From: a bacterium
Lineage (GTDB): Bacteria > Patescibacteriota > Minisyncoccia > Phycocordibacterales > UBA12088
Assembly: GCA_003252295.1 (NCBI GenBank)
Contig: QKEV01000003.1
Coordinates: 701-64,700, forward strand
DNA: 64,000 bases
Direction of reading: 5' to 3'
Part shown: in pieces, positions 1 through 64,000 of the stretch
How positions within the stretch are numbered: position 1 is the first letter of the stretch
How the letters are laid out: each line of letters begins with the position of its first letter
Notes under the pieces: model-generated
What the model saw: only the letters and a program-made list of their open reading frames with translations
What the model was told of the DNA's origin: nothing
Databases searched by the model: none
Position numbers and translations under genes: made by a program

Positions 1-3000
1 ACAAATGACACCCTCGAATTCATCAAGTGTAATGATGACTCCTGTTCGGATACTATCCAGCGTACGCTTGATGATGGTGGTGGAACAGACGTTGTTGGTG
101 GATACACCTCCATTGCCATCGGCACTGATGGCTTCCCGGTTGTGAGCTATCACGATAACACAAACGGCACTTTTGAATTCATCAAGTGTAACGACGTTTC
201 CTGTTCCGATGTTACCCAACGTACATTACATAGTACCGGAGGTGGGGGAGATGTTGGTGAGCACACCTCCATCACCACAGGTGTCGATGGTTTCCCGGTC
301 ATGATTTACCTTGATGTTAAAAATTATGAACTCGAGTTCATAAAGTGTAACGATGCTTCTTGTTCTGATGCTATACAACGTACGCTTGATGTTCCATATA
401 ATGTTAATTTGTACTATACCTCTATTGCCATCGGCACTGATGGCTTCCCAGTCATGAGTTACAGTAGCAATACAAGCCACTCCCTTGAATTTTTCAAATG
501 CAACTCCCTCGACTGTGCTCCAACAGGTTCATCGACCGCTCAACTCATAAACGACAACTCTGACCTCGACTACTACCTTGATAATGATGAGTACTCTGCC
601 ATAGCTTCGGATGATAGTACCTACGATGTACTCCGTGCAGGTACGAGTACCATGGGAGCAGTTGTGGCAAACAGCATCAACACGAACAGTACTGATCAGA
701 TACGGGTGACCTGGGATGGGCAGATAAGCGTTGCAACCACAACGAGCATACAGCTGTACAACTACAACAGTGACGGATGGGAAACACTCGATTCAAGTAC
801 GAGTCCTGCACCAGACACCGACTTTACCCTACAAGCAGTGCAGAGTACTTCTGTTGCTGACTACTACGATGTCTCTGATACGGTGACCGCACGTGTGATC
901 ATTGGTACCACCACGGACTACACCGAACTTAGTACCGACCAGCTCCTCATTGAAATGTCAGATGCATTCGTACGTGCCACCACTACCCAACGTGCCTACA
1001 TGTTCTACAACGACAACAACGGTGGTGTAGGGAGCAGTACTGTTCGGAGTGGAGCAAGTACGAGTACCGCCATCACAGGCGTCAAGAAAGGAGAACGTAT
1101 GGTGGTACGTCTCCAACTCGATACTGATGGGAATGATACCACTGCAGGTACGAGCACCCACACGTACCGCCTCCAATGGGAGAACTACACCGACGCACTG
1201 GGAACATGGAACGATCTCTCGACCACTACCGACATAGCATGGTCACTCTCGTATGACGGTGCACGATGGGGAAGAGGAGGACCGATACCACTTGCAACGA
1301 GTACCGGCTCCATAGACACCTGTAGCGGTAGTGCAACGTACGAAGGAGGACAGTTTGTGGCAGGCTTTGCTACAACAACCGCAGTAGCATTCCTCCCTGA
1401 TCAATGTAAAGACCTCGCCTACGCCATACACACCGGCAACGCTAAGCTCGGCAAGCAGTACCGACTCCGTGTCATTAACGGTGACGACTCAGAAGACCTT
1501 GCAACTGCAGGAGGAGCGTACAGTACCTACCCAACCTTCACGATCGAGAGTGCGACGAGTACACGGTACAGTAAGATGAGTAAGGGTGGGGAAGTGGCTA
1601 CTGTTCTTGATGATGGTGGGGAGGTGAATGATGTTGGTAAGCACGCCTCCATTGCCATTGGCACTGATGGTTTTCCGGTTATAACCTACCATGACAATAC
1701 TGACTATGATCTGGAATTTATCAAATGTAACGACCTTTCCTGCTCCGATACCACACAGCGCACGCTTGATGATGGTGGGGGTGTGAATGATGTTGGTGTG
1801 GCCACCTCTATTACTATTGGCACTGATGGTTTTCCGGTTATAACCTACCATGACAATACTGACCATGATCTGGAATTCATCAAGTGTAATGACGTTTCCT
1901 GCTCCGACACGACTCAGCGTACGCTTGATAGTGATAATTTATCTGGCCTGTACAACTCCATTGTCATCGGTACTGATGGATTCCCAGTGGTAAGCTATTT
2001 TGATGGACTCCTCAGCTTCATCAAATGTAACGACCTTTCCTGCTCCGATACCACCCAGCGTATCATTGATAATGGTGGTATGGTGAATACTGTTGGTGTG
2101 ACCACCTCTATTACTATCGGCACTGATGGTTTTCCGGTTATAACCTATTATGACGATACTGACTATGATCTGGAATTTATCAAGTGTAACGACGTTTTCT
2201 GCTCCGACACGACTCAGCGTACGCTTGATGATGGTGGTGGACAAATGGTTGGTTCCGCAACCTCCATTGCTATCGGCACTGATGGTTTTCCGGTTATAAC
2301 CTACCATAACAATACTGACTATGATCTGGAATTTATCAAGTGTAACGACGTTTCCTGCTCCGACACGACTCAGCGTACGCTTGATGATGGTGGTTACGCC
2401 ACCTCCATCACCATCGGCACTGACGGTTTTCTTGTGGTCAGTTACTATAATGATGCAACTGACCATGGTCTTGAATTCATCAAGTGTAATGACGTTTCCT
2501 GCTCCGACACGACTCAGCGTACGCTTGATAGTGATAATTTATCTGGCCTGTACAACTCCATTGTCATCGGTACTGATGGATTCCCAGTTATAAGTTACTA
2601 TAATGACACTGACAATAATCTTAATTTACTCAAATGCAACTCCCTCGACTGTGCCCCAACCGGTTCCTCGACCGCTCAACTCATAAACGACAACTCTGAC
2701 CTCGACTACTACCTCGACAACGACGAGTACAGTGCAGTAGGGAGTGACGATAGCACCTACGATGTAGTACGAGCAGGCACGAGTACCCTCGGAGCATTCG
2801 TCTTCAAGAAAAAGCACACGAACAGTACGGATAACATAGAAGCTACCTGGGACGGGCAGGTGAGTGACTCAGCTACCACCTCACTACAGATATACAACTA
2901 CACTTCAGAGAGTTGGGAGACACTTGAGTCAAGCTCTACGCCGGTAACCGATACCGACTTTACCCTAAACGGCACACAGTCCACTTCACTTGCTGACTAC

Positions 3001-3636
3001 TATGACCCGAGCAATGTCGCTACGCTACGCGTGCTCGTTGGTACCACCACCAACTACACCGAGCTCAGCAGTGACCTCGTGAGTGTCGTCTTTACCTCAG
3101 GATCATCCTTCACCTTTGCAACTGACATTTCCGGTTTCGGTGATATCAATGAAGGGGAGTACCGTGTTGCAACAGCAACGATCTCCATTAGTACTGAAAA
3201 CGAAGCAGGTTACAACGTGTCACTCATTTCTAATGATCGTACCATTACTGATACGTCTATGGACCTCACCACTGATGCTTCTGTAGGTATCATTGACCGT
3301 TTCGAGTGGTTGTCAGGAGCAGCAACAACCAGTGCGGGGAATGCCGTAAACATCGTACCTGGTAATGAGTTCTTGGCATTCCGTGTTATGACCGCAAGTG
3401 GCTCAGTGCCGTTTCTTGCACCAGACTGGTGGGGTACCGACGACACACTCTTCTCCATAAACAACCTCTGGGCAGGTATCGCGAGCTCAAGTGCTGGAAA
3501 CATTCAGATAGGGAACAGTAGTGTCGCTGCACCTTCCACAGAGTATGGCACCGTACAGTTCTACCTCGATGTACCATCGACACAGAAGACAGGATCGTAT
3601 ACTGGTGACATTACCTTTACGGTTATTGCGAATTAG
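1..3636 (+). CDS. giant tandem-repeat cell-surface protein (5' end lies upstream of window)
   Basis: Frame 1 is open from nt 1 and nt 1-141 already encode a repeat unit. At least ten 46-54 aa repeats share the consensus DGG..DVG..TSI.IGTDGFPVI.Y.DNTD.DLEFIKCND.SCSDTTQRTLD. Two copies of a ~160-aa module (nt 481-960 and 2617-3090) are present. The C-terminal ~170 aa is shared with the next ORF. Antisense ORFs in the track are repeat shadows. Confidence 0.75.
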   Translation, partial: TNDTLEFIKCNDDSCSDTIQRTLDDGGGTDVVGGYTSIAIGTDGFPVVSYHDNTNGTFEFIKCNDVSCSDVTQRTLHSTGGGGDVGEHTSITTGVDGFPVMIYLDVKNYELEFIKCNDASCSDAIQRTLDVPYNVNLYYTSIAIGTDGFPVMSYSSNTSHSLEFFKCNSLDCAPTGSSTAQLINDNSDLDYYLDNDEYSAIASDDSTYDVLRAGTSTMGAVVANSINTNSTDQIRVTWDGQISVATTTSIQLYNYNSDGWETLDSSTSPAPDTDFTLQAVQSTSVADYYDVSDTVTARVIIGTTTDYTELSTDQLLIEMSDAFVRATTTQRAYMFYNDNNGGVGSSTVRSGASTSTAITGVKKGERMVVRLQLDTDGNDTTAGTSTHTYRLQWENYTDALGTWNDLSTTTDIAWSLSYDGARWGRGGPIPLATSTGSIDTCSGSATYEGGQFVAGFATTTAVAFLPDQCKDLAYAIHTGNAKLGKQYRLRVINGDDSEDLATAGGAYSTYPTFTIESATSTRYSKMSKGGEVATVLDDGGEVNDVGKHASIAIGTDGFPVITYHDNTDYDLEFIKCNDLSCSDTTQRTLDDGGGVNDVGVATSITIGTDGFPVITYHDNTDHDLEFIKCNDVSCSDTTQRTLDSDNLSGLYNSIVIGTDGFPVVSYFDGLLSFIKCNDLSCSDTTQRIIDNGGMVNTVGVTTSITIGTDGFPVITYYDDTDYDLEFIKCNDVFCSDTTQRTLDDGGGQMVGSATSIAIGTDGFPVITYHNNTDYDLEFIKCNDVSCSDTTQRTLDDGGYATSITIGTDGFLVVSYYNDATDHGLEFIKCNDVSCSDTTQRTLDSDNLSGLYNSIVIGTDGFPVISYYNDTDNNLNLLKCNSLDCAPTGSSTAQLINDNSDLDYYLDNDEYSAVGSDDSTYDVVRAGTSTLGAFVFKKKHTNSTDNIEATWDGQVSDSATTSLQIYNYTSESWETLESSSTPVTDTDFTLNGTQSTSLADYYDPSNVATLRVLVGTTTNYTELSSDLVSVVFTSGSSFTFATDISGFGDINEGEYRVATATISISTENEAGYNVSLISNDRTITDTSMDLTTDASVGIIDRFEWLSGAATTSAGNAVNIVPGNEFLAFRVMTASGSVPFLAPDWWGTDDTLFSINNLWAGIASSSAGNIQIGNSSVAAPSTEYGTVQFYLDVPSTQKTGSYTGDITFTVIAN

Positions 3637-3788
3637 TGAGTAATCACATTTACTAAGCAATACAAAGGTAGTTTAGTAAATATTTATCAACAGGTGTGAT
3701 AAAAAAGTGTTCAGGTGCGTGGTATATTTAACCCAATACAAGGAGTATGCACTATCCCTTGCCATATTTAGTTTTTTAAAAAATAATC

Positions 3789-4484
3789 ATGCAGACACAA
3801 ATAATAAAATTCTCCAAGTTGCTTGAAAATGAAGTACAACTTGCAGGAGTATCTTTTTTGATTGCTTCTCTTATATTTGTCATGTCTTTTAGTTTTATTG
3901 CTTTTGGACAAGACTCATCAGGAGAAACACTTACCGTAACTGTACTAGAAGCTATGACCTTCACAACAGATGTGAGTGGTTTTGGTGATCTTACTCCAGG
4001 TACACCAAAATATGCAACCACGACAACTAATGTAGTTACAAATTCTGGTTCTGGTTTCAATCTTACATTATCAGGTGATGATCAGGGTACTACTGATACG
4101 GTAATGGATCTTACCACTGATGATACTGTTGGTATCACTGACCAGGAAGAGTGGGTTGCTGGAGCAGCAACAACTACAGCAGGAAATGCAGTGCTTGTTG
4201 GAGCACTTGATAACTCAGGAGATGTGCTTGCGTTTCGTATGATGACCGCATCCGGTACGGCAGAGGTCATTTCTACTAGCTGGTGGGGTGCTGATGATAC
4301 AGCTGGTAATGCACTCTGGGCAGGTATTGCTAGCTCAACGGTTGAAAGACAAATAGGAAACAGCTCTGTGTACTCATCTTCTGCAGCGGTAAACACTGTT
4401 CAGTACTACCTCGATGTACCAGCTTCACAGCAAACTGGTTCATACGATGGTGGTGTTACGTACACGGCAACAGCAAATATATAG
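3789..4484 (+). CDS. small secreted protein sharing the C-terminal domain of the giant repeat protein
   Basis: N-terminal hydrophobic signal/anchor (VSFLIASLIFVMSFSFIAFG). Residues ~55-231 align with the last ~175 aa of ORF 1..3636, sharing DVSGFGD, MDLTTD, AGAATT.AGNAV, LAFRMMTASG, WWG.DD, LWAGIASS, QIGNSSV and QYYLDVP..Q.TGSY. Confidence 0.7.
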   Translation: MQTQIIKFSKLLENEVQLAGVSFLIASLIFVMSFSFIAFGQDSSGETLTVTVLEAMTFTTDVSGFGDLTPGTPKYATTTTNVVTNSGSGFNLTLSGDDQGTTDTVMDLTTDDTVGITDQEEWVAGAATTTAGNAVLVGALDNSGDVLAFRMMTASGTAEVISTSWWGADDTAGNALWAGIASSTVERQIGNSSVYSSSAAVNTVQYYLDVPASQQTGSYDGGVTYTATANI

Positions 4485-4592
4485 AAATTCTGAACTGTTT
4501 TTGCCACAGTAGTGCTATTTTGACTATATCGACGCTGCTGTGTTGTCGTGCTACGATTTAAGCAATAACGGGTTAGTTGTACTGAGTGGCTA

Positions 4593-5555
4593 TTGAAAAA
4601 AATGGATCAATCACGCATAACATTATTGAAAGCATTGAAACAAAAACTGCAAACCCTGTTTGCAGTTTTTGCGTGCCTCATGCTCGCTGGTTCATTTGCA
4701 ACACCAGTGCATGCTGCAGTTGGTGTAAAAATACAGCCAATCAAGGTTTCGACAACAATAGATAAGGGGGCAGAATCTGTTGGATACATCACACTTACTA
4801 ACGAGAGTGATCAGCCGGAGGGTATCATAGTTGAAACTGCGGTTGAGGACTTTGTTCCACTTGAGGGTGGTTCAAATATTAACTTTGTCTCTAGAACTGA
4901 GGGACTTACCACAGCTGCTGATTGGATAACCCTTGATGTTCCTGAAACATTTGAACTTGCTCCCGGAGAACAGAAAAAGGTAAAGTACACCATACGTGCT
5001 CCGGAAGATGCAGAGCCAGGAAGTCACTTTAGTGTCGTGTTCTTTAAGGCATTAAAGAAGGATGATGAAGGGCAATTGAAGGTGGGAACACGAGTTGGTT
5101 CACTATTCTTTATTACGGTACCAGGAAACTATGAGCAGAAGGGTGAGATAGAAAGCTTTACTGCACCAGAATTTATACAGCGAGGTCCAGTTCCATTCAC
5201 CATACATTTCAAAAATACCGGTACCGTGCACTTTGAACCAAAAGGTACCATTGTGATAAAGAATATGTTTGGTAAGCAGGTTGCTGAGGTCCCTGTTGAG
5301 GGGCAGGTAGTGCTTCCTACCGGAGCCCGAGATCTTAATGCACAATGGAGTCCTTCAGGACTCATTGCAGGGAAGTATACAGCATCACTCTCTATAACTG
5401 ATGGTGCTGGTGAGGTGCTTACCGCACAGGATGTCACCTTTATTGCCTTTCCTATTTGGTATGCGGTTATCTTCTTCCTGATCTTTATCTTTATCTACTT
5501 GTTGCTTCGCTTCTTCCGAAAGCATGTGAACATTTCTATCTCGGTTGGTAAGTAA
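4593..5555 (+). CDS. secreted beta-rich protein with C-terminal TM anchor (DUF916/CscA-like architecture, tentative)
   Basis: Signal peptide ending AVHA, a ~260-aa ectodomain and a C-terminal TM (FPIWYAVIFFLIFIFIYLLL) with a basic tail. The architecture resembles WxL-interacting DUF916 proteins. The family assignment is by pattern only. Confidence 0.55.
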   Translation: MKKMDQSRITLLKALKQKLQTLFAVFACLMLAGSFATPVHAAVGVKIQPIKVSTTIDKGAESVGYITLTNESDQPEGIIVETAVEDFVPLEGGSNINFVSRTEGLTTAADWITLDVPETFELAPGEQKKVKYTIRAPEDAEPGSHFSVVFFKALKKDDEGQLKVGTRVGSLFFITVPGNYEQKGEIESFTAPEFIQRGPVPFTIHFKNTGTVHFEPKGTIVIKNMFGKQVAEVPVEGQVVLPTGARDLNAQWSPSGLIAGKYTASLSITDGAGEVLTAQDVTFIAFPIWYAVIFFLIFIFIYLLLRFFRKHVNISISVGK

Positions 5556-5568
5556 TCAGTAAAACACT

Positions 5569-6696
5569 GTGTCTGATAACACACGAACAGTTTCAAAATG
5601 GAAGTTTTTTCCAGCATTTTTGTTGGTCATGTGCTGTTGGTTCTACACTGTGCATGCTCAGACGTTGCAGGAAAGTTCTGATGAGATGCTCATCGTAACC
5701 ATACTGGGAGACACGGCATGTAGTGATGGGGTAGATAATGATGGTGACACTTTCATTGATTTTCCGAATGACCCAGGGTGTGGTTCATATACTGATGACG
5801 ATGAGAATGATGCTCCGATACCACAGTGTAGTGATGGGATAGATAATGATTCTGATGGTCTTATTGATTACCCAAATGATACTGGGTGTGATGATGCAAA
5901 TGATGATAATGAGTATGTGTACTCACCCCCACCTTCAGGGGGAAGTGGTGGAAGCGGGGGGAGTTCCCCAGACAAGACTGCAGTGCGGTTTAGAGGATTA
6001 ACATTTCCTGAAGCGGAGCTCTCTCTTTTGAAGAGTGGTCAGGTGATTGAGACTGATACAGCAAACTCGCTTGGTGAGTTTGATTTGCGCTTAAGTGACC
6101 TTGCTGAAGGGCAGTACAACTTTGTGATTTTTGGTATAGATTCTGAGGAATTGCGCTCTGAAACGAGCGCATTCAATGTTTCTATTGAGGAAGATGTAAC
6201 CACGTCTGTGACTGGTATTTACATGCCACCAACCATACGCCTTGATAAAATACAGGTTAAAAATGGAAACATACTTACCGTTGATGGATACGCTATGCCA
6301 TATGCTGAAGTCTATCTATATGTTGATGGGGATATAGACACGGTTGGTGTTGCAACATCGAGTGCTGCTGGAAAATGGCTGTATGAGTTAAATACTGGCA
6401 GTATTGGATATGGTGACCATACAATACGTGCACAAGCTGTGAAAGGTTCGTTTGAAAGCATGCTTTCAAATTCACTCTCATTCAAGATTGGTCTGAGTGA
6501 TATATTCCAAACGGTAACAGATTCATGTGGATCAGTTGCTGACGTAAACTATGACTGCCGAGTAAACTTGATAGATTTTTCTATTGTGGCTTTTTGGTAC
6601 AAGAAGGATGGTGCGCCATCAAATGTTGATATCAATAATGACGGGGTGGTGGATATAAAGGACTTTAGTATTATGGCGTATCATTGGACGGGGTAA
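5569..6696 (+). CDS. secreted protein with Cys-framed Asp-rich Ca-binding-like repeats and C-terminal dockerin type I domain
   Basis: Signal peptide present. Two copies of CSDG.DND.D..ID.PNDPGC. A Gly/Ser linker and an Ig-like middle region follow. The C-terminus carries a duplicated dockerin motif: DVNYDCRVNLIDFSIV and DINNDGVVDIKDFSIM, matching D.N.DG.V...D...I. Confidence 0.7.
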   Translation: MSDNTRTVSKWKFFPAFLLVMCCWFYTVHAQTLQESSDEMLIVTILGDTACSDGVDNDGDTFIDFPNDPGCGSYTDDDENDAPIPQCSDGIDNDSDGLIDYPNDTGCDDANDDNEYVYSPPPSGGSGGSGGSSPDKTAVRFRGLTFPEAELSLLKSGQVIETDTANSLGEFDLRLSDLAEGQYNFVIFGIDSEELRSETSAFNVSIEEDVTTSVTGIYMPPTIRLDKIQVKNGNILTVDGYAMPYAEVYLYVDGDIDTVGVATSSAAGKWLYELNTGSIGYGDHTIRAQAVKGSFESMLSNSLSFKIGLSDIFQTVTDSCGSVADVNYDCRVNLIDFSIVAFWYKKDGAPSNVDINNDGVVDIKDFSIMAYHWTG

Positions 6697-6706
6697 TAGG
6701 ATTTGT

Positions 6707-7621
6707 ATGTATAGAGTTCTATTTTTACAACTAGCTATCATCCATACATTACTGTTTTGTATATGCACGACTCCGCTCTATGCAGCTACGTACTACTTTG
6801 ATCCAGTGCATAATGAGGTAGGTGAAGGACAGGTCAATGAGGTTGCTGTACTCGTGAATACAAATGGTGAATATATTAATGCGTTTGAGGGTGCGGTAGT
6901 GATTCCTGATACTGTTTCAGTGGTAGATGTGAAGACAAATGACTCTGTTGTTGACCTTTGGCTCAGTGCCCCGGCGTTAACTGACGGTCGTATTACATTT
7001 TCCGGTATCGTACCGGGTGGTTTTGATGGTATTCGTTCAGCGTATGGTGATGAACGCAAATCTGGCATTTTGTTGCGTATTGTATACAAGGGTGAACATG
7101 TTGGATCTGAATCATTTATGTTTGAAGACATGAAAGCATACCTGCATGATGGTAAAGCAACTGAAGCTGAAGTTGACCTTGTCCCTGCTGTAGTTGATGT
7201 GGTGAGAGGGGGAATAAAAAGAGAAGAAACAGAAAAAAAAGATACCGTAAAACCTGAAGTATTTGAGCCATATATTGTCCAAGACAATGCACTTGCCGAT
7301 AGTGCTTACGTTGTTGTATTCCACACAAGCGATAGAGGTAGTGGTGTTGCTTACTATGAGGTGTCCGAGACTTCAACAGGAGAGAAAAAGTGGGTACGTG
7401 CAAATTCACCATTTGTACTCAAGTATCAAACTTGCTCAAATGATGTGTACGTGAAGGCCGTTGACTATGCAGGCAATGAACGTGTTGTACAAGCGGTTTG
7501 TGGGGAGGATGGTAGAATCGTTCAAGCATTTTCAGTACTGCCAAAATGGTTCTGGTATGTAGCAGCTCTACTATTTGTTTTGCTACTATTTGTGTATATT
7601 CGTCGTTCTCGTACTGGCTAG
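6707..7621 (+). CDS. membrane-anchored cohesin-like domain protein
   Basis: Signal peptide. The N-terminal domain (VNEVAVLVNTNGEYINAFEGAVVIPDTVSVVDV...ITFSGIV) resembles a cohesin fold and is paralogous to the N-terminal domain of the next ORF. A Y_Y_Y/Ig-like module (VYVKAVDYAGNE) and a C-terminal TM (WFWYVAALLFVLLLFVYI) follow. Confidence 0.55.
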   Translation: MYRVLFLQLAIIHTLLFCICTTPLYAATYYFDPVHNEVGEGQVNEVAVLVNTNGEYINAFEGAVVIPDTVSVVDVKTNDSVVDLWLSAPALTDGRITFSGIVPGGFDGIRSAYGDERKSGILLRIVYKGEHVGSESFMFEDMKAYLHDGKATEAEVDLVPAVVDVVRGGIKREETEKKDTVKPEVFEPYIVQDNALADSAYVVVFHTSDRGSGVAYYEVSETSTGEKKWVRANSPFVLKYQTCSNDVYVKAVDYAGNERVVQAVCGEDGRIVQAFSVLPKWFWYVAALLFVLLLFVYIRRSRTG

Positions 7622-7642
7622 TTAGGGTACACTGTAAGTACT

Positions 7643-9388
7643 ATGAGGTTATCTCGTGTTCTTTGGGCGTTTCTCTTTGTGTTACTGTTTGGGTTTGGAA
7701 CTGTTGCAGATGCTGCAACAATGTTTCCTTCACCCACTTCTGGAGAAAAAACAGTGGGGGCAGTGTTTTCTTTAAAGGTGTACGTTGAAAGCTCGTCACA
7801 AGCGATGAATGCAGCTGGTGCAACGCTGTCTTTTCCTACTGACATTCTTGAGGTTGTGTCGGTGAGTAGAGAAGATTCTATTATAAATCTATGGATACAA
7901 GAACCGACATTTAGTAATACATATGGAACGGTAAAGTTTGAAGGAATCGTTTTTGATCCTGGATTTAAGGGTGCTAGTGGGCAGGTAATCACGGTTCATT
8001 TTCGAGCGAAGAAAATCGGGGTGGCTCCTATTACACTCGATTCCGGGACAGTGCTTGCTAATGATGGTATGGCAACAGAAATCCTCACTGGTACGAAGAA
8101 AGCATCATACTCAATCGTTGCTCCAAGTGCTGTTGAGGTGGCACCATCGCCAGTGGTAGTGGATCCGGTGACAACACAGGTGAACCTCCCAGCACCGGTT
8201 ATTGTCTCAGATACACATCCTGACCAAGATGCTTGGTACAGTAACGGTAACCCTCATTTTTCATGGAAGAACGATAAAGGGGTTACAGCAGTTCGTACAC
8301 TTATAGACAGGGATTCTAACTCTGTTCCAACAGTGGTGTACGATCCTCCTGTAGAGGAGAAGCAAGTGCAAGATCTTGAAGATGGTGTTTGGTACTTCCA
8401 TGTACAAAGTAAGGATGAGAATGGTTGGGGTGGAATTGCACACTATGCGGTACATATAGATACAGAAAAACCACATGATCTCACTATAACCGAAATTGAA
8501 AAGATCGACACAACTACACCAACTGCTGGGTTTACTTTGAATGCTCAAGATGAGGTTTCTGGTATAGATTACTACGAGATTGAAGTAGGTGGTGAGACAG
8601 TTACTTGGAAGCCGGGAAGAGAAGCATTCATAACTTCCGTACTTGAACCGGGAGAATACACGCTTAATGTAAAAGTATTTGATCAAGCAGGAAATGTTAC
8701 TGGTGGTTGGGCAAAGTTCACTATTGAAGGAATTCCAACACCTACAGTTGATGGTACAGTGACAGAGATTACCGCAGGGGAATCCTTTGAGATACGCGGG
8801 AAAGTCACCCAAGGTACTCAGGTAGTGTATGCATACATTACTGATAGATTTGGTGAAGTGTACGAGTTCTCTACTTCTGATATAGCTCAAGATGGATCTT
8901 TTGTGCTCATGGTACAGGGTACACTTTCGCCAGGTGAGTACGTTGTGACACTGGTGGCTGAAGATGGGCAAGGTGCAAGAAGTAGAGAGAGTGGTAAGTT
9001 ACCTTTAACAGTACTCATCCCAGGTTTGTTTGGTCTGACAGTAATGGAGGTGTTGTATATAATTTGCGCTCTCATACTTCTCGTGTTGGTACTCTTTACC
9101 CTACTTATTTTCCGTCATAGGAAAACAGAGCATCTCATCAAGCATCTTGGAAAGGGTGTAGACGAGATGGATAAAAGTGTCGTAAAGGCAGCGGCTCTCC
9201 TCAAGAGTGATATTTCAAAACAGGTTGATGACATAAAAAACAAACGGTCAAGCGGTAAACTGACAAAAACAGAACGAGATCTTGTTGTTACCATGCAGCA
9301 GGACATGGCTGATCTTGAAAGGTATCTTAAGAAACAGATTACTGAAGTAGAAGAATTGCTTGGCAAAGAAGAGGAAAAAGAGGGCTAG
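7643..9388 (+). CDS. membrane-anchored cohesin-like domain protein with Ig-like modules and cytoplasmic coiled-coil tail
   Basis: Signal peptide. A cohesin-like N-terminal domain (VGAVFSLKVYVESS...ATLSFPTDILEVVSVS...VKFEGIV). Ig/Y_Y_Y-like modules (GVWYFHVQSKDENGW). TM LFGLTVMEVLYIICALILLVLVLFTLLIF, then a ~90-aa charged coiled-coil tail. Confidence 0.55.
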   Translation: MRLSRVLWAFLFVLLFGFGTVADAATMFPSPTSGEKTVGAVFSLKVYVESSSQAMNAAGATLSFPTDILEVVSVSREDSIINLWIQEPTFSNTYGTVKFEGIVFDPGFKGASGQVITVHFRAKKIGVAPITLDSGTVLANDGMATEILTGTKKASYSIVAPSAVEVAPSPVVVDPVTTQVNLPAPVIVSDTHPDQDAWYSNGNPHFSWKNDKGVTAVRTLIDRDSNSVPTVVYDPPVEEKQVQDLEDGVWYFHVQSKDENGWGGIAHYAVHIDTEKPHDLTITEIEKIDTTTPTAGFTLNAQDEVSGIDYYEIEVGGETVTWKPGREAFITSVLEPGEYTLNVKVFDQAGNVTGGWAKFTIEGIPTPTVDGTVTEITAGESFEIRGKVTQGTQVVYAYITDRFGEVYEFSTSDIAQDGSFVLMVQGTLSPGEYVVTLVAEDGQGARSRESGKLPLTVLIPGLFGLTVMEVLYIICALILLVLVLFTLLIFRHRKTEHLIKHLGKGVDEMDKSVVKAAALLKSDISKQVDDIKNKRSSGKLTKTERDLVVTMQQDMADLERYLKKQITEVEELLGKEEEKEG

Positions 9389-9480
9389 AAACTTAGGTAT
9401 CTATCCTTAATTACCCTTTACTGTAGTTTCTTGTAATAGAGATACTGCTGTAGGGGGTAGTTTTTGCTATACTTTCAGCA

Positions 9481-10182
9481 ATGAGAGAAGAACATGTTAT
9501 ATCGTACACATCCATACTCAAGGCATTTATTGTTTTTGTTGTTGGAGTTTCAGTTCTAGTTGCAGTTCAACTTTTTTCTGAGGAGAGTGAGGAAGATACC
9601 GGTACAGGTACACAAACTCAACAGGAGGAAACTGTTGCAAAAGAGACCGGGACACAAAAAACTAAAACACAAGGGAATGTAGATTGGAAAACATACGTTA
9701 GTGACGGCAAGATATTTCAAATACAGTATCCTGGAGAGTACTACTATGTGCGAGAGAAAACGAATGGAGCAGAAATGGTAAATATTTTTGAAGAAGATGA
9801 GTACAACAGGGCATATCGTGAGGCGCAGCAGACGTGTGTGGAGCGAGGTGAATCAGATTGTTCGGTGTACTACTCTCGTACAAGTTCAATGCTGATCGTC
9901 ATAAAGGATGATGGTAGAACAATCAAAGAGTATGCAAACATTTATGGTGCAACAAACAAAACCTGTACTGTAGGAGGGAAAAAAGGTTTATGCACCGTTG
10001 CATCTGGTTATACTGACCCAATACCGTATTTTTTGTATGAAGAGAATGGGAAAGTAGTGATATTTTCTAATGTAGGGACAGCCCAGAAACCAAGCGTTCC
10101 TCTGCCAACAGTTGATCCTCGAAGTAGTTTACTTAAAGACGAACGGGAACAAATAGTAGGTACGTTCCGTTTTTTGAAGTAA
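9481..10182 (+). CDS. hypothetical N-terminally anchored extracytoplasmic protein
   Basis: N-terminal TM (ILKAFIVFVVGVSVLVAVQLF), an acidic/Thr linker and a 6-Cys globular region. Last gene of the surface cluster, followed by a terminator. Confidence 0.45.
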   Translation: MREEHVISYTSILKAFIVFVVGVSVLVAVQLFSEESEEDTGTGTQTQQEETVAKETGTQKTKTQGNVDWKTYVSDGKIFQIQYPGEYYYVREKTNGAEMVNIFEEDEYNRAYREAQQTCVERGESDCSVYYSRTSSMLIVIKDDGRTIKEYANIYGATNKTCTVGGKKGLCTVASGYTDPIPYFLYEENGKVVIFSNVGTAQKPSVPLPTVDPRSSLLKDEREQIVGTFRFLK

Positions 10183-10206
10183 TTTATCACCTTACAAAAA
10201 GTTAAA

Positions 10207-10240
10207 ACAAAAAAGCTGGAGAAATCTCCAGCTTTTTTAA
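10207..10240 (+). terminator. bidirectional intrinsic terminator
   Basis: aaaaaaGCTGGAGAaatcTCTCCAGCtttttt: a perfect 10-bp stem flanked by an A-run and a T-run. Confidence 0.7.
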
Positions 10241-10341
10241 AATGAGCGCTCCAAGAGTGTATATGGCTAGCTTAATGTCAGAGCCATCCGTTTTTTTTCT
10301 GGGTTTTGCTATAGAAGCAATGTTTATTTCGTCTTTTCTGT

Positions 10342-10383
10342 TTGGGCTGTTTGATGGGCTGTTTGATGGGCTGTTTAGGTGGG
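10342..10383. repeat. 12-bp tandem repeat (gggctgtttgat x3.3)
   Basis: Direct tandem copies are visible in the sequence. The overlapping 60-aa ORF (MGCLMGCLMGCL) is an artefact of the repeat. Confidence 0.8.
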
Positions 10384-11037
10384 ATACCCAAAGATAACAT
10401 AGCAGTCAGTAGTGACCTTAATCATAAGACTCTTGGAGGCGCGATTCGTTCTGATAGCAGGGTAGCAAAATTACTTTGTATGTCAAATGGGATTATTAAC
10501 ACGTATACAAAAAAGAACCGGTAGTACAACTTGTACTACCGGCAAATACTGCCCAGTGTTTTGAAGCAGATAGATGAGGGGGCGCTCTATACTATCTGTT
10601 GAGAGGACACTAAACAGTAGTTTAGAATTGCCTCCAGTGAGGGTGAATGTTGATCTGATGTTTCAGAGCCCGTTTCATATGCAGAAGTGAGCGCTCGTTG
10701 CATGTACTGTACTGGACTACAGAGCATAGATGACTTCAACAATTCCCCCCGCTGGGGCAATGTCGTTTTCTGTGCGCAAGAATATATGATAATGTTTATT
10801 TGTCAATAGTATAGAAATAAAAAAATGATACCATAGCAGATGGAGTAGTTTTCCCACTAGTTGGTGAGGTTACGGCTCACCAAGGTGTCGTAGACGTCAA
10901 AAGGGCAGTCATAGTGATGTGACTGCCTTGTCTGTTGCATAGGCATATTGACCAAAAAGGTGAATCACCATATAGTCGAGAGAGGCACTATTACAAAGTA
11001 ATAGTACATTACTAAAAGAACTGGAAAGGGGTGCGAC

Positions 11038-11259
11038 ATGGTGCATTGTGGTGTTACATCGCGTACTGATGATTGGGAGAAGCAAGTGGTCTTTTTTGAG
11101 GAAGTTGGTGATAAAGAACTTAATGAGTTGTGTGCCGTTTTGAAAAAATGTAGAGAAGGCGAAGGTAATATACAAATAGTGAGAGAGCAGGCATATTATC
11201 TCATGGGAAAACATCCAACCAACATCCGCATTCTGCATTTTTGCAAACATCTTAATTAA
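11038..11259 (+). CDS. hypothetical small protein (orphan)
   Basis: 73-aa ORF in an AT-rich island with no recognisable motif. It overlaps an antisense ORF, and which strand is coding is uncertain. Confidence 0.25.
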   Translation: MVHCGVTSRTDDWEKQVVFFEEVGDKELNELCAVLKKCREGEGNIQIVREQAYYLMGKHPTNIRILHFCKHLN

Positions 11260-11293
11260 AACCGTTTGTTGAAATATTCATGCCGGAGTACAT

Positions 11294-11776
11294 ATGCTTA
11301 CTCCGGTTGTTTTATTAATTGTTATGTTTGACAAATACAAATACGATTGTATTTTAAAAACAGGATTAATATACAAAAAAACTTCAAACAGGAAGGGGGA
11401 TTACATGCAAGACTATATCTTGGTAACAAAAGCTGTTGCTACTGGGAGAGTATACATGACAACGTATTTTCAACCTGATAATGAAAAGGCTTTTCTAGAG
11501 GCAGAACGATTGTGTAGCACTCAAACAGACAATGAGGTTGTGTTTATAGGTAGGGTGGAAGAGTTAACATTAGATTTCAAACGTTATGTCGACAAGAATG
11601 ACTTTCCTTACCAGTATAGACAGTTGGTTCAACGATACAATGAACTAGAAAATAAAGAGGAAGGTGGTCTAGGAATACTTGCTGATGCAGTGTTGTTGGG
11701 TGAACAATTTCCTAATGAAAGCCTTATAATACATTTTGTAAATTTTTTGAAAGGACGTTTGAGGATGCATATGTAG
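11294..11776 (+). CDS. hypothetical protein (orphan; likely start at Met 11406)
   Basis: 160-aa ORF. The internal Met (MQDYILVTKAV) follows a GGAAGGGGG RBS-like stretch. No recognisable domain. A hairpin lies downstream at 11794-11810. Confidence 0.35.
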   Translation: MLTPVVLLIVMFDKYKYDCILKTGLIYKKTSNRKGDYMQDYILVTKAVATGRVYMTTYFQPDNEKAFLEAERLCSTQTDNEVVFIGRVEELTLDFKRYVDKNDFPYQYRQLVQRYNELENKEEGGLGILADAVLLGEQFPNESLIIHFVNFLKGRLRMHM

Positions 11777-11793
11777 TCGTTCAATGGTAGCGA

Positions 11794-11825
11794 CCCCGTC
11801 ACAAGCGGGGTTGCATTCTTTTTTA
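11794..11825 (+). terminator. possible intrinsic terminator
   Basis: CCCCGtcacaagCGGGG stem followed by a T-run 7 nt further on. The spacing is sub-optimal. Confidence 0.35.
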
Positions 11826-12032
11826 CTTTCCTGTATAGTGCTTGAGCTGATAGATTTTGCTGCGTAGAGCAGTAGAGCCATGTCTCAAGAGAGACCACTG
11901 GACAAAAAGCCGTACGGGTGTTTGTTCAGTACAGGCTTTATTTATTTAAGCTAAACTAATAACGATTGTGGCGACTATAGTTTACTTATCCTTTAGGATA
12001 GCAATACGACCTAAAAAGGTTTAGTACAAAAC

Positions 12033-12641
12033 ATGAAATTTATTCTTGCAACAAAAGAAAACATGACACAGGTCTTCGATGAAGAAGGTCGTGTTCATCC
12101 TGCTACTGTATTGAATGCGGGTCCAAACACCGTAACACAGATAAAGACAGATGAAACTGATGGCTACCGTGCAGTACAGGTTGGTTTTATGGATAGGAAA
12201 GAAAAGCGTGTGCACAAGGCACAGCGCCCAAAGGGGCTTTTCCGCTACTTCCGAGAGTTCCGAGCAAAAAATGGCGAAGCATTAGATTTTGAGACAGGGA
12301 AGATCATTACTGTAGATGAGGCATTTGCAGTAGGAGATAAAATCGCAGTTTCAGGACTTTCAAAAGCAAAGGGATTTCAGGGCGTAGTTAAGCGACATAA
12401 TTTTGCTGGTGGTCCACGAACACATGGTCAGAAGCATACCGAGCGTTCACCTGGATCAATTGGTGGAGGACTTCGTTCTCGTGTACCAAAGGGTATGCGC
12501 ATGGCGGGGCGTACCGGTGGAGAACGTGTTACAGTAAAGAATCTCACAGTAGTTGCTGTAGATAAGGAAAATAACCGGCTCATAGTCGAAGGAGCTGTTC
12601 CAGGCAGACGAGGTACACTTATTGAGGTAAGAGGTATATAA
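12033..12641 (+). CDS. rplC: 50S ribosomal protein L3
   Basis: MKFILATKENMTQVFDEEGRVHPATVL...GFQGVVKRHNFAGGPRTHGQ is a uL3 signature. Confidence 0.95.
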   Translation: MKFILATKENMTQVFDEEGRVHPATVLNAGPNTVTQIKTDETDGYRAVQVGFMDRKEKRVHKAQRPKGLFRYFREFRAKNGEALDFETGKIITVDEAFAVGDKIAVSGLSKAKGFQGVVKRHNFAGGPRTHGQKHTERSPGSIGGGLRSRVPKGMRMAGRTGGERVTVKNLTVVAVDKENNRLIVEGAVPGRRGTLIEVRGI

Positions 12642-12642
12642 C

Positions 12643-13323
12643 ATGGAAGCAAAGGTATACAACAAAGAAGGAAAAGAGGCAGGAAAGGTAACATTACCTG
12701 AAAGCGTCTTCGGTGTAGCATGGAACGATGATTTGGTGCATCAGGTAGTAGTCGCAATGCAGGCAAATGCGCGTATTCCATGGGCACATACAAAAGATCG
12801 TAGTGAGGTGCAGGGTACTGGCAAAAAACCATGGAAACAGAAGGGGACAGGAAGTGCACGACATGGCTCTAGACGGTCACCTATCTGGCGAACAGGAGGT
12901 GTTGCACATGGTCCACGAAATGAGAAGAGCTACAAGCAGAAAATAAACCGCAAGATGCGTTCAAATGCACTCTTTGCAGTACTTTCAAAGAAGTATGCAG
13001 ATGGTGAAGTACTTTTTGTAGATACATTGAGCTTTAATGAACCAAAGACAAAGGATGCAAAAGCATCACTCACTGCACTTGCGAGTGTGAAGGGATTTGA
13101 GGAACTTAAGACAAAACGTAAGAATGCAGCACTCATTGCAATGGTTGATAGTGATGATGCGGTTACAAAGAGTTTTCAGAATATGGGCAACGTGACACTC
13201 GAAGGTGTACGTAACCTAAACCCAGTTGATCTTCTTAAGAACAAGTACCTCGTGCTTGTTGGAGGGGAACATGCGGTGAAGGTTATTGAAAGCCGAGTTG
13301 GTACAACTAAGGAGAGTAAATAG
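12643..13323 (+). CDS. rplD: 50S ribosomal protein L4
   Basis: KPWKQKGTGSARHGSRRSPIWRTGGVAHGP matches the uL4 core. The start overlaps the rplC stop. Confidence 0.95.
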   Translation: MEAKVYNKEGKEAGKVTLPESVFGVAWNDDLVHQVVVAMQANARIPWAHTKDRSEVQGTGKKPWKQKGTGSARHGSRRSPIWRTGGVAHGPRNEKSYKQKINRKMRSNALFAVLSKKYADGEVLFVDTLSFNEPKTKDAKASLTALASVKGFEELKTKRKNAALIAMVDSDDAVTKSFQNMGNVTLEGVRNLNPVDLLKNKYLVLVGGEHAVKVIESRVGTTKESK

Positions 13324-13327
13324 AGGT

Positions 13328-13735
13328 ATGGCGATTTTCAATAAAAAAGAAGAAAAGAAGGAAACAAAGAAGCCAGTGGCAAAGAGAAAGGCTGCTCCTG
13401 TAAAGGAAAAGAAGGCAATAAAGCCAAAGAGCGATGCTGGGGCAAACCTTACAAAGGCACCAGGACGTATCATCAAGGCGCCTGTCATTACTGAGAAGGC
13501 GGTAAAAATGACCATGCAGAATGCATACGTGTTTGAAGTAGCGATGGATGCCACAAAGAACGATGTAAAAACTGCGGTACGTGCGCTCTACAAGGTAGAT
13601 CCTGTAAAGGTGAATATGGTACGAAAGAATCCACGTGCGTATGTAGCACGCTTCCGTAACCGACGTGGCGTTAAGTCAGGTATAAAGAAAGCATATGTTT
13701 TTCTCAAGAAGGGAGAAAAAATTGATCTTGCATAA
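13328..13735 (+). CDS. rplW: 50S ribosomal protein L23 (Lys/Ala-rich N-terminal extension)
   Basis: C-terminal ITEKAVKMTMQNAYVFEVAMDATKNDVKTAVRALYKV is uL23. Start Met at 13328 follows the rplD stop. The ORF track starts earlier, in overlap. Confidence 0.9.
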   Translation: MAIFNKKEEKKETKKPVAKRKAAPVKEKKAIKPKSDAGANLTKAPGRIIKAPVITEKAVKMTMQNAYVFEVAMDATKNDVKTAVRALYKVDPVKVNMVRKNPRAYVARFRNRRGVKSGIKKAYVFLKKGEKIDLA

Positions 13736-13740
13736 ATAGT

Positions 13741-14586
13741 ATGAAAAAGTATCGACCAACAACTGCATCACGAAGACACATGACCACTCGTTCGTACAAG
13801 AGTGTTGTCACTAAGAGTACACCACACAAGAAGCTCACAAAGGGTGGAAAGCGTGCTATGGGACGCAACAGTCAAGGACGTATCACGAGCCGTCATAAAG
13901 GAGGAGGTCATAAGCGATCCTATCGAACTATTGATTTCAAGATGGAGAAGGTAAACATTCCTGCACGCGTGGAGACTATAGAGTATGATCCAAACCGCAG
14001 TGCGTATATTGCACTCATCTGCTACCGTGATGGAGAACGACGTTACATCATTGCACACAAAGATATGAAGGTGGATGACACGTTCATTTGTTCAGAGGAT
14101 GCAAAACCAGAGGCAGGTGTACGTATGCCACTTCGTGAGATACCTATTGGTTCTGAAGTGCACAACATTGAGACAAAACCTGGAGCAGGAGCAAAGCTTA
14201 TTCGTAGCGCTGGAAATGCTGCAACTATTCTTGCTCAGGATGGAACGCATACACATATCAAAATGCCTTCAAGTGAGGTGCGGAAGATAAACTCAGCAGC
14301 TTGGGCAACTATTGGTGTGGTTTCAAATTCAGAACATCAACTCATTACTTTAGGAAAAGCAGGACGAAGTCGATGGCTAGGAAAACGACCGACTGTTCGA
14401 GGTAATGCAATGAACCCAGTTGACCATCCACATGGAGGTGGAGAAGGACGACAGGGACGAGGACATCGACGAGCACGCAGTATCTTTGGTAAACCAACCG
14501 GTAAGGGTCATAAGACTCGAAAACCAAAGAAATACAGCGATTCACTCATCGTAACTCGCCGTAAGGTAGGTAAGAGGAGAAAATAG
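13741..14586 (+). CDS. rplB: 50S ribosomal protein L2
   Basis: GGGHKRSYRTIDF...NPVDHPHGGGEGR is a uL2 signature. Confidence 0.95.
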   Translation: MKKYRPTTASRRHMTTRSYKSVVTKSTPHKKLTKGGKRAMGRNSQGRITSRHKGGGHKRSYRTIDFKMEKVNIPARVETIEYDPNRSAYIALICYRDGERRYIIAHKDMKVDDTFICSEDAKPEAGVRMPLREIPIGSEVHNIETKPGAGAKLIRSAGNAATILAQDGTHTHIKMPSSEVRKINSAAWATIGVVSNSEHQLITLGKAGRSRWLGKRPTVRGNAMNPVDHPHGGGEGRQGRGHRRARSIFGKPTGKGHKTRKPKKYSDSLIVTRRKVGKRRK

Positions 14587-14661
14587 TAGTAATTGACAAG
14601 GGTTTGAGCGTTAAGTACTATAGTGCCCACGTTCAAACACTGAAAGAAAACAACAAGTAAC

Positions 14662-15000
14662 ATGTCACGATCACTTAAAAAAGGACCATATGTAGACCCA
14701 CGAGTCTTAAAGAAGATTGCAGGGAAGAAACCACAGGAGACGGGTGTTATTAAGACGTGGTCTCGAAGCTGCACTATCAGTCCAGAAATGGTTGGGTTCA
14801 CCTTTGGGGTACATAATGGAAAGGATCATATTGATGTGCTCTGTACCGAGGAAATGGTTGGACATAAACTTGGAGAGTTCTCACCTTCAACGAAATTCCT
14901 ACGACACGGAGGTAAGATCCAGAAAGAGCTTGAGCAGGCTCGAAAGGAGGCTGAGATTGCTGCAGCAAAGGCAGCTAAAGCAGCAGCGGCATCAAAATAG
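14662..15000 (+). CDS. rpsS: 30S ribosomal protein S19 (Ala/Lys-rich C-terminal tail)
   Basis: [19 protein letters not shown]...[12 protein letters not shown] is uS19. An extra [13 protein letters not shown] tail follows. Confidence 0.95.
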
Positions 15001-15011
15001 TATAGTATATC

Positions 15012-15476
15012 ATGCGAGCATTTCTTAAAAACAACAGACAAGCGCCACGTAAAGTTCGACTTATTGCACGAGCGGTCATTGGTAAAGACGTTGCTACAGC
15101 AGTAGCAGAACTTTCCATGATGCCAAACAAAGGTGCACGCACCTTGAAGAAGCTCATTGACTCTGCAGCAGCGAATGCACGACAGAACGATGTGAGTATC
15201 AAGAACGAGGATCTTATGGTAAAAAATATTACTGTAGACAAAGGTTCAGTGTATGTACGATACATGCCACGTGCTTTTGGTCGAGCAACACCGCTACATC
15301 GTGAGAATTCACATATTCGTGTGACACTTGAACTTAAGAATGGTAAGCAGGTTGTAACTGATGCAAAAGTTTCAGAGAAGAAAGAGGAAGTAAAGAAGGA
15401 AATGAAAGAAGAGAAGAAAACAGAAACTAAGAAGGAGAAAAAAACTGACGAAAAGAAGAATAAAGAAGACAAATAA
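15012..15476 (+). CDS. rplV: 50S ribosomal protein L22 (Lys/Glu-rich C-terminal extension)
   Basis: APRKVRLIARAVIGKDVATAVAEL...GKQV is uL22. A ~45-aa KKEEVKKEMKEEKK tail follows. Confidence 0.93.
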   Translation: MRAFLKNNRQAPRKVRLIARAVIGKDVATAVAELSMMPNKGARTLKKLIDSAAANARQNDVSIKNEDLMVKNITVDKGSVYVRYMPRAFGRATPLHRENSHIRVTLELKNGKQVVTDAKVSEKKEEVKKEMKEEKKTETKKEKKTDEKKNKEDK

Positions 15477-15514
15477 CAATTACTAAGAATCAATAACGCA
15501 ACACGCAAAGAATT

Positions 15515-16237
15515 ATGACGCACGTAGCACACCCATACGCACAGAGACTTGGAATCATTCGCGACTGGAAGTCGAGGTGGTTTGTGCGTGACCGTGCACA
15601 ATTTAAGGAGTTTCTTAAGACTGATACGATGCTTCGTTCTTGGCTTAAGAAGCGACTTAAGGGAATGTATGTTGCAGATATTGAGATCGAGCGCGGTGCA
15701 AGCATGCTTCGCATTATCGTAAAGACCGCACGTCCTGGTATGCTCATTGGACGAAGTGGTGAGGGTGTACAGAAGCTTCATAAAGAAATTGCAAAGAAGT
15801 TGAACGCTTTGAAGCTCACAGAAATGCCAGAGGTAAAACTTGATATTGAGGAGGTACGCAACCCAGAGGCAAGTGCACAAATTGTTGCTGAAATGGTAGT
15901 TGAAAGTCTTGAGAAGCGTATGCCATTTAGGCGAGTTTTGAAGCAGACGATTGATAAGGTTATTGCTAATCGTGAAGTAAAGGGAGTACGTATTGCACTT
16001 GCAGGACGTATTGGAGGAGCAGAAATGAGTCGACGTGAGGAGATCAAGAAGGGTCGTGTACCACTTCAGACACTCCGTGCAGATATTGACTTTGCTAAAG
16101 CTGAGGCGTACCTTGCCTACACTGGTCTTGTTGGAGTAAAGGTTTGGATCTACAAGGGTGAGATATTTGAAGGAGATGATCAAAAGGTAAATCAGCCAAA
16201 GGAACAGAATCGAAATAATCGAAGGAATAGTAGATAG
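15515..16237 (+). CDS. rpsC: 30S ribosomal protein S3
   Basis: KH domain (IIVKTARPGMLIGRSGEGVQKL) and a uS3 C-terminal domain. Confidence 0.95.
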   Translation: MTHVAHPYAQRLGIIRDWKSRWFVRDRAQFKEFLKTDTMLRSWLKKRLKGMYVADIEIERGASMLRIIVKTARPGMLIGRSGEGVQKLHKEIAKKLNALKLTEMPEVKLDIEEVRNPEASAQIVAEMVVESLEKRMPFRRVLKQTIDKVIANREVKGVRIALAGRIGGAEMSRREEIKKGRVPLQTLRADIDFAKAEAYLAYTGLVGVKVWIYKGEIFEGDDQKVNQPKEQNRNNRRNSR

Positions 16238-16246
16238 TAAAGTAGT

Positions 16247-16669
16247 ATGTTGTTACCAAGAAAAACAAAGTACAGGAAGTTGTTCAGAAAGCGAGACTCT
16301 ATTCAGTATCGTCATGCTGCAACACGTGGAACAAAGGTAAACTTTGGTTCATATGGCATGAAGGCTGCTGAGCAAGGACGTATCCGCAGCAACCAGATTG
16401 AGGCAGCTCGACGAACCATGAACCGAGCAATGGGAAAAACAGGTCGTGTTTGGATTCGTATCTTCCCAGATAGACCATATACTCAGAAGGCAGCAGAGGT
16501 AGGTATGGGTAAAGGTAAGGGAGATGTGCAGGCATATGAAGCACCGGTGCTTACAGGACGTGTACTCTTTGAGATTGATGGTGTTGATGAGGCTACTGCA
16601 CGTGAAGCTATTCGAAAGGGTGGTGCAAAGCTTCCGATTAAAACTAAGTTTGTAATTCGAGAAGGATAA
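16247..16669 (+). CDS. rplP: 50S ribosomal protein L16
   Basis: MLLPRKTKYRK...RGTKVNFGSYGMKA is uL16. Confidence 0.95.
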   Translation: MLLPRKTKYRKLFRKRDSIQYRHAATRGTKVNFGSYGMKAAEQGRIRSNQIEAARRTMNRAMGKTGRVWIRIFPDRPYTQKAAEVGMGKGKGDVQAYEAPVLTGRVLFEIDGVDEATAREAIRKGGAKLPIKTKFVIREG

Positions 16670-16670
16670 T

Positions 16671-16916
16671 ATGGCTAAGAAGGAAACATTTACAAATAAA
16701 GATGAAAAGGAACTCAAGAAGATCCTCGCTGAGAAGCGGGAGGCATTACGAGATTTCCGTTTCAATATGAAGGGTAGTCGTGTGCGAAATACCAAAGAGG
16801 GTTCAGCATTTCGAAAAGATATTGCACGCATCCTTCAGGTACTTGCTGCAAATGAAAAGAAAGTTCAGAATGAGGTTTCTACCACAGATGAACAAGAAAA
16901 AAGTCAAAATAAATAA
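16671..16916 (+). CDS. rpmC: 50S ribosomal protein L29
   Basis: MAKKETFTNKDEKELKKILAEKREALRDFRF is uL29. Confidence 0.9.
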   Translation: MAKKETFTNKDEKELKKILAEKREALRDFRFNMKGSRVRNTKEGSAFRKDIARILQVLAANEKKVQNEVSTTDEQEKSQNK

Positions 16917-16921
16917 CACGT

Positions 16922-17179
16922 ATGAGTAAAGAAGAGACAACAGTAGTAAAGAAGAGAAGGGAGCTGCGAGGTGTAGTTGTATCAGACAAGATGCAGGACA
17001 CCGTAGTAGTTGCGGTAACACGTTTTGTTAAGCACCCTAAGTACCGCAAGTTCATCAAGCGTGTTAAGAAATTCCATGCACATAACCCTGAGAACAAGGT
17101 GAAGGCAGGAGACAAGGTAACCATTCGAGAATGCAAACCAATTAGTAAGACCAAACGTTTTGAAGTAGTAAACGACTAA
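16922..17179 (+). CDS. rpsQ: 30S ribosomal protein S17
   Basis: RRELRGVVVSDKMQDTVVVAVTRFVKHPKYRKFIKR is uS17. Confidence 0.93.
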   Translation: MSKEETTVVKKRRELRGVVVSDKMQDTVVVAVTRFVKHPKYRKFIKRVKKFHAHNPENKVKAGDKVTIRECKPISKTKRFEVVND

Positions 17180-17190
17180 GTTAATTCAGT

Positions 17191-17562
17191 ATGATACAGC
17201 CACAGTCCATAGTAAAAATAGCAGACAATACGGGAGCCAAGATCGGACGTGTCTTCAAGGTGCTCGGAGGATCAAAGAGGCGTTACGCACGTGTAGGAGA
17301 CTTGGTGGTTATTTCTGTACAGGTTGCTGAGCCACGAAAAATGGTAAAGAAGAAGGACGTGCTTCATGCAGTTGTTGTTCGCTCTAAGCAGCCAACCCGA
17401 CGTGCAGATGGTTCATACATTAAGTTTGATGAGAATGCTGTCGTGATTGTAGACAAGGATAAGAAAGAGCCAAAGGCTAACAGAGTATTTGGTCCTATTC
17501 CACGAGAGGTTTCTGAAGCAGGTTACCAGCGTATTGCCTCAATGGCACCAGAAGTACTATAG
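17191..17562 (+). CDS. rplN: 50S ribosomal protein L14
   Basis: [21 protein letters not shown] is uL14. Confidence 0.95.
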
Positions 17563-17566
17563 AACT

Positions 17567-17884
17567 ATGAAGATTCACAAAGACGACAAGGTAATGATTA
17601 TCGCTGGTAAAGATAAGGGGAAGACCGGTAAGGTGCTCCGAGCTCTACCACGTGAGGATATGGTTATCGTAGAGGGTATGAACATCCAGAAGCGACACCA
17701 GAAGACCAAGAAGAACACGAAGCAGGGTGGAGGACTCGTGGATGTATCAGCACCTATCCATGTTTCAAATGTTCAGCTTATTGATCCAAAGACCAGTAAG
17801 CCAACACGAGTCGGTGTAGTGAAGGATGATGCGGGAAAGAAGAATGTTCGTGTAGCAAAGAAGAGTGGTACTAAACTTAAGTAA
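17567..17884 (+). CDS. rplX: 50S ribosomal protein L24
   Basis: [24 protein letters not shown] carries the uL24 KOW motif. Start Met lies just after the rplN stop. The ORF track begins earlier, in overlap. Confidence 0.93.
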
Positions 17885-17890
17885 AAAATT

Positions 17891-18454
17891 ATGCAGACAT
17901 ATTCAGAAAAGATAGCTTCAGTATTTGAGACCTTACAGGGTGATTTTGGATACACCAACAAGATGCAGGCTCCAAAGATTGAGAAGATTGTGATTTCAAC
18001 CGGTATTGGTAAGATTGCTGATGCAAAAAAGATTGAGCTCATCCAAGACAGGATGGCAAAGTTCACTGGTCAGAAGAGTGCTGCACGTCCTGCTCGAGTG
18101 AGTATCGCAAGCTTTAAGCTTCGTGAGGGTGACATTGTTGGTTACCAGACAACACTTCGCGGTGACCGTATGCAGGACTTTTTCGAGAAGTTGGTGCATG
18201 TTGCACTTCCTCGAATGCGTGACTTCCGTGGTCTGAAGCCAACAGCTATTGATGAGCTTGGTAACATCACGATTGGCATTCCAGAGCACACTATTTTCCC
18301 AGAGACTTCAGACGAGGATCAGCAGAACGTGTTCGGTATCGCTATCACTATCGTTACCACCGCAAAGACCAAGAAAGAGGCAGAAGCGTTCCTTCGCCAC
18401 ATGGGGGTACCGCTCAAGGTGATGGAAGAAGTGCAAAAGAAAAAGAAGGCGTAA
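17891..18454 (+). CDS. rplE: 50S ribosomal protein L5
   Basis: KIEKIVISTGIG...GYQTTLRGDRMQDFFEKL is uL5. Confidence 0.95.
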   Translation: MQTYSEKIASVFETLQGDFGYTNKMQAPKIEKIVISTGIGKIADAKKIELIQDRMAKFTGQKSAARPARVSIASFKLREGDIVGYQTTLRGDRMQDFFEKLVHVALPRMRDFRGLKPTAIDELGNITIGIPEHTIFPETSDEDQQNVFGIAITIVTTAKTKKEAEAFLRHMGVPLKVMEEVQKKKKA

Positions 18455-18466
18455 ACTCATTTTTTT

Positions 18467-18495
18467 AAACAAAACAATAACCACCCGAAAGGGTG
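18467..18495 (+). terminator. intrinsic terminator after rplE
   Basis: aACCACCCgaaaGGGTGGTTatttatg: perfect 8-bp stem with a GAAA loop, then a T-rich stretch. Confidence 0.75.
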
Positions 18496-18601
18496 GTTAT
18501 TTATGTATCGAACTGCTAGTGGTGATGTAGACAGATTAAATTTATACTGTACTGTAGCAAACAGGAGAGCTGAAACATAACAATAATCAGGAGGAGTCGC
18601 T

Positions 18602-18892
18602 ATGATACATGGGATATCGTATGTACATAATGAACCTGAAACAAAGTTTCAAGCATGGAGGGATTTTGTTCTTACGGTCGTGGGTTTCTTCATACTTCAA
18701 TTGTACATTTTGGGAATATTTTCCAATGGTATCATTATGTTGCTGAAGCTTGATACCAATCCAAACATGACAGTTGGAGTCGCTTGTTTGTTGGTACTAA
18801 TCGGTTTTTTCGGTTCATTTATTTGGCCATTACTCTTTTGGGCTGAAATTAAAAGATCTTTTCGTGTTACACAAAATTTTTCAAAAGTTTGA
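18602..18892 (+). CDS. hypothetical small membrane protein
   Basis: 96-aa ORF with two or three hydrophobic helices, followed by a strong terminator. Sits inside the r-protein operon insertion. Confidence 0.4.
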   Translation: MIHGISYVHNEPETKFQAWRDFVLTVVGFFILQLYILGIFSNGIIMLLKLDTNPNMTVGVACLLVLIGFFGSFIWPLLFWAEIKRSFRVTQNFSKV

Positions 18893-18901
18893 TTATCGTG
18901 C

Positions 18902-18941
18902 CCCCTTAGAGACAAGTCTCTGAGGGGGTGTATGTTTTTGT
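18902..18941 (+). terminator. intrinsic terminator
   Basis: CCCCCttAGAGACaaGTCTCTgaGGGGG hairpin followed by tgtatgttttt. Confidence 0.75.
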
Positions 18942-19182
18942 CTAATTTGTACAAGTTACATGGTATCGATGCTGTATAATAATGACATCATGGTTATTGA
19001 TATTGAATTGACGCTCAATAGGTTTGGTTTTGGAAAGATTGCTGAGAATAAGTTTCAGCTTCTCTTTTTACGTTTTTCACACTGGAACATACCGGGCAAG
19101 TACTCGGTTTCTTTTGAGGTAAACTGGCGAAGTGAGGCACTACAGTAATCTATTGTGTGAAAGGATCCTTTGTATACAGGTT

Positions 19183-19215
19183 AAGCCACCCCCTTGGGGG
19201 TGGCTTTGTTTCTTC
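19183..19215 (+). terminator. intrinsic terminator-like hairpin
   Basis: AAGCCACCCCCttgGGGGGTGGCTT followed by tgtttcttc. Confidence 0.6.
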
Positions 19216-19228
19216 AGTTAAAAGAGTA

Positions 19229-19489
19229 TTAGTGGGTGCCATGAACATCTTTTGTTAGTATGGCGATTTCTTGAAGAGGTATTTCAAGTGTTTTGTATAC
19301 CTCCTGAATTTCTTCTGCACTGATACTTCCATTGTTAAACAACTTATCTAGTGCTCCAGCAACAAAGTAGCGGGCATAGTACTGCTTGTTTGATTTGATA
19401 TACTCCTCAAGTTTGAGTTGACTTTTCTCGTCAAGATACTTCATTGACAAAATACGTAGCACATCATCACTTACCGTAGTGGTCCTCAT
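19229..19489 (-). CDS. hypothetical protein
   Basis: 86-aa ORF on the minus strand with no motif recognised. Lies within the insertion. Confidence 0.35.
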   Translation of the reverse strand: MRTTTVSDDVLRILSMKYLDEKSQLKLEEYIKSNKQYYARYFVAGALDKLFNNGSISAEEIQEVYKTLEIPLQEIAILTKDVHGTH

Positions 19490-19614
19490 ATAACACCTCC
19501 AAGGTACAGGTTCTCTTTACTGTTGTTTATACAATAGTAACAAAATGTATGCAATGTGAAAGAAAATGGGCGGGTACAACGTATAATAAAGCAGTCAGAA
19601 TTAATAATTTTTTT

Positions 19615-21357
19615 ATGGATATATTTAAGAATACTTGGGTACAGCGTATTGGCGCCTTTTTTATTGCTTTGACCTTTGTAGGTGCAATATACATTTTCTT
19701 CTTTGGAGGTGAAGATGAGACGGTTGCATCTGCAAAAGTGGTACAGACTGTTGACAAGGGAACTGTTTCGACGAGTATAGAAACCACTGGGGAAATAGAA
19801 GCTGCAGAAGTGCTCGATCTCGACGTGTACAAGCTTGCCGAACGTATAGATGCGGTTGGTATAAGTAATGGTGTACATGTAGAAGAAGGTGACCTTCTTT
19901 TTGCGTTTGATCAGAGTGATGTAGACATAGAGATATCAGCATCACAAATAGATGTTGATGAAGCAGAGCTTGCACTTGAAATACAGCAACAGGAGTCCGG
20001 TGACATAAATACCAGTATCACAAGTTTAAAAAATGAGATAGCGTTACTGGAAACAGATCTCGCAGGGTATCCAGATGACAAAAATGACACACTGCGTGAT
20101 TTTTTGAATGAAAATATTGAAGCAGTCTCAAGTGATGATAGGTATGATGTACAAGTAGACAAGACTGCACCAACGATAGGTGGCTATTACAACAGTACAA
20201 TAGAGGGTGAGTATCACATAAAGATATTTGCCTCAAGTGAGGAATCTGGTTACTCATATACTTTGAGTGGTCTTGAAAGTGGTACATACCCAGTCTACCT
20301 CAACACAAAAGTAAATCTTGGGACACGTGGTCTGACTATTACATTCACCTCAACTGACATACGAGCTCGTGATGAGTGGGTAGTGTCTTTACCTAATACA
20401 GGAGCTTCAGAGTATCCAGAGAACCTTAAGGATTACCAAGATGCTATTGAACGAATTGATGAGAGTATTGAGAGTGATACAGTCTCACTTGCAAACAAGA
20501 AGACACAACTTTCTCAGGCTGAGCGTGGTGACACTTCGTTTCAGCGTCAACTTGATGTTGAGAGTGCAAAGCTTGCCGTAAGCCGTGCATATGTGGATCT
20601 TCAGGATAAGGTGGCTGAGCAAGATGAACGGTACATAGTTGCACCATTCTCCGGAACAGTTGTGGGAATGGAGAATGTTGTTGTGGGTGCAACACCCACC
20701 AAGGATAGTGATGATCCGGTAACCTTTGGTTCACTCATTTCTGATGAGTTCCATGCAACATTCTCACTTGGTGCTAGTGATATAGATAAGGTGAGTGTAG
20801 GGCAGAAGGTTGAAGTTACACTCACGTCAGTTTCTGGAAGTGAGCCACTTACTGCAGAGATAGTGGAGGTGAGTTCATTGCCTGACTCAAGTACGGTTGC
20901 ACAGTATGAGGTGAAGGCACTCATTACAGAGGTGCCAGAAGGTATTAACCTTCGTGATGGTCTGCTTGCCGATATTGCCATTATTCAAGAAGAAAAGGAG
21001 GATGTATTGCGAGTACCTTCTTCAGCGGTAACGTATAGCGGCACACAGGCACAGGTTACAGTGCTTGAAGATCTATCAGATACTGAGCTCAAGCAGATAG
21101 AGCGAATGGGTATCCTTCGTGTTACTGATACTTCCACCTTTACCTCGTATGCGAAAGATGTTGAGATTGGTCTCATCGGACAGTACTATGTCGAGATACT
21201 CTCAGGTCTTGAAGAAGGTGATATTATTTCAGTGAGCAGTGTCTCTGTTTCTACAGAAGAGGATACATCAGTAGTCGATGATGCACGTATGGGACCGGGA
21301 GGTGGTGGTGGTAGTCCTCCTGCGGGAGCAGCGGCGATGGGTGCTATGAGAGGATAG
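19615..21357 (+). CDS. efflux membrane-fusion (periplasmic adaptor) protein, HlyD/MacA-like
   Basis: N-terminal TM (IGAFFIALTFVGAIYIFFF), a biotinyl/lipoyl-like hairpin (VHVEEGDLLFAFDQSD), a long coiled coil and a beta-barrel region (VAPFSGTVVGMEN). The operon continues into an ABC ATPase and an FtsX-like permease. Start chosen at Met 19615 (MDIFKNTW). Confidence 0.7.
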   Translation: MDIFKNTWVQRIGAFFIALTFVGAIYIFFFGGEDETVASAKVVQTVDKGTVSTSIETTGEIEAAEVLDLDVYKLAERIDAVGISNGVHVEEGDLLFAFDQSDVDIEISASQIDVDEAELALEIQQQESGDINTSITSLKNEIALLETDLAGYPDDKNDTLRDFLNENIEAVSSDDRYDVQVDKTAPTIGGYYNSTIEGEYHIKIFASSEESGYSYTLSGLESGTYPVYLNTKVNLGTRGLTITFTSTDIRARDEWVVSLPNTGASEYPENLKDYQDAIERIDESIESDTVSLANKKTQLSQAERGDTSFQRQLDVESAKLAVSRAYVDLQDKVAEQDERYIVAPFSGTVVGMENVVVGATPTKDSDDPVTFGSLISDEFHATFSLGASDIDKVSVGQKVEVTLTSVSGSEPLTAEIVEVSSLPDSSTVAQYEVKALITEVPEGINLRDGLLADIAIIQEEKEDVLRVPSSAVTYSGTQAQVTVLEDLSDTELKQIERMGILRVTDTSTFTSYAKDVEIGLIGQYYVEILSGLEEGDIISVSSVSVSTEEDTSVVDDARMGPGGGGGSPPAGAAAMGAMRG

Positions 21358-21358
21358 T

Positions 21359-22054
21359 ATGAACACCGAGACAAACAACATTGTTACCCTTGAACATGTA
21401 CATAAAGAGTTTGTACTCAGTAAAGCGGTTACGGTGAAGGTCCTCAATGATATTAACCTGACCATAAAAGAGGGAGAGCTTGTAGCGATTATTGGTCCGT
21501 CAGGTTCAGGTAAGTCTACCCTTATGAACCTCATTGGTTGTTTAGACACACCGTCAACGGGAACATACCTCTTCAATGGAAAAAATGTCGGTACAATGGA
21601 TGATGATGCACTTGCTGAACTTCGTTCTACTGAAATAAGTTTTATTTTTCAATCATTTCATTTGCTGCAGGGAAAGAGTGTGTACCAGAATGTCATGTTG
21701 CCACTTCAGTACCAACGTACCTTCAAGGGTGATTACAGGGAGAAGGTTGAAAAGGCGCTCAAGGAAGCAGATATGCCTGAAAACAGGTGGAACTATAAAC
21801 CAAACTTACTTTCAGGAGGTCAACGACAAAGAGTAGCAATAGCACGTGCACTTGTCGCGCAACCAAAACTACTTCTTGCTGATGAGCCAACCGGTAACCT
21901 TGATAGTAAAACAGGTGAGAATGTACTGGATGCATTGATCAAACTCAATAGGGAGCATGGTACAACAGTGGTTATCGTGACACATGATAACAGTATCACT
22001 GAAGTGGTTGATAGGACTATTCGAATAGTAGATGGGTTAATACAACAAGATTAG
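21359..22054 (+). CDS. ABC transporter ATP-binding protein (MacB/LolD/FtsE-like)
   Basis: Walker A GPSGSGKST, signature LSGGQRQRVAIARAL and Walker B LLLADEPTGNLD. Confidence 0.88.
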   Translation: MNTETNNIVTLEHVHKEFVLSKAVTVKVLNDINLTIKEGELVAIIGPSGSGKSTLMNLIGCLDTPSTGTYLFNGKNVGTMDDDALAELRSTEISFIFQSFHLLQGKSVYQNVMLPLQYQRTFKGDYREKVEKALKEADMPENRWNYKPNLLSGGQRQRVAIARALVAQPKLLLADEPTGNLDSKTGENVLDALIKLNREHGTTVVIVTHDNSITEVVDRTIRIVDGLIQQD

Positions 22055-22160
22055 TACCTGTCCCGTTAGAAATTATTGATTACTCGCAAGAACAAGTAAT
22101 AGAGATTAAAAACGGGGTTTATACAATAAAAATAATTATTAGAGGATAATTTCTAATGGG

Positions 22161-23342
22161 ATGAAACTGAGACATATAGTACAGGAAGGTGGGCAAGCAC
22201 TACATGCAAACAAGCTCCGTAGTGCGCTCACAATCATAGGTATCGTTGTTGGTATCTTTGCGGTAACTGCCATGTTAGCACTTGGTGAAGGTCTTTCGCA
22301 GAACATTGAAGACAGGATCAGCTCTATGTCCTCAGGAGATATTTCTGTGCAAGGTGATCTTACTATGACTGATTTTGAATGGATACGAAGTCAGTTGTAC
22401 ACAGAGGATGTGGTTGCTACATTGAGTTCGAGTAATCCTACAGTCATTATTTCTGGAACAGAGTACAGTGTCTCTGTTTCAAGTCCATTTGGTGATTATT
22501 TAGACGCTAATGATCTTGATATTACGAAGGGTGAAGTGTATGACTTCAATGATCCGGAGTATGAAGAGAAAGTGGTTATTGTGAGCTCTAGTCTTGAGGA
22601 TGCTGTTGTTGAAGATGGGGGACAGAGTATTTTAAATCAGAAGATTTCTATTGGTGGGTTGCAGTACACAGTGATCGGTATCTTCGAGGAGAGTAGTTCT
22701 GGTTTCATGAGGAATGATGGCACGGCTTACATACCGTACAAGGCAGCGGTGGGTAATGTTTCCAATACGAGCAACTTTAGTAGTATGGCAGTATACCTCG
22801 TTGATTCTTCGTACTATGAGATAGCAGGAAAGCATATACTTGAGGGGTTGAATGCCTCACGACACCTCTCCCTTGATAGTGAGGACCTTTTCAGTGTTTC
22901 AACTGCACAATCTATGATTGAGTCGGTACAGGAAACTTCAGCTATGATTAGTCTCTTCCTTGGTGTGGTAGGAGGTATTGCACTCTTTGTAGGAGGTATC
23001 GGCACCATGAACATGATGCTCACATCGGTTACTGAACGTACAAAAGAAATTGGGCTCAGGAAAGCGATTGGTGCACGAAACAGAGATATTCTCCTGCAGA
23101 TACTCGCAGAGTCAGTGTTCCTTACTATGATAGGAGGCATCATTGGTATTCTCATTACTTATATTGTTTCAATAGTGGCAAACAAAATGCTTGGAGATTC
23201 AAGCACGCTCTCACTTGTAGTATCTAGTGGTGTGGTTATCTTTGCTACATCAGTAGCCATTGCTGTGGGTGTCATCTTTGGACTCTACCCAGCGCGTAAT
23301 GCGAGTAAGCTCCAGCCTGTGGATGCATTAAGAACAGAGTAA
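22161..23342 (+). CDS. ABC transporter permease, FtsX/MacB-like
   Basis: N-terminal TM, a large periplasmic domain and a C-terminal 3-TM FtsX-like domain (GLRKAIGARNRDILLQILAESVFLTMIGGIIG). Confidence 0.8.
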   Translation: MKLRHIVQEGGQALHANKLRSALTIIGIVVGIFAVTAMLALGEGLSQNIEDRISSMSSGDISVQGDLTMTDFEWIRSQLYTEDVVATLSSSNPTVIISGTEYSVSVSSPFGDYLDANDLDITKGEVYDFNDPEYEEKVVIVSSSLEDAVVEDGGQSILNQKISIGGLQYTVIGIFEESSSGFMRNDGTAYIPYKAAVGNVSNTSNFSSMAVYLVDSSYYEIAGKHILEGLNASRHLSLDSEDLFSVSTAQSMIESVQETSAMISLFLGVVGGIALFVGGIGTMNMMLTSVTERTKEIGLRKAIGARNRDILLQILAESVFLTMIGGIIGILITYIVSIVANKMLGDSSTLSLVVSSGVVIFATSVAIAVGVIFGLYPARNASKLQPVDALRTE

Positions 23343-23385
23343 AACAAATGCACCCCGCAGAGACTTCTCTGCGGGGGTAAGTAGT
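23343..23385. terminator. bidirectional terminator between convergent genes
   Basis: taaaacaaatgcaCCCCGCAGAGActtcTCTCTGCGGGGgtaagtag: perfect 11-bp stem with A-rich upstream and T-rich downstream flanks on both strands. Confidence 0.75.
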
Positions 23386-23391
23386 TTGTAC

Positions 23392-23826
23392 TCATGCCTC
23401 AATTGTCTTTGCAATATGCACCCATGCATCAAACACGATGTCAGGAAGATCCTGTCTTCCATCAAGCAGTGCCACGTATGCCCAGGTAGGAAGCTTCTCA
23501 ACATTAAGGGTTTGAATAGCATTCACCATTGCTTCTTCGATCCACTGTTCCAAGTTGCCACTACCTGCTGCATTCTCCCACATGTTCAAGAGCTGTAGGT
23601 AGGTGAAAGGTCTGGTGTGATGTATATCCCTACACATTACGAGAAGTTTTTCTTCGATGGTTTCTATGTCCCACTCATCTCTGAATAGTATCTTTTGTAT
23701 CTGTAATACTGTTTCAAGATCGTCTATGGTATTGCATTTACCAAGTATTGTTTCCAAATCTTCTTCTTTGAGCTCAGAAGTTGGTTCCAAGAAGTAGCTT
23801 GCAAGTTTTCGTTTCAGTGTTTCCAT
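23392..23826 (-). CDS. hypothetical acidic cytoplasmic protein (144 aa)
   Basis: Start chosen at Met of METLKRKL because a GGAGG sits 5 nt upstream on the minus strand (plus-strand acctcc at 23831-23836). The ORF track extends to a TTG at 23883. No domain recognised. Confidence 0.45.
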   Translation of the reverse strand: METLKRKLASYFLEPTSELKEEDLETILGKCNTIDDLETVLQIQKILFRDEWDIETIEEKLLVMCRDIHHTRPFTYLQLLNMWENAAGSGNLEQWIEEAMVNAIQTLNVEKLPTWAYVALLDGRQDLPDIVFDAWVHIAKTIEA

Positions 23827-23923
23827 AAATACCTCCATTGTAGTGTTTAGAGATGTACTTCGGTTTCTCATTGCAGAATACAATATGTACTTACATAAGC
23901 AATATATGGCAGTCTGAAAACAT

Positions 23924-23952
23924 TTGACAAAGTAAACGCAAACTGCTACTAT
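23924..23952 (+). promoter_or_regulatory. sigma70-like promoter for rpsZ-secY half-operon
   Basis: TTGACA, a 17-nt spacer (aagtaaacgcaaactgc), then TACTAT. Sits ~105 nt upstream of rpsZ. Confidence 0.5.
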
Positions 23953-24057
23953 GCCTCAACGTTTGGAATATACCCAGCGTAAACGGTAGAGAAAAGTCAC
24001 TTTGATACTCTCTCTACGCGTGATGCTCCTCGGGGCATTTTATATTTGCAAAAAGTT

Positions 24058-24243
24058 ATGGCAAAAAAATCAGTAATAGCAAGATCACAAAAAAAACCAA
24101 AATTCGAAACACGTAAGGTGAATCGATGTTTTCGTTGTGGTCGTGGAAAGGGGTTCATGCGAGATTTTGATCTCTGCCGAATCTGTTTCCGTGAATTAGC
24201 AAACGAAGGCCATATTCCTGGTATTAGAAAGAGCTCTTGGTAG
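24058..24243 (+). CDS. rpsZ: 30S ribosomal protein S14 type Z (zinc-ribbon form)
   Basis: MAKKSVIARSQKKPKF...CFRCGRGKGFMRDFDLCRICFRE carries C-x2-C...C-x2-C. It is 61 aa long. Confidence 0.93.
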   Translation: MAKKSVIARSQKKPKFETRKVNRCFRCGRGKGFMRDFDLCRICFRELANEGHIPGIRKSSW

Positions 24244-24247
24244 ACCT

Positions 24248-24643
24248 ATGACGACAGATCCTATTTCAGACATGATAATTCGCATCAAGAACGCCTCAAT
24301 GGCGGGTAAAGATGTGGTTTCCATGCCTCAATCAAAAATAAAAGTTGCTATTGCAGAAAAGCTAAAAGAGCGTGGTATCGTGAGTGATATTGCAACTCGA
24401 GGCAAGAATATTGATAAAACTATTGAACTCACACTCACTCGCAATGAGCGTGGTGTATACAAGTTCCGCGATGTAAAGCGTGTTTCAAAGCCAGGATGCC
24501 GTGTGTACTTCAGTGTGCATGACATTCGTCCTGTAATGGGTGGTTCTGGAGCACTTGTTATCTCTACACCAAAGGGTGTTCTCTTTGGCGACGAGGCACG
24601 TAAGGAAAAAGTAGGAGGTGAACCCCTCTTTGAAATTTGGTAA
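24248..24643 (+). CDS. rpsH: 30S ribosomal protein S8
   Basis: DPISDMIIRIKNASMAGKDVV is uS8. Confidence 0.95.
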   Translation: MTTDPISDMIIRIKNASMAGKDVVSMPQSKIKVAIAEKLKERGIVSDIATRGKNIDKTIELTLTRNERGVYKFRDVKRVSKPGCRVYFSVHDIRPVMGGSGALVISTPKGVLFGDEARKEKVGGEPLFEIW

Positions 24644-24649
24644 AGGCAT

Positions 24650-25183
24650 ATGAGTCGTATAGGAAAAAAACCAATAGAACTACCAGCAAAAACAGAAGTT
24701 TCTGTGGCGGATGGGGTACTCACTGTAAAGGGCCCGCTTGGTACACTTACAAAAGATATACATCCATACGTGGAGGTAGAGGTGAAAGATGGTAAGGTGA
24801 CTGTTACACCAAAGAATGAGACTCGTCTTGCACAGGCACTCTGGGGAACCTTTGCTTCACATGCAAGTAATATGATTGCTGGTGTGAACAAGGAGTACTC
24901 AAAGAAGCTTATTCTTGATGGTGTAGGTTATCGAATGGCGGTGCAGGGTAACGACCTTGTATTGAATATTGGTTTCTCACATCAGGTACACATGGCTATT
25001 CCATCTGGTATTACAGCAACGGTAGAAAAGAATGAGTTGACTATTGCAGGTATTGATAAGGATGTGGTTGGACAATTTTCAGCAAACATTCGTGCAAAGA
25101 AAAAGCCAGAACCATACAAAGGTAAGGGCTTCCATTACAGCGATGAGGTTATTATCCGTAAGCAGGGTAAGAAAGCAGTATAG
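24650..25183 (+). CDS. rplF: 50S ribosomal protein L6
   Basis: MSRIGKKPIELPAKTEVSV...VKGPLGTL is uL6. Confidence 0.95.
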   Translation: MSRIGKKPIELPAKTEVSVADGVLTVKGPLGTLTKDIHPYVEVEVKDGKVTVTPKNETRLAQALWGTFASHASNMIAGVNKEYSKKLILDGVGYRMAVQGNDLVLNIGFSHQVHMAIPSGITATVEKNELTIAGIDKDVVGQFSANIRAKKKPEPYKGKGFHYSDEVIIRKQGKKAV

Positions 25184-25189
25184 TAGCGT

Positions 25190-25537
25190 ATGAATAAAGT
25201 ATCTAAAAAACAGCAGAGGACACAACGACACAACCGTATTCGTGCACGCATTATTGGTACAAAAGAACGTCCACGACTTTGTGTGTTTCGTTCAAACCGT
25301 TTTCTCTATGGACAGCTCATTGATGATGAGAATGGTGTAACACTTGCTGCAATTGACACAAAGAAGATAACAGGAGCGACTCCACGTGAACGTGCAGCAA
25401 AAGCAGGAGCTGCTATTGCTGAGGCAGGAAAGAAAGCAGGGGTAGAGAAGGTGGTGTTTGACCGTGGAGGTTTCCTCTTTATAGGAGCTATTAAGGAGTT
25501 CGCAGACAGTGCAAGAAGCGCAGGTCTACAGTTTTAA
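25190..25537 (+). CDS. rplR: 50S ribosomal protein L18
   Basis: RLCVFRSNRFLYGQLIDDENGVTLAAIDT is uL18. Confidence 0.93.
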   Translation: MNKVSKKQQRTQRHNRIRARIIGTKERPRLCVFRSNRFLYGQLIDDENGVTLAAIDTKKITGATPRERAAKAGAAIAEAGKKAGVEKVVFDRGGFLFIGAIKEFADSARSAGLQF

Positions 25538-25548
25538 TAAAAAGAGTC

Positions 25549-26193
25549 ATGAACGAAGAAGCAACACAGAAAACAGAAAACAAAGCAGCAGCACCAGCAG
25601 GTGACCGACAGGACGCAAGAAATCATCGAGGCGGTGATCGTGGTCGCAGGTCTCGACGTGTGCGACGCCCACGTGTACGCAGCGAGTTTGACAACAAAAT
25701 TCTTGGTATTCGACGTGTAACTCGTGTGGTTGCTGGAGGACGACGATTCTCTTTCAGTGTGACGATGGTTATTGGAAACGGAAAAGGTCAGGTTGGTGTA
25801 GGACTCGGTAAGGCTTCTGATACTGCACTTGCTATTGAGAAGGCAACTCGTGACGCAAAGAAAAATCTTATTACGGTACCACTTACACCAGATGCTTCTC
25901 TTCCACATGAGACGCAAGCGAAGTACGATGCTTCAGAGGTGCTACTCATTCCTACACCTGGAAAGGGATTTAAAGCAGGTAGTGCGGTACGTACTGTTCT
26001 TGAAATGGCTGGTGTAAAGCACGTATCAGCAAAGATTCTTTCTCGAAGCAAGAACCCACTCAACAACGCTCAAGCAACTATTGCAGCATTGAAGAGTCTT
26101 CGACCAATTGCAGGGAAGACACAGAAAGGTGCACCAACAGGTGAAAAGGGAAAGGGTGCTAAGAATGCAGCAGATAAAAAAGAGAGTAAGTAA
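25549..26193 (+). CDS. rpsE: 30S ribosomal protein S5 (Arg-rich N-terminal and Lys-rich C-terminal extensions)
   Basis: RRVTRVVAGGRRFSFSVTMVIGNGKGQVGVGLGKASD is the uS5 core. Extra termini are present. Confidence 0.93.
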   Translation: MNEEATQKTENKAAAPAGDRQDARNHRGGDRGRRSRRVRRPRVRSEFDNKILGIRRVTRVVAGGRRFSFSVTMVIGNGKGQVGVGLGKASDTALAIEKATRDAKKNLITVPLTPDASLPHETQAKYDASEVLLIPTPGKGFKAGSAVRTVLEMAGVKHVSAKILSRSKNPLNNAQATIAALKSLRPIAGKTQKGAPTGEKGKGAKNAADKKESK

Positions 26194-26205
26194 CATTTTC
26201 TGACT

Positions 26206-26658
26206 ATGCAATTACACAACATTAAAAAAGCAAGCAGCAACAAAGAAGCACGACGAATAGGCCGTGGTGGAAAGCGTGGAAAGACAAGCGGTCGCGGACA
26301 CAAGGGACAGAAGTCACGTGCTGGACATCGTATTCGTCCTGCTGAGCGTGACATGATAAAGAAGATTCCAAAACTTCGAGGACATGGTAAGAATCGAGCA
26401 CGTACCGTAAATGTAGATCGTATTCGACCGGTAGCAGTGAACCTCAAGAATCTTGAAGTTGCCTTTGCTGATGGAGATAGAGTTGATCCAAAGACACTTG
26501 TTGCGAAGGGTCAGGTTCGTACTAAGGCGGGACGTGTTCCAACGGTGAAGATACTTGGAATGGGAAAACTTACCAAGAAGGTCACAGTTGCAAACTGTGA
26601 GGTTTCAAAGACGGCACGCGAGGCAATAGAAAAAGCTGGAGGAACGATACTTTCTTAG
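26206..26658 (+). CDS. rplO: 50S ribosomal protein L15
   Basis: GRGGKRGKTSGRGHKGQKSRAG is uL15. It follows rpsE directly, with no rpmD (L30) between them. Confidence 0.93.
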   Translation: MQLHNIKKASSNKEARRIGRGGKRGKTSGRGHKGQKSRAGHRIRPAERDMIKKIPKLRGHGKNRARTVNVDRIRPVAVNLKNLEVAFADGDRVDPKTLVAKGQVRTKAGRVPTVKILGMGKLTKKVTVANCEVSKTAREAIEKAGGTILS

Positions 26659-26710
26659 TACACCACAAAATGAACTAGAAAGTTGTTCCTCAAACATATA
26701 GACTAGTGAA

Positions 26711-27985
26711 ATGATAGGAGCATTCATACAAAAACTTAAACTAACTTTTGCAGACAGGGGACTTCGAACACGTATTTTATTTGTGCTCGGAGCGCTTGCT
26801 GCTTTTCGTATTCTCGGAACCATACCTATCCCAGGTGTGGATGTTGACCAGTTGACTGCCTTCCTGAGTAGCAATGAGTTTCTTGGACTCATGAACATGT
26901 TCTCTGGTGGTGGTCTCTCTAAGCTCTCTATTGTGATGCTTGGAGTAAGTCCATACATTACTGCGAGTATTATCATGCAGCTCTTGAGCATCATGTCTCC
27001 TTCTATTAAGGCACTCTACAGTGAGGAGGGAGAAGCAGGGCGACAGAAGTTTACCCAGTACTCACGTATGCTTACTGTACCGCTCGCACTTGTACAGGCA
27101 TTTGGTTTTCTCATGTTACTCTCACGACAGGGTGTGGTGACCAACCTTACGCCATTCAGCTTTATTGTGAACATGACCGTTATGGTTGCTGGTTCTATAC
27201 TTCTCATGTGGATCGGTGAGCTCATCAGTGAGTTTGGTATAGGAAATGGTGTGTCACTCCTCATCTTTGCAGGTATCGTTGCTTCACTCCCTACTACTAT
27301 GCAGAATATCTACCTCTCATTTGACGTATCACAGATCCCGATGATTATTGCCTTTATCGTTGTTGCACTCTTGGTAACTGCGGCAGTGGTTATCATTACT
27401 GAAGCAGAGCGACCTGTACCGGTTACGTACGCAAAGCAGGTTCGTGGAGGTAAGAGTTATGGAGGTGTTTCAACCTACATTCCACTTCGAGTGAACCAAG
27501 CTGGTGTTATTCCTATCATCTTTGCACTTTCAATAATCCTCTTCCCACAGATGATATTGAGCTTCCTCCAGGGTGCGTCTAATCCTGCACTTGCGAGTTT
27601 TGCAACAACTGCACTTGGCTACATTACCAACCAATGGATATACGGCGGTGTGTACTTCGTGCTCGTATTTTTCTTTACCTACTTCTACACAGCAGTAACC
27701 TTTGACCCACAGTCAATGGCAAACAACCTTCAGAAGTCTGGTGCTTTTGTGCCAGGAGTTCGACCGGGTGGGGCAACTGCTGAGTATATTGGTAACATCA
27801 TTACTCGTATTACACTGGTTGGTGCACTCTTCCTTGGTGTCATTGCAATCCTGCCAATGATCATGCAGGGTATCACAGGGTTTGGTTCATTTGCTGTAGG
27901 TGGTACAGCCCTCTTGATCGCAGTTTCAGTGGTGTTGGATCTAGTCCGCAAAGTCGACGCCCAAATCAGTATCAGAGAATATTAG
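26711..27985 (+). CDS. secY: preprotein translocase subunit SecY
   Basis: 10-TM protein with the SecY N-terminus (LRTRILFVLGALAAFRILGTIPIPGVD) and a conserved C-terminus. Confidence 0.95.
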   Translation: MIGAFIQKLKLTFADRGLRTRILFVLGALAAFRILGTIPIPGVDVDQLTAFLSSNEFLGLMNMFSGGGLSKLSIVMLGVSPYITASIIMQLLSIMSPSIKALYSEEGEAGRQKFTQYSRMLTVPLALVQAFGFLMLLSRQGVVTNLTPFSFIVNMTVMVAGSILLMWIGELISEFGIGNGVSLLIFAGIVASLPTTMQNIYLSFDVSQIPMIIAFIVVALLVTAAVVIITEAERPVPVTYAKQVRGGKSYGGVSTYIPLRVNQAGVIPIIFALSIILFPQMILSFLQGASNPALASFATTALGYITNQWIYGGVYFVLVFFFTYFYTAVTFDPQSMANNLQKSGAFVPGVRPGGATAEYIGNIITRITLVGALFLGVIAILPMIMQGITGFGSFAVGGTALLIAVSVVLDLVRKVDAQISIREY

Positions 27986-28003
27986 TGCTTAGTTTTTAGC
28001 ACA

Positions 28004-28090
28004 CTGCTGTGTTGCTCTTCATAAAACGAAACTCACCGTACACTCAGTACGGCTCGTTTCTTTTTACTCGAGCGCCTTGCATTGCATCTA
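28004..28090 (+). repeat. intergenic repeat family, copy 1
   Basis: Shares CTG.GTTGCT, a hairpin (CCGTACactcaGTACGG) and CGAGCGCCTTGcATTgCATC with copies at 32674, 33498 and 54722. Confidence 0.6.
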
Positions 28091-28147
28091 AAAACTAAAC
28101 CCTTGGTTATGTGCAAGGTGAAAAATTGTTTACTTCGAGTCTGGATT

Positions 28148-28200
28148 TGAGTACGGTTCGTTTTCTTTTATTTGCATACCTTGACCTGCACTTGAAAATT
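28148..28200 (+). repeat. intergenic repeat family, partial copy 2 (3' half only)
   Basis: GAGTACGGTTCGTTTTCTTTTaTTTGCATACCTTGaCcTGCAcTTG parallels the 3' half of copy 1. Confidence 0.5.
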
Positions 28201-28205
28201 TGAGT

Positions 28206-29204
28206 TTAATCTTTGCTTTCGAAAAAAAACGATTCGATGCTTCTTGCTTGAATGCTTTTTTTTGTGTTTAAAAACCATGAATGCTGAATATGTGGTAGTT
28301 TGAGTAACCGTTTTTTTGCTTTGACTTTGTTCTCATCAGTACCGCTCTCAGTAGTTTTTTCCTCAGCAACATCTTCCTTGGTAGCAGTGTCTTCAGTGGT
28401 AGCGTTTTTGTTAACTACATCCTCAGTATCTCTAACGGCAGTGTCCTCAGGGCTGCTGTTCTCGTCGGTGGCGTCTTCGATGGTGATGTGTTTAGTGGTA
28501 GCATCCTTTGTGGCTTTGTCGCTCTTAGGGGTAATATCTTCAACAGGTATATGGGTTACGGTAGTAGCACTTTTGGTGGCAGTGTCCTCAGTAACACTCT
28601 TGGGTTTAGTTTTCTTAGTTATTTCTAGTATTGCCCAGTGTTGTTCATCTACGTGTATAGGCGCATGACCAGGTAGGGTGCGTAGGAATAGTTGGTACGT
28701 TTCTTCAATGGCATCCTCAACACTCTTGATTGAGGTAACATTGGGTCGTTCTTTCATTGCCGTTTCCATGGTGTCATACAGGTCGTTGATCTCCCCCATG
28801 TCATCTTCAGTCAGTTTTGGGGAACCCTCTTCACCCCAGCAGCCACGCTTAAGTAAGCGTTCAATTGCTTGTTTCCTTTCTATGTCTAGGTACACCTCAA
28901 AGAAAGGCACTTCTATTTCCTGTGCGATGTTTTCAAACACCTCTGCATCCTTTGGTTCGGTAAGCAGGTAGGGAAGTAGTACGTCGTATCCTGCTTCAAG
29001 TTGGTTTTTTACGATAGACTTGGTGTGTTCAAACACCAATCGTCTTGCCTTGTCTTCCTGTTCTCTCCATCCCCCCATCATGCTAATGATTTGATCTCCC
29101 TCAAAAGCCATGGAGAGAGGATGTTCATCTGTGTATTTTTTAGACAAGGTTGTTTTCCCGCTTGAGGCAAAACCATACAGTAGTATTAGTTTTGGTGTAT
29201 TCAT
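28206..29204 (-). CDS. P-loop kinase-like NTPase (AAA_33/zeta-toxin-like fold) with long acidic Thr/Asp/Glu/Lys-rich repetitive tail
   Basis: N-terminal Walker A (LLYGFASSGKTTLSKKY) and a ~180-aa kinase-like core. The C-terminal ~150 aa is low-complexity with TEDTATK repeated three times. Confidence 0.55.
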   Translation of the reverse strand: MNTPKLILLYGFASSGKTTLSKKYTDEHPLSMAFEGDQIISMMGGWREQEDKARRLVFEHTKSIVKNQLEAGYDVLLPYLLTEPKDAEVFENIAQEIEVPFFEVYLDIERKQAIERLLKRGCWGEEGSPKLTEDDMGEINDLYDTMETAMKERPNVTSIKSVEDAIEETYQLFLRTLPGHAPIHVDEQHWAILEITKKTKPKSVTEDTATKSATTVTHIPVEDITPKSDKATKDATTKHITIEDATDENSSPEDTAVRDTEDVVNKNATTEDTATKEDVAEEKTTESGTDENKVKAKKRLLKLPHIQHSWFLNTKKSIQARSIESFFFESKD

Positions 29205-29266
29205 GCACCAAGTATACCAGACACATGCATGGTTTTACTCACAGGAGTATAATGAGAAACGTGTGT

Positions 29267-30070
29267 ATGTCTGAAGATGTAAACAAGTACAGCATAGAGG
29301 TTACAGACTTAGTGAAGCAGTTTGGTGACTTTACTGCGGTGAAGGGTGTGAGTTTTAGCGTGAGGCAGGGCAGTATCTTTGCATTCTTAGGACCAAACGG
29401 TGCAGGGAAGACGACGACCATTAAGATGCTCACGACGCTTTTGAAGCCGACAAGTGGTACTGTACAGCTGAATGGTATAGACCCGACCAAGAACCAGGAC
29501 ACGGCACGTAAGTCATTTGGTATCGTCTTTCAGGATCAGAGTGTTGATGAGGAGCTCACGGCATACGAGAACATGTACTTCCACGCCATGCTCTATGGTG
29601 TGGAACGCATACGAGCACAAGCAATGATAACTGAGCTCCTCACAGAGTTTGAACTCATTGAGCGCAAGGATAGTTTGGTAAAAGAGTTCTCTGGAGGAAT
29701 GCGACGACGGCTTGAGATAGCTCGTTCGTTCTTGCATGAGCCAAACATCATCTTTCTCGATGAGCCAACACTTGGACTCGACCCTCAGACGAGAGCAAAG
29801 CTGTGGGCGCACGTGTTAAAACTGAACAAGGAAAAAGGGGTGACTGTATTTCTCACGACACACTACATGGAGGAAGCAGAACGTATGGCAGACCAGGTGG
29901 CAGTCATAGACCATGGGGCTATTCTCGCTCAAGGTACGGTAGATGAGATAAAAGAGGAAGCAGGAGCAGAGACGCTCGAGCAAGCGTTTCTGGATATGAC
30001 TGGACGAGACATCCGTGAGAGTGAGGCAACAGGTCTTGAACGAATGCGTAACTTTAAGAGGAGGAGATAA
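29267..30070 (+). CDS. ABC transporter ATP-binding protein (ABC-2/DrrA-like)
   Basis: Walker A GPNGAGKTT, signature FSGGMRRRLEIARSF and Walker B IIFLDEPTLGLD. Start at Met of MSEDVNKYSIEV. An alternative ATG lies at 29252. Confidence 0.85.
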   Translation: MSEDVNKYSIEVTDLVKQFGDFTAVKGVSFSVRQGSIFAFLGPNGAGKTTTIKMLTTLLKPTSGTVQLNGIDPTKNQDTARKSFGIVFQDQSVDEELTAYENMYFHAMLYGVERIRAQAMITELLTEFELIERKDSLVKEFSGGMRRRLEIARSFLHEPNIIFLDEPTLGLDPQTRAKLWAHVLKLNKEKGVTVFLTTHYMEEAERMADQVAVIDHGAILAQGTVDEIKEEAGAETLEQAFLDMTGRDIRESEATGLERMRNFKRRR

Positions 30071-30075
30071 AACAT

Positions 30076-30822
30076 ATGGGAGTAATACATATACTTTGGC
30101 TACGACAAATAAAGCGATACCTTCGTTCACGGGCTCGCATGCTTGGTTCGCTTGCTCAACCACTTCTGTTTTTTGTAGCACTCGGTTTTGGTTTCGGTCC
30201 TGTCTTTGAGCAGGCTGGCAACGGCAGCTACATACAGTTTTTAGCACCAGGAGTTATTGCAATGTCAGTGATGTTCACTTCAGTGTTCTCCGGTATCGAC
30301 CTCATTTGGGATAAGCAGTTTGGTTTTCTGAAGGAGACCCTCGTTGCCCCTGTCTCTAGGGTGAAGATTTTATTTGGACGAACACTTGGTGCAGCAACGG
30401 TAGCTATGATGCAGGGATGCCTCGTGTTCCTCCTCACGTTCTTGTTTGGTTTTCGACCTGAGAACATGCTCTACTTACCGCTCGCGTTTCTCTTTATGGC
30501 ATTCATTGCTTTTCTCTTTACGGCACTCGGTACTGCACTCGCGTCGTTAGTGAATGATATGCACGCATTTCCAATGATCATGAACTTCTTGGTAATGCCA
30601 CTCTTCTTCCTCTCAGGCGCACTCTTTCCACTTGAGAACCTTCCCGCGGGAATCCGCTACGCTACCTATGGAAACCCGCTTCGCTATGGAGTCGATGGGC
30701 TCCATATAAGTATGAGTGGTCTTGAGGGTATTGGAATCATGGCAGACATGGGTACACTTTTAGTGTTTATTGTAGCGATCATGGGGTTGGGTGTGTATCT
30801 GTTCAAACGCATTGAGATTTAA
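30076..30822 (+). CDS. ABC-2 family transporter permease
   Basis: 6-TM protein with an ABC-2 type motif. Translationally coupled to the upstream ATPase. Confidence 0.75.
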   Translation: MGVIHILWLRQIKRYLRSRARMLGSLAQPLLFFVALGFGFGPVFEQAGNGSYIQFLAPGVIAMSVMFTSVFSGIDLIWDKQFGFLKETLVAPVSRVKILFGRTLGAATVAMMQGCLVFLLTFLFGFRPENMLYLPLAFLFMAFIAFLFTALGTALASLVNDMHAFPMIMNFLVMPLFFLSGALFPLENLPAGIRYATYGNPLRYGVDGLHISMSGLEGIGIMADMGTLLVFIVAIMGLGVYLFKRIEI

Positions 30823-30918
30823 CGTCAAAATATTGACAAAAACTTAATAAAATGTTATAAATAAAAAGGTTTGTAAACAAGTATAGCGAAGAACAATAGA
30901 ATCCTTTGGAGGTGTACA

Positions 30919-31143
30919 ATGTTTAAAATTTTGATATTTATCGCACTTTTTGGACCTGACCCATGTATGAATGGTTGCTTCTACACCGGAATGCGACCAC
31001 AACCAGAATTTCTTGGTTTTTCTGATGTAAATATTCAAGCAACCTTTGAAACAGAGGAACTCTGTACGCAGGCAGGAGAGAAATTGACCTCTGCGGACGG
31101 TCGGTTTCCAAATGTGAGGTTTGATTGTGTTCAGGTGAAGTAA
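30919..31143 (+). CDS. hypothetical small secreted 4-Cys protein
   Basis: 74-aa ORF with an N-terminal hydrophobic stretch (MFKILIFIALFG) and four Cys. A hairpin lies downstream. Confidence 0.3.
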   Translation: MFKILIFIALFGPDPCMNGCFYTGMRPQPEFLGFSDVNIQATFETEELCTQAGEKLTSADGRFPNVRFDCVQVK

Positions 31144-31155
31144 GTAGTGACTTCT

Positions 31156-31187
31156 TACCCCGTAGATGTATGTGTATCTGCGGGGTA
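31156..31187 (+). terminator. terminator-like hairpin
   Basis: ACCCCGTAGATgtatgtgtATCTGCGGGGT: 11-bp stem with one G-U pair. The T-run is weak. Confidence 0.45.
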
Positions 31188-31280
31188 TTAATGTGCAAAA
31201 AAATGTGAGTGTGGTAAAGTTAGTTATGTTTTTGCGTTACATGTTGAGCGCAAAAGCATTTTTTAGTTTAGTATATTGAT

Positions 31281-31835
31281 ATGGATTTAAAGACAGCTAT
31301 TTTGATAGGCCCATCTGGTTGCGGAAAGGGTACGCAGGCAAAGATGCTCGTTGAGCATCTAGAACAGCATGATACAGAGCATCCGGTGCGTTATCTACAA
31401 ACAGGTGAGAACTTTCGTAAGTTTATGGAGGGTGACTCGTACGTGCAGAGAAGGATCAAGGAAGCTCTCTCGGAAGGTAAGCTTGCACCTGGTTTTCTCC
31501 CTATATACATTTGGAGCCAACTTTTTATAGATAACATTACTGGTGATGATCATCTTGTGTGTGATGGATTTCCAAGACGTGCAGAGGAGTCTCCTATACT
31601 GCACAGTGCCTTCGAGTTTCTAGGACGTGAAAAACCAACAGTCATCCTCTTTGAAGTAGATGATGACGTACTCATTGAGCGTTTGGTGAACGGAAGAAAG
31701 CGTTTTGACGACACACCGGAGGGAGTTGCTGAACGACTTCGATTTTTCCGAAAAGATGTATCACTTGCCATCAAGTTTTTCGAAGAGCATCCGTACTACA
31801 ACGTGGTGCGAATCAATGGTGCGAATCAATGGTAA
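31281..31835 (+). CDS. adk: adenylate kinase (short form), 3' end disrupted by a 13-bp tandem duplication
   Basis: P-loop GPSGCGKGTQA. The ORF ends ...VVRINGANQW. Deleting one copy of gtgcgaatcaatg (31808-31833) restores ...RINGNQTPEEVHQDILKALDIG, ending at 31890. Confidence 0.85.
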   Translation: MDLKTAILIGPSGCGKGTQAKMLVEHLEQHDTEHPVRYLQTGENFRKFMEGDSYVQRRIKEALSEGKLAPGFLPIYIWSQLFIDNITGDDHLVCDGFPRRAEESPILHSAFEFLGREKPTVILFEVDDDVLIERLVNGRKRFDDTPEGVAERLRFFRKDVSLAIKFFEEHPYYNVVRINGANQW

Positions 31836-31901
31836 CCAGACACCGGAAGAGGTACATCAAGATATACTCAAAGCGCTCGATATTGGATAAGTAAAAGAAA
31901 G

Positions 31902-32659
31902 ATGGCAAAGATAAAATCATCAGAAGACATAGAAGCACTGAAAGACCTTGGTAAGCGACATGCTGAAGTGTTGGCTGAGGTGGCAGCTGCTGTACGTCCC
32001 GGAGTTACCTCACGTGAGCTCGAAGCACTCACCGATAAGCTCATTACTGCAAAAGGTGATGAACCTGCATTCAAGAACTACAAACCGTACGGTGCATCAC
32101 GACCATATCCGTGTGCACTCTGTATTGCTCCAAATGATACCGTCGTGCACGGCATACCGACAGAAATAGACTACACAGCACAAGAGGGAGACATTGTCGG
32201 ACTTGATATTGGTATACGACGAGGTAACTACTACATTGACGCTGGAATGACTGTTCCTGTTGGAAAAATAGATGAGAAGACCAAGAAGCTGCTCTACGTT
32301 ACCAAGGAAGCGCTCATGCGAGGTATTGATGAGGCGCGTGCAGGAAACCATGTAGGTGATATTGGCTATGCGATAGAACAGTATGTACGAAAGCAGGGGT
32401 ACGGACTCGTGCGTGAGCTCTGCGGGCATGGTGTAGGTCACAGTATCCATGAAGAGCCACAGGTGCCAAACTTCGGTGCACGTGGTACAGGAGAACTCCT
32501 AGAACCAGGTATGGTGCTTGCTATAGAACCGATGGTAAATGAGGGAAGAGGGGCAGTGACGGGTACTCGGTTGAGACACTCGATGGAAGTCGCAGTGCAC
32601 ACTTTGAACATGATGTGGTTATAACCGATGGTGAACCTATTATCCTTACCTCTTGGTAA
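31902..32659 (+). CDS. map: methionine aminopeptidase type I, with apparent -1 frameshift near 32553-32568
   Basis: MAP core residues are present (HGIP, DIGI..G.Y.D, HSIHEEP, EPM). The called ORF ends at 32624 with a non-homologous tail. The -1 frame from ~32553 encodes the canonical C-terminus GSDGYSVETLDGSRSAHFEHDVVITDGEPIILTSW, stopping at 32657-32659. Confidence 0.85.
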
Positions 32660-32673
32660 GACCGTCTATTTGG

Positions 32674-32760
32674 CGAACTTCTGCGTTACTTCAGTCGCTC
32701 GTATGTTCACCGTATAATCAATACGGCTCACATACTCGCTCCCTCGTGCCTTGAACTTCG
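32674..32760 (+). repeat. intergenic repeat family, copy 3
   Basis: CGAACTTCTGCGTTACTTCAGTCGCTCGTATGTTCACCGTATaatcaATACGGCTCACATACTCGCTCCCTCGTGCCTTGAACTTCG. Confidence 0.65.
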
Positions 32761-32870
32761 CTCAAATATACAATCTTACAATTGCAGTTGTGGAGATAAC
32801 AGGTATACTACGCACATATTTTTAGCAAATGTGTGCGTTTTTAAGTACGCACGGAAAGAAGATAAAAGAT

Positions 32871-33479
32871 ATGGCATCAGAATCATCAAAAGAACGTACG
32901 TTTGTCATCATCAAACCAGATGGTGTACAGCGTTCTCTCATCGGAGAGGTTATTAAGCGCTTTGAGCGAGTAGGACTCAAGCTCGTAGGACTCAGGTTTG
33001 AGGTACCGGAGGCAGGTAAGATCGAGGAGCACTACACACTTGATCCAAAGTGGAAAGAGAACGTAGGAACAAAAGCTATTGAATCATACAAAAAGAAGGG
33101 TCAGCAACCACCTTCAGAGGATCCTATTGAGATAGGAAACTTGGTTGTTGAACGTCTAAAGAAATACATGACGAGTGGTCCGGTTGTGCTCATGGCATGG
33201 CAGGGGGCACACTCTGTTGAGCTCATCCGAAAGCTTGTCGGTGGTACTGAGCCACGAAGTAGCGACGTCGGTACTATCCGCGGTGACTATGTGTTAGACA
33301 GTTACATGATGGCAGACACCGATGACCGAGCAATACGAAATCTCATTCATGCATCAGGAAGTGTAGAGGAGGCGACGCAAGAACTTGCACTATGGTTTGG
33401 TGAGGAAGAACTTGTAAACTACAAGCTTGTTCAGGAGGGGATACTATATGACGTAAACCTTGACGGCATCCTTGAGTAG
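32871..33479 (+). CDS. ndk: nucleoside diphosphate kinase (long form with ~40-aa insertion)
   Basis: ERTFVIIKPDGVQRSLIGEVIKRFE, ...GSDS.. and HASGS (active-site His region). Start at Met 32871. Confidence 0.85.
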   Translation: MASESSKERTFVIIKPDGVQRSLIGEVIKRFERVGLKLVGLRFEVPEAGKIEEHYTLDPKWKENVGTKAIESYKKKGQQPPSEDPIEIGNLVVERLKKYMTSGPVVLMAWQGAHSVELIRKLVGGTEPRSSDVGTIRGDYVLDSYMMADTDDRAIRNLIHASGSVEEATQELALWFGEEELVNYKLVQEGILYDVNLDGILE

Positions 33480-33497
33480 CTAAAACTTGCATACTTA

Positions 33498-33588
33498 ACG
33501 AACTTCTGCGTTGCTTCGGTCGTTCGTATGTTCACCGTATATTGAATACGGCTCACATACTCACTTCCTCGCGCCTTGAATTTCATCT
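33498..33588 (+). repeat. intergenic repeat family, copy 4
   Basis: CGAACTTCTGCGTTGCTTCGGTCGTTCGTATGTTCACCGTATattgaATACGGCTCACATACTCACTTCCTCGCGCCTTGAATTTCATC. Confidence 0.65.
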
Positions 33589-33653
33589 AAGTATGTAAGT
33601 TTTACAGCAGGTGTTTTTTTGGAAAGTCTTGTATATAAAAATTTTGTTGACGT

Positions 33654-33683
33654 AAAAGCCGATGTGTTTTCACATCGGCTTTT
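33654..33683. terminator. bidirectional intrinsic terminator
   Basis: aaaaGCCGATGTGttttCACATCGGCtttt: perfect 9-bp stem flanked by A and T runs. Confidence 0.75.
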
Positions 33684-33689
33684 ACTAAT

Positions 33690-33895
33690 TTACACTAGGG
33701 TAACCGGTGCTATACTTTATGTGGGTGTAGGAACATATTGTCCACAAAAGCACTGCAAGGGAGCCGGTATAGACACGCGCTAATGGGGATCAACCAGATC
33801 ATCAGCAATGCGAGTCCACTAGGCACCCACCTAGGTACACTAGGGCAGTAATGTTTCTCACCCCGTAAAGAATCGCCTCACGGCGGTTTTTTACG
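33690..33895 (+). promoter_or_regulatory. candidate structured 5' leader or small RNA ending in a terminator 22 nt before the downstream start codon
   Basis: ~200-nt ORF-free stretch between two terminators, rich in CCTAGG/CTAGG palindromes. It ends with aATCGCCtcacGGCGGTtttttt (33871-33892). Its class is not identifiable by eye. Confidence 0.25.
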
Positions 33896-33916
33896 TTCTA
33901 TGCTACACTGGTTACC

Positions 33917-34390
33917 ATGCAAAATATTGAAGAGAATAAAGAAGGGAAGGTTATCGCAAAAAGTGTTGCGACGAGTATAGAACTGCAACAGGAGCACATA
34001 CTAAAACTTCTCTTTGTACTCATCTGGGTACTCACCTTTGTGCATATAGTAGCTGAGTACTACTTCTTGTACTGGCGGTTACCGTGGTTTGATATTGTCA
34101 CCCATTTCTTAGGAGGAATATGGGTTGGTCTTGCGGTTATTTGGTTTTACTATTACTCAGGGTACTTACGACCACCTGTTTTTCCAGGGAAGAATATGGT
34201 GTGGACCGTACTTGGCCTTGGTCTCGCTATTGGACTCTTGTGGGAAGGATATGAGGTTGCTGTATGGCTTTTGAGTGGTGCAGGTTTACCATCACCCTAC
34301 ATGCCTGATACTGTGCTTGATATCATAGTCGATGTCGCAGGGGTACTGGTCAGTGCTTTCTTGAGTCAAAAGATGATACTCAAAAAGTAA
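33917..34390 (+). CDS. hypothetical 4-TM membrane protein
   Basis: 157-aa ORF with four hydrophobic helices and a strong terminator downstream. No family recognised. Confidence 0.5.
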   Translation: MQNIEENKEGKVIAKSVATSIELQQEHILKLLFVLIWVLTFVHIVAEYYFLYWRLPWFDIVTHFLGGIWVGLAVIWFYYYSGYLRPPVFPGKNMVWTVLGLGLAIGLLWEGYEVAVWLLSGAGLPSPYMPDTVLDIIVDVAGVLVSAFLSQKMILKK

Positions 34391-34418
34391 TACTCTTTAC
34401 GTTGTCGTAAACAAAAAA

Positions 34419-34446
34419 ACCTGACGAGTGCCAGGTTTTTTGTTTG
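34419..34446. terminator. bidirectional intrinsic terminator
   Basis: aaaaaaACCTGacgagtgCCAGGTtttttg serves the convergent membrane-protein gene and rplT. Confidence 0.7.
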
Positions 34447-34458
34447 ATCGTAAAAAGT

Positions 34459-34803
34459 TTATTTAACTTGTTCAACAACCCTATCGAATGTTTCTTTTTC
34501 ATCCTTTGCTAGCTCTGCAAGCATTTTCCTGTTGAGACCGAAGTTCTTATCCTTGAGCATTTTTATGAACTTGCTGTATGAGAGTTCGTGCTCCTTGAGT
34601 GCTGCATTGATGCGTACAGTCCAGAGTGCTCGAAAGTCTCCCTTCTTCTTCCTTCGGTGTTGGAATGCGTGGTTACCAGCATGTGCTAGTACCTCAGTTG
34701 CCTGTCGCTCCTTCTTACGAATGTTTCCGCGCATACCCTTGGTCTTTGCAAGGACATTTTTGCGGCGCTTGAGCTTTGTGGTTCCTCGTTTTACTCGTGA
34801 CAT
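34459..34803 (-). CDS. rplT: 50S ribosomal protein L20
   Basis: MSRVKRGTTKLKRRKNVLAKTKGMRG...FRALWTVRINAA is bL20. Confidence 0.95.
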   Translation of the reverse strand: MSRVKRGTTKLKRRKNVLAKTKGMRGNIRKKERQATEVLAHAGNHAFQHRRKKKGDFRALWTVRINAALKEHELSYSKFIKMLKDKNFGLNRKMLAELAKDEKETFDRVVEQVK

Positions 34804-34827
34804 AGTGAATTCTGATTATCTAAACAA

Positions 34828-35010
34828 TTATCCTTTAAGATGGCGCCCAATTTTCTTTGGTGTAAGGGTGATAGTACTACCACTACGATTACGTTTTAGC
34901 TGCTTCTGTCGACGCTCTTGAGCATTGAAGTGGTTTCCGCCTGGATTACGCACCAAAAGTTTACCTTTTGGACTTACGCGAACTCGTTTTGTGTATGATT
35001 TGTTTGCCAT
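34828..35010 (-). CDS. rpmI: 50S ribosomal protein L35
   Basis: MANKSYTKRVRVSPKGKLLVRNPGGNHF is bL35. Confidence 0.9.
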   Translation of the reverse strand: MANKSYTKRVRVSPKGKLLVRNPGGNHFNAQERRQKQLKRNRSGSTITLTPKKIGRHLKG

Positions 35011-35011
35011 A

Positions 35012-35680
35012 TTACTCTGTTATATTGTCTACTTTTGCAGATAAAATTTCTTTGTTAGCTTTCTTTTTTTCTTTCTTTTCTTTTTTTGTTGCCATTGCTC
35101 GTTCTTGCATTTTCTCTTTGAGCTCTTCTTTCGTTGGTGCTGGTTTTGTTTTATCTCGTTCTATTGTGCAACTGAATCCTTTTGGGCTTTTCTTTATTGG
35201 GTCAGCTATCTTGTAGGGAACGAGGAGCATCTCAAGGAATCGTTCAAGTCGCTCTGTAAGAAAGGCTGGTTCCATGTACTTGTATCGCCCCCAAAGAAAG
35301 AGATCCACTTTGACACGATGTCCTTCAAGGAGCCATTTCTGAATACGATCAGCTTTGAGTTCCTTGTCTCGCTCTCCTGTACCTATTTTTACCTGTGCAA
35401 CCTTGGTTTCAGTAGTGCTTGATTTAGCGCGAACTTCCCGCTGTTTCTTCTTTTGCTCGTACGTGAATTTACCATAATCAGTGATTTTTGCAACTGGCGG
35501 TACGGCTTTTGCAGACACAACAATGAGGTCTAGTTCATACTCTTCTGCTTTGGCCATTGCCTCCCTTTTTGACATAACACCAAGGTTTTCTCCCTCAGGT
35601 CCCATAACACGAAGTTCATGGGCACGTATCTCATGGTTTATCTGTACTTTATTTGGATCTTCTTTTCGCTGATTATACAT
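35012..35680 (-). CDS. infC: translation initiation factor IF-3 (Lys-rich C-terminal extension)
   Basis: INHEIRAHELRVMGPEGENLGVMS...DLIVVS and a C-terminal IF3 domain. Start chosen at MYNQRK. The open frame continues upstream to 35944 but that region is not IF3-like. Confidence 0.8.
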   Translation of the reverse strand: MYNQRKEDPNKVQINHEIRAHELRVMGPEGENLGVMSKREAMAKAEEYELDLIVVSAKAVPPVAKITDYGKFTYEQKKKQREVRAKSSTTETKVAQVKIGTGERDKELKADRIQKWLLEGHRVKVDLFLWGRYKYMEPAFLTERLERFLEMLLVPYKIADPIKKSPKGFSCTIERDKTKPAPTKEELKEKMQERAMATKKEKKEKKKANKEILSAKVDNITE

Positions 35681-35807
35681 AATCAAATACACCACATATA
35701 TATGGTGCACCGCACTATACCATATATATAGTGTTTTTGCTATTGTTTTTGACTTCGTCAAGAGTGAGCGGTGACAGTGGTACTGTTTTACGCTATACTT
35801 CGAAGTC

Positions 35808-37763
35808 ATGAGTGAACTACAAAATAAACCGTCACCAGAGGGAAACAATGGAGGAAAGAAAGGTGACCCAAACCAGAAGTTTGAGCCAACGAAGCAGTTT
35901 TGGATGAATTTACTTATTACCTTTTTAATTCTATTCGGACTCACCAGTGTCTTTTCTCTATTTGCAGAAAGTAGTACAAAAACAGAGGAAATACCGTTTT
36001 CAGCAGTGATTTATGACATACGACAGGGTACGGTAGACAAGATAGCGGTAGAGGGTGAACAACTTACCGTTACGTACAAGAAAGCACACGAAGCGGACGA
36101 GGCGGTAGTGAAAGTTTCCAAGAAAGAGGCAGGTACGTCTGTTTCAGAATCACTAGCAAACTACGGACTCGACACAGATACGATCCAAGCGGTGGTAATA
36201 GACATAGTCGAAGAAAGTGGTTTTCGTTTTTGGTTTGTACAGTTGGCACCATTTATCTTCCCACTCTTCTTTATCTTGATACTCATGTGGTTCTTGATGC
36301 GTCAGGTAAAGGGAGCCGGTATGCAAGCGTTTACCTTTGGTCAGAGTAAGGCACGTGTTATCGACCCAGCAGACAAAGGGCAGCGTATCACCTTTAAGGA
36401 TGTTGCTGGTGCCAAGGAGGCAAAAGAAGAGCTCACAGAGATAGTAGATTTCTTGAAGAATCCAAAGAAATTTATTGATATTGGTGCACGCATTCCGAAG
36501 GGAGTTCTCCTTATGGGTTCACCGGGAACAGGAAAGACGTTGCTCGCACGAGCAGTTTCAGGTGAAGCGAACGTACCATTCTTTACTATTTCAGGTAGTG
36601 AGTTTGTAGAGCTCTTCGTAGGAGTTGGAGCAAGTCGTGTACGTGACCTCTTTAAGATGGCAAAGAAGGCAGCACCAGCGATCATTTTTATTGATGAGAT
36701 AGACGCTGTTGGACGCGTTCGTGGTACCGGTGTTGGTGGAGGAAACGATGAACGTGAGCAAACACTGAATCAGATTCTTGTTGAGATGGATGGCTTTGAG
36801 CCAAATGAAAAGCTCATCATTATGGCAGCTACCAACCGACCAGATGTACTCGACCCGGCACTCTTGCGACCTGGACGTTTCGATAGACGCGTCATGATAG
36901 ATTTGCCGGACAGGAATGACCGAGAGGCAATTCTGCAGGTGCATTCTCGCAAGAAGCCGCTTGGTGAAGATGTGAACATGCGTACCATCGCTGAGCGCAC
37001 CGTTGGTTTCTCAGGTGCTGATCTGCAGAACCTCATGAATGAGGGAGCTATCCTAGCGGCACGAGAGAACAGAAAGAAGATAACCCAGTACGACCTCATA
37101 CGTTCTATTGAAAAGGTGATGCTTGGTCCTGAACGCAAGAGTCATGTGCTCAACAACAAGGAGAAGGAGATAACGGCATACCATGAGGCAGGACATGCAC
37201 TCGTTGGTTCAGTATTGCCGTACGCTGACCCGGTACATAAGATATCTATCATCAGTCGTGGACGTGCTGCCGGGTACACCCTCACACTACCGTTTCAAGA
37301 CAAGCGTATGCAGAGCAAGAAGCAGTTCAAAGATGACATCGCAAAGACGCTCGGTGGTTACGTAGCAGAAGAGTTGGTATTTGATGACCTTACAACAGGT
37401 GCATCGAATGATCTACAGGTTTTGACCGCACTTGCGCGCAACATGGTGGCTCGATGGGGGATGAGTGAGAAGATAGGTCCACTTGCGCTCGACTCAGATG
37501 GCGGACAGACCATGTTTGGTCCGGGTATCGTTGGTAAGGAGTACTCTGACAAGGTGGCAATGGAGATCGATGCAGAAGTCCACCGTATCATTGATGAGGC
37601 ATACGGTATTGCAAAGGAGGTACTCACCACACACCGTAAGGCACTTGATGCAATAGCGAAGAAGCTTGTTGAGGTTGAGACGATTGAGCGAGAAGATTTT
37701 GAGCAGTTACTTGTGTTGCACGGTATAGAGCCAAAGCAGGATGTAAACAAAGAAGAAAAGTAA
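35808..37763 (+). CDS. ftsH: ATP-dependent zinc metalloprotease FtsH
   Basis: Two N-terminal TMs, AAA Walker [18 protein letters not shown], and the zinc motif HEAGHAL. Confidence 0.95.
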
Positions 37764-37770
37764 TATTACA

Positions 37771-37803
37771 AAAAAACAGACCCGAGAGGGTCTGTTTTTT
37801 TGT
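37771..37803. terminator. bidirectional intrinsic terminator
   Basis: aaaaaaaCAGACCCgagaGGGTCTGttttttt. Confidence 0.8.
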
Positions 37804-37981
37804 GTGGGTATGTGAGTGGGAGCACAGAGGTATATTTTCAATATAGTTTCTACATTCGTATCCTACAAAAACATGTGTGCGTGTTGTCTATTATGGTACA
37901 AGAAATTAGAAAGTAGACAGGACTTGCATCTCCCTACGGTCGAGATCCTACGTTTACATAGTCGCTACACTCCTTGTAAAC

Positions 37982-38011
37982 GTGGACCAAAGGTTCGAGT
38001 CCTGCTGCACG
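37982..38011 (+). other. degenerate tRNA 3'-end-like fragment (T-arm plus acceptor) in inverted orientation relative to the adjacent tRNA
   Basis: CAAAGGTTCGAGTCCTGCTGCACGAAG versus tRNA CCCAGGTTCGAGTCCTGGTGCGCGCA. No complete cloverleaf could be built. Flanked by 9-bp hairpins at 37950-37983 and 38015-38050. Confidence 0.3.
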
Positions 38012-38064
38012 AAGAAACACTAATACCTGCAATGCTATCCGCATTACAGGCGTAGTGTATCTAG

Positions 38065-38137
38065 TGCGCGCACCAGGACTCGAACCTGGGACCACAGAGG
38101 TATAAGCTCTGCGCTCTACCAACTGAGCTATACGCGC
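38065..38137 (-). tRNA. tRNA with anticodon TAT (reads AUA; tRNA-Ile(UAU)-type)
   Basis: Manual fold of the reverse complement gives a 73-nt cloverleaf. Acceptor GCGCGTA/TGCGCGC, D-arm GCTC-AGTTGGTA-GAGC, anticodon arm CAGAG-CTTATAC-CTCTG, T-arm CCAGG-TTCGAGT-CCTGG, discriminator A. No encoded CCA. Confidence 0.75.
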
Positions 38138-38272
38138 ATTGGCAGTAGTGGGTACACTATATACCATCTCACAAACATAGCAAAACATTTGTTATTGACC
38201 TGTGCTGTATATACGGTATTCTCTGAAGCAGATAACAACTGCTTACTAAAGGAGAGAAAAAGGAGGTCAGGT

Positions 38273-38593
38273 ATGGCACGATTGATTAAGGATATCGAAG
38301 ATGACCTAAGTTTTTTTAAACTTGGTGAGTATTTTAAGTACGGTCTCTTAATATGGACTGGTACTGGACACAAGTGTCCAGGTTGTAGTGAAGTTGCATA
38401 TGGGTATATGCTTGCTAAAACTGCAGCGATTGCAGTGTTTGATGACACCATGTACTTTGAGGATGTGGATGATTTGTGGGGGGATATAGAATACATATAC
38501 TGTCCGGTTTGTGGTCTTGATTCACATACTATCGTGAAGGAGTTTGAAGAGGATTGCCTTCCTCTACAAGCAGATGAACCAATCATTAAATGA
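38273..38593 (+). CDS. hypothetical small zinc-ribbon protein (CPGC...CPVC)
   Basis: Start at MARLIKD, preceded by AAGGAGGT. Two CxxC pairs lie ~45 aa apart. Confidence 0.45.
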   Translation: MARLIKDIEDDLSFFKLGEYFKYGLLIWTGTGHKCPGCSEVAYGYMLAKTAAIAVFDDTMYFEDVDDLWGDIEYIYCPVCGLDSHTIVKEFEEDCLPLQADEPIIK

Positions 38594-38600
38594 TTATAAA

Positions 38601-38690
38601 AATATGAGCGCATGGTGTGAAAACATTATGCGCTTTAGGTATATAATTAATTACATACCTAATTATATAATTAATTATGTACCTACTCAA
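38601..38690. repeat. AT-rich palindromic repeat cluster between convergent genes
   Basis: Hairpin GAGCGCATggtgtgaaaacattATGCGCT, then nested imperfect palindromes AGGTATATAATTAATTACATACCT and ATACCTAATTATATAATTAATTATGTACCT. Confidence 0.5.
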
Positions 38691-40830
38691 AGTGGATTTT
38701 ATCCATCTTGTGCTGCAGTGCGGTTTTTAGTACAGGGTACTTCCTAAGTGTCGGATCGTTTGATGCAAGTGCCTGTGCTTCAGTGCGAGCGATCTCAACC
38801 ATCTTGAGGTTCTTGAGTGCCTCCATACCAAGGTCGGTGAGCCCTGACTGACTCCTGCCGTAGAGTTCACCCGGTCCACGGATCTTCAGGTCCATTTCAG
38901 CAAGTTCAAAACCATTCTTTGCTTTTGTGAATGCTTTGAGTCGTGTCGTGGTATTACCCTCACTCGTGAGTGCGTAGCAGTACGCTTGATGGTTGGAACG
39001 CACCACACGACCTCGAAGTTGGTGGAGTTGAGCAAGTCCGAAGCGTTCAGCTCCTTCTATAATAATGACAGTAGCATTAGGGACATTCACTCCTACCTCG
39101 ACTACGGACGTAGCAACGAGTATGTCTATCTCATGGTTCAAGAGTGCTTGCATGGTAGCCTCTTTCTCTTTTGGTTTCATTTGTCCGTGGAGCACCTCGA
39201 CACGATAGCCACTAAACTCTTTTGTTTTGAGTTTGTGTGCCTCAGCGAGCACTGACTTTGTCTGAAGTGTTTCGACCTTTTTTGGATCTGGTTCATCAAT
39301 GCGCGGGCAAATGACGTATGCCTGTCGACCGGCATCAAGCTCTCTCCGTACTGCTGTATACATTGCCGTTCTTCCTGTCTTACTTACAATGTTTGTGATG
39401 ATTGGTTTCCTCCCAGGAGGCATTTCATCGAGTATGGTAAGGTCGAGGTCACCGTAGAGTGTGAGTGCGAGAGTACGAGGGATGGGGGTGGCAGTCATAG
39501 AGAGTAAATGGGGAAGGAGGTTATCTTTCTGTGTGAGTACTTGGCGCTGGTGCGTACCAAACCTATGCTGTTCATCTATGATGACGAGTCCAAGGTCACG
39601 AAACTGTATTGTTTTTTGTATGAGTGAGTGGGTACCTATGAGTACTGCTATTTCACCGTTTTTTACCCATTTCAAGAGCTGGGTCTTTGAGATCTTTGTT
39701 GACTCAGTGTTGTTCACCTTTGAAGGATACTTTTTACACCCGCTTGAGGTAATGAGTCCTATCTGTATGGGGAGGTGGTTGAAGAGTTCTATAAAAGACT
39801 TGAAGTGTTGTTCGGCAAGTATTTCAGTAGGTGCCATGTAGGCAACTTGGAGTGTGGCAGAGGGTCGTTCCGTAGGTGGTGTTTTCACAACAGCGTACGC
39901 TGCGGCAGCAGCAACCACGGTCTTTCCCGACCCAACATCTCCTTCGAGGAGGCGACTCATAGCAGGGGCAGTTTCTATGTCTGAGAGAATAGCGTCGACT
40001 GCACTTTTTTGTCCATTGGTGAGCGTGAAGGGAAGTGTCTGTAGAAATACATCAGCATGAACTTTTGCCTTTGGTATGGAGTAGGTCTTCTGTTTTTCTG
40101 TTGCTAACCGGTCCCTGTGTCGAGCGAGCTGTATGAGAAAGATATCCTCAAAGGAGAAACGTTTGCGTGCAGCTGTGGCGTGCTCTTTCTTTTTCGGTTG
40201 ATGTATCCATACGAGTGCCTTTTGTAACTCAGGAAGTTTGTATGCTGTGAGTATGTACTCTGGTAGTACTTCATTGATCTCATCAATAACCTCTCTGTTA
40301 CTGAGTACTTTTGCTATCGCATGACGAAACCAGCGTGACGTGATACCTCTGCTTTCCGGATAAAAGGCAAAAATATCACCATCGTCACTTTCTGTTTGGA
40401 ATATCGTACCTTCACTACCAAGTGGCAGCTCCGCAACGCGTTCCACCTCGGGGTTTGCGATGTAGAGTGAACCCTTGCCCTCAACTCTACCGCTCACCTT
40501 TACCATAAAGCCATCTTGGTACATCTTGGCAATGTAAGGCTGGTTGAACCACATGAGCTTTACTCGTCCCGTACCGTCCTCGAGCCATGCCTCACTCATA
40601 GGGCGTTTACTCTTCCAAGCACGTCGTGTCTCAGGTTTTCGCAGGGTGCCGTAGAGTATGGCATCAGTTCCAGCAACCAAACCCTCGACTGTTTTTTGAT
40701 CTCCTGCATTTTCGTAGCGGTGAGGGAAGTGATAGAGCAGGTCTTGTATCGTAACAATCTTCAATCGTGCGAGTGCTTTTTTCTGAGCATCTTGCAAGCG
40801 AAAACGGTTTTCTACTACATCGGTGAGCAT
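38683..40830 (-). CDS. recG: ATP-dependent DNA helicase RecG
   Basis: N-terminal wedge domain. Helicase motifs GDVGSGKT, DEQHRFG, SMTATPIPRTL and QLRGRVVRS. Confidence 0.92.
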   Translation of the reverse strand: MLTDVVENRFRLQDAQKKALARLKIVTIQDLLYHFPHRYENAGDQKTVEGLVAGTDAILYGTLRKPETRRAWKSKRPMSEAWLEDGTGRVKLMWFNQPYIAKMYQDGFMVKVSGRVEGKGSLYIANPEVERVAELPLGSEGTIFQTESDDGDIFAFYPESRGITSRWFRHAIAKVLSNREVIDEINEVLPEYILTAYKLPELQKALVWIHQPKKKEHATAARKRFSFEDIFLIQLARHRDRLATEKQKTYSIPKAKVHADVFLQTLPFTLTNGQKSAVDAILSDIETAPAMSRLLEGDVGSGKTVVAAAAAYAVVKTPPTERPSATLQVAYMAPTEILAEQHFKSFIELFNHLPIQIGLITSSGCKKYPSKVNNTESTKISKTQLLKWVKNGEIAVLIGTHSLIQKTIQFRDLGLVIIDEQHRFGTHQRQVLTQKDNLLPHLLSMTATPIPRTLALTLYGDLDLTILDEMPPGRKPIITNIVSKTGRTAMYTAVRRELDAGRQAYVICPRIDEPDPKKVETLQTKSVLAEAHKLKTKEFSGYRVEVLHGQMKPKEKEATMQALLNHEIDILVATSVVEVGVNVPNATVIIIEGAERFGLAQLHQLRGRVVRSNHQAYCYALTSEGNTTTRLKAFTKAKNGFELAEMDLKIRGPGELYGRSQSGLTDLGMEALKNLKMVEIARTEAQALASNDPTLRKYPVLKTALQHKMDKIHFE

Positions 40831-40977
40831 ACAAGGTAGTATAGCAACATTTGTATTTTATACTGCTTATCCACAATAAATACAGAAACCTGTAAATATG
40901 TAACATGGAAAATAGTACAATGTTGGTACGTGTATTTACATATATAGTTTTACTAGTGTTTATAATATTGAGTATTT

Positions 40978-42486
40978 ATGAATGAACAAGAACATGTTCC
41001 GATGCAAGAGGAACACGCAGAGGAACATTCTCCAGAAACATCACAGCAGGAGAAGGGGGGAAAGGAATCTCGCCTTACATGGATCGTAGTAGGGGTGGTT
41101 GCAGTGCTTGTGATCATCGCAGGTGTGGTTTTTTACCTACAAGGTGAACAGGGGCAACCTGTTGAACAACCTGCCGAGGTGGATTTGCAAGAAGTGGTCA
41201 CCATAAATGACCCGAAGGTAAAATCATGTGAAGATTTTGAGTACGATACTGATATGTACATTGAGGCACTAAATACTGGAAATGTTCAGTTGTGTCAGTG
41301 TATTACTGAAAATGAAGAACTCAAGAACACATGTATCAACGGTACGGCAGATGCAATAAAAATGCAGAATGCAGTAATGGCAATGAATGCAACACTCTGT
41401 GAGGAAATTACAGAAGAGTCAACAAAAGCGTACTGTGTACAGGTTGTAGAAGATGGAATCACCTATTTTAAAGAGAATGATCCCCAGGCACTTGCTAATA
41501 AACGCATGAATGCACATGACGAAGCAGCAATTACCGACTATGAAGCACTGCTTGAGGGAGAACCTGACAACCTAACAAACCTACTCAACTTGACACTTGC
41601 CTATGCGGAGAAGGGTCTTCGTGAGCAGGAGCAGGGGGGTGACCAGATACCATACGTTGAAAAGGCACTAGAAACAATAGAGAAAGCATTGGCAATCAGT
41701 GCTACCAGTTCAGAAGTGTACAGAGTGGAAGCGTACGTGTATGAGATACAACCTGATCTTGTAAAGGCGTTAGAGCTCTATGACAAGGCACTTGAAATAG
41801 ATCCAGAAAACATACTTGCGTATGCTGGTAAGGGACATGTACAGCGTATGATAGGACTTTTACCTGAAGCTTTAGAGAGTTTTAACAAAGCAGCAGAACT
41901 CGATACAGAAGATAGAGAGGCTGTGATATATACGAACCTTTGTAGCTTACTATACACAAAGGGTGACTTTGAAGAAGCTGTAAAGAACTGTTTGAAAGTG
42001 AGGGCAAATGAAGCTAGTGATAATGTGTACAAGGTGTCTGCTTTACGGAGTCTTGCAGAAATTGCAATGGCAAATGGAGATGCAGAAGCCGCAGAAGCGT
42101 ACCTTACGGAGGCTGTTGCAATCAAACCAGATGAATCAAACATCTATATTTTGTGGGCGACTCTCGACATTCTTAAAAAAGACTACAGTGCATCTGAAGA
42201 GCATGCACGTACTGCTGTTGCAAACAATCCAACGAGTGCACGAGCACAACTAGCACTTTCTCGTGCCTTATATATGCAGGATAGATACGAAGAATCAATT
42301 GGTATTGCAGAGGCAGGACTCGCACTCGTTGATAGTGATGTGTCGTTACTGATTCCTTCAAAAGATGCTGTAACAAAGGAGTTGTACTACTCAATTGCCT
42401 TCAACTACTATGAGATGGATGATACGGCAAACTATGAGAAGTATAGTCAGCTTGCTGAAGAGGCGTTTATTAGTGAACAACAATAG
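40978..42486 (+). CDS. membrane-anchored TPR-repeat protein
   Basis: Acidic N-terminus, a single TM (LTWIVVGVVAVLVIIAGVVFYL), then ~8 TPR-like repeats (AY..KG, ALELYDKALEIDPEN). Confidence 0.6.
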   Translation: MNEQEHVPMQEEHAEEHSPETSQQEKGGKESRLTWIVVGVVAVLVIIAGVVFYLQGEQGQPVEQPAEVDLQEVVTINDPKVKSCEDFEYDTDMYIEALNTGNVQLCQCITENEELKNTCINGTADAIKMQNAVMAMNATLCEEITEESTKAYCVQVVEDGITYFKENDPQALANKRMNAHDEAAITDYEALLEGEPDNLTNLLNLTLAYAEKGLREQEQGGDQIPYVEKALETIEKALAISATSSEVYRVEAYVYEIQPDLVKALELYDKALEIDPENILAYAGKGHVQRMIGLLPEALESFNKAAELDTEDREAVIYTNLCSLLYTKGDFEEAVKNCLKVRANEASDNVYKVSALRSLAEIAMANGDAEAAEAYLTEAVAIKPDESNIYILWATLDILKKDYSASEEHARTAVANNPTSARAQLALSRALYMQDRYEESIGIAEAGLALVDSDVSLLIPSKDAVTKELYYSIAFNYYEMDDTANYEKYSQLAEEAFISEQQ

Positions 42487-42487
42487 T

Positions 42488-43690
42488 ATGAAGAAAAACA
42501 TATTACTACCAATTGCTTTCGCGTTGCTTGCATTCTTCTTCGCTCCAAGTGAGACCGTACTTGCAACAGATATGTGCCTTAATAATATTGCGACATACAA
42601 CGCTGCATGTTGGACATGGGCTACAACTGGGTATTGGGATACAACCAGTACAGTATGTACCTGGACATGTGGGTACCCACTTTCGATTTGTACGAGAATT
42701 TCAGACGACTACCAAAGGTTTTGCCACAACACACCTTCAACATGTGAATCTATTTATCCAGGATTTACTTGTGGTCTATACTCTTCTCTCTGTCGTGATG
42801 ATTGTGGTAATGTAGATTGTGAAAACTCAGGTCGTTCTACCGGTGACACGCATATTGAAACAACATCAGTGTGGGTTACAGGTACAACGTATACATGTCA
42901 CTACTGGAAATGGGATGGAGGATTTGGTACTTGTGATGCTGCTGCTCAGAAGCAACCACGAACAGGGTACTGGACCTCAGTTGCTGGTCAGTCATGTAGT
43001 GATCAATTTGGGTATAGGTATTGCTGTGGTACACCGTCAGCAACCCTTTCGATTACAGAAAATCCTGTTACAGCAGAGTCACCTTTTGACATAGACTGGA
43101 CATTCAATGACACAGACTATAACAATCCAAATGGGTACGATTGTACCATTTACAACACGGGTGGCTACGATTTGAATTTGAACCCACCTTCACCATTGCC
43201 GGATTCATTTGTCCCTGGTGCTGGTAATGGTGGTACGGTGCAGGGTCTTATCAACTACCCTGGTCCATATCCTGGGTATCCACATGTGTACGAAATTAGC
43301 TGCACAAATCCACAGATTGCATGCCCTACCTATGCTACTCAGACGAGTACTACAGTTACCCCACTTCCGCTTGAAGCTCACATTATCTTTTCACAGGAAC
43401 CTGCAGCACCTACTACCACAGTGCAGATAACTGCTGATGTTCGTTATGGTGCACCATACATGACAACTGATGGAGCACCAGAAAATGATAACTACATGAT
43501 TTCTTGGTCTTCATCACCATCAATCCTTACTCTCGGTCCTGGTTGGTACTCACCAACACTCAAAAGCATATCACGACGCATTGGTGTAGTTGGACTCTAC
43601 GAGTTCACACTTACTGCTAGAGATAAATGGAACAATAGTACCACGACATCTAAGACGCTTGAGGTTGTTGATTACAGAGATCAGCAGTAG
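42488..43690 (+). CDS. secreted cysteine-rich protein of unknown function
   Basis: Signal peptide (MKKNILLPIAFALLAFFFAPSETVLA). ~30 Cys in the first 230 aa, W/Y/G-rich, with a Thr/Pro-rich beta-like C-terminal half. Confidence 0.55.
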   Translation: MKKNILLPIAFALLAFFFAPSETVLATDMCLNNIATYNAACWTWATTGYWDTTSTVCTWTCGYPLSICTRISDDYQRFCHNTPSTCESIYPGFTCGLYSSLCRDDCGNVDCENSGRSTGDTHIETTSVWVTGTTYTCHYWKWDGGFGTCDAAAQKQPRTGYWTSVAGQSCSDQFGYRYCCGTPSATLSITENPVTAESPFDIDWTFNDTDYNNPNGYDCTIYNTGGYDLNLNPPSPLPDSFVPGAGNGGTVQGLINYPGPYPGYPHVYEISCTNPQIACPTYATQTSTTVTPLPLEAHIIFSQEPAAPTTTVQITADVRYGAPYMTTDGAPENDNYMISWSSSPSILTLGPGWYSPTLKSISRRIGVVGLYEFTLTARDKWNNSTTTSKTLEVVDYRDQQ

Positions 43691-43823
43691 GAAAAGTAAA
43701 AAATCAATGAGTAGAAACAAGCTGGGTTATCCCAGCTTGTTTGTATTGACGAAGTTGTTTTATGTGGTATCCTTTGAAACTAGTTTATATTTGGGGTGGA
43801 ATGTAAAACAAAAGGGGGTAACT

Positions 43824-44228
43824 ATGACTTTAACAAGTGAAGAGAGGAAAGACCGTCTGCTTACCATAGTACAAGGAATGTTAAGTAGAGAGTTTCCTAC
43901 AGGAAGACCAACACGGTTGGGTTTGCATGAAGGTGTATCTGACGCAAAAGATATGGCAGATAGGGCAGTTGCCGATAGCGAAGTGCATCAGAATGCAGAA
44001 AACATCAAGAAGGGACAAGAACGTTACGACAGCCTTAAGTCTCTTGAAGCGAGGATAAGTAAGGGGGATCCAATCTACTGCAAAGAGTGCGATGAAGAGA
44101 TAGACCTGAAACGCTTTGAGGCGTACCCATTCAACCAGTTTTGTGTCGATTGCCAGGAAGTAAATGAGGCAAGAGATGGTGTCCCGCGCAAAACAGGTGG
44201 TTACGCGTTTTTGCCCGCTCGAGCGTAG
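43824..44228 (+). CDS. DksA/TraR family C4-type zinc-finger protein
   Basis: Coiled-coil N-terminus and C-terminal CKECDEEIDLKRFEAYPFNQFCVDCQ. Confidence 0.7.
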   Translation: MTLTSEERKDRLLTIVQGMLSREFPTGRPTRLGLHEGVSDAKDMADRAVADSEVHQNAENIKKGQERYDSLKSLEARISKGDPIYCKECDEEIDLKRFEAYPFNQFCVDCQEVNEARDGVPRKTGGYAFLPARA

Positions 44229-44256
44229 CTGAAATAGCATAGCACTCCAAATAGAT

Positions 44257-44287
44257 GACCGGCGACTTTGTGCGCCGGTCTTTTTTC
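44257..44287 (+). terminator. intrinsic terminator
   Basis: GACCGGCGactttgtGCGCCGGTCttttttcc. Confidence 0.8.
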
Positions 44288-44316
44288 CGCTTATTTATAA
44301 GGTATACTTGAGGTGT

Positions 44317-44850
44317 ATGTTCTACACAGGAAAAGGAGATGCAGGGGACACGAGTCTATTTGGAAGCAGTGAGCGTGTGTACAAAGACAGTGCGGTATGT
44401 GAAGCACTCGGCTCACTTGATGAACTCAATTCCTTCATAGGGTTCATTAAGAATGAGATCACTGACCTCAATGGTTTTGAACTTCGGGATGTTCTTGGAA
44501 CAGTGCAGCACAGTCTCTTTGCTATTCAAGGCGAGATTGCTGGTGCTGCAGTGCGGGTGACAGAGGAACGGGTAATAGAGCTTGAGGAGATCATTAATAG
44601 TATTGAAAAAACAGTGAGCCCTATCCACTCATTTGTTGTTCCTGGCACCACGAGAGTGTCAGCAGAGTTTGATCTCCTTCGTACCATGGTGCGCAAGGTT
44701 GAGCGACGTATCGTAACATTACAGCGATCCGGTGATGCAGCCATCTCTGACACGACACTCTCATACATAAACCGACTCTCATCGTTTTTTTATGCACTTG
44801 CGCGACTTGCAGAAGAAGGAAACGAACGAGAAGCTCCTTCGTACGAGTAA
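44317..44850 (+). CDS. ATP:cob(I)alamin adenosyltransferase, PduO-type family protein
   Basis: MFYTGKGDAGDTSLFGSSERVYKD...GSLDELNSFIGF matches the PduO/MMAB N-terminal signature. Confidence 0.75.
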   Translation: MFYTGKGDAGDTSLFGSSERVYKDSAVCEALGSLDELNSFIGFIKNEITDLNGFELRDVLGTVQHSLFAIQGEIAGAAVRVTEERVIELEEIINSIEKTVSPIHSFVVPGTTRVSAEFDLLRTMVRKVERRIVTLQRSGDAAISDTTLSYINRLSSFFYALARLAEEGNEREAPSYE

Positions 44851-44853
44851 GTA

Positions 44854-45156
44854 TTACTCTGCTGGAGTAATCATATCTGAGGTACTCGCAGTACTGCTAG
44901 CGGTCTCTGTTGAAGTTGTAGCTGTTGGTTCAGGTGTGCGTGGAAGAGAACCTTTTGGGCGAACTCCTGCTCCTGGAACAGCGTTTGGTGCTACTTGGGA
45001 GCTTGATTGTTCAATATTGTCGATACGTTCTAGTTCTTCAGCAGTAGGTGGGTTATAGGGAATTTCACTTTTTGTTTCTCTTACAAAAAAGTACCAGCTA
45101 AGCACACCTCCAAGGAGTAGTACAAGTAGTAATGTAATCAGATATTTTATATTCAT
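44854..45156 (-). CDS. hypothetical small membrane-anchored Pro/Thr/Ser-rich protein
   Basis: Start at MNIKYLITLLLVLLLGGVLSWYF with one TM and a low-complexity tail. Confidence 0.4.
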   Translation of the reverse strand: MNIKYLITLLLVLLLGGVLSWYFFVRETKSEIPYNPPTAEELERIDNIEQSSSQVAPNAVPGAGVRPKGSLPRTPEPTATTSTETASSTASTSDMITPAE

Positions 45157-45280
45157 GGGTAAAGTATAGCGTGAAGGACAGTAACTCACAAACACTCGAT
45201 TTTTTACTATATTTGTGTAGTATGTGACCTAGGTGAAGTTGAGTACTAATACTAGTAACTACGTATTTAAGGAGAATGCA

Positions 45281-46240
45281 ATGAAAGGAAAACGGGTAGG
45301 TATTATCGGCAGAGGAAAAATTGGTTCTTCTTTGTATGAAAAATTTACAGGTTTAGGAGCTACTATTGCTTTTTATTATGGTAGAAGTGAAGAAGTATTA
45401 TTTGCTTCCACACTACGCGAAAACGGAATAGACGGGGTATTTCTTGCTATTCCTACTACTGATAAGGGGATATCTGCGGCTCGCTACATTGAAACGAGTG
45501 TTAATGCCGGTATTCCTATTTTTACCTGCGAGAAGGGTGCGCTTGCTTACCATGCTCACAAGTTTAAAAAGAGACTTCCTGAATTTGGTTACTCTGCTGC
45601 GGTAGGTGGTGGTACCATGATATTGCCATACCTTACACAGAGAATGCGTGGAGGTAAACAAGAAGTGACTATTCGTGGTGTTATGAACGGTACACTGAAC
45701 TATATATTTGATCAGGTATCGCGTGGTGTGACGCTTGGTGCAGCTAGTTCTGAAGCTGAACGCCTTGGATTTGCGGAACCCGGAGCAACTAATGTGTTGA
45801 GTCTGATAAATGGTGAGCTTGCGGATGTATCCATGAAAGCTTGTGTTTTGCACAACGTTGCACTTTCGCATGAAGAGGTTATTACACCAGATGTACTCGA
45901 CACTTCTTACTTGAGCGATGAAGAACTTGAGGCGATTGGCGAGCCGGGCAGTGGTTATCGGTTAGTTATTTCATTTACTAAAAGACTCAAAAAAGAAGAT
46001 AGTGATGCGATACATGTTTTCTCTCATGCTACAGGAGAGGGGTGGTACATCCAAGGTCAATTTGTGCGAGCAAACGGTTCAAGTAGGTATGCTTGGTTAC
46101 CCGTTGGTGTCGAGAACGTTCTTGTTGTAGAGGAAGGGAAACTTGGTATCGACGGAAGGTACCGACTCTATGGAGATGGTGCTGGTGCTGGTCCAACAAC
46201 GAGTGCAATGATCAACGAATTTGCTTCATGGAAGAAGTAG
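45281..46240 (+). CDS. hom: homoserine dehydrogenase (short form, no ACT domain)
   Basis: NAD-binding VGIIGRGKIGSS, catalytic region VMNGTLNYIF, and C-terminal LYGDGAGAGPTTSAMINE. Confidence 0.75.
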   Translation: MKGKRVGIIGRGKIGSSLYEKFTGLGATIAFYYGRSEEVLFASTLRENGIDGVFLAIPTTDKGISAARYIETSVNAGIPIFTCEKGALAYHAHKFKKRLPEFGYSAAVGGGTMILPYLTQRMRGGKQEVTIRGVMNGTLNYIFDQVSRGVTLGAASSEAERLGFAEPGATNVLSLINGELADVSMKACVLHNVALSHEEVITPDVLDTSYLSDEELEAIGEPGSGYRLVISFTKRLKKEDSDAIHVFSHATGEGWYIQGQFVRANGSSRYAWLPVGVENVLVVEEGKLGIDGRYRLYGDGAGAGPTTSAMINEFASWKK

Positions 46241-46287
46241 AGGTGTTTGAATTTATAGCCTTACAAGGTCCCATACTGTGGGACCTT

Positions 46288-46941
46288 TTAGTGTGCCACA
46301 GCAACACAAAGCACATTTTTTGCACCTGCTTGCACGAGTACTCTTTTGGCGCTCTGTAGTGTTGCACCGGTTGTAACAACATCATCAAGTAGAATAATGT
46401 CCATACCCTTAATATTTTTTGTAACTGTAAATGCCTGGTGCATATTTTTTACACGAGCAGTTTTACTTTTTTGATGTGCCTGTGACGGGGTGTTTTTTAT
46501 ACGTATGAGTGTACTGGTATCTAAAGTAACGTTTTTGCTTTCCATGGCATTAATAAGTGCTTGAGCAATACGTTCTACCTGATTGTAACCACGCTCACGA
46601 TACTTTTTTCTGTGAAGTGGTATAGGTATGAGTACTGGTTTTAGATACTCCTCATACATGTTTTTCTCGGCGATTTCTTCGGAAAGGAATGGAGCGAGTG
46701 CTTGACCGAGTACAACTGGGGCATGTATGTAGCCATAGTACTTGGCAGTACGTATGAGCGTGTATACGTAACGATGTTTGTAAGGGAAGGGTGCAAAAAA
46801 AGATGGCTGTGTGTCAGTAAAGGTTCTGTTTACTAGTTGCTGCAAGTGTGCACTCTTTATTTGTTTACATAGGAGTAGTTGTTCATCTTTAGGGAAAATG
46901 AGTTCATATAATGAAAGGAGTAGGGAGAATAGCTTGTCCAT
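46288..46941 (-). CDS. ComF-family phosphoribosyltransferase-domain protein
   Basis: C-terminal PRTase motif MDIILLDDVVTTGATLQSAKRVLVQAGAKNV. The N-terminus has no Cys zinc finger. Confidence 0.6.
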   Translation of the reverse strand: MDKLFSLLLSLYELIFPKDEQLLLCKQIKSAHLQQLVNRTFTDTQPSFFAPFPYKHRYVYTLIRTAKYYGYIHAPVVLGQALAPFLSEEIAEKNMYEEYLKPVLIPIPLHRKKYRERGYNQVERIAQALINAMESKNVTLDTSTLIRIKNTPSQAHQKSKTARVKNMHQAFTVTKNIKGMDIILLDDVVTTGATLQSAKRVLVQAGAKNVLCVAVAH

Positions 46942-47004
46942 GTAAAAAGTCTATCTTTACTCAGGTGGTATGCGCTATACTAAAGTACACACAAGAAACA
47001 GGAT

Positions 47005-48159
47005 ATGGATCTATCGTTTTTGGATCAGGCGAAAAAAATGTTCGAAAAAAAGGTTCTCTCACGCGGTGTTGAGAGTGTTTTGGGTATCGACATTGGTTCA
47101 TCTGCAATAAAATTAGTGCAGTTAAAAAGTAGTCAAGGAACAGCTACGCTTGAGACGTACGGTGAGATATCACTTGGTCCCTATGCAGAGAAGGAGGTGG
47201 GACAGGCAACCAACTTGCCACCTGAAAAGCTTGCAGAAGCTCTGAAAACACTCATTACCGAGGCCAATGTTACCACTGATGTTTGTGGTGTATCAGTTCC
47301 TTTTGCCTCAAGTTTAGTGAAACTCATTGAGGTCCCTCCACTTGATCTGAAAAAACTTCAGACAGTAGTACCAATTGAAGCAAGAAAGTACATACCAGTA
47401 CCTATTTCTGAAGTGCAGCTCGATTACTTTATTATTCCTGAGACCGAACAGAAGCTATTTCTTGGTGCGAAAAATATCAATGATGCGGAAGGTCAAGAGC
47501 TCAAGAATCGAATGGTGCTCATTGTGGCAATGCATAATGATATTTTGAGGAGGTATACAGAAACCATTAAGGTAGCAGGGTTAAATGCCGAGTTCTTTGA
47601 GATCGAGGTATTTTCAAATATACGCTCTACTGTTGCTCATAGTCTAGCACCAGTCGCAATAATTGACCTTGGTGCAACAACAAGCAAACTATACCTTGTC
47701 GAACTTGGTATCGTGCTTGCATCCCATGTCATCCCTGTTGGTTCTCAAGACATTACAAAGTCACTTGCAAAGAGTACACATATGACCATGGCAAAGGCAG
47801 AGGAGATCAAACGGCAGGCAGGTATACTTTCAGGGGTTGAGAATGGGGATGCTGCGCGCGTGTCACATGCAGCAACGCTTACCATGGAGCAGATCTTTGC
47901 TGAGGCGCGTAGGGTGCTACTTGGTTTTCAACGTAAGTACAACAAAGTCATCACTAAGGTGATCCTGACTGGAGGTGGTGCAACCCTCAAAGGGCTTCCT
48001 GAGTTTGCACGGCAGCAACTTGAGCTTGAGATCGAGGTGGCAAATCCTTTCCTGCATGTTCAGGCACCTTCCTTTTTACAGGACACATTGGAACAAGCGG
48101 GACCTGACTTTGCTGTGTCTGTTGGTCTTGCGCTCCGTGTTTTACATGATAGTAGGTAA
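47005..48159 (+). CDS. pilM: type IV pilus assembly protein PilM (actin-like ATPase fold)
   Basis: VLGIDIGSSAIKLVQL..., an FtsA/PilM-like fold, and its position ahead of pilNOP. Confidence 0.85.
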   Translation: MDLSFLDQAKKMFEKKVLSRGVESVLGIDIGSSAIKLVQLKSSQGTATLETYGEISLGPYAEKEVGQATNLPPEKLAEALKTLITEANVTTDVCGVSVPFASSLVKLIEVPPLDLKKLQTVVPIEARKYIPVPISEVQLDYFIIPETEQKLFLGAKNINDAEGQELKNRMVLIVAMHNDILRRYTETIKVAGLNAEFFEIEVFSNIRSTVAHSLAPVAIIDLGATTSKLYLVELGIVLASHVIPVGSQDITKSLAKSTHMTMAKAEEIKRQAGILSGVENGDAARVSHAATLTMEQIFAEARRVLLGFQRKYNKVITKVILTGGGATLKGLPEFARQQLELEIEVANPFLHVQAPSFLQDTLEQAGPDFAVSVGLALRVLHDSR

Positions 48160-48251
48160 TGTAGTGGATAAACCTTCCATGAAAATGGAGGTAGTGTGGG
48201 TATAATAGCAAGTGTGAGACTGTAGTAAGTTCATTAACGTACAACACTAGT

Positions 48252-49085
48252 ATGGATTCGAAATTTAATACTTCGTTCATTCCCAAAAAATCATTACAGG
48301 CGGATACTGGATCATCGTCTGGTGATAAGTACGTTAGCAGAAGAACTACTCACTATGGTCCAGGTTTTTTTCTCACCTTTCTCATTTTTGTAGCAAGTGT
48401 CGTTGCCTCTATAGGTGTTTTCGGCTACACCACTATTGTTAACAAGCAGATTGATGAGTACAAAAAAACACTCGATGAACAGCAAAACAAGTTTGATTCA
48501 GCTGTTGTGGATGAGTTGATACGTGCAGAAAGCAGGATAGAGAACGCAAAAGACCTAGTGGTAAACCATACCATATTGACTCAGTTGCTTAGTAAACTTG
48601 AAGCAATAACACTACGTAGAATTCAATACACCGAATTAACTTATGTAGATGAAACTGATGCACAACCGTTATTAACCCTCTTGGGTATTGCAGAGAGTTA
48701 TAAGAGTGTTGCGCAACAGACAACTGTATTTCGAAATGATAATCTGATCCATAATCCTATTATGGTGGAGCTTGAGAAGAGTAATGATACAGATGATGTC
48801 ACCTTTGCTCTCGAGGCAAGTGTTGATGAGAAACTCATTTCATTTTCTGCTACGCTTGCTGAGGATCGATTTGGCAGGAATGCTTTTGTGAATGGTGCCA
48901 ATACATCAACATCAGTCAACGCTAGTGGTGCTACAACGGTTAATACTGGTAATACAACAGTTACGACTGGTAATGGTAATACTTCTGTTACAACTGACAA
49001 TGCTACTGTTGACGTTACTGGTAATGGTGCAAACGTTATTGTTAACGATGGAGCAACAGAAACAGTTGTTAATACTTCAAATTAG
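48252..49085 (+). CDS. pilN: PilN-like bitopic protein with Thr/Asn/Gly-rich repetitive C-terminal tail
   Basis: Single TM (FFLTFLIFVASVVASIGVFGY), a coiled coil, and the TTVNTGNTTVTTGNGNTSVTT tail. Confidence 0.6.
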   Translation: MDSKFNTSFIPKKSLQADTGSSSGDKYVSRRTTHYGPGFFLTFLIFVASVVASIGVFGYTTIVNKQIDEYKKTLDEQQNKFDSAVVDELIRAESRIENAKDLVVNHTILTQLLSKLEAITLRRIQYTELTYVDETDAQPLLTLLGIAESYKSVAQQTTVFRNDNLIHNPIMVELEKSNDTDDVTFALEASVDEKLISFSATLAEDRFGRNAFVNGANTSTSVNASGATTVNTGNTTVTTGNGNTSVTTDNATVDVTGNGANVIVNDGATETVVNTSN

Positions 49086-49087
49086 AT

Positions 49088-49684
49088 ATGTCTAGAGTTT
49101 TAGTTCCAGTTTTACTCATAATTGTTTCTGCAGGACTTCTTTTTTCTTATATAAAACCTGCGTACGAAAACTTACAGGAGTTTAAGTTCCAAGAAGCAGA
49201 ACTCGTGGAAGCTATCGAAGATGCTGAAAGGTTGATGGAGGGGTATCAGGGTCTCTTGCGCGACAAGAGTAGTATCTCTGAAGAGAATCAACGTGATTTG
49301 GAAAAGATACTCCCTGATGCTATTGACGTGGTGCAACTCATTGTTGATCTTGATGTACTGACACAAGAAAATAAACTTGAAATCAAATCTTTTGAAATAC
49401 CATACATTGACAGAGAAGCAGTAATGAGTGGTGCACAGCTTTCGAATAAGACAAGGAGTAACCAGAAGCAGGGAAATGGTCCAGTTGGTAGTGCTGTTCT
49501 TACTGTTGAGGTAACAGGAGACTATGATAACTTCAAGGCGTTTCTTCTTGATATAGAGAGAAGTGTTGCTTTGGTTGATGCCACACTGCTCGATATACAG
49601 GTTCCTAACGAGTTTAAACCTGGAACAGATAAAGATATTACCTACACTGTTGGTTTACAAGCGTATTGGTTAAAAGCTGAATAA
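49088..49684 (+). CDS. pilO: PilO-like bitopic protein
   Basis: N-terminal TM, a coiled coil and the pilO position. Confidence 0.6.
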   Translation: MSRVLVPVLLIIVSAGLLFSYIKPAYENLQEFKFQEAELVEAIEDAERLMEGYQGLLRDKSSISEENQRDLEKILPDAIDVVQLIVDLDVLTQENKLEIKSFEIPYIDREAVMSGAQLSNKTRSNQKQGNGPVGSAVLTVEVTGDYDNFKAFLLDIERSVALVDATLLDIQVPNEFKPGTDKDITYTVGLQAYWLKAE

Positions 49685-49689
49685 AATAT

Positions 49690-49989
49690 ATGTCTGGAAA
49701 CATCAAACATATCTTTGCACTCATTATACTCATTCTTGTAGCAGGGGGTTTCTACATGCTTGCTCAGAGTGACACGATGTTTAAAGGAAGTCAGCAACGT
49801 TCAGAGGAGATTGCAGCGGAAACTGCACGATTACAGCAAGAAGTTATTGCTCCGCTACGACGACTTACTGGAGTGACAATAGATACAAATTTTTTCTCGA
49901 GCAAAGAGTATACTGCACTTACCTACAAGGGGGAAAGTTTACCTGAACCGGTTGTACAGAGAAACAATCCATTCGAATCGTTACGATAG
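49690..49989 (+). CDS. PilP-like small anchored protein
   Basis: N-terminal TM and a C-terminal RNNPFESL motif. Occupies the pilP position. Confidence 0.4.
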   Translation: MSGNIKHIFALIILILVAGGFYMLAQSDTMFKGSQQRSEEIAAETARLQQEVIAPLRRLTGVTIDTNFFSSKEYTALTYKGESLPEPVVQRNNPFESLR

Positions 49990-50039
49990 TTAAGGGTTGT
50001 TACTCTTTGTTTGTTTATTAAGGTTAGAAGTATTGCTCT

Positions 50040-51941
50040 GTGTTTAATTTGCTACCATTACTTGAGAGAAAAGGAATCATCACCGAGAGTGATGTTATGG
50101 CTATCTCAGATGAGCTGCAAAGCGGTGAAAAGACACTTGAGGATCTTTTGAGAGACCGTGGTATCTCTGATGAGGACATACTTGCAACAAAAGGTGAGCA
50201 CTGGGATATTCCTGTTCGTTCCTTGCAGGATGATATTATTCCCTATGAGACACTGCAGTACATATCTGAAGAGTCTGCTAAACACTACCATGTACTTCCT
50301 CTTGCACTCATAGATAATGTTCTTGAGGTTGGTATTGTCGACCCTGATAATATTGATGCTCTTGATGCACTTAACTTCATTTCAACAAAACAAGGTGTTC
50401 CGTTTAAGGTGTTTCTCATAAGCGAACGTGATTACAAGAGGGGGTTAGAGATGTATAGTGGACTCTCGAGTCAGGTGAGCAGGGCACTTACTAAACTTGA
50501 AGAAGATGAGTCAGCAAAAGAAACTGGTTCAGTAGCGCGTGTAGGTCAAGAAAGGGAAACACAGAATTTGGATGATCTTGAGGAAACAGTGCAAGCAGCT
50601 GAGAATAAGGGAGGTAATACAGATATTCGTGAGGAGGCTCCAGTAACAAAAATTGTTGCCACCATTTTAAGGAGTGCAATTGATGCACGTACTTCTGATA
50701 TTCATATAGAACCAGAGTATGAGGAAACGAGGGTGCGTTTTCGAGTTGACGGTGTACTCAACAAGTCACTGGTGCTGCCTGCAAAAGTGCAGAGTGCTGT
50801 CATAGCACGTGTAAAGATCCTTGCTGGTATTAAACTTGATGAGAAACGTAAACCTCAAGATGGACGTTTTTCTGCAACAATAAACGGTAGACGGGTAGAT
50901 TTTCGTGTTTCTACCATGCCTGTGTACTACGGTGAAAAGGCAGTGCTTCGTATTCTTGATAGTGAACGAAGTAGTGTGACCCTTGAAGATCTCGGTATGA
51001 GTGAGGGACAACTGGCATACGTGAAGCGTGCTGTTGCTGCACCGTATGGCATGATCCTCATAACAGGTCCAACAGGTTCTGGTAAATCAACAACACTCTA
51101 TGCAATGCTCAATGAGGTAGATAGAGACAAGAAAAATGTACTCTCGCTTGAAGATCCTGTTGAGTACAACATTAAAGGGGTGAGTCAGTCACAAATGCGA
51201 CCTGAGATTGGATACACCTTTGCGGCCGGTATACGAAGTGTTTTGCGACAGGATCCAGACATCATCATGGTTGGTGAGATTCGTGATAAAGAAACAGCTC
51301 AGCTTGCTGTGCAGGCAGCTCTTACTGGACACTTAGTACTCTCAACACTGCATACCAATAATGCTGCAGGCGCAGTGCCACGTTTGGTAGATATGGGTGT
51401 TGATCCGTATCTTCTCGCTCCAACACTAGACCTTATTGTTGCTCAACGTTTGGTGCGTCGTATTTGTCCTGATTCAGGCAAGAAGATTCCGATTGAAGGT
51501 CAGATAAGGAGGATGATAGATAATGATTTTGCTGATCTTCCAGAAAAATATAAAAAAGAACTTCTCCCAGACGCAAAGGAGGTTTTGGCAATTCAACCAT
51601 CGAGTAACTGTCCAACAGGAACACGCGGACGGCTTGGTGTGTATGAGATGTTAGAAATTAACGAAGAGATACGGGCAGCCATACTTGATGGTGGTGAAGA
51701 GGAGAAGGTGTTTGGTATTGCACGTAAAAATGGAATGATAACACTCAAGGAGGATACTATTGTTAAATCTATGAAAAAACTCATACCGTGGGAGGAAGTT
51801 GCTCAGATCGGAGGACTTATGGATATTGAAGCAGAGTTTGGCATTGGTGAAGAAAAGGAAGAGGTTGAGGAGAAACAGCAAGACGAGGATGAAGCTAAAG
51901 GTAAGGATAACCTTGAGACAAATGAGCTAGACTTAGTATAA
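50040..51941 (+). CDS. pilB: type IV pilus assembly ATPase PilB (GspE family) with acidic C-terminal extension
   Basis: N-terminal GSPII_E_N domain. Walker A GPTGSGKSTTL, Asp box, His box HLVLSTLHTN and tetracysteine CPDSG...CPTG. Confidence 0.92.
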   Translation: MFNLLPLLERKGIITESDVMAISDELQSGEKTLEDLLRDRGISDEDILATKGEHWDIPVRSLQDDIIPYETLQYISEESAKHYHVLPLALIDNVLEVGIVDPDNIDALDALNFISTKQGVPFKVFLISERDYKRGLEMYSGLSSQVSRALTKLEEDESAKETGSVARVGQERETQNLDDLEETVQAAENKGGNTDIREEAPVTKIVATILRSAIDARTSDIHIEPEYEETRVRFRVDGVLNKSLVLPAKVQSAVIARVKILAGIKLDEKRKPQDGRFSATINGRRVDFRVSTMPVYYGEKAVLRILDSERSSVTLEDLGMSEGQLAYVKRAVAAPYGMILITGPTGSGKSTTLYAMLNEVDRDKKNVLSLEDPVEYNIKGVSQSQMRPEIGYTFAAGIRSVLRQDPDIIMVGEIRDKETAQLAVQAALTGHLVLSTLHTNNAAGAVPRLVDMGVDPYLLAPTLDLIVAQRLVRRICPDSGKKIPIEGQIRRMIDNDFADLPEKYKKELLPDAKEVLAIQPSSNCPTGTRGRLGVYEMLEINEEIRAAILDGGEEEKVFGIARKNGMITLKEDTIVKSMKKLIPWEEVAQIGGLMDIEAEFGIGEEKEEVEEKQQDEDEAKGKDNLETNELDLV

Positions 51942-51949
51942 TAGGGTAT

Positions 51950-52348
51950 ATGACAGAGAACAAAACAAAAAAAATATGCATAGTCGATGACGATCCATTT
52001 CTCCTCGATATGTACAATCTCAAGTTTCAACAGTCAGGGTATGATGTCACCTGTTTTACTGACAGTACACAAGCGGTTGAAGCAATGCACACTGGCGGTA
52101 GTTTTGATGCTGTATTGCTTGACTTAGTAATGCCGAAGATCGATGGTTTTGAGGTTTTAAAAACGATTCGAGAAGAGAACCTCTGTGGTGATAAAGTTGC
52201 CGTTATTATTTTGAGCAACCAGGGACAGGAGAAGGATATTGCTCGTGCTGAGGAGTTTGGTATAGATGGATATCTCATTAAAGCAAATACACTTCCTTCT
52301 GAGGTCCTTGAGTACGTTGAAGGATTGCTTAACAAGAAAGCACAGTAG
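51950..52348 (+). CDS. single-domain response regulator (CheY/PilH-like receiver)
   Basis: KICIVDDDPFLLDMY...LLDLVMPKIDGFEVL...DGYLIK with conserved D, D, T and K positions. Confidence 0.8.
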   Translation: MTENKTKKICIVDDDPFLLDMYNLKFQQSGYDVTCFTDSTQAVEAMHTGGSFDAVLLDLVMPKIDGFEVLKTIREENLCGDKVAVIILSNQGQEKDIARAEEFGIDGYLIKANTLPSEVLEYVEGLLNKKAQ

Positions 52349-52403
52349 GTAGTGGAGTGGGTGGGAATGTTCCTGCTCTTTATATAAAAAAGTACCTTTT
52401 AGT

Positions 52404-53486
52404 ATGACAAAAACAAGCTTAGAAACACATAAAACAACACTGGATGAATTTGCCGGTATTGTATTAAACGAGAAAGCATCGGACTTGCATATCAATGCTT
52501 TTTATAAGCCAACAATACGTGTTTCTGGGGCACTTTTACCACTAACGAACTACGAGGAGTGTACTCATGAGGATACAGCAGAGTATCTTGCTCTCATGCT
52601 TAATGAGGAGCAGCGTGAGGTGTTTGATCAAACAAAAGAGATTGATTTTTCATACTATAATGAACAACATAAGGTGCGTTTTCGAGGTAATGCCTGCATA
52701 CAGCGTGGTGCTGTATCTATTGCACTGCGTCTTATTCCAACAAAGATACAGACAATTACCGACCTTGGACTTCCTGAGGTGCTCCTTGAGTTTACTAACA
52801 GAAGACAAGGTTTTTTCTTGGTGGTTGGTCCTGTCGGACAAGGTAAGTCAACAACACTTGCATCTCTTATTGAGTACGTGAACCAGACTCGTGCAGCTCA
52901 TATCGTTACTATTGAGGATCCTATTGAGTTCATCTATACCCCAAAACAGTGCATCATTGACCAACGTGAGGTAAAGCTCGATACTGATTCTTTTGAAGCA
53001 GGTCTCTACAGTGCATTTCGACAGGACATGGATGTTATTCTTGTTGGTGAGATGCGTGGTAACGAAGCTATAGCCGCTGCGGTGACGGCAGCAGAAACAG
53101 GACACCTTGTATTTTCAACACTGCATACCAACAATGCTTCACAGACCATCGATCGTATTGTTGACTCGTTTCCTTCACATCAGCAAGATCAGATACGTGT
53201 ACAGCTTGCAGGAAGCTTAACAGGTATCTTTTCAATACGTTTGATACAGAGGATAGAGGGTGGACTTGTACCAGCATATGAGCTTCTCGTAAACACACGA
53301 GCAGTATCAAACATGATACGAGAACGCAGAACACATGAGATAGACACTATGATTGAGACTGGTTCAGAGGACGGTATGATAAGTATGAATAATGTACTCA
53401 CGAAGCTTGTACGTACCGGAGAGATAAGTGTAGAGAATGCACTTGCAGCATCCTTTGATCCTAAAGGTCTAGAACGATTACTATAA
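52404..53486 (+). CDS. pilT: twitching motility ATPase PilT
   Basis: Walker A GPVGQGKSTTL, IVTIEDPIEF and HLVFSTLHTNNA. Confidence 0.9.
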   Translation: MTKTSLETHKTTLDEFAGIVLNEKASDLHINAFYKPTIRVSGALLPLTNYEECTHEDTAEYLALMLNEEQREVFDQTKEIDFSYYNEQHKVRFRGNACIQRGAVSIALRLIPTKIQTITDLGLPEVLLEFTNRRQGFFLVVGPVGQGKSTTLASLIEYVNQTRAAHIVTIEDPIEFIYTPKQCIIDQREVKLDTDSFEAGLYSAFRQDMDVILVGEMRGNEAIAAAVTAAETGHLVFSTLHTNNASQTIDRIVDSFPSHQQDQIRVQLAGSLTGIFSIRLIQRIEGGLVPAYELLVNTRAVSNMIRERRTHEIDTMIETGSEDGMISMNNVLTKLVRTGEISVENALAASFDPKGLERLL

Positions 53487-53490
53487 AACT

Positions 53491-54699
53491 ATGCTATTTA
53501 GATACAAAGCATTAGACAAAACAGGGAAAGAGCAGGAGGGAACCATTGAGACGGTAAACGAGGATACTGCTATTGCTGCACTGCAACGTAACGGTCTTAT
53601 TATCGTCAGCATTGAGCCTGCAGATAAAAAAGATTTTTTGCATGGTGACATTACTCTTTTTGAAACAGTTTCCACGAAAGAGATAGTTATTCTCTCACGC
53701 CAGCTTGCTACCCTCTTTGAGGCACAGGTGAGTGCGCTTCGTGTGTTTCGTTTACTTGGTTCCGAGGCATCTAACCCTCTCGTTCGAAAATCACTGACAC
53801 AGGTTGCAGAGGATATACAAGGTGGTATGTCTATCAGTAAGTCGATGGCAAAACATCCAAGGATATTTTCTTCTTTCTACTGCAACATGGTACTGGCTGG
53901 TGAAGAGACTGGTCGCCTAGAGGAAACCTTTAATCACCTCGCTGACTACATTGATAGGAATTATGCAGTGGTGAGTAAAGCGCAGCATGCAATGATCTAC
54001 CCTGGTTTCATCATGCTCACCTTTGTTGGTGTGATGGTGGCAATGCTTACCTTTGTTATCCCAAATCTCGCAGGTATGCTTACCGAGTCTGGAGCAGAAA
54101 TACCAACATACACGAAGATCGTCCTTACCTTAAGTGATTTGTTTGTAAACTATGGCTTACTCCTCTTCCTCTTTCTGGCAGGGTTGATTGTTGCCACCTG
54201 GCAGTACAGTAAAACAAATTCAGGGAAGCAGTACTTTGACAGGTTGAAGATCGATATACCGCTTGTAGGAAGTCTCTACCAAAAACTCTTTCTCTCTCGA
54301 CTTGCTGATAACCTTGCCACTATGCTCTTGAGCGGCATTGCCATGGTGCAGGCAATAGAAATCACCTCAGCTGTTGTTGAGAATGTGTACTATGAAAAGA
54401 TACTTCTTGAGGCGCGTGATGAGATCAAAAATGGTGCGAGTATCTCAAAAGCTTTCAGTAGACATCCAGAAATACCGACTATTATGATACAGATGATGCG
54501 AGTAGGAGAGGAGACAGGTGAACTTTCAAACATTTTGAAGACACTTGCAAAATTCTACACTCGTGAGGTTGAGAACACCGTTGATACACTCGTAGGCCTC
54601 ATGGAGCCGATCATGATCATTATGCTTGCTGGTGGTGTTGGAACGCTCGTTGCTTCTGTTATCATGCCTATCTATCAGGTTACGATGACTATGGGCTAA
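53491..54699 (+). CDS. pilC: type IV pilus platform protein PilC (GspF family)
   Basis: Two GspF repeats (LATLFEAQVSALRVF, LADNLATMLLSGIAMVQAI) and three TMs. Confidence 0.9.
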   Translation: MLFRYKALDKTGKEQEGTIETVNEDTAIAALQRNGLIIVSIEPADKKDFLHGDITLFETVSTKEIVILSRQLATLFEAQVSALRVFRLLGSEASNPLVRKSLTQVAEDIQGGMSISKSMAKHPRIFSSFYCNMVLAGEETGRLEETFNHLADYIDRNYAVVSKAQHAMIYPGFIMLTFVGVMVAMLTFVIPNLAGMLTESGAEIPTYTKIVLTLSDLFVNYGLLLFLFLAGLIVATWQYSKTNSGKQYFDRLKIDIPLVGSLYQKLFLSRLADNLATMLLSGIAMVQAIEITSAVVENVYYEKILLEARDEIKNGASISKAFSRHPEIPTIMIQMMRVGEETGELSNILKTLAKFYTREVENTVDTLVGLMEPIMIIMLAGGVGTLVASVIMPIYQVTMTMG

Positions 54700-54721
54700 T
54701 TTGAAGAAATTGCTTGGATAA

Positions 54722-54805
54722 TTTCTGCGTTACTGCAATCATTCAAACATTCACTGTATAAAAAATACAGCTCATGTTTTCATTTCTTTGCGCCTTGAAC
54801 TTACC
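54722..54805 (+). repeat. intergenic repeat family, copy 5 (diverged) between pilC and major pilin gene
   Basis: TTCTGCGTTACTGCAATCATTCAAACATTCACTGTATaaaaaATACAGCTCATGTTTTCATTTCTTTGCGCCTTGAACTT. The hairpin carries compensatory C-G to U-A changes. Confidence 0.6.
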
Positions 54806-55134
54806 ACAAGCAATCTCTTCAAATATTAAGATATATTTTTGCAAACACCTTCAGTAACTGCGTCCTCAACTTACTCGTAGTGTTATTCGTCTGCCCTCCA
54901 AAGCTTTATGTGAAGGTGGGTTATCTCAACCTTTACTTAAAAAACCACTCTCAGTACGTTTTGTTTTATTGGCTCAATATTTAATTTCAAATTAAAAAGT
55001 AACCTAGGTTTTCCCCAAAAAACTACATAGTATTGTTCAAAGGGGTAAGGTGGGGCGGTATACTGTAGGTACTCTAAGCACACAGAGTTTTTGCGTTTAG
55101 TAAAAAATTATTAGTACTTTATTTAACAATAACT

Positions 55135-55566
55135 ATGTATAAAAAACTAACACGAGGTTTTACATTGATTGAGTTGCTCGTTGTGATCGCCATCATTGGT
55201 ATCCTTGCCTCAGTGGTACTTGCGTCACTCGGTGACCAGCGTTCAAAGGCACGTGCAACTGCAGCACTGCAGTCAGCTCGAAGTACACTCCCTGCACTCA
55301 TTATTTGTAAGAGTGATGGAGGTAGCCTTCTTACTCCTACAGCTCTTGGGGGAACTGGAAATGTGGTATGTGATGATGTAAACATTACTGCTACTGAATG
55401 GCCAGAGTTGCCAGCAGGTTGGGAGTACACTGTTGCAAGCTTTGACGGTAGTACTGACTTAGATGGTAATACCAGTATTGATAACTTCAGTTTCGTTTTG
55501 GCTGACACCGATGCGGGAAGCACCCGATCAGTATCTTGTGATCAGGACGGATGTGAGTACCTCTAG
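55135..55566 (+). CDS. type IV pilin (candidate major pilin)
   Basis: Class III signal MYKKLTRGFTLIELLVVIAIIGILASVVL, with a Cys pair near the C-terminus. Confidence 0.85.
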   Translation: MYKKLTRGFTLIELLVVIAIIGILASVVLASLGDQRSKARATAALQSARSTLPALIICKSDGGSLLTPTALGGTGNVVCDDVNITATEWPELPAGWEYTVASFDGSTDLDGNTSIDNFSFVLADTDAGSTRSVSCDQDGCEYL

Positions 55567-55688
55567 AATTTCCTAATTTCTTAGCATTACACACAAAAAG
55601 CACCTTTGGTGCTTTTTGTGTGTGGGCAGAACTTGTTACGTGCAGGGTCTATTCTCGGGTACAATGGTACGTACAAATAAAAAGACAC

Positions 55689-56528
55689 ATGTTTATTTTT
55701 CTTTCACATATTCATTTCGTTTTTGCATTTCTTTTAGGTGTTGCTATAGGAAGTTTTTTGAACGTAGTAGTGCTACGTCGAGAAAAAGAAGAAGCTGTAA
55801 CGGGAAGGAGTCACTGCATGCACTGTGGTAAGGTGCTCAGGTGGTATGAGCTTGTACCAGTACTGTCGTACGTTAAACAAATGGGAAGGTGTACAGGTTG
55901 TAAAGAGAAACTCTCAGTGCAGTACCCACTTGTGGAACTCATAACAGGAATACTCTTTACACTCGTCGTTGGTGCGCTTTTTGGCAGAGTAGGGAGTGCA
56001 GTGACACTAGGTATGCCAACAGGACTTGAGCTTGTGTTGCATTGGACTATTTGGTCGTTGTTTATCGCAATTACCGTCTACGATATTCGCACCAAACTTA
56101 TTCCTGATGTCTTTTCATATACACTCGCAGTGTCTGCTTTTGCACTCCTCTTTGTGCAGGGTGGTGTATTCATGCTTCCAAGCTACGTGGAAATACTAGC
56201 AGGACCGTTTCTCTTTTTGCCGTTCTACCTGCTCTGGAAGGTGTCAGATGGTCACTGGCTCGGCTTGGGAGATGGAAAGCTTGCTCTTGGTATAGGGTGG
56301 TTTCTTGGACTGAGTTTAGGAGGCACTGCGATCATGTTTGCGTTTTGGATTGGAGCAGTGGTTTCAGTGGGTATCATTGCATTTCAAAAGTTTACACAAT
56401 CTTTACAAGGGAAAAGGGTTGGAGAGCAACTGACCCTGAAAAGTGAAATACCATTTGGACCGTTCCTTGTACTTGGTGCGCTCATTGTCTACCTAACCCA
56501 TGTAAATCTTTTTGCGCAGCTGCTCTAG
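55689..56528 (+). CDS. pilD: prepilin peptidase PilD (A24 family)
   Basis: N-terminal zinc-binding CMHCGK...CTGCK and an 8-TM core with conserved Asp residues (VYDIRTKLIPD). Start at Met 55689. Confidence 0.88.
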   Translation: MFIFLSHIHFVFAFLLGVAIGSFLNVVVLRREKEEAVTGRSHCMHCGKVLRWYELVPVLSYVKQMGRCTGCKEKLSVQYPLVELITGILFTLVVGALFGRVGSAVTLGMPTGLELVLHWTIWSLFIAITVYDIRTKLIPDVFSYTLAVSAFALLFVQGGVFMLPSYVEILAGPFLFLPFYLLWKVSDGHWLGLGDGKLALGIGWFLGLSLGGTAIMFAFWIGAVVSVGIIAFQKFTQSLQGKRVGEQLTLKSEIPFGPFLVLGALIVYLTHVNLFAQLL

Positions 56529-56579
56529 GTGTTGACGACTGGCTTGTCGCAAGGTGCCGTACCTTGCTACAGTTAGGGT

Positions 56580-57065
56580 ATGAAGAAACAAAAAAGTGCA
56601 TTTACCATGAGAGGATTCACACTCATGGAGCTCATGACGGTGATAGCTATTATCGGTATTCTTGCTGCGGTCGTTTTCCCAAGTTTGTCAGATTCGAAAG
56701 CGAAGGCACGTGACTCAGAACGTGTTACAGATTTAGGTCAAATAGCGATAGCTGTTGAGCTCTACTATAGTACTTGCAAAGAGTATCCGGCTACATTCGC
56801 TAATGCAGCGAGCAATGGTTGTACTGGATCAGTAAAACTTGAAGATTTCATCGATACATCGACTGTAGCAGATCCAATAAATGCTACACAGGATGGAGTT
56901 ACGTATACGTATACGTATGCAGTTGAGACTACCAATTATTCATCATACAGAATTCAAGCAGTACTCGAAAAAGGAGGTGGAGTACTCGATAACAGCTCCA
57001 GTGTTCCGAGTTGGAATGCTGGGATCTGTGATAAAACTGCCAACGAGTATTGTAAGGGTAGGTAG
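56580..57065 (+). CDS. type IV pilin-like protein (minor pilin)
   Basis: MRGFTLMELMTVIAIIGILAAVVFPSL prepilin signal. Confidence 0.8.
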   Translation: MKKQKSAFTMRGFTLMELMTVIAIIGILAAVVFPSLSDSKAKARDSERVTDLGQIAIAVELYYSTCKEYPATFANAASNGCTGSVKLEDFIDTSTVADPINATQDGVTYTYTYAVETTNYSSYRIQAVLEKGGGVLDNSSSVPSWNAGICDKTANEYCKGR

Positions 57066-57070
57066 ACAAC

Positions 57071-57634
57071 ATGAGTACCAAGTACACAAAAGGTTTTACG
57101 CTAATCGAGCTTGTTGTTGTGCTCGGTATACTTGTTGGTCTGGGTGGTACGCTACTTTTACAGGGTAGTGGTGCGAGGGATAGGATGAAGGTGCAACGGG
57201 CAGCAGTGCAGCTCAAAGCAGCGATCATAGAGGCACAAGCATTGGGGAACAGTGGACGCATCTTTACACCTGAGGGAGTACCTTATGATGAAAAACTCGA
57301 CTACGACAGAGGCTACGGTATCTATGTGGAAGAGGGTGATGATTTTATTACCATGTATGGAGGAGATGGGGATGGTACTGGTCCAAATGATGAGGTGTAC
57401 GATGTCGATAATACGTATGAAGTGGTTACGTTTGAAAGCGGGGTAGAAGTTGATGACGTGTCTGTTGGTGGTAATAGAGTGCAGATTTTCTTTCGGAGAG
57501 GGGAAAGTGGTGCGTTGATTTTTAAAACAAATAGCTCTGTTCTTCAAAGTAATGTAACTATTACACTTGCCTTAAACGATGCAAGTGCAAAAGTATTCGT
57601 AAATGAGGCAGGGTTGGTTTATATTGAAGAGTAG
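57071..57634 (+). CDS. type IV minor pilin-like protein
   Basis: KGFTLIELVVVLGILVGLGG prepilin signal. Confidence 0.75.
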   Translation: MSTKYTKGFTLIELVVVLGILVGLGGTLLLQGSGARDRMKVQRAAVQLKAAIIEAQALGNSGRIFTPEGVPYDEKLDYDRGYGIYVEEGDDFITMYGGDGDGTGPNDEVYDVDNTYEVVTFESGVEVDDVSVGGNRVQIFFRRGESGALIFKTNSSVLQSNVTITLALNDASAKVFVNEAGLVYIEE

Positions 57635-57637
57635 TGT

Positions 57638-58183
57638 ATGAACAGAAAAAGAAAACTAATACAGACAAAAGAAAAGGGTTCATTTCTCATTGAACTGCTC
57701 GTTGCGTTTTTCATTATTTCAATAGCAATGACTGTGGTGGTGGATACATTTGTTACCTCTCAACGATCCTACTACGTTGCTTCAGAAAAGGCTGACCTCA
57801 CCAGTTCGCTTGCGTTTTTGCTTGAAGATATGACGAGAGAGGCACGTGTGAGTACGAGCTTCACCTGTGCCTTGCCTCCATGCAGTGGTGCATCTGATTT
57901 CAAGATGACACACATAGTAGGGTTAAACAGTGCCGGTCCTAATGAAAATGTTCAGTATGTTTTGGTTAATGGTGCAACAAAGAAGATACAAAAGATGACC
58001 CCTGACGGTTTATTGCATGACATGACACCACCTGGAGTTGCTATAGATGATTTCATGGTGACCGTGCATGGTCAATCACCAAAAGATCCGATACGTGCCC
58101 AGGTATCACTTACGGCACACAGTGTTGAACGACCTGAACAGATTATTAACATTCAGACGTCGTACACGTCACGGAACTACTAG
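57638..58183 (+). CDS. type IV minor pilin-like protein
   Basis: KGSFLIELLVAFFIISIAMTVV prepilin-type N-terminus. Confidence 0.7.
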   Translation: MNRKRKLIQTKEKGSFLIELLVAFFIISIAMTVVVDTFVTSQRSYYVASEKADLTSSLAFLLEDMTREARVSTSFTCALPPCSGASDFKMTHIVGLNSAGPNENVQYVLVNGATKKIQKMTPDGLLHDMTPPGVAIDDFMVTVHGQSPKDPIRAQVSLTAHSVERPEQIINIQTSYTSRNY

Positions 58184-58184
58184 C

Positions 58185-58706
58185 ATGAAGAGGACATTGA
58201 AAGCAAAAGAAGAGGGAATGGTGCTGCTTGAGGCGATTGTTGCTGTTGGTGTGCTCACCACTATGTTTGCGGCGACCATGGCACTTTTCACCGCTTCGGT
58301 CACTGGGGTGAACTTAACCAACGATCAACTCATTGCAACGTACCTGGCACAGGATGCCATGGAACAGATCATTGCAAAAAACCAGTACAATTTTGATAAT
58401 GGTGAAGACTGGTTGTTCGATATGAATAACTGCTCGCTTGCTGGAGGTTGTGCACTTGATTACTTTTCAGCAGATGTGGACACATCACCGGAGAAGTGTG
58501 TTGATGCCAATAACTGCAAACTTTACTTTGAAAGTGGTGTATACACTACCACCGGGATAAATGAATCTCCATACACCCGCGTTACAACAATCTCACTTGA
58601 TGCCTTGAACCATCAAGCGGTTGTGGAGGTAGAAGTGTCATGGCTAAGTGGTGAAGATACTTTAACGTATACGCTTCGAAATATTTTATATGAGTACTTA
58701 CAGTAG
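58185..58706 (+). CDS. type IV minor pilin-like protein
   Basis: Start at MKRTLKAKEEGMVLLEAIVAVGVLTTMF, a prepilin-like N-terminus with Glu at +5. The ORF track starts upstream, in overlap. Confidence 0.7.
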   Translation: MKRTLKAKEEGMVLLEAIVAVGVLTTMFAATMALFTASVTGVNLTNDQLIATYLAQDAMEQIIAKNQYNFDNGEDWLFDMNNCSLAGGCALDYFSADVDTSPEKCVDANNCKLYFESGVYTTTGINESPYTRVTTISLDALNHQAVVEVEVSWLSGEDTLTYTLRNILYEYLQ

Positions 58707-60492
58707 TATGACAACACAGGTTGTATCTAAGCATGAAGAGAAGGGTGGCGGCTTCTCCCTCCTTTTGGTGGTGCTCGTAGGATCATTTATGCTCATCATT
58801 ACAATGGCGCTTGCTGACTATGCTCAACGTCTCGTAAGCTCACTGCAGGTACGTGGTGAGGCAGTCCAAGACCTCTATACTGCCGAGAGTGCTTTCGAGT
58901 GCGTTAAGTTCTGGATTAGACGAGACTACCGTCAGTTCAGTTACGTGGATGGTGGACCGTCTGAAGTAGCTGTTTGTAATGGGTATGAGTATGATTTTAA
59001 TCCAAGTTCCAGTACTGATACTGCTGGTGATGGTGTCGATCCTGAGTACTCAGGAAACACGGGGACTTTTCGGATACCGTTTAGTAGCACTGATCCAAAT
59101 GGTGCGGGAGTGTTTGTTGAGGTTGAACGCGATGCTATTGCGAGTGAGAAGCTGTTTAAAGGAATAATACGTGTCTACAGTCAGAGTAATGATGCATCAG
59201 GGATCAAAACTGCTGAACGATACCAAGAGTATACCTACATGATACTCTTTGGTGCCGATATTATGTTTGTTGTTGATACTTCAGGAAGTATTGATGCTGA
59301 CGATGGTACTGGAACGCAAAGTAGAGGATTGCGTTCCCCTGGTCTGAATGACTGGAACAAAATGCTTGATGCTGTGATTGATTCTGTTGGTCTATTGCAC
59401 CGTACGATTCCAGTACCTAAGATTGGTTTGCTCTCATATGGAACAGATGCTAGTGATACGGGTAATCGTGCTGGTGCGGCTTGTAGCGCTGAAATGTTTG
59501 GTTCAGAGTGTAATTGGCGTGAACCTGACGTAGTGTTGACCGATGATCTGACTAATCTCATTGATGACAGCGGTCCATTTGATATGCCAATAATGAACAA
59601 TCTTTCCTCAGATCCTCCTGCAACAAACCTTTCACTTGCAATATCTATAGCAGGAGCTGAGCTCATGGGTAGGTACTATCCACACTCGGAGTATGACCTA
59701 GGTACCACGGGGTGGAACTCAGGTGACTTTGAAAAAGCAGTGATGGGTGGGCAAGGTGTTGACTTCACTGACCTCCCGGCGCAATCACCTAACCGTGACA
59801 GTGATGATAGTCTTCATCCTGATGTTATGGTAATCGTTACCGACGGTGCACCAAACGGTATCATGTCAACCATGACGAGCGACTCTCTACCGAGAGATTT
59901 GTACGTGATGTCGGTAGATAACCTTGAAGATACCTCCACAACTCCTCATCTAAATAAGTTTGTTGATGGTGCGCATTTTATCCATAACTTCTATGATGTT
60001 GGTGACACTATGCTCTTCAGGACACCGTTCAATCCTGACGGCGCTTTTGGAACATTTGTACTAGATAAACCGGATGCCTCTGACCCGGATCAGCTACCAA
60101 CCCCGGATCTTTTCAGTTACCAGTGGTGTGATGATACGGAGTCAGAAAATCCACATGGCTACTTTAACAGTGTCCTACGGCTGAGGCATAATTATGCACC
60201 ATACTTTGCCATGTGTAATGCATCGACAATAGCTGATGTGCTCAAAGAAGATACGAATACGTCTGATCCAAATATCACTATTATTGGTATATACGTAAAT
60301 GGTGATATACCACTAGATGAAGATAACTTTAATGCGAATACGTGGCCAATAGAGGCAGTGTGGATGCATGAATACTTGGTATCTGAGACAGCATCAAGCG
60401 AAAAGTTATTTGCGCATATTGATAACTATGATGAGCTCGAAAGTGCATTGCTCTACCTTTTTGAGACGTTGACGCTTGAGGAGGCACGATAG
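58690..60492 (+). CDS. pilus-associated large protein with pseudopilin-like N-terminal TM and vWA (MIDAS) domain; candidate tip adhesin
   Basis: N-terminal hydrophobic segment (FSLLLVVLVGSFMLIITMALA). IMFVVDTSGSID matches the D.S.S MIDAS motif. ~600 aa, last gene of the pilin array. Confidence 0.6.
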   Translation: MSTYSSMTTQVVSKHEEKGGGFSLLLVVLVGSFMLIITMALADYAQRLVSSLQVRGEAVQDLYTAESAFECVKFWIRRDYRQFSYVDGGPSEVAVCNGYEYDFNPSSSTDTAGDGVDPEYSGNTGTFRIPFSSTDPNGAGVFVEVERDAIASEKLFKGIIRVYSQSNDASGIKTAERYQEYTYMILFGADIMFVVDTSGSIDADDGTGTQSRGLRSPGLNDWNKMLDAVIDSVGLLHRTIPVPKIGLLSYGTDASDTGNRAGAACSAEMFGSECNWREPDVVLTDDLTNLIDDSGPFDMPIMNNLSSDPPATNLSLAISIAGAELMGRYYPHSEYDLGTTGWNSGDFEKAVMGGQGVDFTDLPAQSPNRDSDDSLHPDVMVIVTDGAPNGIMSTMTSDSLPRDLYVMSVDNLEDTSTTPHLNKFVDGAHFIHNFYDVGDTMLFRTPFNPDGAFGTFVLDKPDASDPDQLPTPDLFSYQWCDDTESENPHGYFNSVLRLRHNYAPYFAMCNASTIADVLKEDTNTSDPNITIIGIYVNGDIPLDEDNFNANTWPIEAVWMHEYLVSETASSEKLFAHIDNYDELESALLYLFETLTLEEAR

Positions 60493-60553
60493 GTCTAGTT
60501 AGTAAGAAATTACCCCACGGCATGGACATGCATGTGGGGTTTTTGTGTAGTAA

Positions 60554-62575
<2,022 letters not shown>

Positions 62576-62608
62576 AGTATCGAACAACACTGTGCTATAG
62601 TCAGAGGC

Positions 62609-62893
62609 ATGATTTCAAAAGATGAGGTAAAGAAGATAGCTGAACTCGCACTTCTTGCTGTTGATGAAAAAGAACTCGATGCACTTACCAAGGAGATGGA
62701 CTCTATTTTAGAGTACGTTTCAGAGGTGAATGAGATAACCTCAGAGAGTGATGGTTCACACGAGGAGCCTGCATTGATCAATGTGATGCGCGAGGATGTT
62801 GCAACTAATGAGCCAGGTCAGTACACCAAAAAAATACTTGGTGAAGCACCTAGTACCGACGGAGATTACTTGACGGTAAAAAAGATTTTGTAA
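62609..62893 (+). CDS. gatC: Asp-tRNA(Asn)/Glu-tRNA(Gln) amidotransferase subunit C
   Basis: MISKDEVKKIAELALLAV..., the ~95-aa size, and its position before gatA. Confidence 0.85.
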   Translation: MISKDEVKKIAELALLAVDEKELDALTKEMDSILEYVSEVNEITSESDGSHEEPALINVMREDVATNEPGQYTKKILGEAPSTDGDYLTVKKIL

Positions 62894-62895
62894 CT

Positions 62896-64000
62896 ATGAT
62901 TGATACTGAAAAAGCAACAATACGTGAGGTTCGAGAAAAACTCGACGCAAAGGAGTTTACTGCTGTTGAGTTGGCACAAGCATACCTAGATGCTATAGAA
63001 AAAAAAGACAGCGAGATACATGCCTTTCTTGAGGTGTATGACGATGTCTTGGAACAAGCTAAGAAGGCAGATGAGCGAATCGCTAAAGGGGAGACAACAC
63101 CGCTCCTCGGCATACCCCTTGCAATCAAAGATAATATTCTCATTGAGGGAAGGAAGGTAAGTAGTGCATCTAAGATGCTAGAGAACTATACAGCGACGTA
63201 TGACGCGACAGTGATAACAAAACTTAAAGAGCAAGGTGCAGTGTTCCTAGGAAGGACAAACATGGATGAGTTTGCTATGGGTACCTCAACTGAAAATAGC
63301 GCCTTTGGACCTACCAAGAATCCGGTGGATACGACACGTGTTCCAGGGGGTTCATCGGGAGGTTCTGCGGCGGCAGTAAGGAGTGGTATGACGCTAGCTG
63401 CACTTGGTTCTGATACTGGTGGATCCATACGGCAACCGGCTGCGCTGTGTGGAATTGTTGGTATAAAACCAACGTACGGTTCTGTTTCTCGTCATGGTCT
63501 CATGGCTATGGGTAGTTCACTTGATGTGATTGGACCTCTTGCACGGTGTGTTGATGATGCAGAAATACTGTATAGTGCAATACGAGGTTGTGATGCAATG
63601 GATGCAACTACTGTACCAGACACAAGGAAACGTTTAGAGAAAAAGAAAAAGTATACAGTGGGTGTTCCGAGAGGATTCCTCGAGAAGGGTGTTGAAGCAG
63701 ATGTGCTTGAAAAATTTGAAGAAGGACTTGAGGCACTTCGTAAGGCAGGGCATGACGTTGTAGATATTGATCTGCCAAGTTTAAAGAATTCTCTTGCAAC
63801 GTACTACATTATTGTTCCAGCTGAAGTGAGTGCTAATCTTGCGCGTTTTGATGGTGTACGATACGGTCTGCATGTTGATGGTAAGGATAGGATAGATGAT
63901 TACAGGCAAACACGTGGTGCAGGATTTGGAAAAGAGGTGCGAAGAAGGATACTCATCGGTACGTACGTACTTTCTTCAGGGTACTACGATGCCTTTTACA
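62896..64000 (+). CDS. gatA: Asp-tRNA(Asn)/Glu-tRNA(Gln) amidotransferase subunit A (3' end beyond window)
   Basis: Amidase signature GGSSGGSAAAV, plus LLGIPLAIKDNI. The reading frame is still open at the window edge and is absent from the ORF track only because it has no stop. Confidence 0.9.
   Translation, partial: MIDTEKATIREVREKLDAKEFTAVELAQAYLDAIEKKDSEIHAFLEVYDDVLEQAKKADERIAKGETTPLLGIPLAIKDNILIEGRKVSSASKMLENYTATYDATVITKLKEQGAVFLGRTNMDEFAMGTSTENSAFGPTKNPVDTTRVPGGSSGGSAAAVRSGMTLAALGSDTGGSIRQPAALCGIVGIKPTYGSVSRHGLMAMGSSLDVIGPLARCVDDAEILYSAIRGCDAMDATTVPDTRKRLEKKKKYTVGVPRGFLEKGVEADVLEKFEEGLEALRKAGHDVVDIDLPSLKNSLATYYIIVPAEVSANLARFDGVRYGLHVDGKDRIDDYRQTRGAGFGKEVRRRILIGTYVLSSGYYDAFY

Follow-up and report, generated by a model that had tools for sequence, protein, structure and literature searches.

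The means by which the ultra-small CPR bacteria (Patescibacteria) recognise and hold their hosts are largely unknown. A pilus type of these bacteria, the Pam pilus, was first described in 2026 (Troman et al., bioRxiv 10.64898/2026.03.03.709456): its pilin begins with a beta-sandwich, continues through a linker donor strand and ends in a truncated Ig-like domain, its PapD/FimC-like chaperones bear a C-terminal TM helix, and the way in which the pili contact the host is stated as not known, the main text containing no adhesin. In TM7x, host binding requires PilX2 (bioRxiv 10.1101/2024.11.25.624915). For the propeller lectins PLL and PHL of Photorhabdus, many equivalent binding sites between the blades have been described, with two Trp in each fucose pocket (PMC5584973).

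The DNA analysed here (the window, 64,000 nucleotides) begins within a gene of a Kaiserbacteria-like Patescibacterium (Parcubacteria) whose product we call the giant protein. As had been noted initially, the gene leaves the window at its 5' edge: frame 1 of the + strand is already open at nt 1 and runs to a stop at 3634-3636 (1,211 codons), and the N-terminus lies beyond the window and therefore the signal peptide as well. We looked for the missing 5' end in the metagenome contigs by exact 50-mer, without a match, and through exact-protein look-ups of the neighbouring genes, which returned nothing or short Logan contigs only; genome contigs searched with aa 172-540 of the protein likewise gave no match. 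The visible part consists of six domains (Table 1), in which all 24 Cys (24/24) sit in conserved pairs, and the order mid domain, propeller, module X and C-terminal domain (CTD) is also found in a homologue, P0006. The initial annotation had taken most of the protein for one tandem array, whereas the repeats cover only aa 1-172 and 535-885 (~43% of the visible protein) of a six-domain mosaic; it had also overlooked the pilin-like CTD and the downstream cassette, which are the most telling for the use of the protein. Its term 'surface protein' is supported only indirectly, by signal peptides in the homologues and by the genetic context, the protein's own N-terminus being outside the window. We favour, by a modest measure and on support that is computational throughout, the reading that the giant protein is a pilus-borne, lectin-like adhesin. 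Because its tail resembles the subunits of CPR Pam pili, the protein qualifies as a candidate for the host-gripping component.

Table 1. Domains of the giant protein and genes of the downstream cassette, in window coordinates.
Feature	Position (nt)	Strand	Description and basis
Propeller A, C-terminal part	1..516	+	aa 1-172; one cut blade and three full blades; motif positions, Cys pairs
Module X1, jelly-roll beta-sandwich of ~150 aa	517..966	+	aa 173-322; resemblance to X2
'Mid' beta domain	967..1605	+	aa 323-535; one conserved Cys pair (C441/C469)
Propeller B, complete, seven-bladed	1606..2655	+	aa 536-885; AF2 model m18f1db3ad6f8, Foldseek
Module X2, jelly-roll beta-sandwich	2656..3090	+	aa 886-1030; AF2 model m3735dce6dac7
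CTD and stop codon, Pam-pilin-C-like	3091..3636	+	aa 1031-1211; weak match to NCBIfam NF058581
231-aa protein, candidate pilus subunit	3789..4484	+	signal/TM segment, short beta-strand LTVTV, then CTD only
317/320-aa protein, candidate membrane-anchored assembly factor	4602..5555	+	signal peptide, ~270 aa beta-rich, C-terminal TM helix
375-aa, 304-aa and 581-aa proteins, three further cassette genes	5569..9388	+	domain matches, orthologues

The CTD matches the NCBIfam model NF058581 (CPR_Pam_pilin_C) with 22.3 bits (E 1.1e-4; cut-off 55). The same model is matched by 16 of the 28 members of the CTD alignment, all below threshold (best E 6.7e-8); the highest score among the relatives is 32.9 bits (profile positions 4-146 of 148), and in several members the match spans the whole length of the model. 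By the NCBI criterion the family does not belong to the Pam pilins, every score being below 55 bits, and at the level of sequence these matches indicate a distant relationship and not membership. Scanned whole, the 628-aa and 457-aa CTD proteins of other loci and P0006 did not match NF058581. The homologues of the CTD (n=37) are nearly all stand-alone CPR proteins of ~230 aa; among homologues of the CTD or the ~320-aa protein encoded downstream, most carry no taxon name, and all those that do are CPR (Parcubacteria, Kaiserbacteria, Paceibacterota, Collierbacteria). The AF2 model of the CTD reached a pLDDT of only 65-87; in it, the last strand of X2 (aa ~1020-1032), a predicted beta-sandwich, runs into the CTD. 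Foldseek related the CTD region weakly to FimH-type two-domain adhesins (E ~5e-4, TM ~0.2), and sequence and profile searches of the PDB with module X and the CTD yielded nothing meaningful.

The gene for the giant protein stands at the head of a cassette composed of: a gene for a variable protein that ends in the CTD, a gene for a small protein with the CTD only, a gene for a ~310-aa TM protein, and three more genes. The cassette recurs in other Parcubacteria, being complete in the window and at loci L006 and L010 and partial at L004; its upstream CTD proteins measure 457, 458, 628 and >1,211 aa and differ in their heads. No promoter or terminator above shuffle expectation was found between the giant gene and the next. 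The 231-aa protein encoded by this next gene is a paralogue of the giant protein's CTD (52% identity), matches NF058581 over profile positions 6-147 of 148 (E 0.0067) and has orthologues at L004, L006, L010 and L011 (54-60% identity). A ~310-320-aa protein directly follows the small CTD protein at all five loci (5/5), and seven further pairs of matches to the two proteins apparently share a common source. We recovered 248 homologues of the 317/320-aa protein. None contains a Pfam domain, and those with a taxon name are all CPR; the protein itself matched neither chaperone families nor the Pam models by sequence, and sequence and profile searches of its family against the PDB gave nothing meaningful. 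The three remaining genes, with orthologues in the same order at L006 and L010, encode a dockerin-like protein with acidic disulfide repeats (375 aa; Dockerin_1, 23.4 bits) and two proteins (304 and 581 aa) with paralogous N-terminal domains, Ig-like domains (Big_13/PKD) and a C-terminal TM segment. The cassette would in this way pair a binding protein that varies between loci and ends in a pilin-like tail with an adjoining candidate fibre subunit, the binding protein in the window being a double lectin-like propeller.

The giant protein could instead be an envelope-anchored adhesin or an S-layer-like component and no pilus subunit, kept at the cell surface by the CTD, which would serve for docking or oligomerisation; the CTD might bind the membrane-anchored 320-aa protein or join the neighbouring cohesin/dockerin-like set. 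We regard this as rather unlikely. The sub-threshold scores against the Pam model, the dockerin-like protein and the two TM-anchored proteins with Ig-like domains in the cassette, and the anchoring of propeller homologues elsewhere by SLH domains are all compatible with it, as are P0006 and P0012, which have the same propeller-X-CTD architecture and lie in unrelated neighbourhoods without the cassette. However, the small neighbour consists of a signal peptide and the CTD only, so that a polymerising subunit fits better than an anchor, and the whole-length matches to the pilin model also argue against an envelope role. A Gram-positive-style cluster of the CTD, the small protein and the 320-aa protein, related to the WxL/DUF916 surface clusters of Firmicutes, was looked for and dropped, no Pfam match being found at E <= 1.

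For the pilus-borne adhesin that we prefer, the propellers would be the binding part. The proposal that the repeat unit is a propeller blade is borne out by structure prediction: AF2 models propeller B (pLDDT 92.8, pTM 0.91) as a closed seven-bladed propeller of 28 strands (7 x 4), in which the last blade takes its fourth strand from the N-terminus (EVATVLDD; 'velcro' closure) and which contains seven C-x4-C pairs. For propeller A, seven blades are assumed by analogy with propeller B; its Cys pairs lie at aa 10/15, 63/68, 116/121 and 167/172, and its final blade ends in KCNSLDCAPTG where strand D is usual. The invariant Cys pair that had been pointed out is present in all blades of 22 aligned propellers and is a hallmark of the family, and the residues conserved across these blades are the repeated structural ones. 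The earlier failure to recognise a named family also holds: the repeat has no match in Pfam, the models for Kelch, NHL, YVTN, WD40, BNR, FG-GAP and LVIVD do not match the giant protein even at E <= 1, and the only named sequence model with any signal is NCBIfam NF052350 (CV39L; 25.1 bits, E 8.1e-6, aa 751-921), for which the curated cut-off of 350 precludes membership. The repeat is not rare, being carried by at least 14,186 protein clusters (50% identity clusters, E <= 1e-10) from CPR, DPANN and other phyla, where it occurs fused to SLH, PKD, fn3, LamG, collagen and type IV pilin N-methylation domains. To DUF1936 (PF09151, cut-off 25 bits) the window protein has no match; 7 of 22 homologous propellers match at E <= 0.1, and the three that were scanned as whole proteins exceed the cut-off only through summed 11-14-aa 'LKVAKCxNAAC' stretches. 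A propeller family of this size that no Pfam or NCBIfam model covers merits a database entry and biochemical characterisation.

The best Foldseek matches to propeller B are the Photorhabdus lectins PLL, PLL2-5 and PHL (E 1e-15 to 1e-13, TM 0.73-0.82, the top matches at E 1e-15 with TM 0.75-0.82; e.g. PDB 8Q83, 5MXG, 5C9L), with which it shares, as predicted, seven four-stranded blades made from ~50-aa repeats. The identity in the structural alignment is only 13-17%, and neither phmmer nor a 22-sequence profile recovered PLL or PHL from all PDB sequences. Aa 1-172 and 530-895 of the giant protein contain no Trp at all; the Trp pairs of the PLL/PHL fucose sites are thus missing, and sugar binding is not implied by homology. 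The two groups differ further in that the window propellers carry an invariant C-x4-C within each blade and are domains of a large mosaic protein, whereas PHL has one single intersubunit disulfide and PLL/PHL are free 40-kDa lectins. The CV39L/BP39L lectins (PropLec7C; PDB 6GXS) are likewise seven-bladed propellers, similar to propeller B in fold (TM 0.71) yet only 9% identical in structural alignment. Foldseek also returned sialidases, a pseudaminidase and BT3686-type glycoside hydrolases (E 1e-11 to 1e-8), in keeping with the idea that the propellers are catalytic and the protein a secreted enzyme and not an adhesin; with these matches inferior to the lectins in both TM (0.53-0.69) and rmsd, no BNR or glycosidase match in Pfam, near-identical blades among which no unique active-site blade stands out and conservation confined to repeated structural residues, we consider this highly improbable.

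Module X2 is predicted as a jelly-roll at a pLDDT of ~95 (model residues ~40-145), for which Foldseek gave weak generic matches only (CBM4, MAM, phage baseplate/receptor-binding domains); a module X directly follows the propeller in eleven homologues as well. The mid domain, without a match in Pfam or NCBIfam, aligns with nine homologues over >80% of its length and, by HHalign, with the 'HYRWR' domain (probability 98.5%, E 1.6e-15), which in two proteins, one of 457 aa (L004) and one of 628 aa (L006), lies immediately ahead of the CTD.

The two propellers contain 3.5 + 7 repeat units of 47-53 aa, the C-x4-C pair being invariant in each. The strand-A motif (TSIxIGTDGF) occurs ten times, starting at aa 36, 89, 140, 549, 602, 652, 702, 754, 801 and 852, with a spacing of 47-53 aa (141-159 nt), and an eleventh unit, cut N-terminally, occupies aa 1-24; Tandem Repeats Finder reports a period of 159 (5.1 copies, 1606-2393) and of 459 (2.0 copies, 1607-2521). 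The near-identical pair that had been noted, 1871-1990 and 2471-2590, agrees at 117 of 120 positions (97.5%). Longer pairs reach 91% (1845-2005 / 2445-2605) and 90% identity (1717-1929 / 2017-2229), and blades B2, B4 and B5 are pairwise 94% identical in DNA, the remaining blade pairs 50-85%. The recurrence of the non-repeat module is equally evident, with 75% identity between nt 484-783 and 2620-2919 and 80% between 891-940 and 3027-3076, at a spacing of 2,136 nt. X1 and X2 are 67-70% identical as proteins, and the preceding propeller belongs to the same duplication (66% protein identity over 180 aa); within propeller B it is the second half that propeller A resembles, at 66% identity. Array and duplication are both far beyond chance. 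The 'very recent' expansion or gene conversion of the initial annotation applies to a subset of blades, recently homogenised at 94-97.5% DNA identity, but not to the 2.1-kb duplication (71-80% DNA and 66-70% protein identity); intragenic recombination or gene conversion among the repeats has probably produced the near-identical blades, and the duplication of the propeller and module X block is older. Misassembly could in part have collapsed or expanded near-identical blades, so that the real gene would have a different architecture, but we regard this as very unlikely. In its favour, DNA identity between blades rises to 97.5% over 120 nt, and near the locus the Logan assembly of SRR7216773, made independently from short reads, is in fragments, no contig covering nt 1-4355 having been retrieved. 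Against it, the Logan contigs are 100% identical to the window wherever they overlap it, the 3.6-kb frame is unbroken, and P0006 has the same domain order. Propeller B is modelled with high confidence, counts exactly seven blades, among them a unique last one, is closed by a unique N-terminal strand, and agrees in size with the ~350-aa units of dozens of homologues.

As a pilus-borne adhesin, the giant protein would be secreted and would display a pair of seven-bladed beta-propellers that share their fold type with the PLL/PHL lectins. Each blade would be a four-stranded sheet whose strand 3-4 hairpin carries the C-x4-C, most likely as a disulfide clasp, and the variable loops would probably contact the ligand, making the protein a multivalent binder whose target, a repetitive polymer and probably a glycan, would be displayed on the surface of a partner or host cell. 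The jelly-roll modules and the beta domain would space the propellers apart. The CTD (~180 aa), putatively distant kin of the strand-accepting Ig-like C-terminal domain of CPR Pam pilins, would build the adhesin into, or cap, a donor-strand-exchange fibre, which would consist of the neighbouring 231-aa CTD-only protein and be assembled with the help of the conserved ~310-320-aa membrane-anchored protein. For the Parcubacteria-group lineages (Kaiserbacteria, Paceibacterota), absent from the main text of the Pam paper, it would offer a testable candidate for the recognition step. A bolder version, which we put forward only tentatively and hold to be doubtful, assigns to this adhesin the task of host recognition for a Parcubacterial, Pam-like donor-strand-exchange pilus. 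If that were true, this newly described pilus class would have its first adhesin candidate, the first cassette gene would be an exchangeable 'head' that sets host range, and the seven-bladed propeller with its Cys clasp, whose unnamed family counts >14,000 clusters, would constitute a new class of multivalent lectin.

Compared with the Pam system (NF058581, NF058579), the locus is similar in its restriction to CPR, in a predicted beta-sandwich domain that is followed by a C-terminal domain with a weak Pam-pilin-C match, and in the adjoining small paralogous candidate subunit and predicted secreted protein with a C-terminal TM helix (cf. the chaperones PamC/PamD). It differs in that the likely major subunit has a single domain and a short N-terminal strand instead of an N-terminal domain, linker and C-terminal domain, in that the first cassette gene carries >1,000 aa of binding domains, while no adhesin is mentioned in the main text of the Pam paper, and in having dockerin/cohesin-like genes in place of the reported pam gene set. 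In other pilus classes, the chaperone-usher tip adhesins FimH and PapG and the type IV pilus proteins PilY1 and PilX2 (the latter from Saccharibacteria), none of them homologous to the giant protein, follow the design proposed here: the head binds the receptor, and a pilin module attached to it provides the link to the fibre. PilY1 and PilX2 also have seven-bladed propellers as heads, that of PilX2 carrying RCC1 repeats unlike the window propellers.

The giant gene is open in frame 1 of the forward strand from base 1 of the window to the stop codon at 3634-3636 (1,211 codons), and its 5' end is cut by the window edge, as the initial annotation had read it. The strand-A motif TSIxIGTDGF recurs ten times in the product (at aa 36, 89, 140, 549, 602, 652, 702, 754, 801 and 852), a further, eleventh unit at aa 1-24 is truncated N-terminally, and the units are spaced by 47-53 aa; within the gene, Tandem Repeats Finder returned a period of 159 in 5.1 copies (1606-2393) as well as one of 459 at a higher order. 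The array of repeats described initially is real, although it makes up about 43% of the visible protein and not most of it. The stretches 1871-1990 and 2471-2590, cited there as near-identical, agree at 117 of 120 positions. Blades B2, B4 and B5 share 94% pairwise DNA identity (other blade pairs: 50-85%), and their few differences, non-synonymous as frequently as synonymous, are concentrated in the loop between strands 2 and 3 (Y-[HY]-[DN]-[ND]-T-D-[HY]-D). The reported recurrence of a non-repeat module also holds: 484-960 is copied 2,136 nt downstream, with 71-80% DNA and 67-70% protein identity, and the same duplication takes in the propeller preceding the module (66% protein identity).

The giant protein is a mosaic of six domains (see table), the order of the mid domain, propeller, module X (X1 or X2, the duplicated module of about 150 aa) and C-terminal domain (CTD) being the same in the 1,781-aa homologue P0006. 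Module X2 is predicted to be a beta-sandwich (pLDDT about 95), for which Foldseek retrieved generic jelly-rolls only (CBM4, MAM and phage baseplate or receptor-binding domains). HHalign relates the mid domain, at a probability of 98.5% (E 1.6e-15), to the homologous 'HYRWR...YCFR' domain that directly precedes the CTD in other CPR proteins. The 24 cysteines are all accounted for by conserved pairs, namely eleven C-x4-C pairs in the blades and C441/C469 in the mid domain; this is the pattern that a disulfide-bonded extracellular protein would show. Signal peptides or TM segments stand at the N-termini of homologues with the same modules (P0002, P0006, P0007).

Domains of the giant protein, genes downstream of it, and matches to the Pam pilin model NF058581
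Feature	Window (nt)	Giant protein (aa)	Description	NF058581 match (bits; E; profile positions)
Propeller A		1-172	last 3.5 blades	
Module X1		173-322		
'Mid' beta domain		323-535		
Propeller B		536-885		
Module X2		886-1030		
CTD		1031-1211		22.3; 1.1e-4; 109-147 (best of two stretches)
231-aa protein	3789-4484		gene after the giant gene; 52% identical to the CTD	16.5; 0.0067; 6-147 of 148
~320-aa protein	4602-5555		signal peptide, about 270 beta-rich residues, C-terminal TM helix	
375-aa protein	5569-6696		secreted, dockerin-like	
First Ig-like protein	6707-7621		secreted, C-terminal TM helix	
Second Ig-like protein	7643-9388		secreted, C-terminal TM helix	
P0157 (homologous protein)				32.9; 5.9e-8; 4-146

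The proposal that the repeat unit is a beta-propeller blade is supported by an AlphaFold2 model of aa 530-895, built on an alignment of 22 propeller segments: it contains 28 strands arranged in seven four-stranded blades (pLDDT 92.8, pTM 0.91). The N-terminal strand EVATVLDD replaces strand D, absent from the last blade, and dozens of homologous propeller domains are equal in length (about 350 aa); this velcro closure and the constant length suggest that propeller B has its correct number of blades. In each blade one cysteine lies at the end of strand 3 and the other in the loop before strand 4, and the pair is present without exception in all blades of the 22 aligned propellers. The simplest reading is a disulfide clasp on the strand 3-4 hairpin, the alternative being a metal site.

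The unit had been said to match no named family, and a Pfam search indeed returned nothing. Within NCBIfam its sole match was the CV39L lectin model (25 bits, cut-off 350), and sequence and profile searches of the PDB with the propeller gave no match. Pfam DUF1936 was matched at E <= 0.1 by seven of 22 homologous propellers, and its cut-off was passed in three whole-protein scans only through summed 11-14-residue LKVAKCxNAAC matches; the giant protein itself lies below that cut-off. When 1.84 billion cluster representatives were searched with a profile, 20,538 proteins passed E <= 1e-3, 14,186 passed E <= 1e-10 and 6,512 passed E <= 1e-30; some of them exceed 7,000 aa and contain several propellers. 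The named sources include Paceibacterota, Peribacteria, Komeilibacteria, Dehalococcoidales, Acidimicrobiia, Nitrospirae, Holophagales, Omnitrophica and Woesearchaeota, and the partner domains are extracellular (SLH, PKD, fn3, LamG, collagen). One homologue, P0088, has a prepilin-type N-terminal cleavage/methylation domain (PF07963, PF08334), so type IV pilin-like proteins carry this propeller family as well.

For the CTD, 37 homologues were found, almost without exception stand-alone, unannotated CPR proteins of 225-238 aa. In the 231-aa neighbour, the CTD is preceded by just a signal/TM segment and a short LTVTV strand. In a 28-sequence alignment, NF058581 ('CPR_Pam_pilin_C') was matched by 16 sequences, which are nearly all the CTD-bearing ones, with every CTD-family match below the cut-off of 55 bits. 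The Pam pilus was described in 2026 by cryo-EM from Ca. Mycosynbacter amalyticus: its pilins combine a beta-sandwich NTD with a truncated Ig-like C-terminal domain and donate a linker strand to the adjacent subunit, PamC and PamD, the putative chaperones, are PapD/FimC-like but retain a C-terminal TM helix, the proposed tip is the single-domain PamT, and how the pili contact the host is, according to the authors, not known (bioRxiv 10.64898/2026.03.03.709456).

The giant gene heads a cassette encoding, in order, a variable CTD-ending protein, a small CTD-only protein, a TM protein of ~310 aa, a dockerin-like protein, and proteins of ~305 and ~500-580 aa. This order is kept in the related loci L006 (GCA_964360995.1) and L010, and up to the contig end in Parcubacteria C7867-002 (L004); locus L011 has the small CTD protein and the TM protein without the upstream one. 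The upstream CTD proteins of other loci (457, 458 and 628 aa) differ in their N-terminal parts, and the giant protein is an expanded, propeller-bearing version of them. For the ~320-aa protein 248 homologues were found, the named ones all from CPR and none with a Pfam domain; it matched neither a sequence model nor any PDB sequence, and its architecture and position make it a candidate chaperone.

Several further features of the cassette were recorded. The 375-aa protein has a borderline Dockerin_1 match (23.4 bits, cut-off 22.9), its CSDGxDNDxDxxxDxxxDxGC repeats give a sub-threshold match to the NCBIfam 'acidic double-disulfide repeat', and orthologues occupy the same position in L006 and L010. 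The two Ig-like proteins are paralogues, conserved in the same two loci, with Big_13/PKD matches and sub-threshold matches to OmpL47-type barrels; their N-terminal ~150 aa look cohesin-like, a resemblance that no model supports. A sortase gene (PF04203; 16561-17184) follows the cassette in L010, separated by one 370-aa gene; none was found adjoining the cassette in the window. In locus L003, a 60-aa ORF (3603-3785) lies 1.3 kb 3' of P0012, a propeller-X-CTD gene. It shares 65% identity with the final 43 aa of the CTD and probably represents what is left of a small CTD gene.

Large multi-domain CPR surface proteins with propellers were already known in general terms (PMC5220378). New are: i) a discrete, Cys-clasped, PLL-like propeller family of over 14,000 clusters that has no database model; ii) its fusion to a distant Pam-pilin-like tail; and iii) the placement of the propeller gene as the first of a conserved Parcubacterial cassette. 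Beside the repeats, propeller fold, family size, domain homologies and conserved cassette, which computation has established, we propose a mechanism: each blade would be held by its C-x4-C disulfide, the propellers would recognise, through their variable loops, a repetitive ligand on a surface, probably a glycan, and strand complementation through the CTD would link the giant protein to a fibre made of the 231-aa subunit, much as FimH and PapG are attached to their pili. That the protein is instead an adhesin anchored in the envelope, with no pilus, we consider rather unlikely. An enzymatic function appears highly improbable, six-bladed sialidases and glycoside hydrolases scoring lower than lectins against the propeller B model (TM 0.53-0.69). 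We give equally little credence to the repeats being an assembly artefact. Logan contigs of SRR7216773 are 100% identical to window 4356-13730; none could be retrieved over the giant gene. That assembly breaks at 4356, 6710/6754 and 12383-12412, where the sequence is non-repetitive.

The window is chromosomal (it contains a ribosomal-protein operon, SecY, FtsH, RecG and LigA). For its ribosomal protein L2, identity to the L2 proteins of a Candidatus Kaiserbacteria MAG and an uncultured Patescibacteria MAG is 84-86%. Of the 32 2-kb bins, 29 have a positive GC skew, while the first two and the one at 34-36 kb are slightly negative. Together with the forward orientation of nearly all long ORFs, this suggests that the window belongs entirely to one replication arm, its genes being co-oriented with replication. 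The sole tRNA gene in the 64 kb is a tRNA-Ile with anticodon TAT (UAU; 38064-38137, reverse strand); most bacteria decode AUA with a lysidine-modified CAU tRNA. Type IV pilus genes are also present, encoding PilM and a PilB-like T2SSE ATPase with an MshEN domain (47005-48159, 50040-51941), so the organism would possess two distinct kinds of filament, as has been reported for other CPR bacteria.

Among solved structures, the Photorhabdus lectins PLL, PLL2-5 and PHL took the top Foldseek ranks for propeller B (E 1e-15 to 1e-13, TM 0.73-0.82) at 13-17% identity in the structural alignment, and CV39L ranked below them (TM 0.71). The fucose pockets of PHL lie between blades and are formed by two tryptophans (PMC5584973), whereas the propellers of the giant protein lack tryptophan; the resemblance is therefore architectural only, and the ligand cannot be inferred from the PLL family. 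As modelled, the propeller is like a PLL-type multivalent propeller in architecture, yet outside the PLL family.

Follow-up and report, generated by a model that had tools for sequence, protein, structure and literature searches.

A conserved six-gene cassette of Paceibacteria-type Patescibacteria that may encode a tethered surface fibre or adhesin

The left end of the window, the 64,000-nucleotide stretch of DNA analysed here, carries seven consecutive + strand genes (G1–G7), which fill positions 1–10182 in the ORF list and bear out the same-strand run reported in the preliminary description. The intergenic gaps from G1 to G7 measure, in order, 152, 108, 13, 10, 21 and 92 nt. An intrinsic terminator hairpin is located at 10209–10240, 26 nt past the G7 stop codon (−18.6 kcal/mol, z = −4.97); it is symmetric and therefore bidirectional. 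No comparable + strand terminator was found within the gene run, in agreement with the single strong terminator described earlier. A promoter-like site lies at 9035–9063, inside the 3′ part of G6. All seven products had been called secreted or anchored: each of G2–G7 has a signal peptide or a membrane anchor, and, with the N-terminus of G1 outside the window, export signals are readable for G2–G7 only.

The large subunit G1 (1–3636, + strand), a candidate tip adhesin, has its 5′ end cut by the left edge of the window. It begins with at least four repeats of about 50 residues (residues 1–167), followed by domain X (residues 168–320), a middle domain (residues 321–545), seven further repeats of about 50 residues (residues ~546–890) and domain X′, which is 70% identical to domain X. 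The tandem repeats are also visible in the DNA. The second array resembles the CV39L seven-bladed propeller lectin family, with a weak score far under the cut-off (E-value of 8e-6). The chain ends in a pilin-like domain (residues 1035–1211, nt 3103–3633). Large subunits of different species have unrelated N-terminal parts, 341 to 1985 residues long, as would be expected of adhesin heads.

The small subunit G2 (3789–4484, + strand, 231 residues) comprises a signal peptide, its only hydrophobic segment by hydropathy, a short N-terminal strand and a pilin-like domain that extends to the very C-terminus. This domain shares 52% identity over 179 residues with the C-domain of G1 (E-value of 4e-52), so that the two are confirmed at the sequence level as paralogues, as had been proposed. 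In 78 of 80 proteins it is the last element of the chain, like the corresponding domain of chaperone–usher pilins, and the best matches of its predicted fold are subunits of donor-strand fibres. The model NF058581 (CPR_Pam_pilin_C) is matched by 47 of 49 G2-family members (best E-value of 5.9e-7) and by the G1 C-domain (E-value of 1.3e-4), and PamT is matched by two of the 49, with every Pam match under the NCBIfam cut-off (16.5 and 22.1 bits versus 55). The Ig-like C-domain of G1 and G2 thus weakly but consistently resembles the Pam pilin C-domain. None of the 49 G2-family members matches a WxL Pfam family in this domain, and no Trp-x-Leu pair was found in it.

The G2 strand (ETLTVTV, residues 46–52, nt 3924–3944) lies just behind the signal peptide; in the family it is conserved, with an invariant Leu, and it is unstructured in the monomer model. 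A similar strand, MLIVTILG, is present in G4 (residues 40–47, nt 5686–5709). The alternating motif stands at the mature N-terminus of 28/31 G4 homologues and 29/38 small subunits (background 0.23), and what the two families have in common is often literally TLTVTV. Large subunits match the profile only past the N-terminal strand, and therefore lack it.

G3 (4593–5555, + strand) is a membrane-anchored two-domain β-sandwich protein of the WxLIP or PapD-chaperone type, with two Ig-like domains between its signal peptide and a C-terminal transmembrane (TM) helix (residues 283–305, nt 5439–5507). The predicted model has a pLDDT of 90 and comprises two β-sandwiches and the TM helix. In a Foldseek search of the PDB, the best match was RbmA (6e-10), followed by WxLIP (entries 9i1y and 9i25, 7e-10, including an entry described as bound to long WxL) and dozens of chaperones of chaperone–usher systems (1e-8 to 1e-7). 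RbmA is not a chaperone, and its rank counts against a chaperone reading. The earlier label 'DUF916-like' applies to the family: the G3 protein of the window has no Pfam match, and 25 of 55 family members match PF06030 (WxLIP_PGBD, formerly DUF916). In two related loci (L074 and L079) the pilins match Pam_pilin_C and the next gene matches PamR, which leaves the G3 homologues, two further two-domain proteins with a TM anchor, as the counterparts of PamC and PamD.

The secreted protein G4 (5569–6696, + strand) starts at a GTG codon at 5569 that yields a signal peptide, its only hydrophobic segment by hydropathy. Between the N-terminal strand and the C-terminus it contains two acidic double-disulfide repeats (acid_disulf_rpt), a Gly/Ser linker and two Ig-like domains. 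It ends in a two-repeat dockerin (residues 317–375, nt 6517–6693), recognized previously and now supported by PF00404 (Dockerin_1) above the cut-off (23.4 versus 22.9 bits); the two-repeat motif is near-invariant in an alignment of 31 homologues. No G4 family member matches the PamR model, and similarity to a PamR-like protein is confined to generic Ig repeats.

The two cohesin-like anchors G5 and G6 likewise hold up, with TM helices in both. G5 (6707–7621, + strand) comprises a signal peptide, a cohesin-like domain (residues ~27–165), an OmpL47-type/Ig-like domain (barrel_OmpL47, E-value of 3.4e-5) and a C-terminal TM helix (residues 280–298). In G6 (7643–9388, + strand), a signal peptide and a cohesin domain (residues ~25–160; PF00963, 27.6 bits versus a cut-off of 24.1) are followed by Ig-like/PKD/OmpL47-type spacers with family matches to Big_13 and PKD, and hydropathy places a TM helix at residues 471–489 ahead of a charged cytoplasmic tail of about 90 residues (490–581). 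The tail is conserved, since tblastn matches to G6 reach residue ~570 in many loci. The G5 cohesin domain is 27% identical to those of G6 type; Cohesin is matched by 20 of 36 N-domains of both types, and the top five PDB matches of the G5/G6 family profile are cohesin structures.

Linkage in relatives had been set as the refuting test, and it distinguishes six of the genes from the seventh. Of the 21 close loci, related and Paceibacteria-type, that have at least 5 kb on both flanks, 19 contain the G1 C-domain, G2, G3, G4, G5 and G6 in that order. At least one C-domain gene lies upstream of G3 in 32/32 close loci, and at least two in 29/32. G4 is directly downstream of G3 in 27/30 close and 26/30 distant loci, and at least two cohesin genes follow G4 in 27/30 close loci. 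Dozens of independent species-level genomes share this order, which is more than chance would produce. Six of the seven genes are a cassette kept across hundreds of species of the ultra-small Patescibacteria. G7 (9481–10182, + strand, 233 residues) does have the N-terminal TM anchor and four Cys residues ascribed to it, and profile searches returned no family match; tblastn found no homologue in 80 related loci, and by this comparison it is a lineage-specific neighbour outside the conserved cassette. Its strand is that of the cassette genes.

The preliminary description took G3 for a passive anchor and the domain shared by G1 and G2 for mere paralogy, and so missed a three-part plan. Firmicute WxL clusters and the recently described CPR Pam pilus both combine a large and a small subunit with a two-domain protein anchored in the membrane (PMC10599100; bioRxiv 10.64898/2026.03.03.709456). 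In the Pam system of Ca. Mycosynbacter amalyticus (PamA/B/E/T pilins, PamC/D chaperones and PamR), cryo-EM shows donor-strand assembly, and the authors read the TM-anchored two-domain proteins as chaperones (bioRxiv 10.64898/2026.03.03.709456). Because G3 and the shared G1/G2 domain reproduce this plan, they point to chaperone-assisted donor-strand assembly. The earlier reading, a modular adhesion/display system, is retained in part, as one conserved surface unit, and would extend beyond display to such assembly. We put at even chances that G1–G6 form one surface-fibre or adhesin cassette of Paceibacteria-type Patescibacteria, remotely akin to Pam and WxL-like in plan, with a cohesin–dockerin module that probably serves for anchoring.

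In the proposed mechanism, Sec would export all parts (signal peptides are seen in G2–G6). G3, held by its C-terminal helix, would bind the C-domain that G1 and G2 share, an incomplete Ig-like fold, through donor-strand complementation, as PapD and FimC do in chaperone–usher pili and as proposed for PamC and PamD in Pam pili. G1, with a C-domain and no N-terminal donor strand, would be an acceptor only and take the tip, where it could show its two lectin-like repeat arrays to a host surface. G2, with both elements, would complement the subunit before it with its own strand, and one copy or many would build the stalk; the domain at the N-terminus by which PamA/B filaments are stabilised is missing from G2, and the filament may therefore not be long. 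G4, with a strand and no C-domain, would be a donor only and cap the base, its Gly-rich linker and two Ig domains leading to a dockerin that plugs into the G5 and G6 cohesins; through this pair the fibre is probably tethered to the cell membrane. In distant lineages the C-domain is rarely detected by profile while the G3–G4 adjacency persists, and G4 could therefore be the primary partner of G3.

Like Pam, the cassette is restricted to CPR bacteria and has a strictly C-terminal, truncated-Ig-type domain in its subunits (with sub-threshold, family-wide NF058581 matches), PapD-like two-domain proteins with a C-terminal TM helix, a base protein with an N-terminal strand and Ig-like domains, and Sec-dependent parts with no envelope-spanning machine. 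However, its scores all fall under the NCBIfam cut-offs, its small subunit has no N-terminal domain, it has one chaperone-like gene rather than two, its base protein ends in a dockerin rather than a TM helix, and two cohesin–TM proteins are added. Its lineage is Paceibacteria-type, not Saccharimonadia or Microgenomatia, and no ATP synthase genes were seen beside it in the window. With chaperone–usher pili (Fim, Pap, Csu and CFA/I) it shares the predicted folds (pilin-like G2, chaperone-like G3), the logic of a strandless tip adhesin, a shaft subunit extended at its N-terminus and a terminator, and a conserved final strand that runs to the end of the chain, whereas it has no usher, no outer membrane, a membrane-anchored chaperone and no detectable sequence homology. 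TasA and the archaeal donor-strand fibres (TasA, TLP, bundling pili and cannulae) are also among the closest known systems.

A static platform of WxL type is possible but unlikely. Here G3 would permanently bind and stabilise the G1 and G2 C-domains at the membrane or wall, G1 would display its N-terminal domains directly with no subunit polymerisation, and G4–G6 would be an accessory display module. WxL clusters of Lactobacillales/Bacillales encode a small WxL, a large WxL and a WxLIP (DUF916, DUF3324 and TM; PMC10599100; PDB 9i1y, 9i25), a plan identical to that of G1–G3 in its domain-only small protein, its large protein with variable N-terminal binding domains and its TM-anchored WxLIP. 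The structural matches of G3, including the WxL-bound form, its PF06030 relatives and the absence from G2 of the domain used by Pam pilins for filament contacts agree with this. Yet the shared domain lacks WxL matches and Trp-x-Leu motifs and resembles a Pam domain known to polymerise (bioRxiv 10.64898/2026.03.03.709456), and a static platform leaves the conserved free strand of G2, and the same motif on G4, unexplained. The cassette also differs in phylum, in having no peptidoglycan-binding evidence, and in its cohesin–dockerin genes, which are absent from the cluster plan in PMC10599100.

It is improbable that the cassette is a general envelope or S-layer-related housekeeping scaffold of Patescibacteria rather than a host-attachment device. 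Such a role would suit its wide distribution (a G3 relative is encoded by 518 GTDB species representatives), its position adjoining the ribosomal-protein/SecY operon in the window, and the weak matches to PACE-CTERM-PROT, a putative S-layer family, in 9 of 55 G3 relatives. Scores for S-layer families all stay below significance, however, the Pam relatives make host-contacting pili (bioRxiv 10.64898/2026.03.03.709456), and the variable large-subunit N-terminal parts and lectin-like G1 repeats are typical of adhesins. On these two sequence features, the second a weak family match, host attachment by the proposed fibre is tentatively suggested.

We give equally little credence to two independent neighbouring modules, a C-domain/G3 trio and a cohesin–dockerin trio with G4 as the displayed adhesin. 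The first trio does occur without G4–G6 in some loci (L002 and L034), and distant loci have G3–G4 and cohesins with no detectable C-domain; against this stand the fixed order with gaps of 10–21 nt among G3, G4, G5 and G6, the full set in 19 of the 21 close loci with sufficient flanks, the G3–G4 adjacency at both distances and the strand motif common to G2 and G4.

A miniature cellulosome-like enzyme scaffold is very improbable, as the preliminary description had judged: the domains are genuine at Pfam level, with a two-repeat calcium-loop dockerin and cohesins on cell-anchored proteins as in cellulosomal pairs and their non-cellulosomal relatives, but the sole dockerin detectable in the 64 kb belongs to a protein without a catalytic domain, each anchor has one cohesin and a TM helix instead of SLH domains or a sortase signal, there is no multi-cohesin scaffoldin, the proposed role is that of a fibre tether, and neither the cassette nor the 20 other window ORFs scanned yielded a glycoside hydrolase or carbohydrate-binding module. 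The claim that the window holds no wall or polysaccharide enzymes stands for the same 20 ORFs, which lie before ~23 kb or after ~38 kb. The type IV pilus locus reported about 37 kb away is present, with PilM at 47005, PilB at 50040, PilT at 52404 and PilC at 53491.

The locus consists of seven consecutive genes, G1 to G7, on the + strand (window positions 1–10182), separated by intergenic gaps of 152, 108, 13, 10, 21 and 92 nt, in order. G1 (1–3636, + strand) has its left end open at the window edge, and its visible 1211 residues are the C-terminal part only. According to the hydropathy scan, G2 (231 aa) and G4 (375 aa) possess a signal peptide and no membrane anchor, G3 (320 aa) and G5 (304 aa) possess a signal peptide and a C-terminal transmembrane (TM) helix, and G6 (581 aa) possesses a signal peptide and a TM helix at residues 471–489, followed by a charged cytoplasmic tail of approximately 90 residues. 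G7 (233 aa) has no signal peptide and an N-terminal TM anchor. A symmetric hairpin at 10209–10240, located 26 nt past the G7 stop codon (−18.6 kcal/mol, z = −5), closes the run, within which no + strand terminator of comparable strength is present. These open reading frames (ORFs), signals and hairpin bear out the preliminary description of seven same-strand genes with export or anchor signals and one closing terminator. It had also placed a type IV pilus locus in the window, which is borne out by PilM, PilB, PilT and PilC at 47–55 kb, and had seen no enzymes of wall or polysaccharide metabolism in the 64 kb, which holds for the 20 other window ORFs scanned. The downstream neighbour of the locus is a ribosomal-protein/SecY operon.

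Relatives of G3, a membrane-anchored two-domain protein, were sought in one genome per GTDB species, which yielded 518 loci. All named ones belong to Patescibacteria, and a few automatic labels of metagenome-assembled genomes look wrong. The best 80 of the 518 loci were searched by tblastn and with local HMMs of four families. They comprise 47 close loci (Kaiser-, Taylor-, Adler-, Sung-, Portnoy- and Ryanbacteria, and ‘Paceibacterota’) and 33 distant loci (CPR2, Beckwith-, Moran- and Uhrbacteria, and some labelled Saccharimonadales). At the close loci, at least one gene with the C-terminal domain shared by G1 and G2 (C-domain) lies upstream of G3 in 32/32 cases and at least two such genes, one large and one of about 230 aa, in 29/32; G4 is the next gene after G3 in 27/30, at least two cohesin genes come next in 27/30, and the complete set is present in 19 of the 21 loci with at least 5 kb on both sides. 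At the distant loci, an upstream C-domain gene was rarely detected by the family profile and two were never detected (0/26), G4 follows G3 in 26/30, at least two cohesin genes come next in 12/23, and the complete set was found in 0/15. The genes from the G1 C-domain through G6 are thus neither unlinked nor absent in close relatives, and the view taken from the first example (L002), that only the trio of G1 C-domain, G2 and G3 is conserved, was overturned by the 80-locus survey. G7, an N-terminally anchored protein with four cysteines that had been counted as part of the surface locus, has no homologue at any of the 80 loci by tblastn and is therefore dropped, which leaves a cassette composed of the G1 C-domain, G2, G3, G4, G5 and G6. 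No match within or beside this cassette was returned by tRNA and Rfam scans. Because the G3–G4 adjacency persists in distant lineages without a detectable C-domain, G3 may act on G4.

The last ~180 residues of G1 and mature G2 are paralogues (52% identity, E 4e-52), and the C-domain ends 0–3 residues from the protein C terminus in 78 of 80 proteins. Both weakly resemble a pilin model of the Pam pilus, the first non-type-IV pilus, which was described in 2026, mainly in Saccharimonadia and Microgenomatia, with pilins PamA and PamB, which rank among the most abundant proteins, assigned by cryo-EM of Ca. Mycosynbacter amalyticus filaments (10.64898/2026.03.03.709456). The NCBIfam model NF058581 (‘CPR_Pam_pilin_C, Pam pilus system pilin subunit’), which derives from that preprint, has a cut-off of 55 bits; below it, the model matches the G1 C-domain at 22.1 bits (E 1.3e-4) and G2 at 16.5 bits (E 6.7e-3, model positions 6–147 of 148). 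Among 49 G2 homologues, 47 match the model, all below the cut-off (best E 5.9e-7), and two match PamT, the tip subunit according to structure prediction in the same preprint. These sequence scores indicate a probable remote homology of the G1/G2 family, and not Pam membership by NCBI’s rule. None of the 49 members of the shared-domain family matches Pfam WxL or contains two Trp-x-Leu motifs. The AlphaFold2 model of G2 (pLDDT of 76) gives only weak to moderate Foldseek scores against solved structures. Its list is topped mostly by donor-strand fibre subunits (TasA fibre, FimF/G/H, the PapG pilin domain, CfaE, AggA, CsuE and cannulae), to be weighed in view of the promiscuity of Ig-like folds. 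Searches of PDB chains with the G2 sequence and with the G2 and G3 family profiles gave no useful match.

The visible part of G1 comprises, in order, at least four repeats of ~50 residues, a domain of ~150 residues, a middle domain of ~225 residues, seven more repeats, a second copy of the 150-residue domain (70% identical) and the shared C-domain. The seven-repeat array shows a weak match, far below threshold, to the CV39L lectin family, a fucose-binding seven-bladed propeller (PMC11186620; 10.1101/2024.11.25.624915); a possible lectin-like propeller is a lead from sequence similarity, not a result. A direct sequence search of the G1 repeats against PDB chains returned nothing useful. Across the loci, the length of the large subunits varies between 341 and 1985 aa, and their N-terminal parts are mutually unrelated.

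A conserved strand with the consensus AVTLTVTV and an invariant Leu directly follows the signal peptide of the small, G2-type subunits. In G2, the domain model does not extend to this strand, which also stays out of the fold of the monomer prediction. The alternating-strand motif is present in 29 of 38 small subunits, versus 23% of random 24-aa windows. The large subunits lack an N-terminal strand, as judged from the family-profile match, which begins just past the strand position; in G1 of the window, the segment ahead of the C-domain belongs to the repeated domain before it, as its final strand. Relatives of G4 have no C-domain, and 28 of 31 have the same alternating hydrophobic strand at the mature N terminus, several literally TLTVTV, with a Gly-rich linker next. 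From this distribution of strands and C-domains, G1 would be acceptor-only, G2 donor-plus-acceptor and G4 donor-only. These putative part types are analogous to the tip adhesin, the shaft and the terminator of chaperone-usher pili.

The predicted structure of G3 (pLDDT of 90) has two β-sandwich domains and a C-terminal TM helix at residues 288–311. The best single Foldseek match is RbmA (6e-10); the matches also include WxLIP of Enterococcus faecium (7e-10, 9i1y and 9i25), with an entry ‘bound to long WxL’, and dozens of chaperones from chaperone-usher systems (1e-8 to 1e-7), such as CfaA, FimC, Caf1M, DraB, SafB and CsuC. The Pam feature of a TM-anchored PapD/FimC-like chaperone with two β-sandwiches is accordingly present in G3, as judged from model, Foldseek and hydropathy. 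G3 of the window itself has no Pfam match. The earlier label ‘DUF916-like’ is sound at the level of the family, in which 25 of 55 G3 relatives match PF06030 (WxLIP_PGBD, formerly DUF916) with E of 1 or below (best 7.4e-5). DUF3324 is absent from the 25 most-matched of the 39 families matched by G3 relatives, and a direct sequence search of G3 against PDB chains gave nothing useful. All Pam and WxLIP sequence matches of the cassette are sub-threshold.

The secreted protein G4 carries a C-terminal two-repeat dockerin (PF00404, 23.4 bits versus a cut-off of 22.9), the motif of which is nearly invariant across 31 homologues. Whole-protein Pfam scans of G5 and G6 gave no cohesin, whereas the N-terminal domain alone and the homologues did: that of G6, scanned alone, matches Pfam Cohesin (PF00963) at 27.6 bits versus a cut-off of 24.1, and 20 of 36 N-domains of the G5/G6 type match the same family. 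The top five matches of a profile of these N-domains against the PDB are cohesin structures, and the G5 N-domain is a divergent paralogue of the G6 cohesin domain. No other dockerin or cohesin was found in the window beyond G4, G5 and G6. The tail of G6 (residues 490–581, window 9110–9385), ~90 charged and probably helical residues after the TM helix, is conserved, since tblastn matches reach residue ~570 in many close and some distant loci, and this hints that the surface module is coupled to something inside the cell.

Several features of G4 and its homologues were observed in addition. The public call of the identical protein (locus L001) begins 20 codons later, at the ATG at 5629 (355 aa), by which most of the signal peptide is lost, whereas a start at GTG 5569 yields a normal signal peptide, in agreement with the homologues. 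Residues 48–107 (window 5710–5890), which follow the N-terminal strand and precede the Gly-rich linker, form two acidic double-disulfide repeats, CSDG[VI]DNDxDxxIDxPxDxGC, which may bind calcium; homologues have zero to two of these repeats, or other Cys-rich inserts. In distant lineages (loci L050–L076, for example, L050:10977–12209 and L054:11040–12275), G4 homologues possess, after the signal peptide and ahead of the Ig domains, an extra N-terminal domain of ~130 residues, which might replace the pilin-like domain, as no separate C-domain gene was detected at these loci. At loci L055, L056, L065 and L067, G4 is followed by three or four cohesin-TM paralogues in tandem rather than two, and a second, divergent G3-like gene lies upstream.

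Among known systems, the cassette comes closest to the Pam pilus and to the WxL cluster of Firmicutes, with chaperone-usher pili as the mechanistic model and cellulosomal cohesin–dockerin pairs as the source of the anchoring parts. The cassette is outside formal membership of all of these, yet its working parts are common to them all. In the Pam system, structure prediction identified PamC and PamD as PapD/FimC-like chaperones, unusually with a C-terminal TM helix, and PamR, which resembles RbmA, is TM-anchored and has an N-terminal strand, was proposed as both terminator and tether of the pilus (10.64898/2026.03.03.709456). Pam pilins comprise an N-terminal β-sandwich, a linker (donor) strand and the C-domain, whereas G2 comprises strand and C-domain without the N-terminal domain; in G1, the N-terminal part is large, and the profile match begins only past the strand position. 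G4 ends in a dockerin, in contrast to the C-terminal TM helix of PamR, and has no PamR match. ATP synthase genes, a feature of the Pam neighbourhood, were not found among the 20 window ORFs scanned, the upstream side being outside the window.

Three of the 80 loci link the cassette with Pam loci. L074 and L079, which are labelled Saccharimonadia, encode, in order, a giant protein with a C-domain-like end, a G3-like protein, a pilin of 353–374 aa, a second G3-like protein, and a fifth protein that combines an N-terminal strand with Ig domains and a TM helix at the C terminus. The pilins match Pam_pilin_C at 31–34 bits, the proteins at L074:10930–12264 and L079:10858–12270 weakly match PamR (E 1e-7), and, like PamC and PamD, the G3 relatives are the remaining pair of TM-anchored two-domain proteins. 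At L080, where the pilin matches Pam_pilin_C at 27 bits, the PamR position (13102–15453) is occupied by a dockerin-ended protein and then a cohesin-TM protein. A TM-helix end and a dockerin end appear interchangeable at this gene position, and the contrast of L074 and L079 with L080 suggests that a built-in membrane anchor and a cohesin–dockerin joint have been exchanged in evolution. A true PamR homology of G4 was rejected: the PamR model NF058578 matches none of 31 family members (G4 and 30 homologues), and the likeness of G4 to the PamR-position protein of L079 is confined to generic Ig repeats, so that only a positional analogy is kept.

In the WxL cluster, the small protein consists of a WxL domain only, the large protein has the same domain at its C terminus with host-binding domains ahead of it, and WxLIP is composed of DUF916 (PF06030), DUF3324 and a TM helix; in AlphaFold2 predictions, a WxLIP strand inserts into the WxL domain (PMC10599100). 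This plan is matched exactly by the adjacent G1, G2 and G3, an arrangement kept in 29/32 close loci, but the domain shared by G1 and G2 is not a WxL domain. As this domain is instead Pam-like, the cassette brings together a subunit domain of Pam type and a partner of WxLIP type. The resemblance of the G3 family to WxLIP and of the G2 family to Pam pilins suggests that WxL clusters and Pam pili share an origin; WxL, and hence this relation, is unmentioned in the Pam preprint (10.64898/2026.03.03.709456).

Chaperone-usher pili pair a PapD-like chaperone with pilins that have an N-terminal extension, and the likeness of the cassette to them is at the fold level only. An usher-dependent pilus was rejected, with no usher family match in G1–G7 and no further large gene in the cassette. 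Cohesin and dockerin domains, both past Pfam cut-offs, are common to the cassette and the cellulosome. G4, however, has only Ig-like and acidic repeat domains and no enzyme, and G5 and G6 have one cohesin each, with no multi-cohesin scaffoldin; the preliminary judgement against a cellulosome stands, as dockerin-bearing enzymes and such a scaffoldin were not found in the window. A sortase-dependent Gram-positive pilus is dismissed by the lack of an LPxTG motif in G1–G7 and of a sortase family match in the cassette.

A tentative reading, which we regard as possible rather than probable, is that cohesin–dockerin is the anchoring joint of a donor-strand pilus, and that the cassette links WxL clusters, Pam and chaperone-usher assembly, so far treated as separate systems, into one ancient family of chaperone-assisted surface fibres in monoderms. 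In the mechanism that we propose as the main reading, the C-domains of G1 and G2 would be held at the membrane by G3 through strand complementation. The N-terminal strand of G2 would replace the G3 strand in G1, the same would occur in further G2 copies, and the last G2 would be capped by the N-terminal strand of G4. The G4 dockerin would then bind the cohesins of G5 and G6, the Ig-like spacers and TM helices of which would fix the fibre to the cell, and the repeat arrays of G1 would bind the host surface. In the more tentative reading, shaft and base subunit would have the N-terminal donor strand in common, G4 as the base would carry a dockerin in place of a TM anchor, and the conserved cytoplasmic tail of G6 could connect the fibre with the inside of the cell. 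G2 may form a long filament or serve as a one-subunit adaptor. G3 may assist assembly transiently as a chaperone, the role put forward for Pam, or stay in place as a permanent anchor, the role put forward for WxLIP.

Host attachment of the ultra-small, host-dependent Patescibacteria is largely unknown beyond a few cultured Saccharibacteria. In the literature, we found no report of this cassette, of cohesin–dockerin tied to a CPR pilus, of cohesin or dockerin tied to Patescibacteria surface systems, or of WxL tied to donor strands. If the donor-strand fibre is real, the Pam kind of fibre would extend to the large Paceibacteria/Parcubacteria radiation (518 species-level genomes with a G3 relative), each species would have a candidate host-recognition head, and the assembly scheme would be a testable one of only six proteins. 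The cassette also suggests a non-cellulosomal job for cohesin–dockerin pairs in fibre tethering. The cassette is widespread, small and testable, and bears on host attachment in the largest and least understood bacterial radiation.

Outside the cassette, the stretch of ~1 kb that separates the terminator from the ribosomal-protein genes (window 10240–11290) is without a convincing ORF and contains a short 12-nt tandem, GGGCTGTTTGAT, in three copies at ~10335–10375 and a second strong hairpin at 10517–10543. The 160-aa ORF at 11294–11776, directly before the L3 gene, has no Pfam match at a spot where rpsJ (S10) is expected. Large ORFs without a Pfam match at E 1e-5 are present at 19549–21357 (602 aa), directly upstream of a MacB-type ABC transporter pair (21359–23342), at 42395–43690 (431 aa) and at 58690–60492 (600 aa). 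The sole tRNA of the 64 kb is a tRNA-Ile with the anticodon UAU (38064–38137, − strand), which is uncommon in bacteria, where AUA is mostly read by a lysidine-modified CAU tRNA.

Follow-up and report, generated by a model that had tools for sequence, protein, structure and literature searches.

Attachment to a host is a central open question for Patescibacteria (CPR), a group thought to hold a large share of bacterial diversity, and almost no CPR surface protein has an assigned role. We analysed a 64,000-nucleotide stretch of DNA (the window) from such a bacterium, which is tiny and probably host-dependent. Here, a gene for a secreted protein that ends in a dockerin stands directly ahead of two genes for membrane-anchored proteins with cohesin-like domains. 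What does this gene set do on a CPR cell? The original prediction was that of a self-contained cohesin-dockerin pair outside any cellulolytic context, plausibly used to dock a giant repeat protein or other ligands to the cell surface. All the features it described were found in the translations where it had placed them. We conclude that the region is probably the core of a conserved CPR cell-surface module, which would act as a calcium-dependent tether for the secreted dockerin protein and form part of an adhesion apparatus.

Domain identities, folds and topology signals

Six genes follow one another 5' to 3', encoding a large protein, a small protein, a WxLIP-like protein, the dockerin protein, and a short and a long cohesin protein. 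These, and one further gene, are as follows.

1–3636, + strand: large surface protein, open at the 5' end of the window, at least 1,211 aa
Large protein, repeats: ~53-aa repeats (GTDGFPVITYHDNTDYDLEFIKCND...), tandem repeat period 159 nt, 5.1 copies
Large protein, ~nt 3096–3633: C-terminal domain of ~180 aa, common to ORF 3789–4484
3789–4484, + strand: small secreted or anchored protein, 231 aa
4593–5555, + strand: WxLIP-like protein, 320 aa, with a signal peptide, two Ig-like domains and a C-terminal transmembrane helix
5569–6696, + strand: secreted dockerin protein, 375 aa, from Pfam Dockerin_1 and conservation
Dockerin protein, aa 1–30: signal peptide (signal-like segment)
Dockerin protein, aa 51–107 (nt 5719–5889): two acidic Cys-framed loops
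Dockerin protein, between the acidic loops and the Ig-like region: Gly/Ser linker
Dockerin protein, aa 127–311 (nt 5947–6501): tandem Ig-like region
Dockerin protein, aa 317–375 (nt 6517–6693): dockerin, at the extreme C-terminus
6707–7621, + strand: short membrane-anchored cohesin protein, 304 aa, with a signal peptide
Short cohesin protein, aa 27–171 (nt 6785–7219): cohesin-like domain
Short cohesin protein, ~aa 196–262: small beta domain (OmpL47-type match, sub-threshold)
Short cohesin protein, aa 277–295: transmembrane helix, then a tail of ~9 residues (...RRSRTG)
7643–9388, + strand: long membrane-anchored cohesin protein, 581 aa, with a signal peptide
Long cohesin protein, aa 25–165 (nt 7715–8137): cohesin
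Long cohesin protein, ~aa 200–457: Ig-like modules (Big_13/PKD)
Long cohesin protein, aa 472–490: transmembrane helix
Long cohesin protein, nt 9113–9385: cytoplasmic helical tail, ~91 aa
9481–10182, + strand: 233-aa protein with an N-terminal membrane segment, the final gene of the strand-run ahead of a hairpin

When the whole of ORF 5569–6696 was scanned against Pfam, the dockerin predicted at its end was recovered as Dockerin_1 (PF00404; 23.4 bits, cutoff 22.9). The module alone gave 31.8 bits (E 1.6e-7), and PF00404 is also present in the precomputed annotation of the orthologs in loci L002, L003 and L004. The C-terminal sequence reads DVNYDCRVNLIDFSIV...DINNDGVVDIKDFSIM...WTG. Its two halves, DVNYDCRVNLID and DINNDGVVDIKD, are tandem segments of ~22 residues, each a calcium loop followed by a helix. 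Among 68 distinct dockerin orthologs, the calcium-loop positions (1, 3, 5, 9 and 12, scored for acidic or amide residues) were 94–100% conserved, and the helix residues were nearly invariant. The module is highly conserved and internally symmetric, with the consensus DLNnDgRVNLVDFSIAAYWY / DLNGDGKVDLVDFSIMAFYW, and lies at the protein end in 69 of 71 dockerin proteins.

The hydrophobic-segment scan found no internal transmembrane segment in ORF 5569–6696, and its Ig-like region is homologous to aa 324–457 of ORF 7643–9388. The acidic loops (CSDGVDNDGDTFIDFPNDPGC, aa 51–71; CSDGIDNDSDGLIDYPNDTGC, aa 87–107) had been likened to calcium-binding repeats. The loops are certainly there, but the two stretches matched NCBIfam acid_disulf_rpt only below threshold (26.7 bits, cutoff 41). 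Since just 9 of the 71 dockerin proteins have such loops, they are not a conserved cargo-binding part.

The N-terminal domains (~150 aa) of the two cohesin proteins are paralogous (29% identity, E 1e-12), as had been predicted. The full-length Pfam scan of ORF 7643–9388 missed the cohesin. With the domain alone, PF00963 scored 28.0 bits (cutoff 24.1) over model positions 9–126 of 139, and 50 of 100 members of the domain family matched PF00963 at E ≤ 0.01. The predicted structure of this domain is a nine-stranded beta-sandwich of the cohesin fold, and the structures that match it best are type I cohesins of cellulosomes. The strands of the predicted binding sheet were somewhat more conserved than the opposite sheet; the bias is modest, and strand numbering was set by strand order in the model only. 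The resemblance to cohesin was thus borne out directly for ORF 7643–9388, but the domain of ORF 6707–7621, scanned alone, gave no match to the Pfam cohesin family (PF00963). It was assigned as a putative cohesin through its paralog, through homologs that carry PF00963 (such as P0005 and P0161), and through its family profile, which matched Ruminococcus flavefaciens cohesins (PDB 5aoz/5m2o, E 3.5e-4).

Both cohesin proteins have an N-terminal signal-like segment and, in agreement with the predicted anchors, a C-terminal transmembrane helix followed by basic residues. The modules between had been called Ig/Y_Y_Y-like. In ORF 7643–9388 the Ig-like part held, with Big_13 (34.6 bits) and PKD (24.2 bits) both above cutoff, but Y_Y_Y stayed below it. 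Profile scans (Pfam and NCBIfam) of the locus proteins detected neither catalytic nor carbohydrate-binding domains, in keeping with a self-contained, non-cellulolytic set.

Gene order and conservation

In the window, the dockerin gene, the short cohesin gene and the long cohesin gene follow one another on the + strand with gaps of 11–22 nt. When CPR loci with enough upstream sequence (57) were compared, a dockerin-ending gene was found just upstream of the cohesin genes in 56, and in nearly all a short cohesin and a long one, each membrane-anchored, were present together. The original prediction had proposed a search for further dockerins. Our dockerin and cohesin scans covered gene neighbourhoods: the window has exactly one dockerin and two cohesins, and the related loci, 1.05 Mb in total, have 71 dockerins, each of them directly upstream of cohesin genes and none unpaired. 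One locus (L020) holds a second dockerin-cohesin pair. Chance is excluded as the cause, because dozens of independent genomes carry these dockerin and cohesin genes too.

The short and long cohesins also occur as fusion proteins (n = 28), in which the first domain is short-type in 26 and the second is long-type in all; locus L044, for instance, has an in-frame 866-aa open reading frame that fuses them. Since 26 of the 28 keep the hydrophobic segment between both cohesins, some of these fusions could be gene-calling read-throughs.

The cohesin domain family comprises 6,161 clusters at 50% identity. Named records with the cassette belong to Paceibacteria/Parcubacteria-type CPR lineages, and one of the loci (L033) is that of Candidatus Microsyncoccus archaeolyticus PMX.50, an organism described from methanogenic cultures enriched in Patescibacteria (PMC10936435). 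No description of the cassette was found in the searchable literature, and the original prediction did not mention its wide conservation across CPR bacteria.

Upstream of the cassette, in 40 of 54 loci the gene directly ahead of the dockerin gene encodes a WxLIP-like homolog, and small/large protein pairs with a common C-terminal domain occur in 34 loci. In the window, the C-terminus of the large protein is paralogous to ORF 3789–4484 (E 2.6e-49), which beyond its hydrophobic segment (aa 21–39) consists solely of that domain. ORF 3789–4484 itself had no Pfam match. Against NCBIfam CPR_Pam_pilin_C (NF058581) it scored 16.5 bits over the full model length, and its homolog in locus L037 scored 19.4 bits, likewise below the cutoff of 55. 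Other loci have large and small proteins of a commoner type, to which the window's large and small proteins showed no significant profile similarity; of 16 small proteins of this commoner type, 2 matched CPR_Pam_pilin_C (E ~0.007). The large protein matched CV39L-lectin weakly (E 8e-6, far below cutoff).

ORF 4593–5555 (transmembrane segment aa 283–301) resembles WxLIP at the family level only. Its family profile (A6) matched Enterococcus faecium EfmWxLIP1 (PDB 9i25/9i1y, E 9e-4, 215 columns) and 13 of 26 family members matched Pfam PF06030 WxLIP_PGBD (best E 4.6e-5); the protein itself gave no PF06030 match at E < 0.1.

At the other end of the strand-run, ORF 9481–10182 (hydrophobic segment aa 11–29) is followed by a terminator-like hairpin at 10208–10239. 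An iterative search found no homolog of it among 85 related loci, and hence it probably lies outside the core module.

Candidate functions of the cassette

In the proposed module, the dockerin protein would be exported by Sec. Each cohesin protein would sit in the cytoplasmic membrane by its C-terminal helix and show its N-terminal cohesin outside on an Ig-like stalk. One or both cohesins would capture the dockerin non-covalently and calcium-dependently, presumably on the canonical 8-3-6-5 sheet. Such capture would keep the Ig-like dockerin protein on a cell without the outer membrane needed for usher-type anchoring, and the long cohesin protein, through its ~90-residue cytoplasmic tail, could connect the complex with the cell interior. 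From the gene order we infer that the cohesins bind the dockerin of ORF 5569–6696; calcium dependence, stoichiometry and the adhesion role are proposed along with it.

Many related uncultured lineages carry these three genes in almost unchanged order, so the cassette is likely a general means of building a surface attachment complex in CPR, and not a plant-fibre-degrading machine. The most likely product of the whole operon is an apparatus for host-cell contact, adhesive or fibre-like, because the module is co-encoded with the WxLIP-like protein and the large and small proteins, the large one with lectin-like repeats.

The original prediction, that the pair docks cargo such as the giant repeat protein on the cell surface, is one that we regard as unlikely. 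The gene for the giant protein does lie just upstream in the same strand-run, a large surface protein is also encoded ahead of the cassette in most related loci, and the acidic loops or the Ig-like body of the dockerin protein could in principle bind cargo. However, the profile scan found no dockerin in the part of the giant protein that lies within the window, and the acidic loops are rare, as described above. Moreover, the giant protein shares its C-terminal domain with ORF 3789–4484, and the adjacent WxLIP-like protein is of the known partner type for such a domain (PMC10599100). By this analogy, the WxLIP-like protein would be the more likely partner of that domain than the cohesin-dockerin pair. 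Together with the missing dockerin, this makes direct docking of the giant protein unlikely. An indirect contact, by way of the dockerin protein's body, is conceivable.

Slightly less probable still is that the proteins do not bind one another. The membrane proteins would then be adhesins themselves, and the dockerin a calcium-stabilised module for another ligand, for instance a molecule on the host surface. Outside cellulosomes, cohesin and dockerin modules are often without an identified partner, and a dockerin protein of Southlakia, SEML1_0315, is essential yet has no neighbouring cohesin gene. Without a functional link, however, the adjacency in 56 of 57 loci, the second pair in L020 and the lack of unpaired dockerins in 1.05 Mb are hard to explain, and the near-invariant helix residues of the dockerin fit a conserved partner in the same genome, not varied host ligands.

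A miniature cellulosome, with the cohesins scaffolding dockerin-bearing polysaccharide-degrading enzymes, is highly improbable: the domain families are those of cellulosomes and the best structural matches are cellulosomal, but the locus proteins lack carbohydrate-binding domains as well as catalytic ones, glycoside hydrolases included, each cohesin protein (short-plus-long fusions aside) bears a single cohesin and no array, the sole dockerin protein in the locus is made of Ig-like domains, and a C-terminal membrane helix serves as the anchor in place of SLH domains or sortase.

Relation to known surface systems

Cellulosomal type I pairs and anchoring scaffoldins (Clostridium thermocellum OlpA/OlpC, C. 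cellulolyticum; PDB 1ohz, 2vn5/2vn6, 3ul4, 4dh2) are among the closest known systems to the proposed tether. CAZyme-borne dockerins and a multi-cohesin scaffoldin with a carbohydrate-binding module, which define a cellulosome, are both missing from the locus. The CPR cassette differs further in that its single dockerin protein is encoded beside its presumed receptors, in tiny-genome hosts. Among non-cellulosomal modules, the Archaeoglobus fulgidus cohesin (2xdh) and the Clostridium perfringens toxin-complex cohesins (2vo8, 2jh2, 2w1n) are on enzymes or soluble proteins, whereas the CPR cohesins are on dedicated membrane-anchored Ig-like stalks in a fixed cassette.

The WxL clusters of Firmicutes consist of a small WxL protein, a large WxL protein and WxLIP (DUF916-DUF3324-TM), and the WxLIP-type protein binds the C-terminal domain common to the small and large proteins (PMC10599100). 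The upstream half of the CPR locus is similar, with large and small proteins that have a common C-terminal domain, followed by a two-Ig membrane-helix protein. Unlike in WxL clusters, this common domain matches no Pfam family, WxL included, and WxL clusters are without cohesin or dockerin genes.

Pam pili of CPR, reported mainly in Saccharimonadia and Microgenomatia, comprise PamA/B pilins, the membrane-anchored PapD-like chaperones PamC/D and the anchor PamR, and are defined in part by polymerisation through donor-strand exchange, aided by such chaperones (bioRxiv 10.64898/2026.03.03.709456). Like the module proposed here, they are a CPR-specific surface system with all parts Sec-exported, with Ig-like helper proteins that have C-terminal membrane helices, and with subunits that have a common C-terminal Ig-like domain. 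In contrast, ORF 3789–4484 and its L037 homolog match CPR_Pam_pilin_C at 16–19 bits against the cutoff of 55, the cassette is found in Paceibacteria/Parcubacteria-type lineages, and the Pam paper mentions no cohesin or dockerin (bioRxiv 10.64898/2026.03.03.709456).

A more specific arrangement of the tether can be offered tentatively, and we would not rate it as likely. The short and long cohesins might form a two-socket membrane receptor that clamps both near-identical dockerin halves (1:1:1). This would be a base plate at which a Pam/WxL-like fibre of Paceibacteria-type CPR is anchored or ends, with the tail of the long cohesin coupling the fibre to the interior. If so, membrane anchoring would work in another way than through PamR, the proposed anchor of Pam pili. 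The cassette itself joins three topics that have been treated separately, namely non-cellulosomal cohesin-dockerin pairs, Firmicutes WxL clusters and Pam pili. It offers a concrete, testable protein-protein interaction whose three partners, a dockerin and two cohesins, are each a small soluble domain, and may supply a compact, naturally membrane-anchored pair for protein display.

Another dockerin-domain envelope protein of a CPR bacterium, SEML1_0315 of Southlakia epibionticum, is required for growth on the host by transposon sequencing (PMC10633639). Its likeness to ORF 5569–6696 is at the domain level, both being Ig-like surface proteins with a dockerin. SEML1_0315 (927 aa) stands alone among unrelated genes with no adjoining cohesin genes, whereas ORF 5569–6696 lies beside two.

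Gene order around the dockerin gene

The + strand of the 64-kb window carries nearly all of its long ORFs, ribosomal-protein operons among them, and the homologs retrieved came from Patescibacteria (CPR) genomes. From position 1 to about 10,240 the run of + strand genes is uninterrupted, and consists of the following features:

Off the 5' end to 3636, + strand: large repeat protein (from translation)
3789-4484, + strand: 231-aa protein
4593-5555, + strand: 320-aa protein
5569-6696, + strand: dockerin gene
6707-7621, + strand: short cohesin gene
7643-9388, + strand: long cohesin gene
9481-10182, + strand: 233-aa membrane protein
10208-10239: terminator-like hairpin, 14-bp stem with an A-run and a T-run on its flanks

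Intergenic gaps across 4593-9388 are just 11-22 nt. Exact-sequence look-ups matched ORF 7643-9388 to a 5.7-kb contig only, and the dockerin protein to none. The hairpin at 10208-10239 could stop transcription in both directions, and is the probable end of the operon. The cumulative GC skew climbed steadily over the full 64 kb; this climb and the shared strand of the long ORFs are consistent with a single replication arm having a strong gene-strand bias. The sole tRNA detected in the 64 kb was a tRNA-Ile with the anticodon TAT (38064-38137, - strand). In most bacteria, AUA is decoded by a modified CAT anticodon instead.

Cohesin domains and a duplicated dockerin

The two genes that follow the dockerin gene were originally predicted to encode paralogous, cohesin-like N-terminal domains. 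The paralogy was borne out, a domain of ~150 residues being common to ORFs 6707-7621 and 7643-9388 (29% identity, E 1e-12). No cohesin was matched in the full-length proteins by Pfam or NCBIfam scan, Protein Data Bank searches with single sequences gave no relevant match and no cohesin, and a word-indexed search with the N-terminal domain of ORF 7643 found no homolog. Detection required that the proteins be split into domains before the Pfam scan. When the domain of ORF 7643 was scanned alone, it scored 28.0 bits against Pfam Cohesin (cutoff 24.1), and 50 of 100 relatives matched the same model. Among PDB structures, cohesins of Ruminococcus flavefaciens were matched by a family profile (E 3.5e-4). 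An exhaustive profile search for this domain yielded 6,161 clusters at 50% identity. The domain of ORF 6707 scanned alone, on the other hand, had no Pfam match, and may be called a cohesin by homology only.

With one and the same library, the cohesin of ORF 7643-9388 went unreported in the full-length scan and exceeded the cutoff for the N-terminal 152 residues. Precomputed PF00963 annotation was present for 1 of 13 homologs in one set and 1 of 8 in another; automated annotation probably under-calls this cohesin family.

Both cohesin proteins carry a signal-like segment at the N terminus and a transmembrane helix at the C terminus, followed by basic residues, in agreement with the membrane anchors predicted for them. 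Past this helix, the short protein has a tail of ~8 residues and the long one a helical tail of ~86-91 residues, the secondary structure of the latter being taken from a low-confidence model. The AlphaFold2 single-sequence model of full-length ORF 7643 had a pLDDT of 46 and was unusable. Of the Ig- or Y_Y_Y-like modules expected in ORF 7643-9388, Big_13 and PKD were above cutoff in the Pfam scan, but Y_Y_Y was not.

The duplicated dockerin proposed for the end of ORF 5569-6696 was confirmed. Its C-terminal end has two EF-hand-like loops, each followed by a helix (DVNYDCRVNLIDFSIVAFWY... DINNDGVVDIKDFSIMAYHWTG). The entire ORF scored 23.4 bits against Pfam Dockerin_1 (cutoff 22.9), and the last 63 residues alone scored 31.8 bits (E 1.6e-7). 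In other genomes, 68 distinct orthologous modules showed 94-100% conservation at loop positions 1, 3, 5, 9, and 12, and the consensus was nearly identical between the two halves. The dockerin formed the end of the protein in 69 of 71 orthologs. On its N-terminal side lie a signal-like segment, a Gly/Ser linker, and a tandem Ig-like region that shares homology with the part of ORF 7643-9388 closest to the membrane. The two Cys-framed acidic loops described earlier are also present; they matched NCBIfam acid_disulf_rpt below cutoff, and occur in just 9 of the 71 orthologs.

Conservation of the cassette

Linkage of the dockerin, short cohesin, and long cohesin genes (hereafter, the cassette) was examined by profile searches in 80 loci obtained from a scan, with one genome per species. 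It proved tight and widespread. Gene contexts of homologs, inspected separately, had an identical order wherever upstream sequence existed. Among the 80 loci, 57 offered 2.3 kb or more of sequence ahead of the long cohesin gene; 56 of these have, just upstream of the cohesin genes, a gene whose product terminates in a dockerin. By automated count, a short cohesin gene (or a fusion) lay between the dockerin and long cohesin genes in 54 of the 57. Two of the others, L049 and L061, have both genes and were missed only because the locus breaks off within the long gene; in the third, L057, the short cohesin gene and the dockerin gene are both absent.

Across 1.05 Mb of loci, a six-frame search detected 71 dockerins, every one on the same strand as the cassette; 70 were the cassette gene, and the remaining one (in L020) itself precedes a cohesin gene. 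Exactly one dockerin was present in the window. This is in keeping with the locus-specific pairing envisaged in the original prediction, no unpaired dockerin being seen in these cassette neighbourhoods. At 15620-18432 of L020, the exceptional gene encodes a second, different dockerin protein of 800 aa and has a cohesin gene directly after it; the main cassette of this genome lies ~5 kb upstream.

Two cohesin domains were found within one protein in 28 cases, the first domain being of the short type in 26 and the second of the long type in all 28. In 26 of the 28, a hydrophobic segment is still found between the two domains, so some of these fusions may be gene-calling read-throughs, although such segments would also fit an unchanged topology. 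In L044 the short-plus-long fusion reads as one unbroken 866-aa ORF under the standard code. Many third-party assemblies with a CPR-type cassette (L008, L011, L018-L020, L022, and others) are titled 'uncultured Gammaproteobacteria', 'Candidatus Saccharibacteria', 'Planctomycetia' or 'Deferribacteres'. Such titles look unreliable, and were therefore left out of the taxonomic distribution.

Upstream neighbours, known systems, and a putative surface assembly

In the 320-aa protein (4593-5555), two Ig-like domains are combined with a membrane helix at the C terminus. Over 215 columns, the profile of its family matched WxLIP1 of Enterococcus faecium (E 9e-4), and 13 of 26 family members matched Pfam WxLIP_PGBD (formerly DUF916). 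In 40 of 54 loci, a homolog immediately precedes the dockerin gene; the remaining loci mostly have a giant protein, a ~135-aa protein, and a longer dockerin protein. A cassette subtype with no detectable WxLIP-like gene was seen in L008, L019, L030, L068, L071, L078, and L082. Its giant protein exceeds 1,600 aa and is always cut off by the start of the locus; in most of these loci, the ~135-aa protein comes next, and then a dockerin protein of 430-450 aa (361 aa in L068).

The large repeat protein ends in a domain of which ORF 3789-4484 is a copy (E 2.6e-49), and this relation between a small and a large protein is seen in 34 loci. The large protein (1-3636) contains a 159-nt (53-aa) tandem repeat in 5.1 copies with 76% matches, and matched the CV39L lectin family weakly (E 8e-6, far below cutoff). 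A ~150-aa block (LINDNSDLDYYLDNDEYSA...) occurs twice, on either side of the repeat region. The domain shared by the large/small pair had no Pfam match, and spanned the whole NCBIfam CPR_Pam_pilin_C model with scores far below cutoff. When two profiles of the small upstream proteins (A7 and A8), covering the window type and the commoner type of other loci, were searched against the PDB, A7 had no match and the best match of A8 was not significant (E 1.9). Profile-profile comparison of the two by hhalign gave no significant similarity (E 0.059, probability 0.9%), so homology of the window's pair to the commoner type is not claimed; the layout alone is the same.

By identity and fold, both domain types belong to the cohesin and dockerin families. 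A cellulosome was rejected, since the cassette lacks enzymes, a carbohydrate-binding module, and an array of cohesins; this accords with the predicted non-cellulolytic context. Non-cellulosomal cohesin-dockerin modules are already known, and the non-cellulosomal cohesin structures of Archaeoglobus and C. perfringens were among the best matches. In Southlakia, a cultured CPR bacterium, a dockerin-domain envelope protein is essential; its gene stands alone, whereas the window dockerin adjoins cohesin genes. On this context, the Southlakia protein (SEML1_0315, 927 aa) was rejected as an ortholog of the cassette. No description of the cassette was found in the literature searched.

The upstream half of the cassette region, a small/large pair and then a WxLIP-like protein, has the layout of WxL clusters, in which a small and a large WxL protein precede WxLIP; insertion of a WxLIP strand into the WxL domain is predicted there (PMC10599100). 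The layout is also reminiscent of the recently solved Pam pili of a CPR bacterium, although the pilin match of the small domain is far below cutoff. Pam pilins have a truncated Ig-like C-terminal domain and polymerise by donor-strand exchange, helped by PapD-like chaperones with a C-terminal membrane helix; neither cohesin nor dockerin is mentioned in that paper (bioRxiv 10.64898/2026.03.03.709456). At the sequence level, the link of the upstream genes to either system is weak.

We infer cohesin-dockerin binding, with its calcium dependence and stoichiometry, and a role in adhesion. The dockerin protein would be exported and then, in a calcium-dependent manner, retained on the outside of the membrane by one of the anchored cohesins or by both. 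Together with the WxLIP-like protein and the large/small pair, it would belong to a larger assembly at the cell surface, to which the large member may contribute lectin-like repeats, going by the weak match. The strands expected in the dockerin-binding sheet were somewhat more conserved than the other sheet, which is no more than suggestive. Docking of the giant repeat protein itself by the pair, as originally proposed, was rejected since the giant protein has no dockerin. The cassette offers an interaction open to direct testing in a bacterial group that is very large and little understood.

A type IV pilus-like gene run was noted in the ORF listing at ~47000-60500 (+ strand). Two small proteins encoded there on the + strand have a typical pilin N terminus (56580-57065, ...RGFTLMELMTVIAIIGILAAVV; 57071-57634, ...KGFTLIELVVVLGILVGLGG), and the run looks like a surface-filament system separate from the cassette in the same window.
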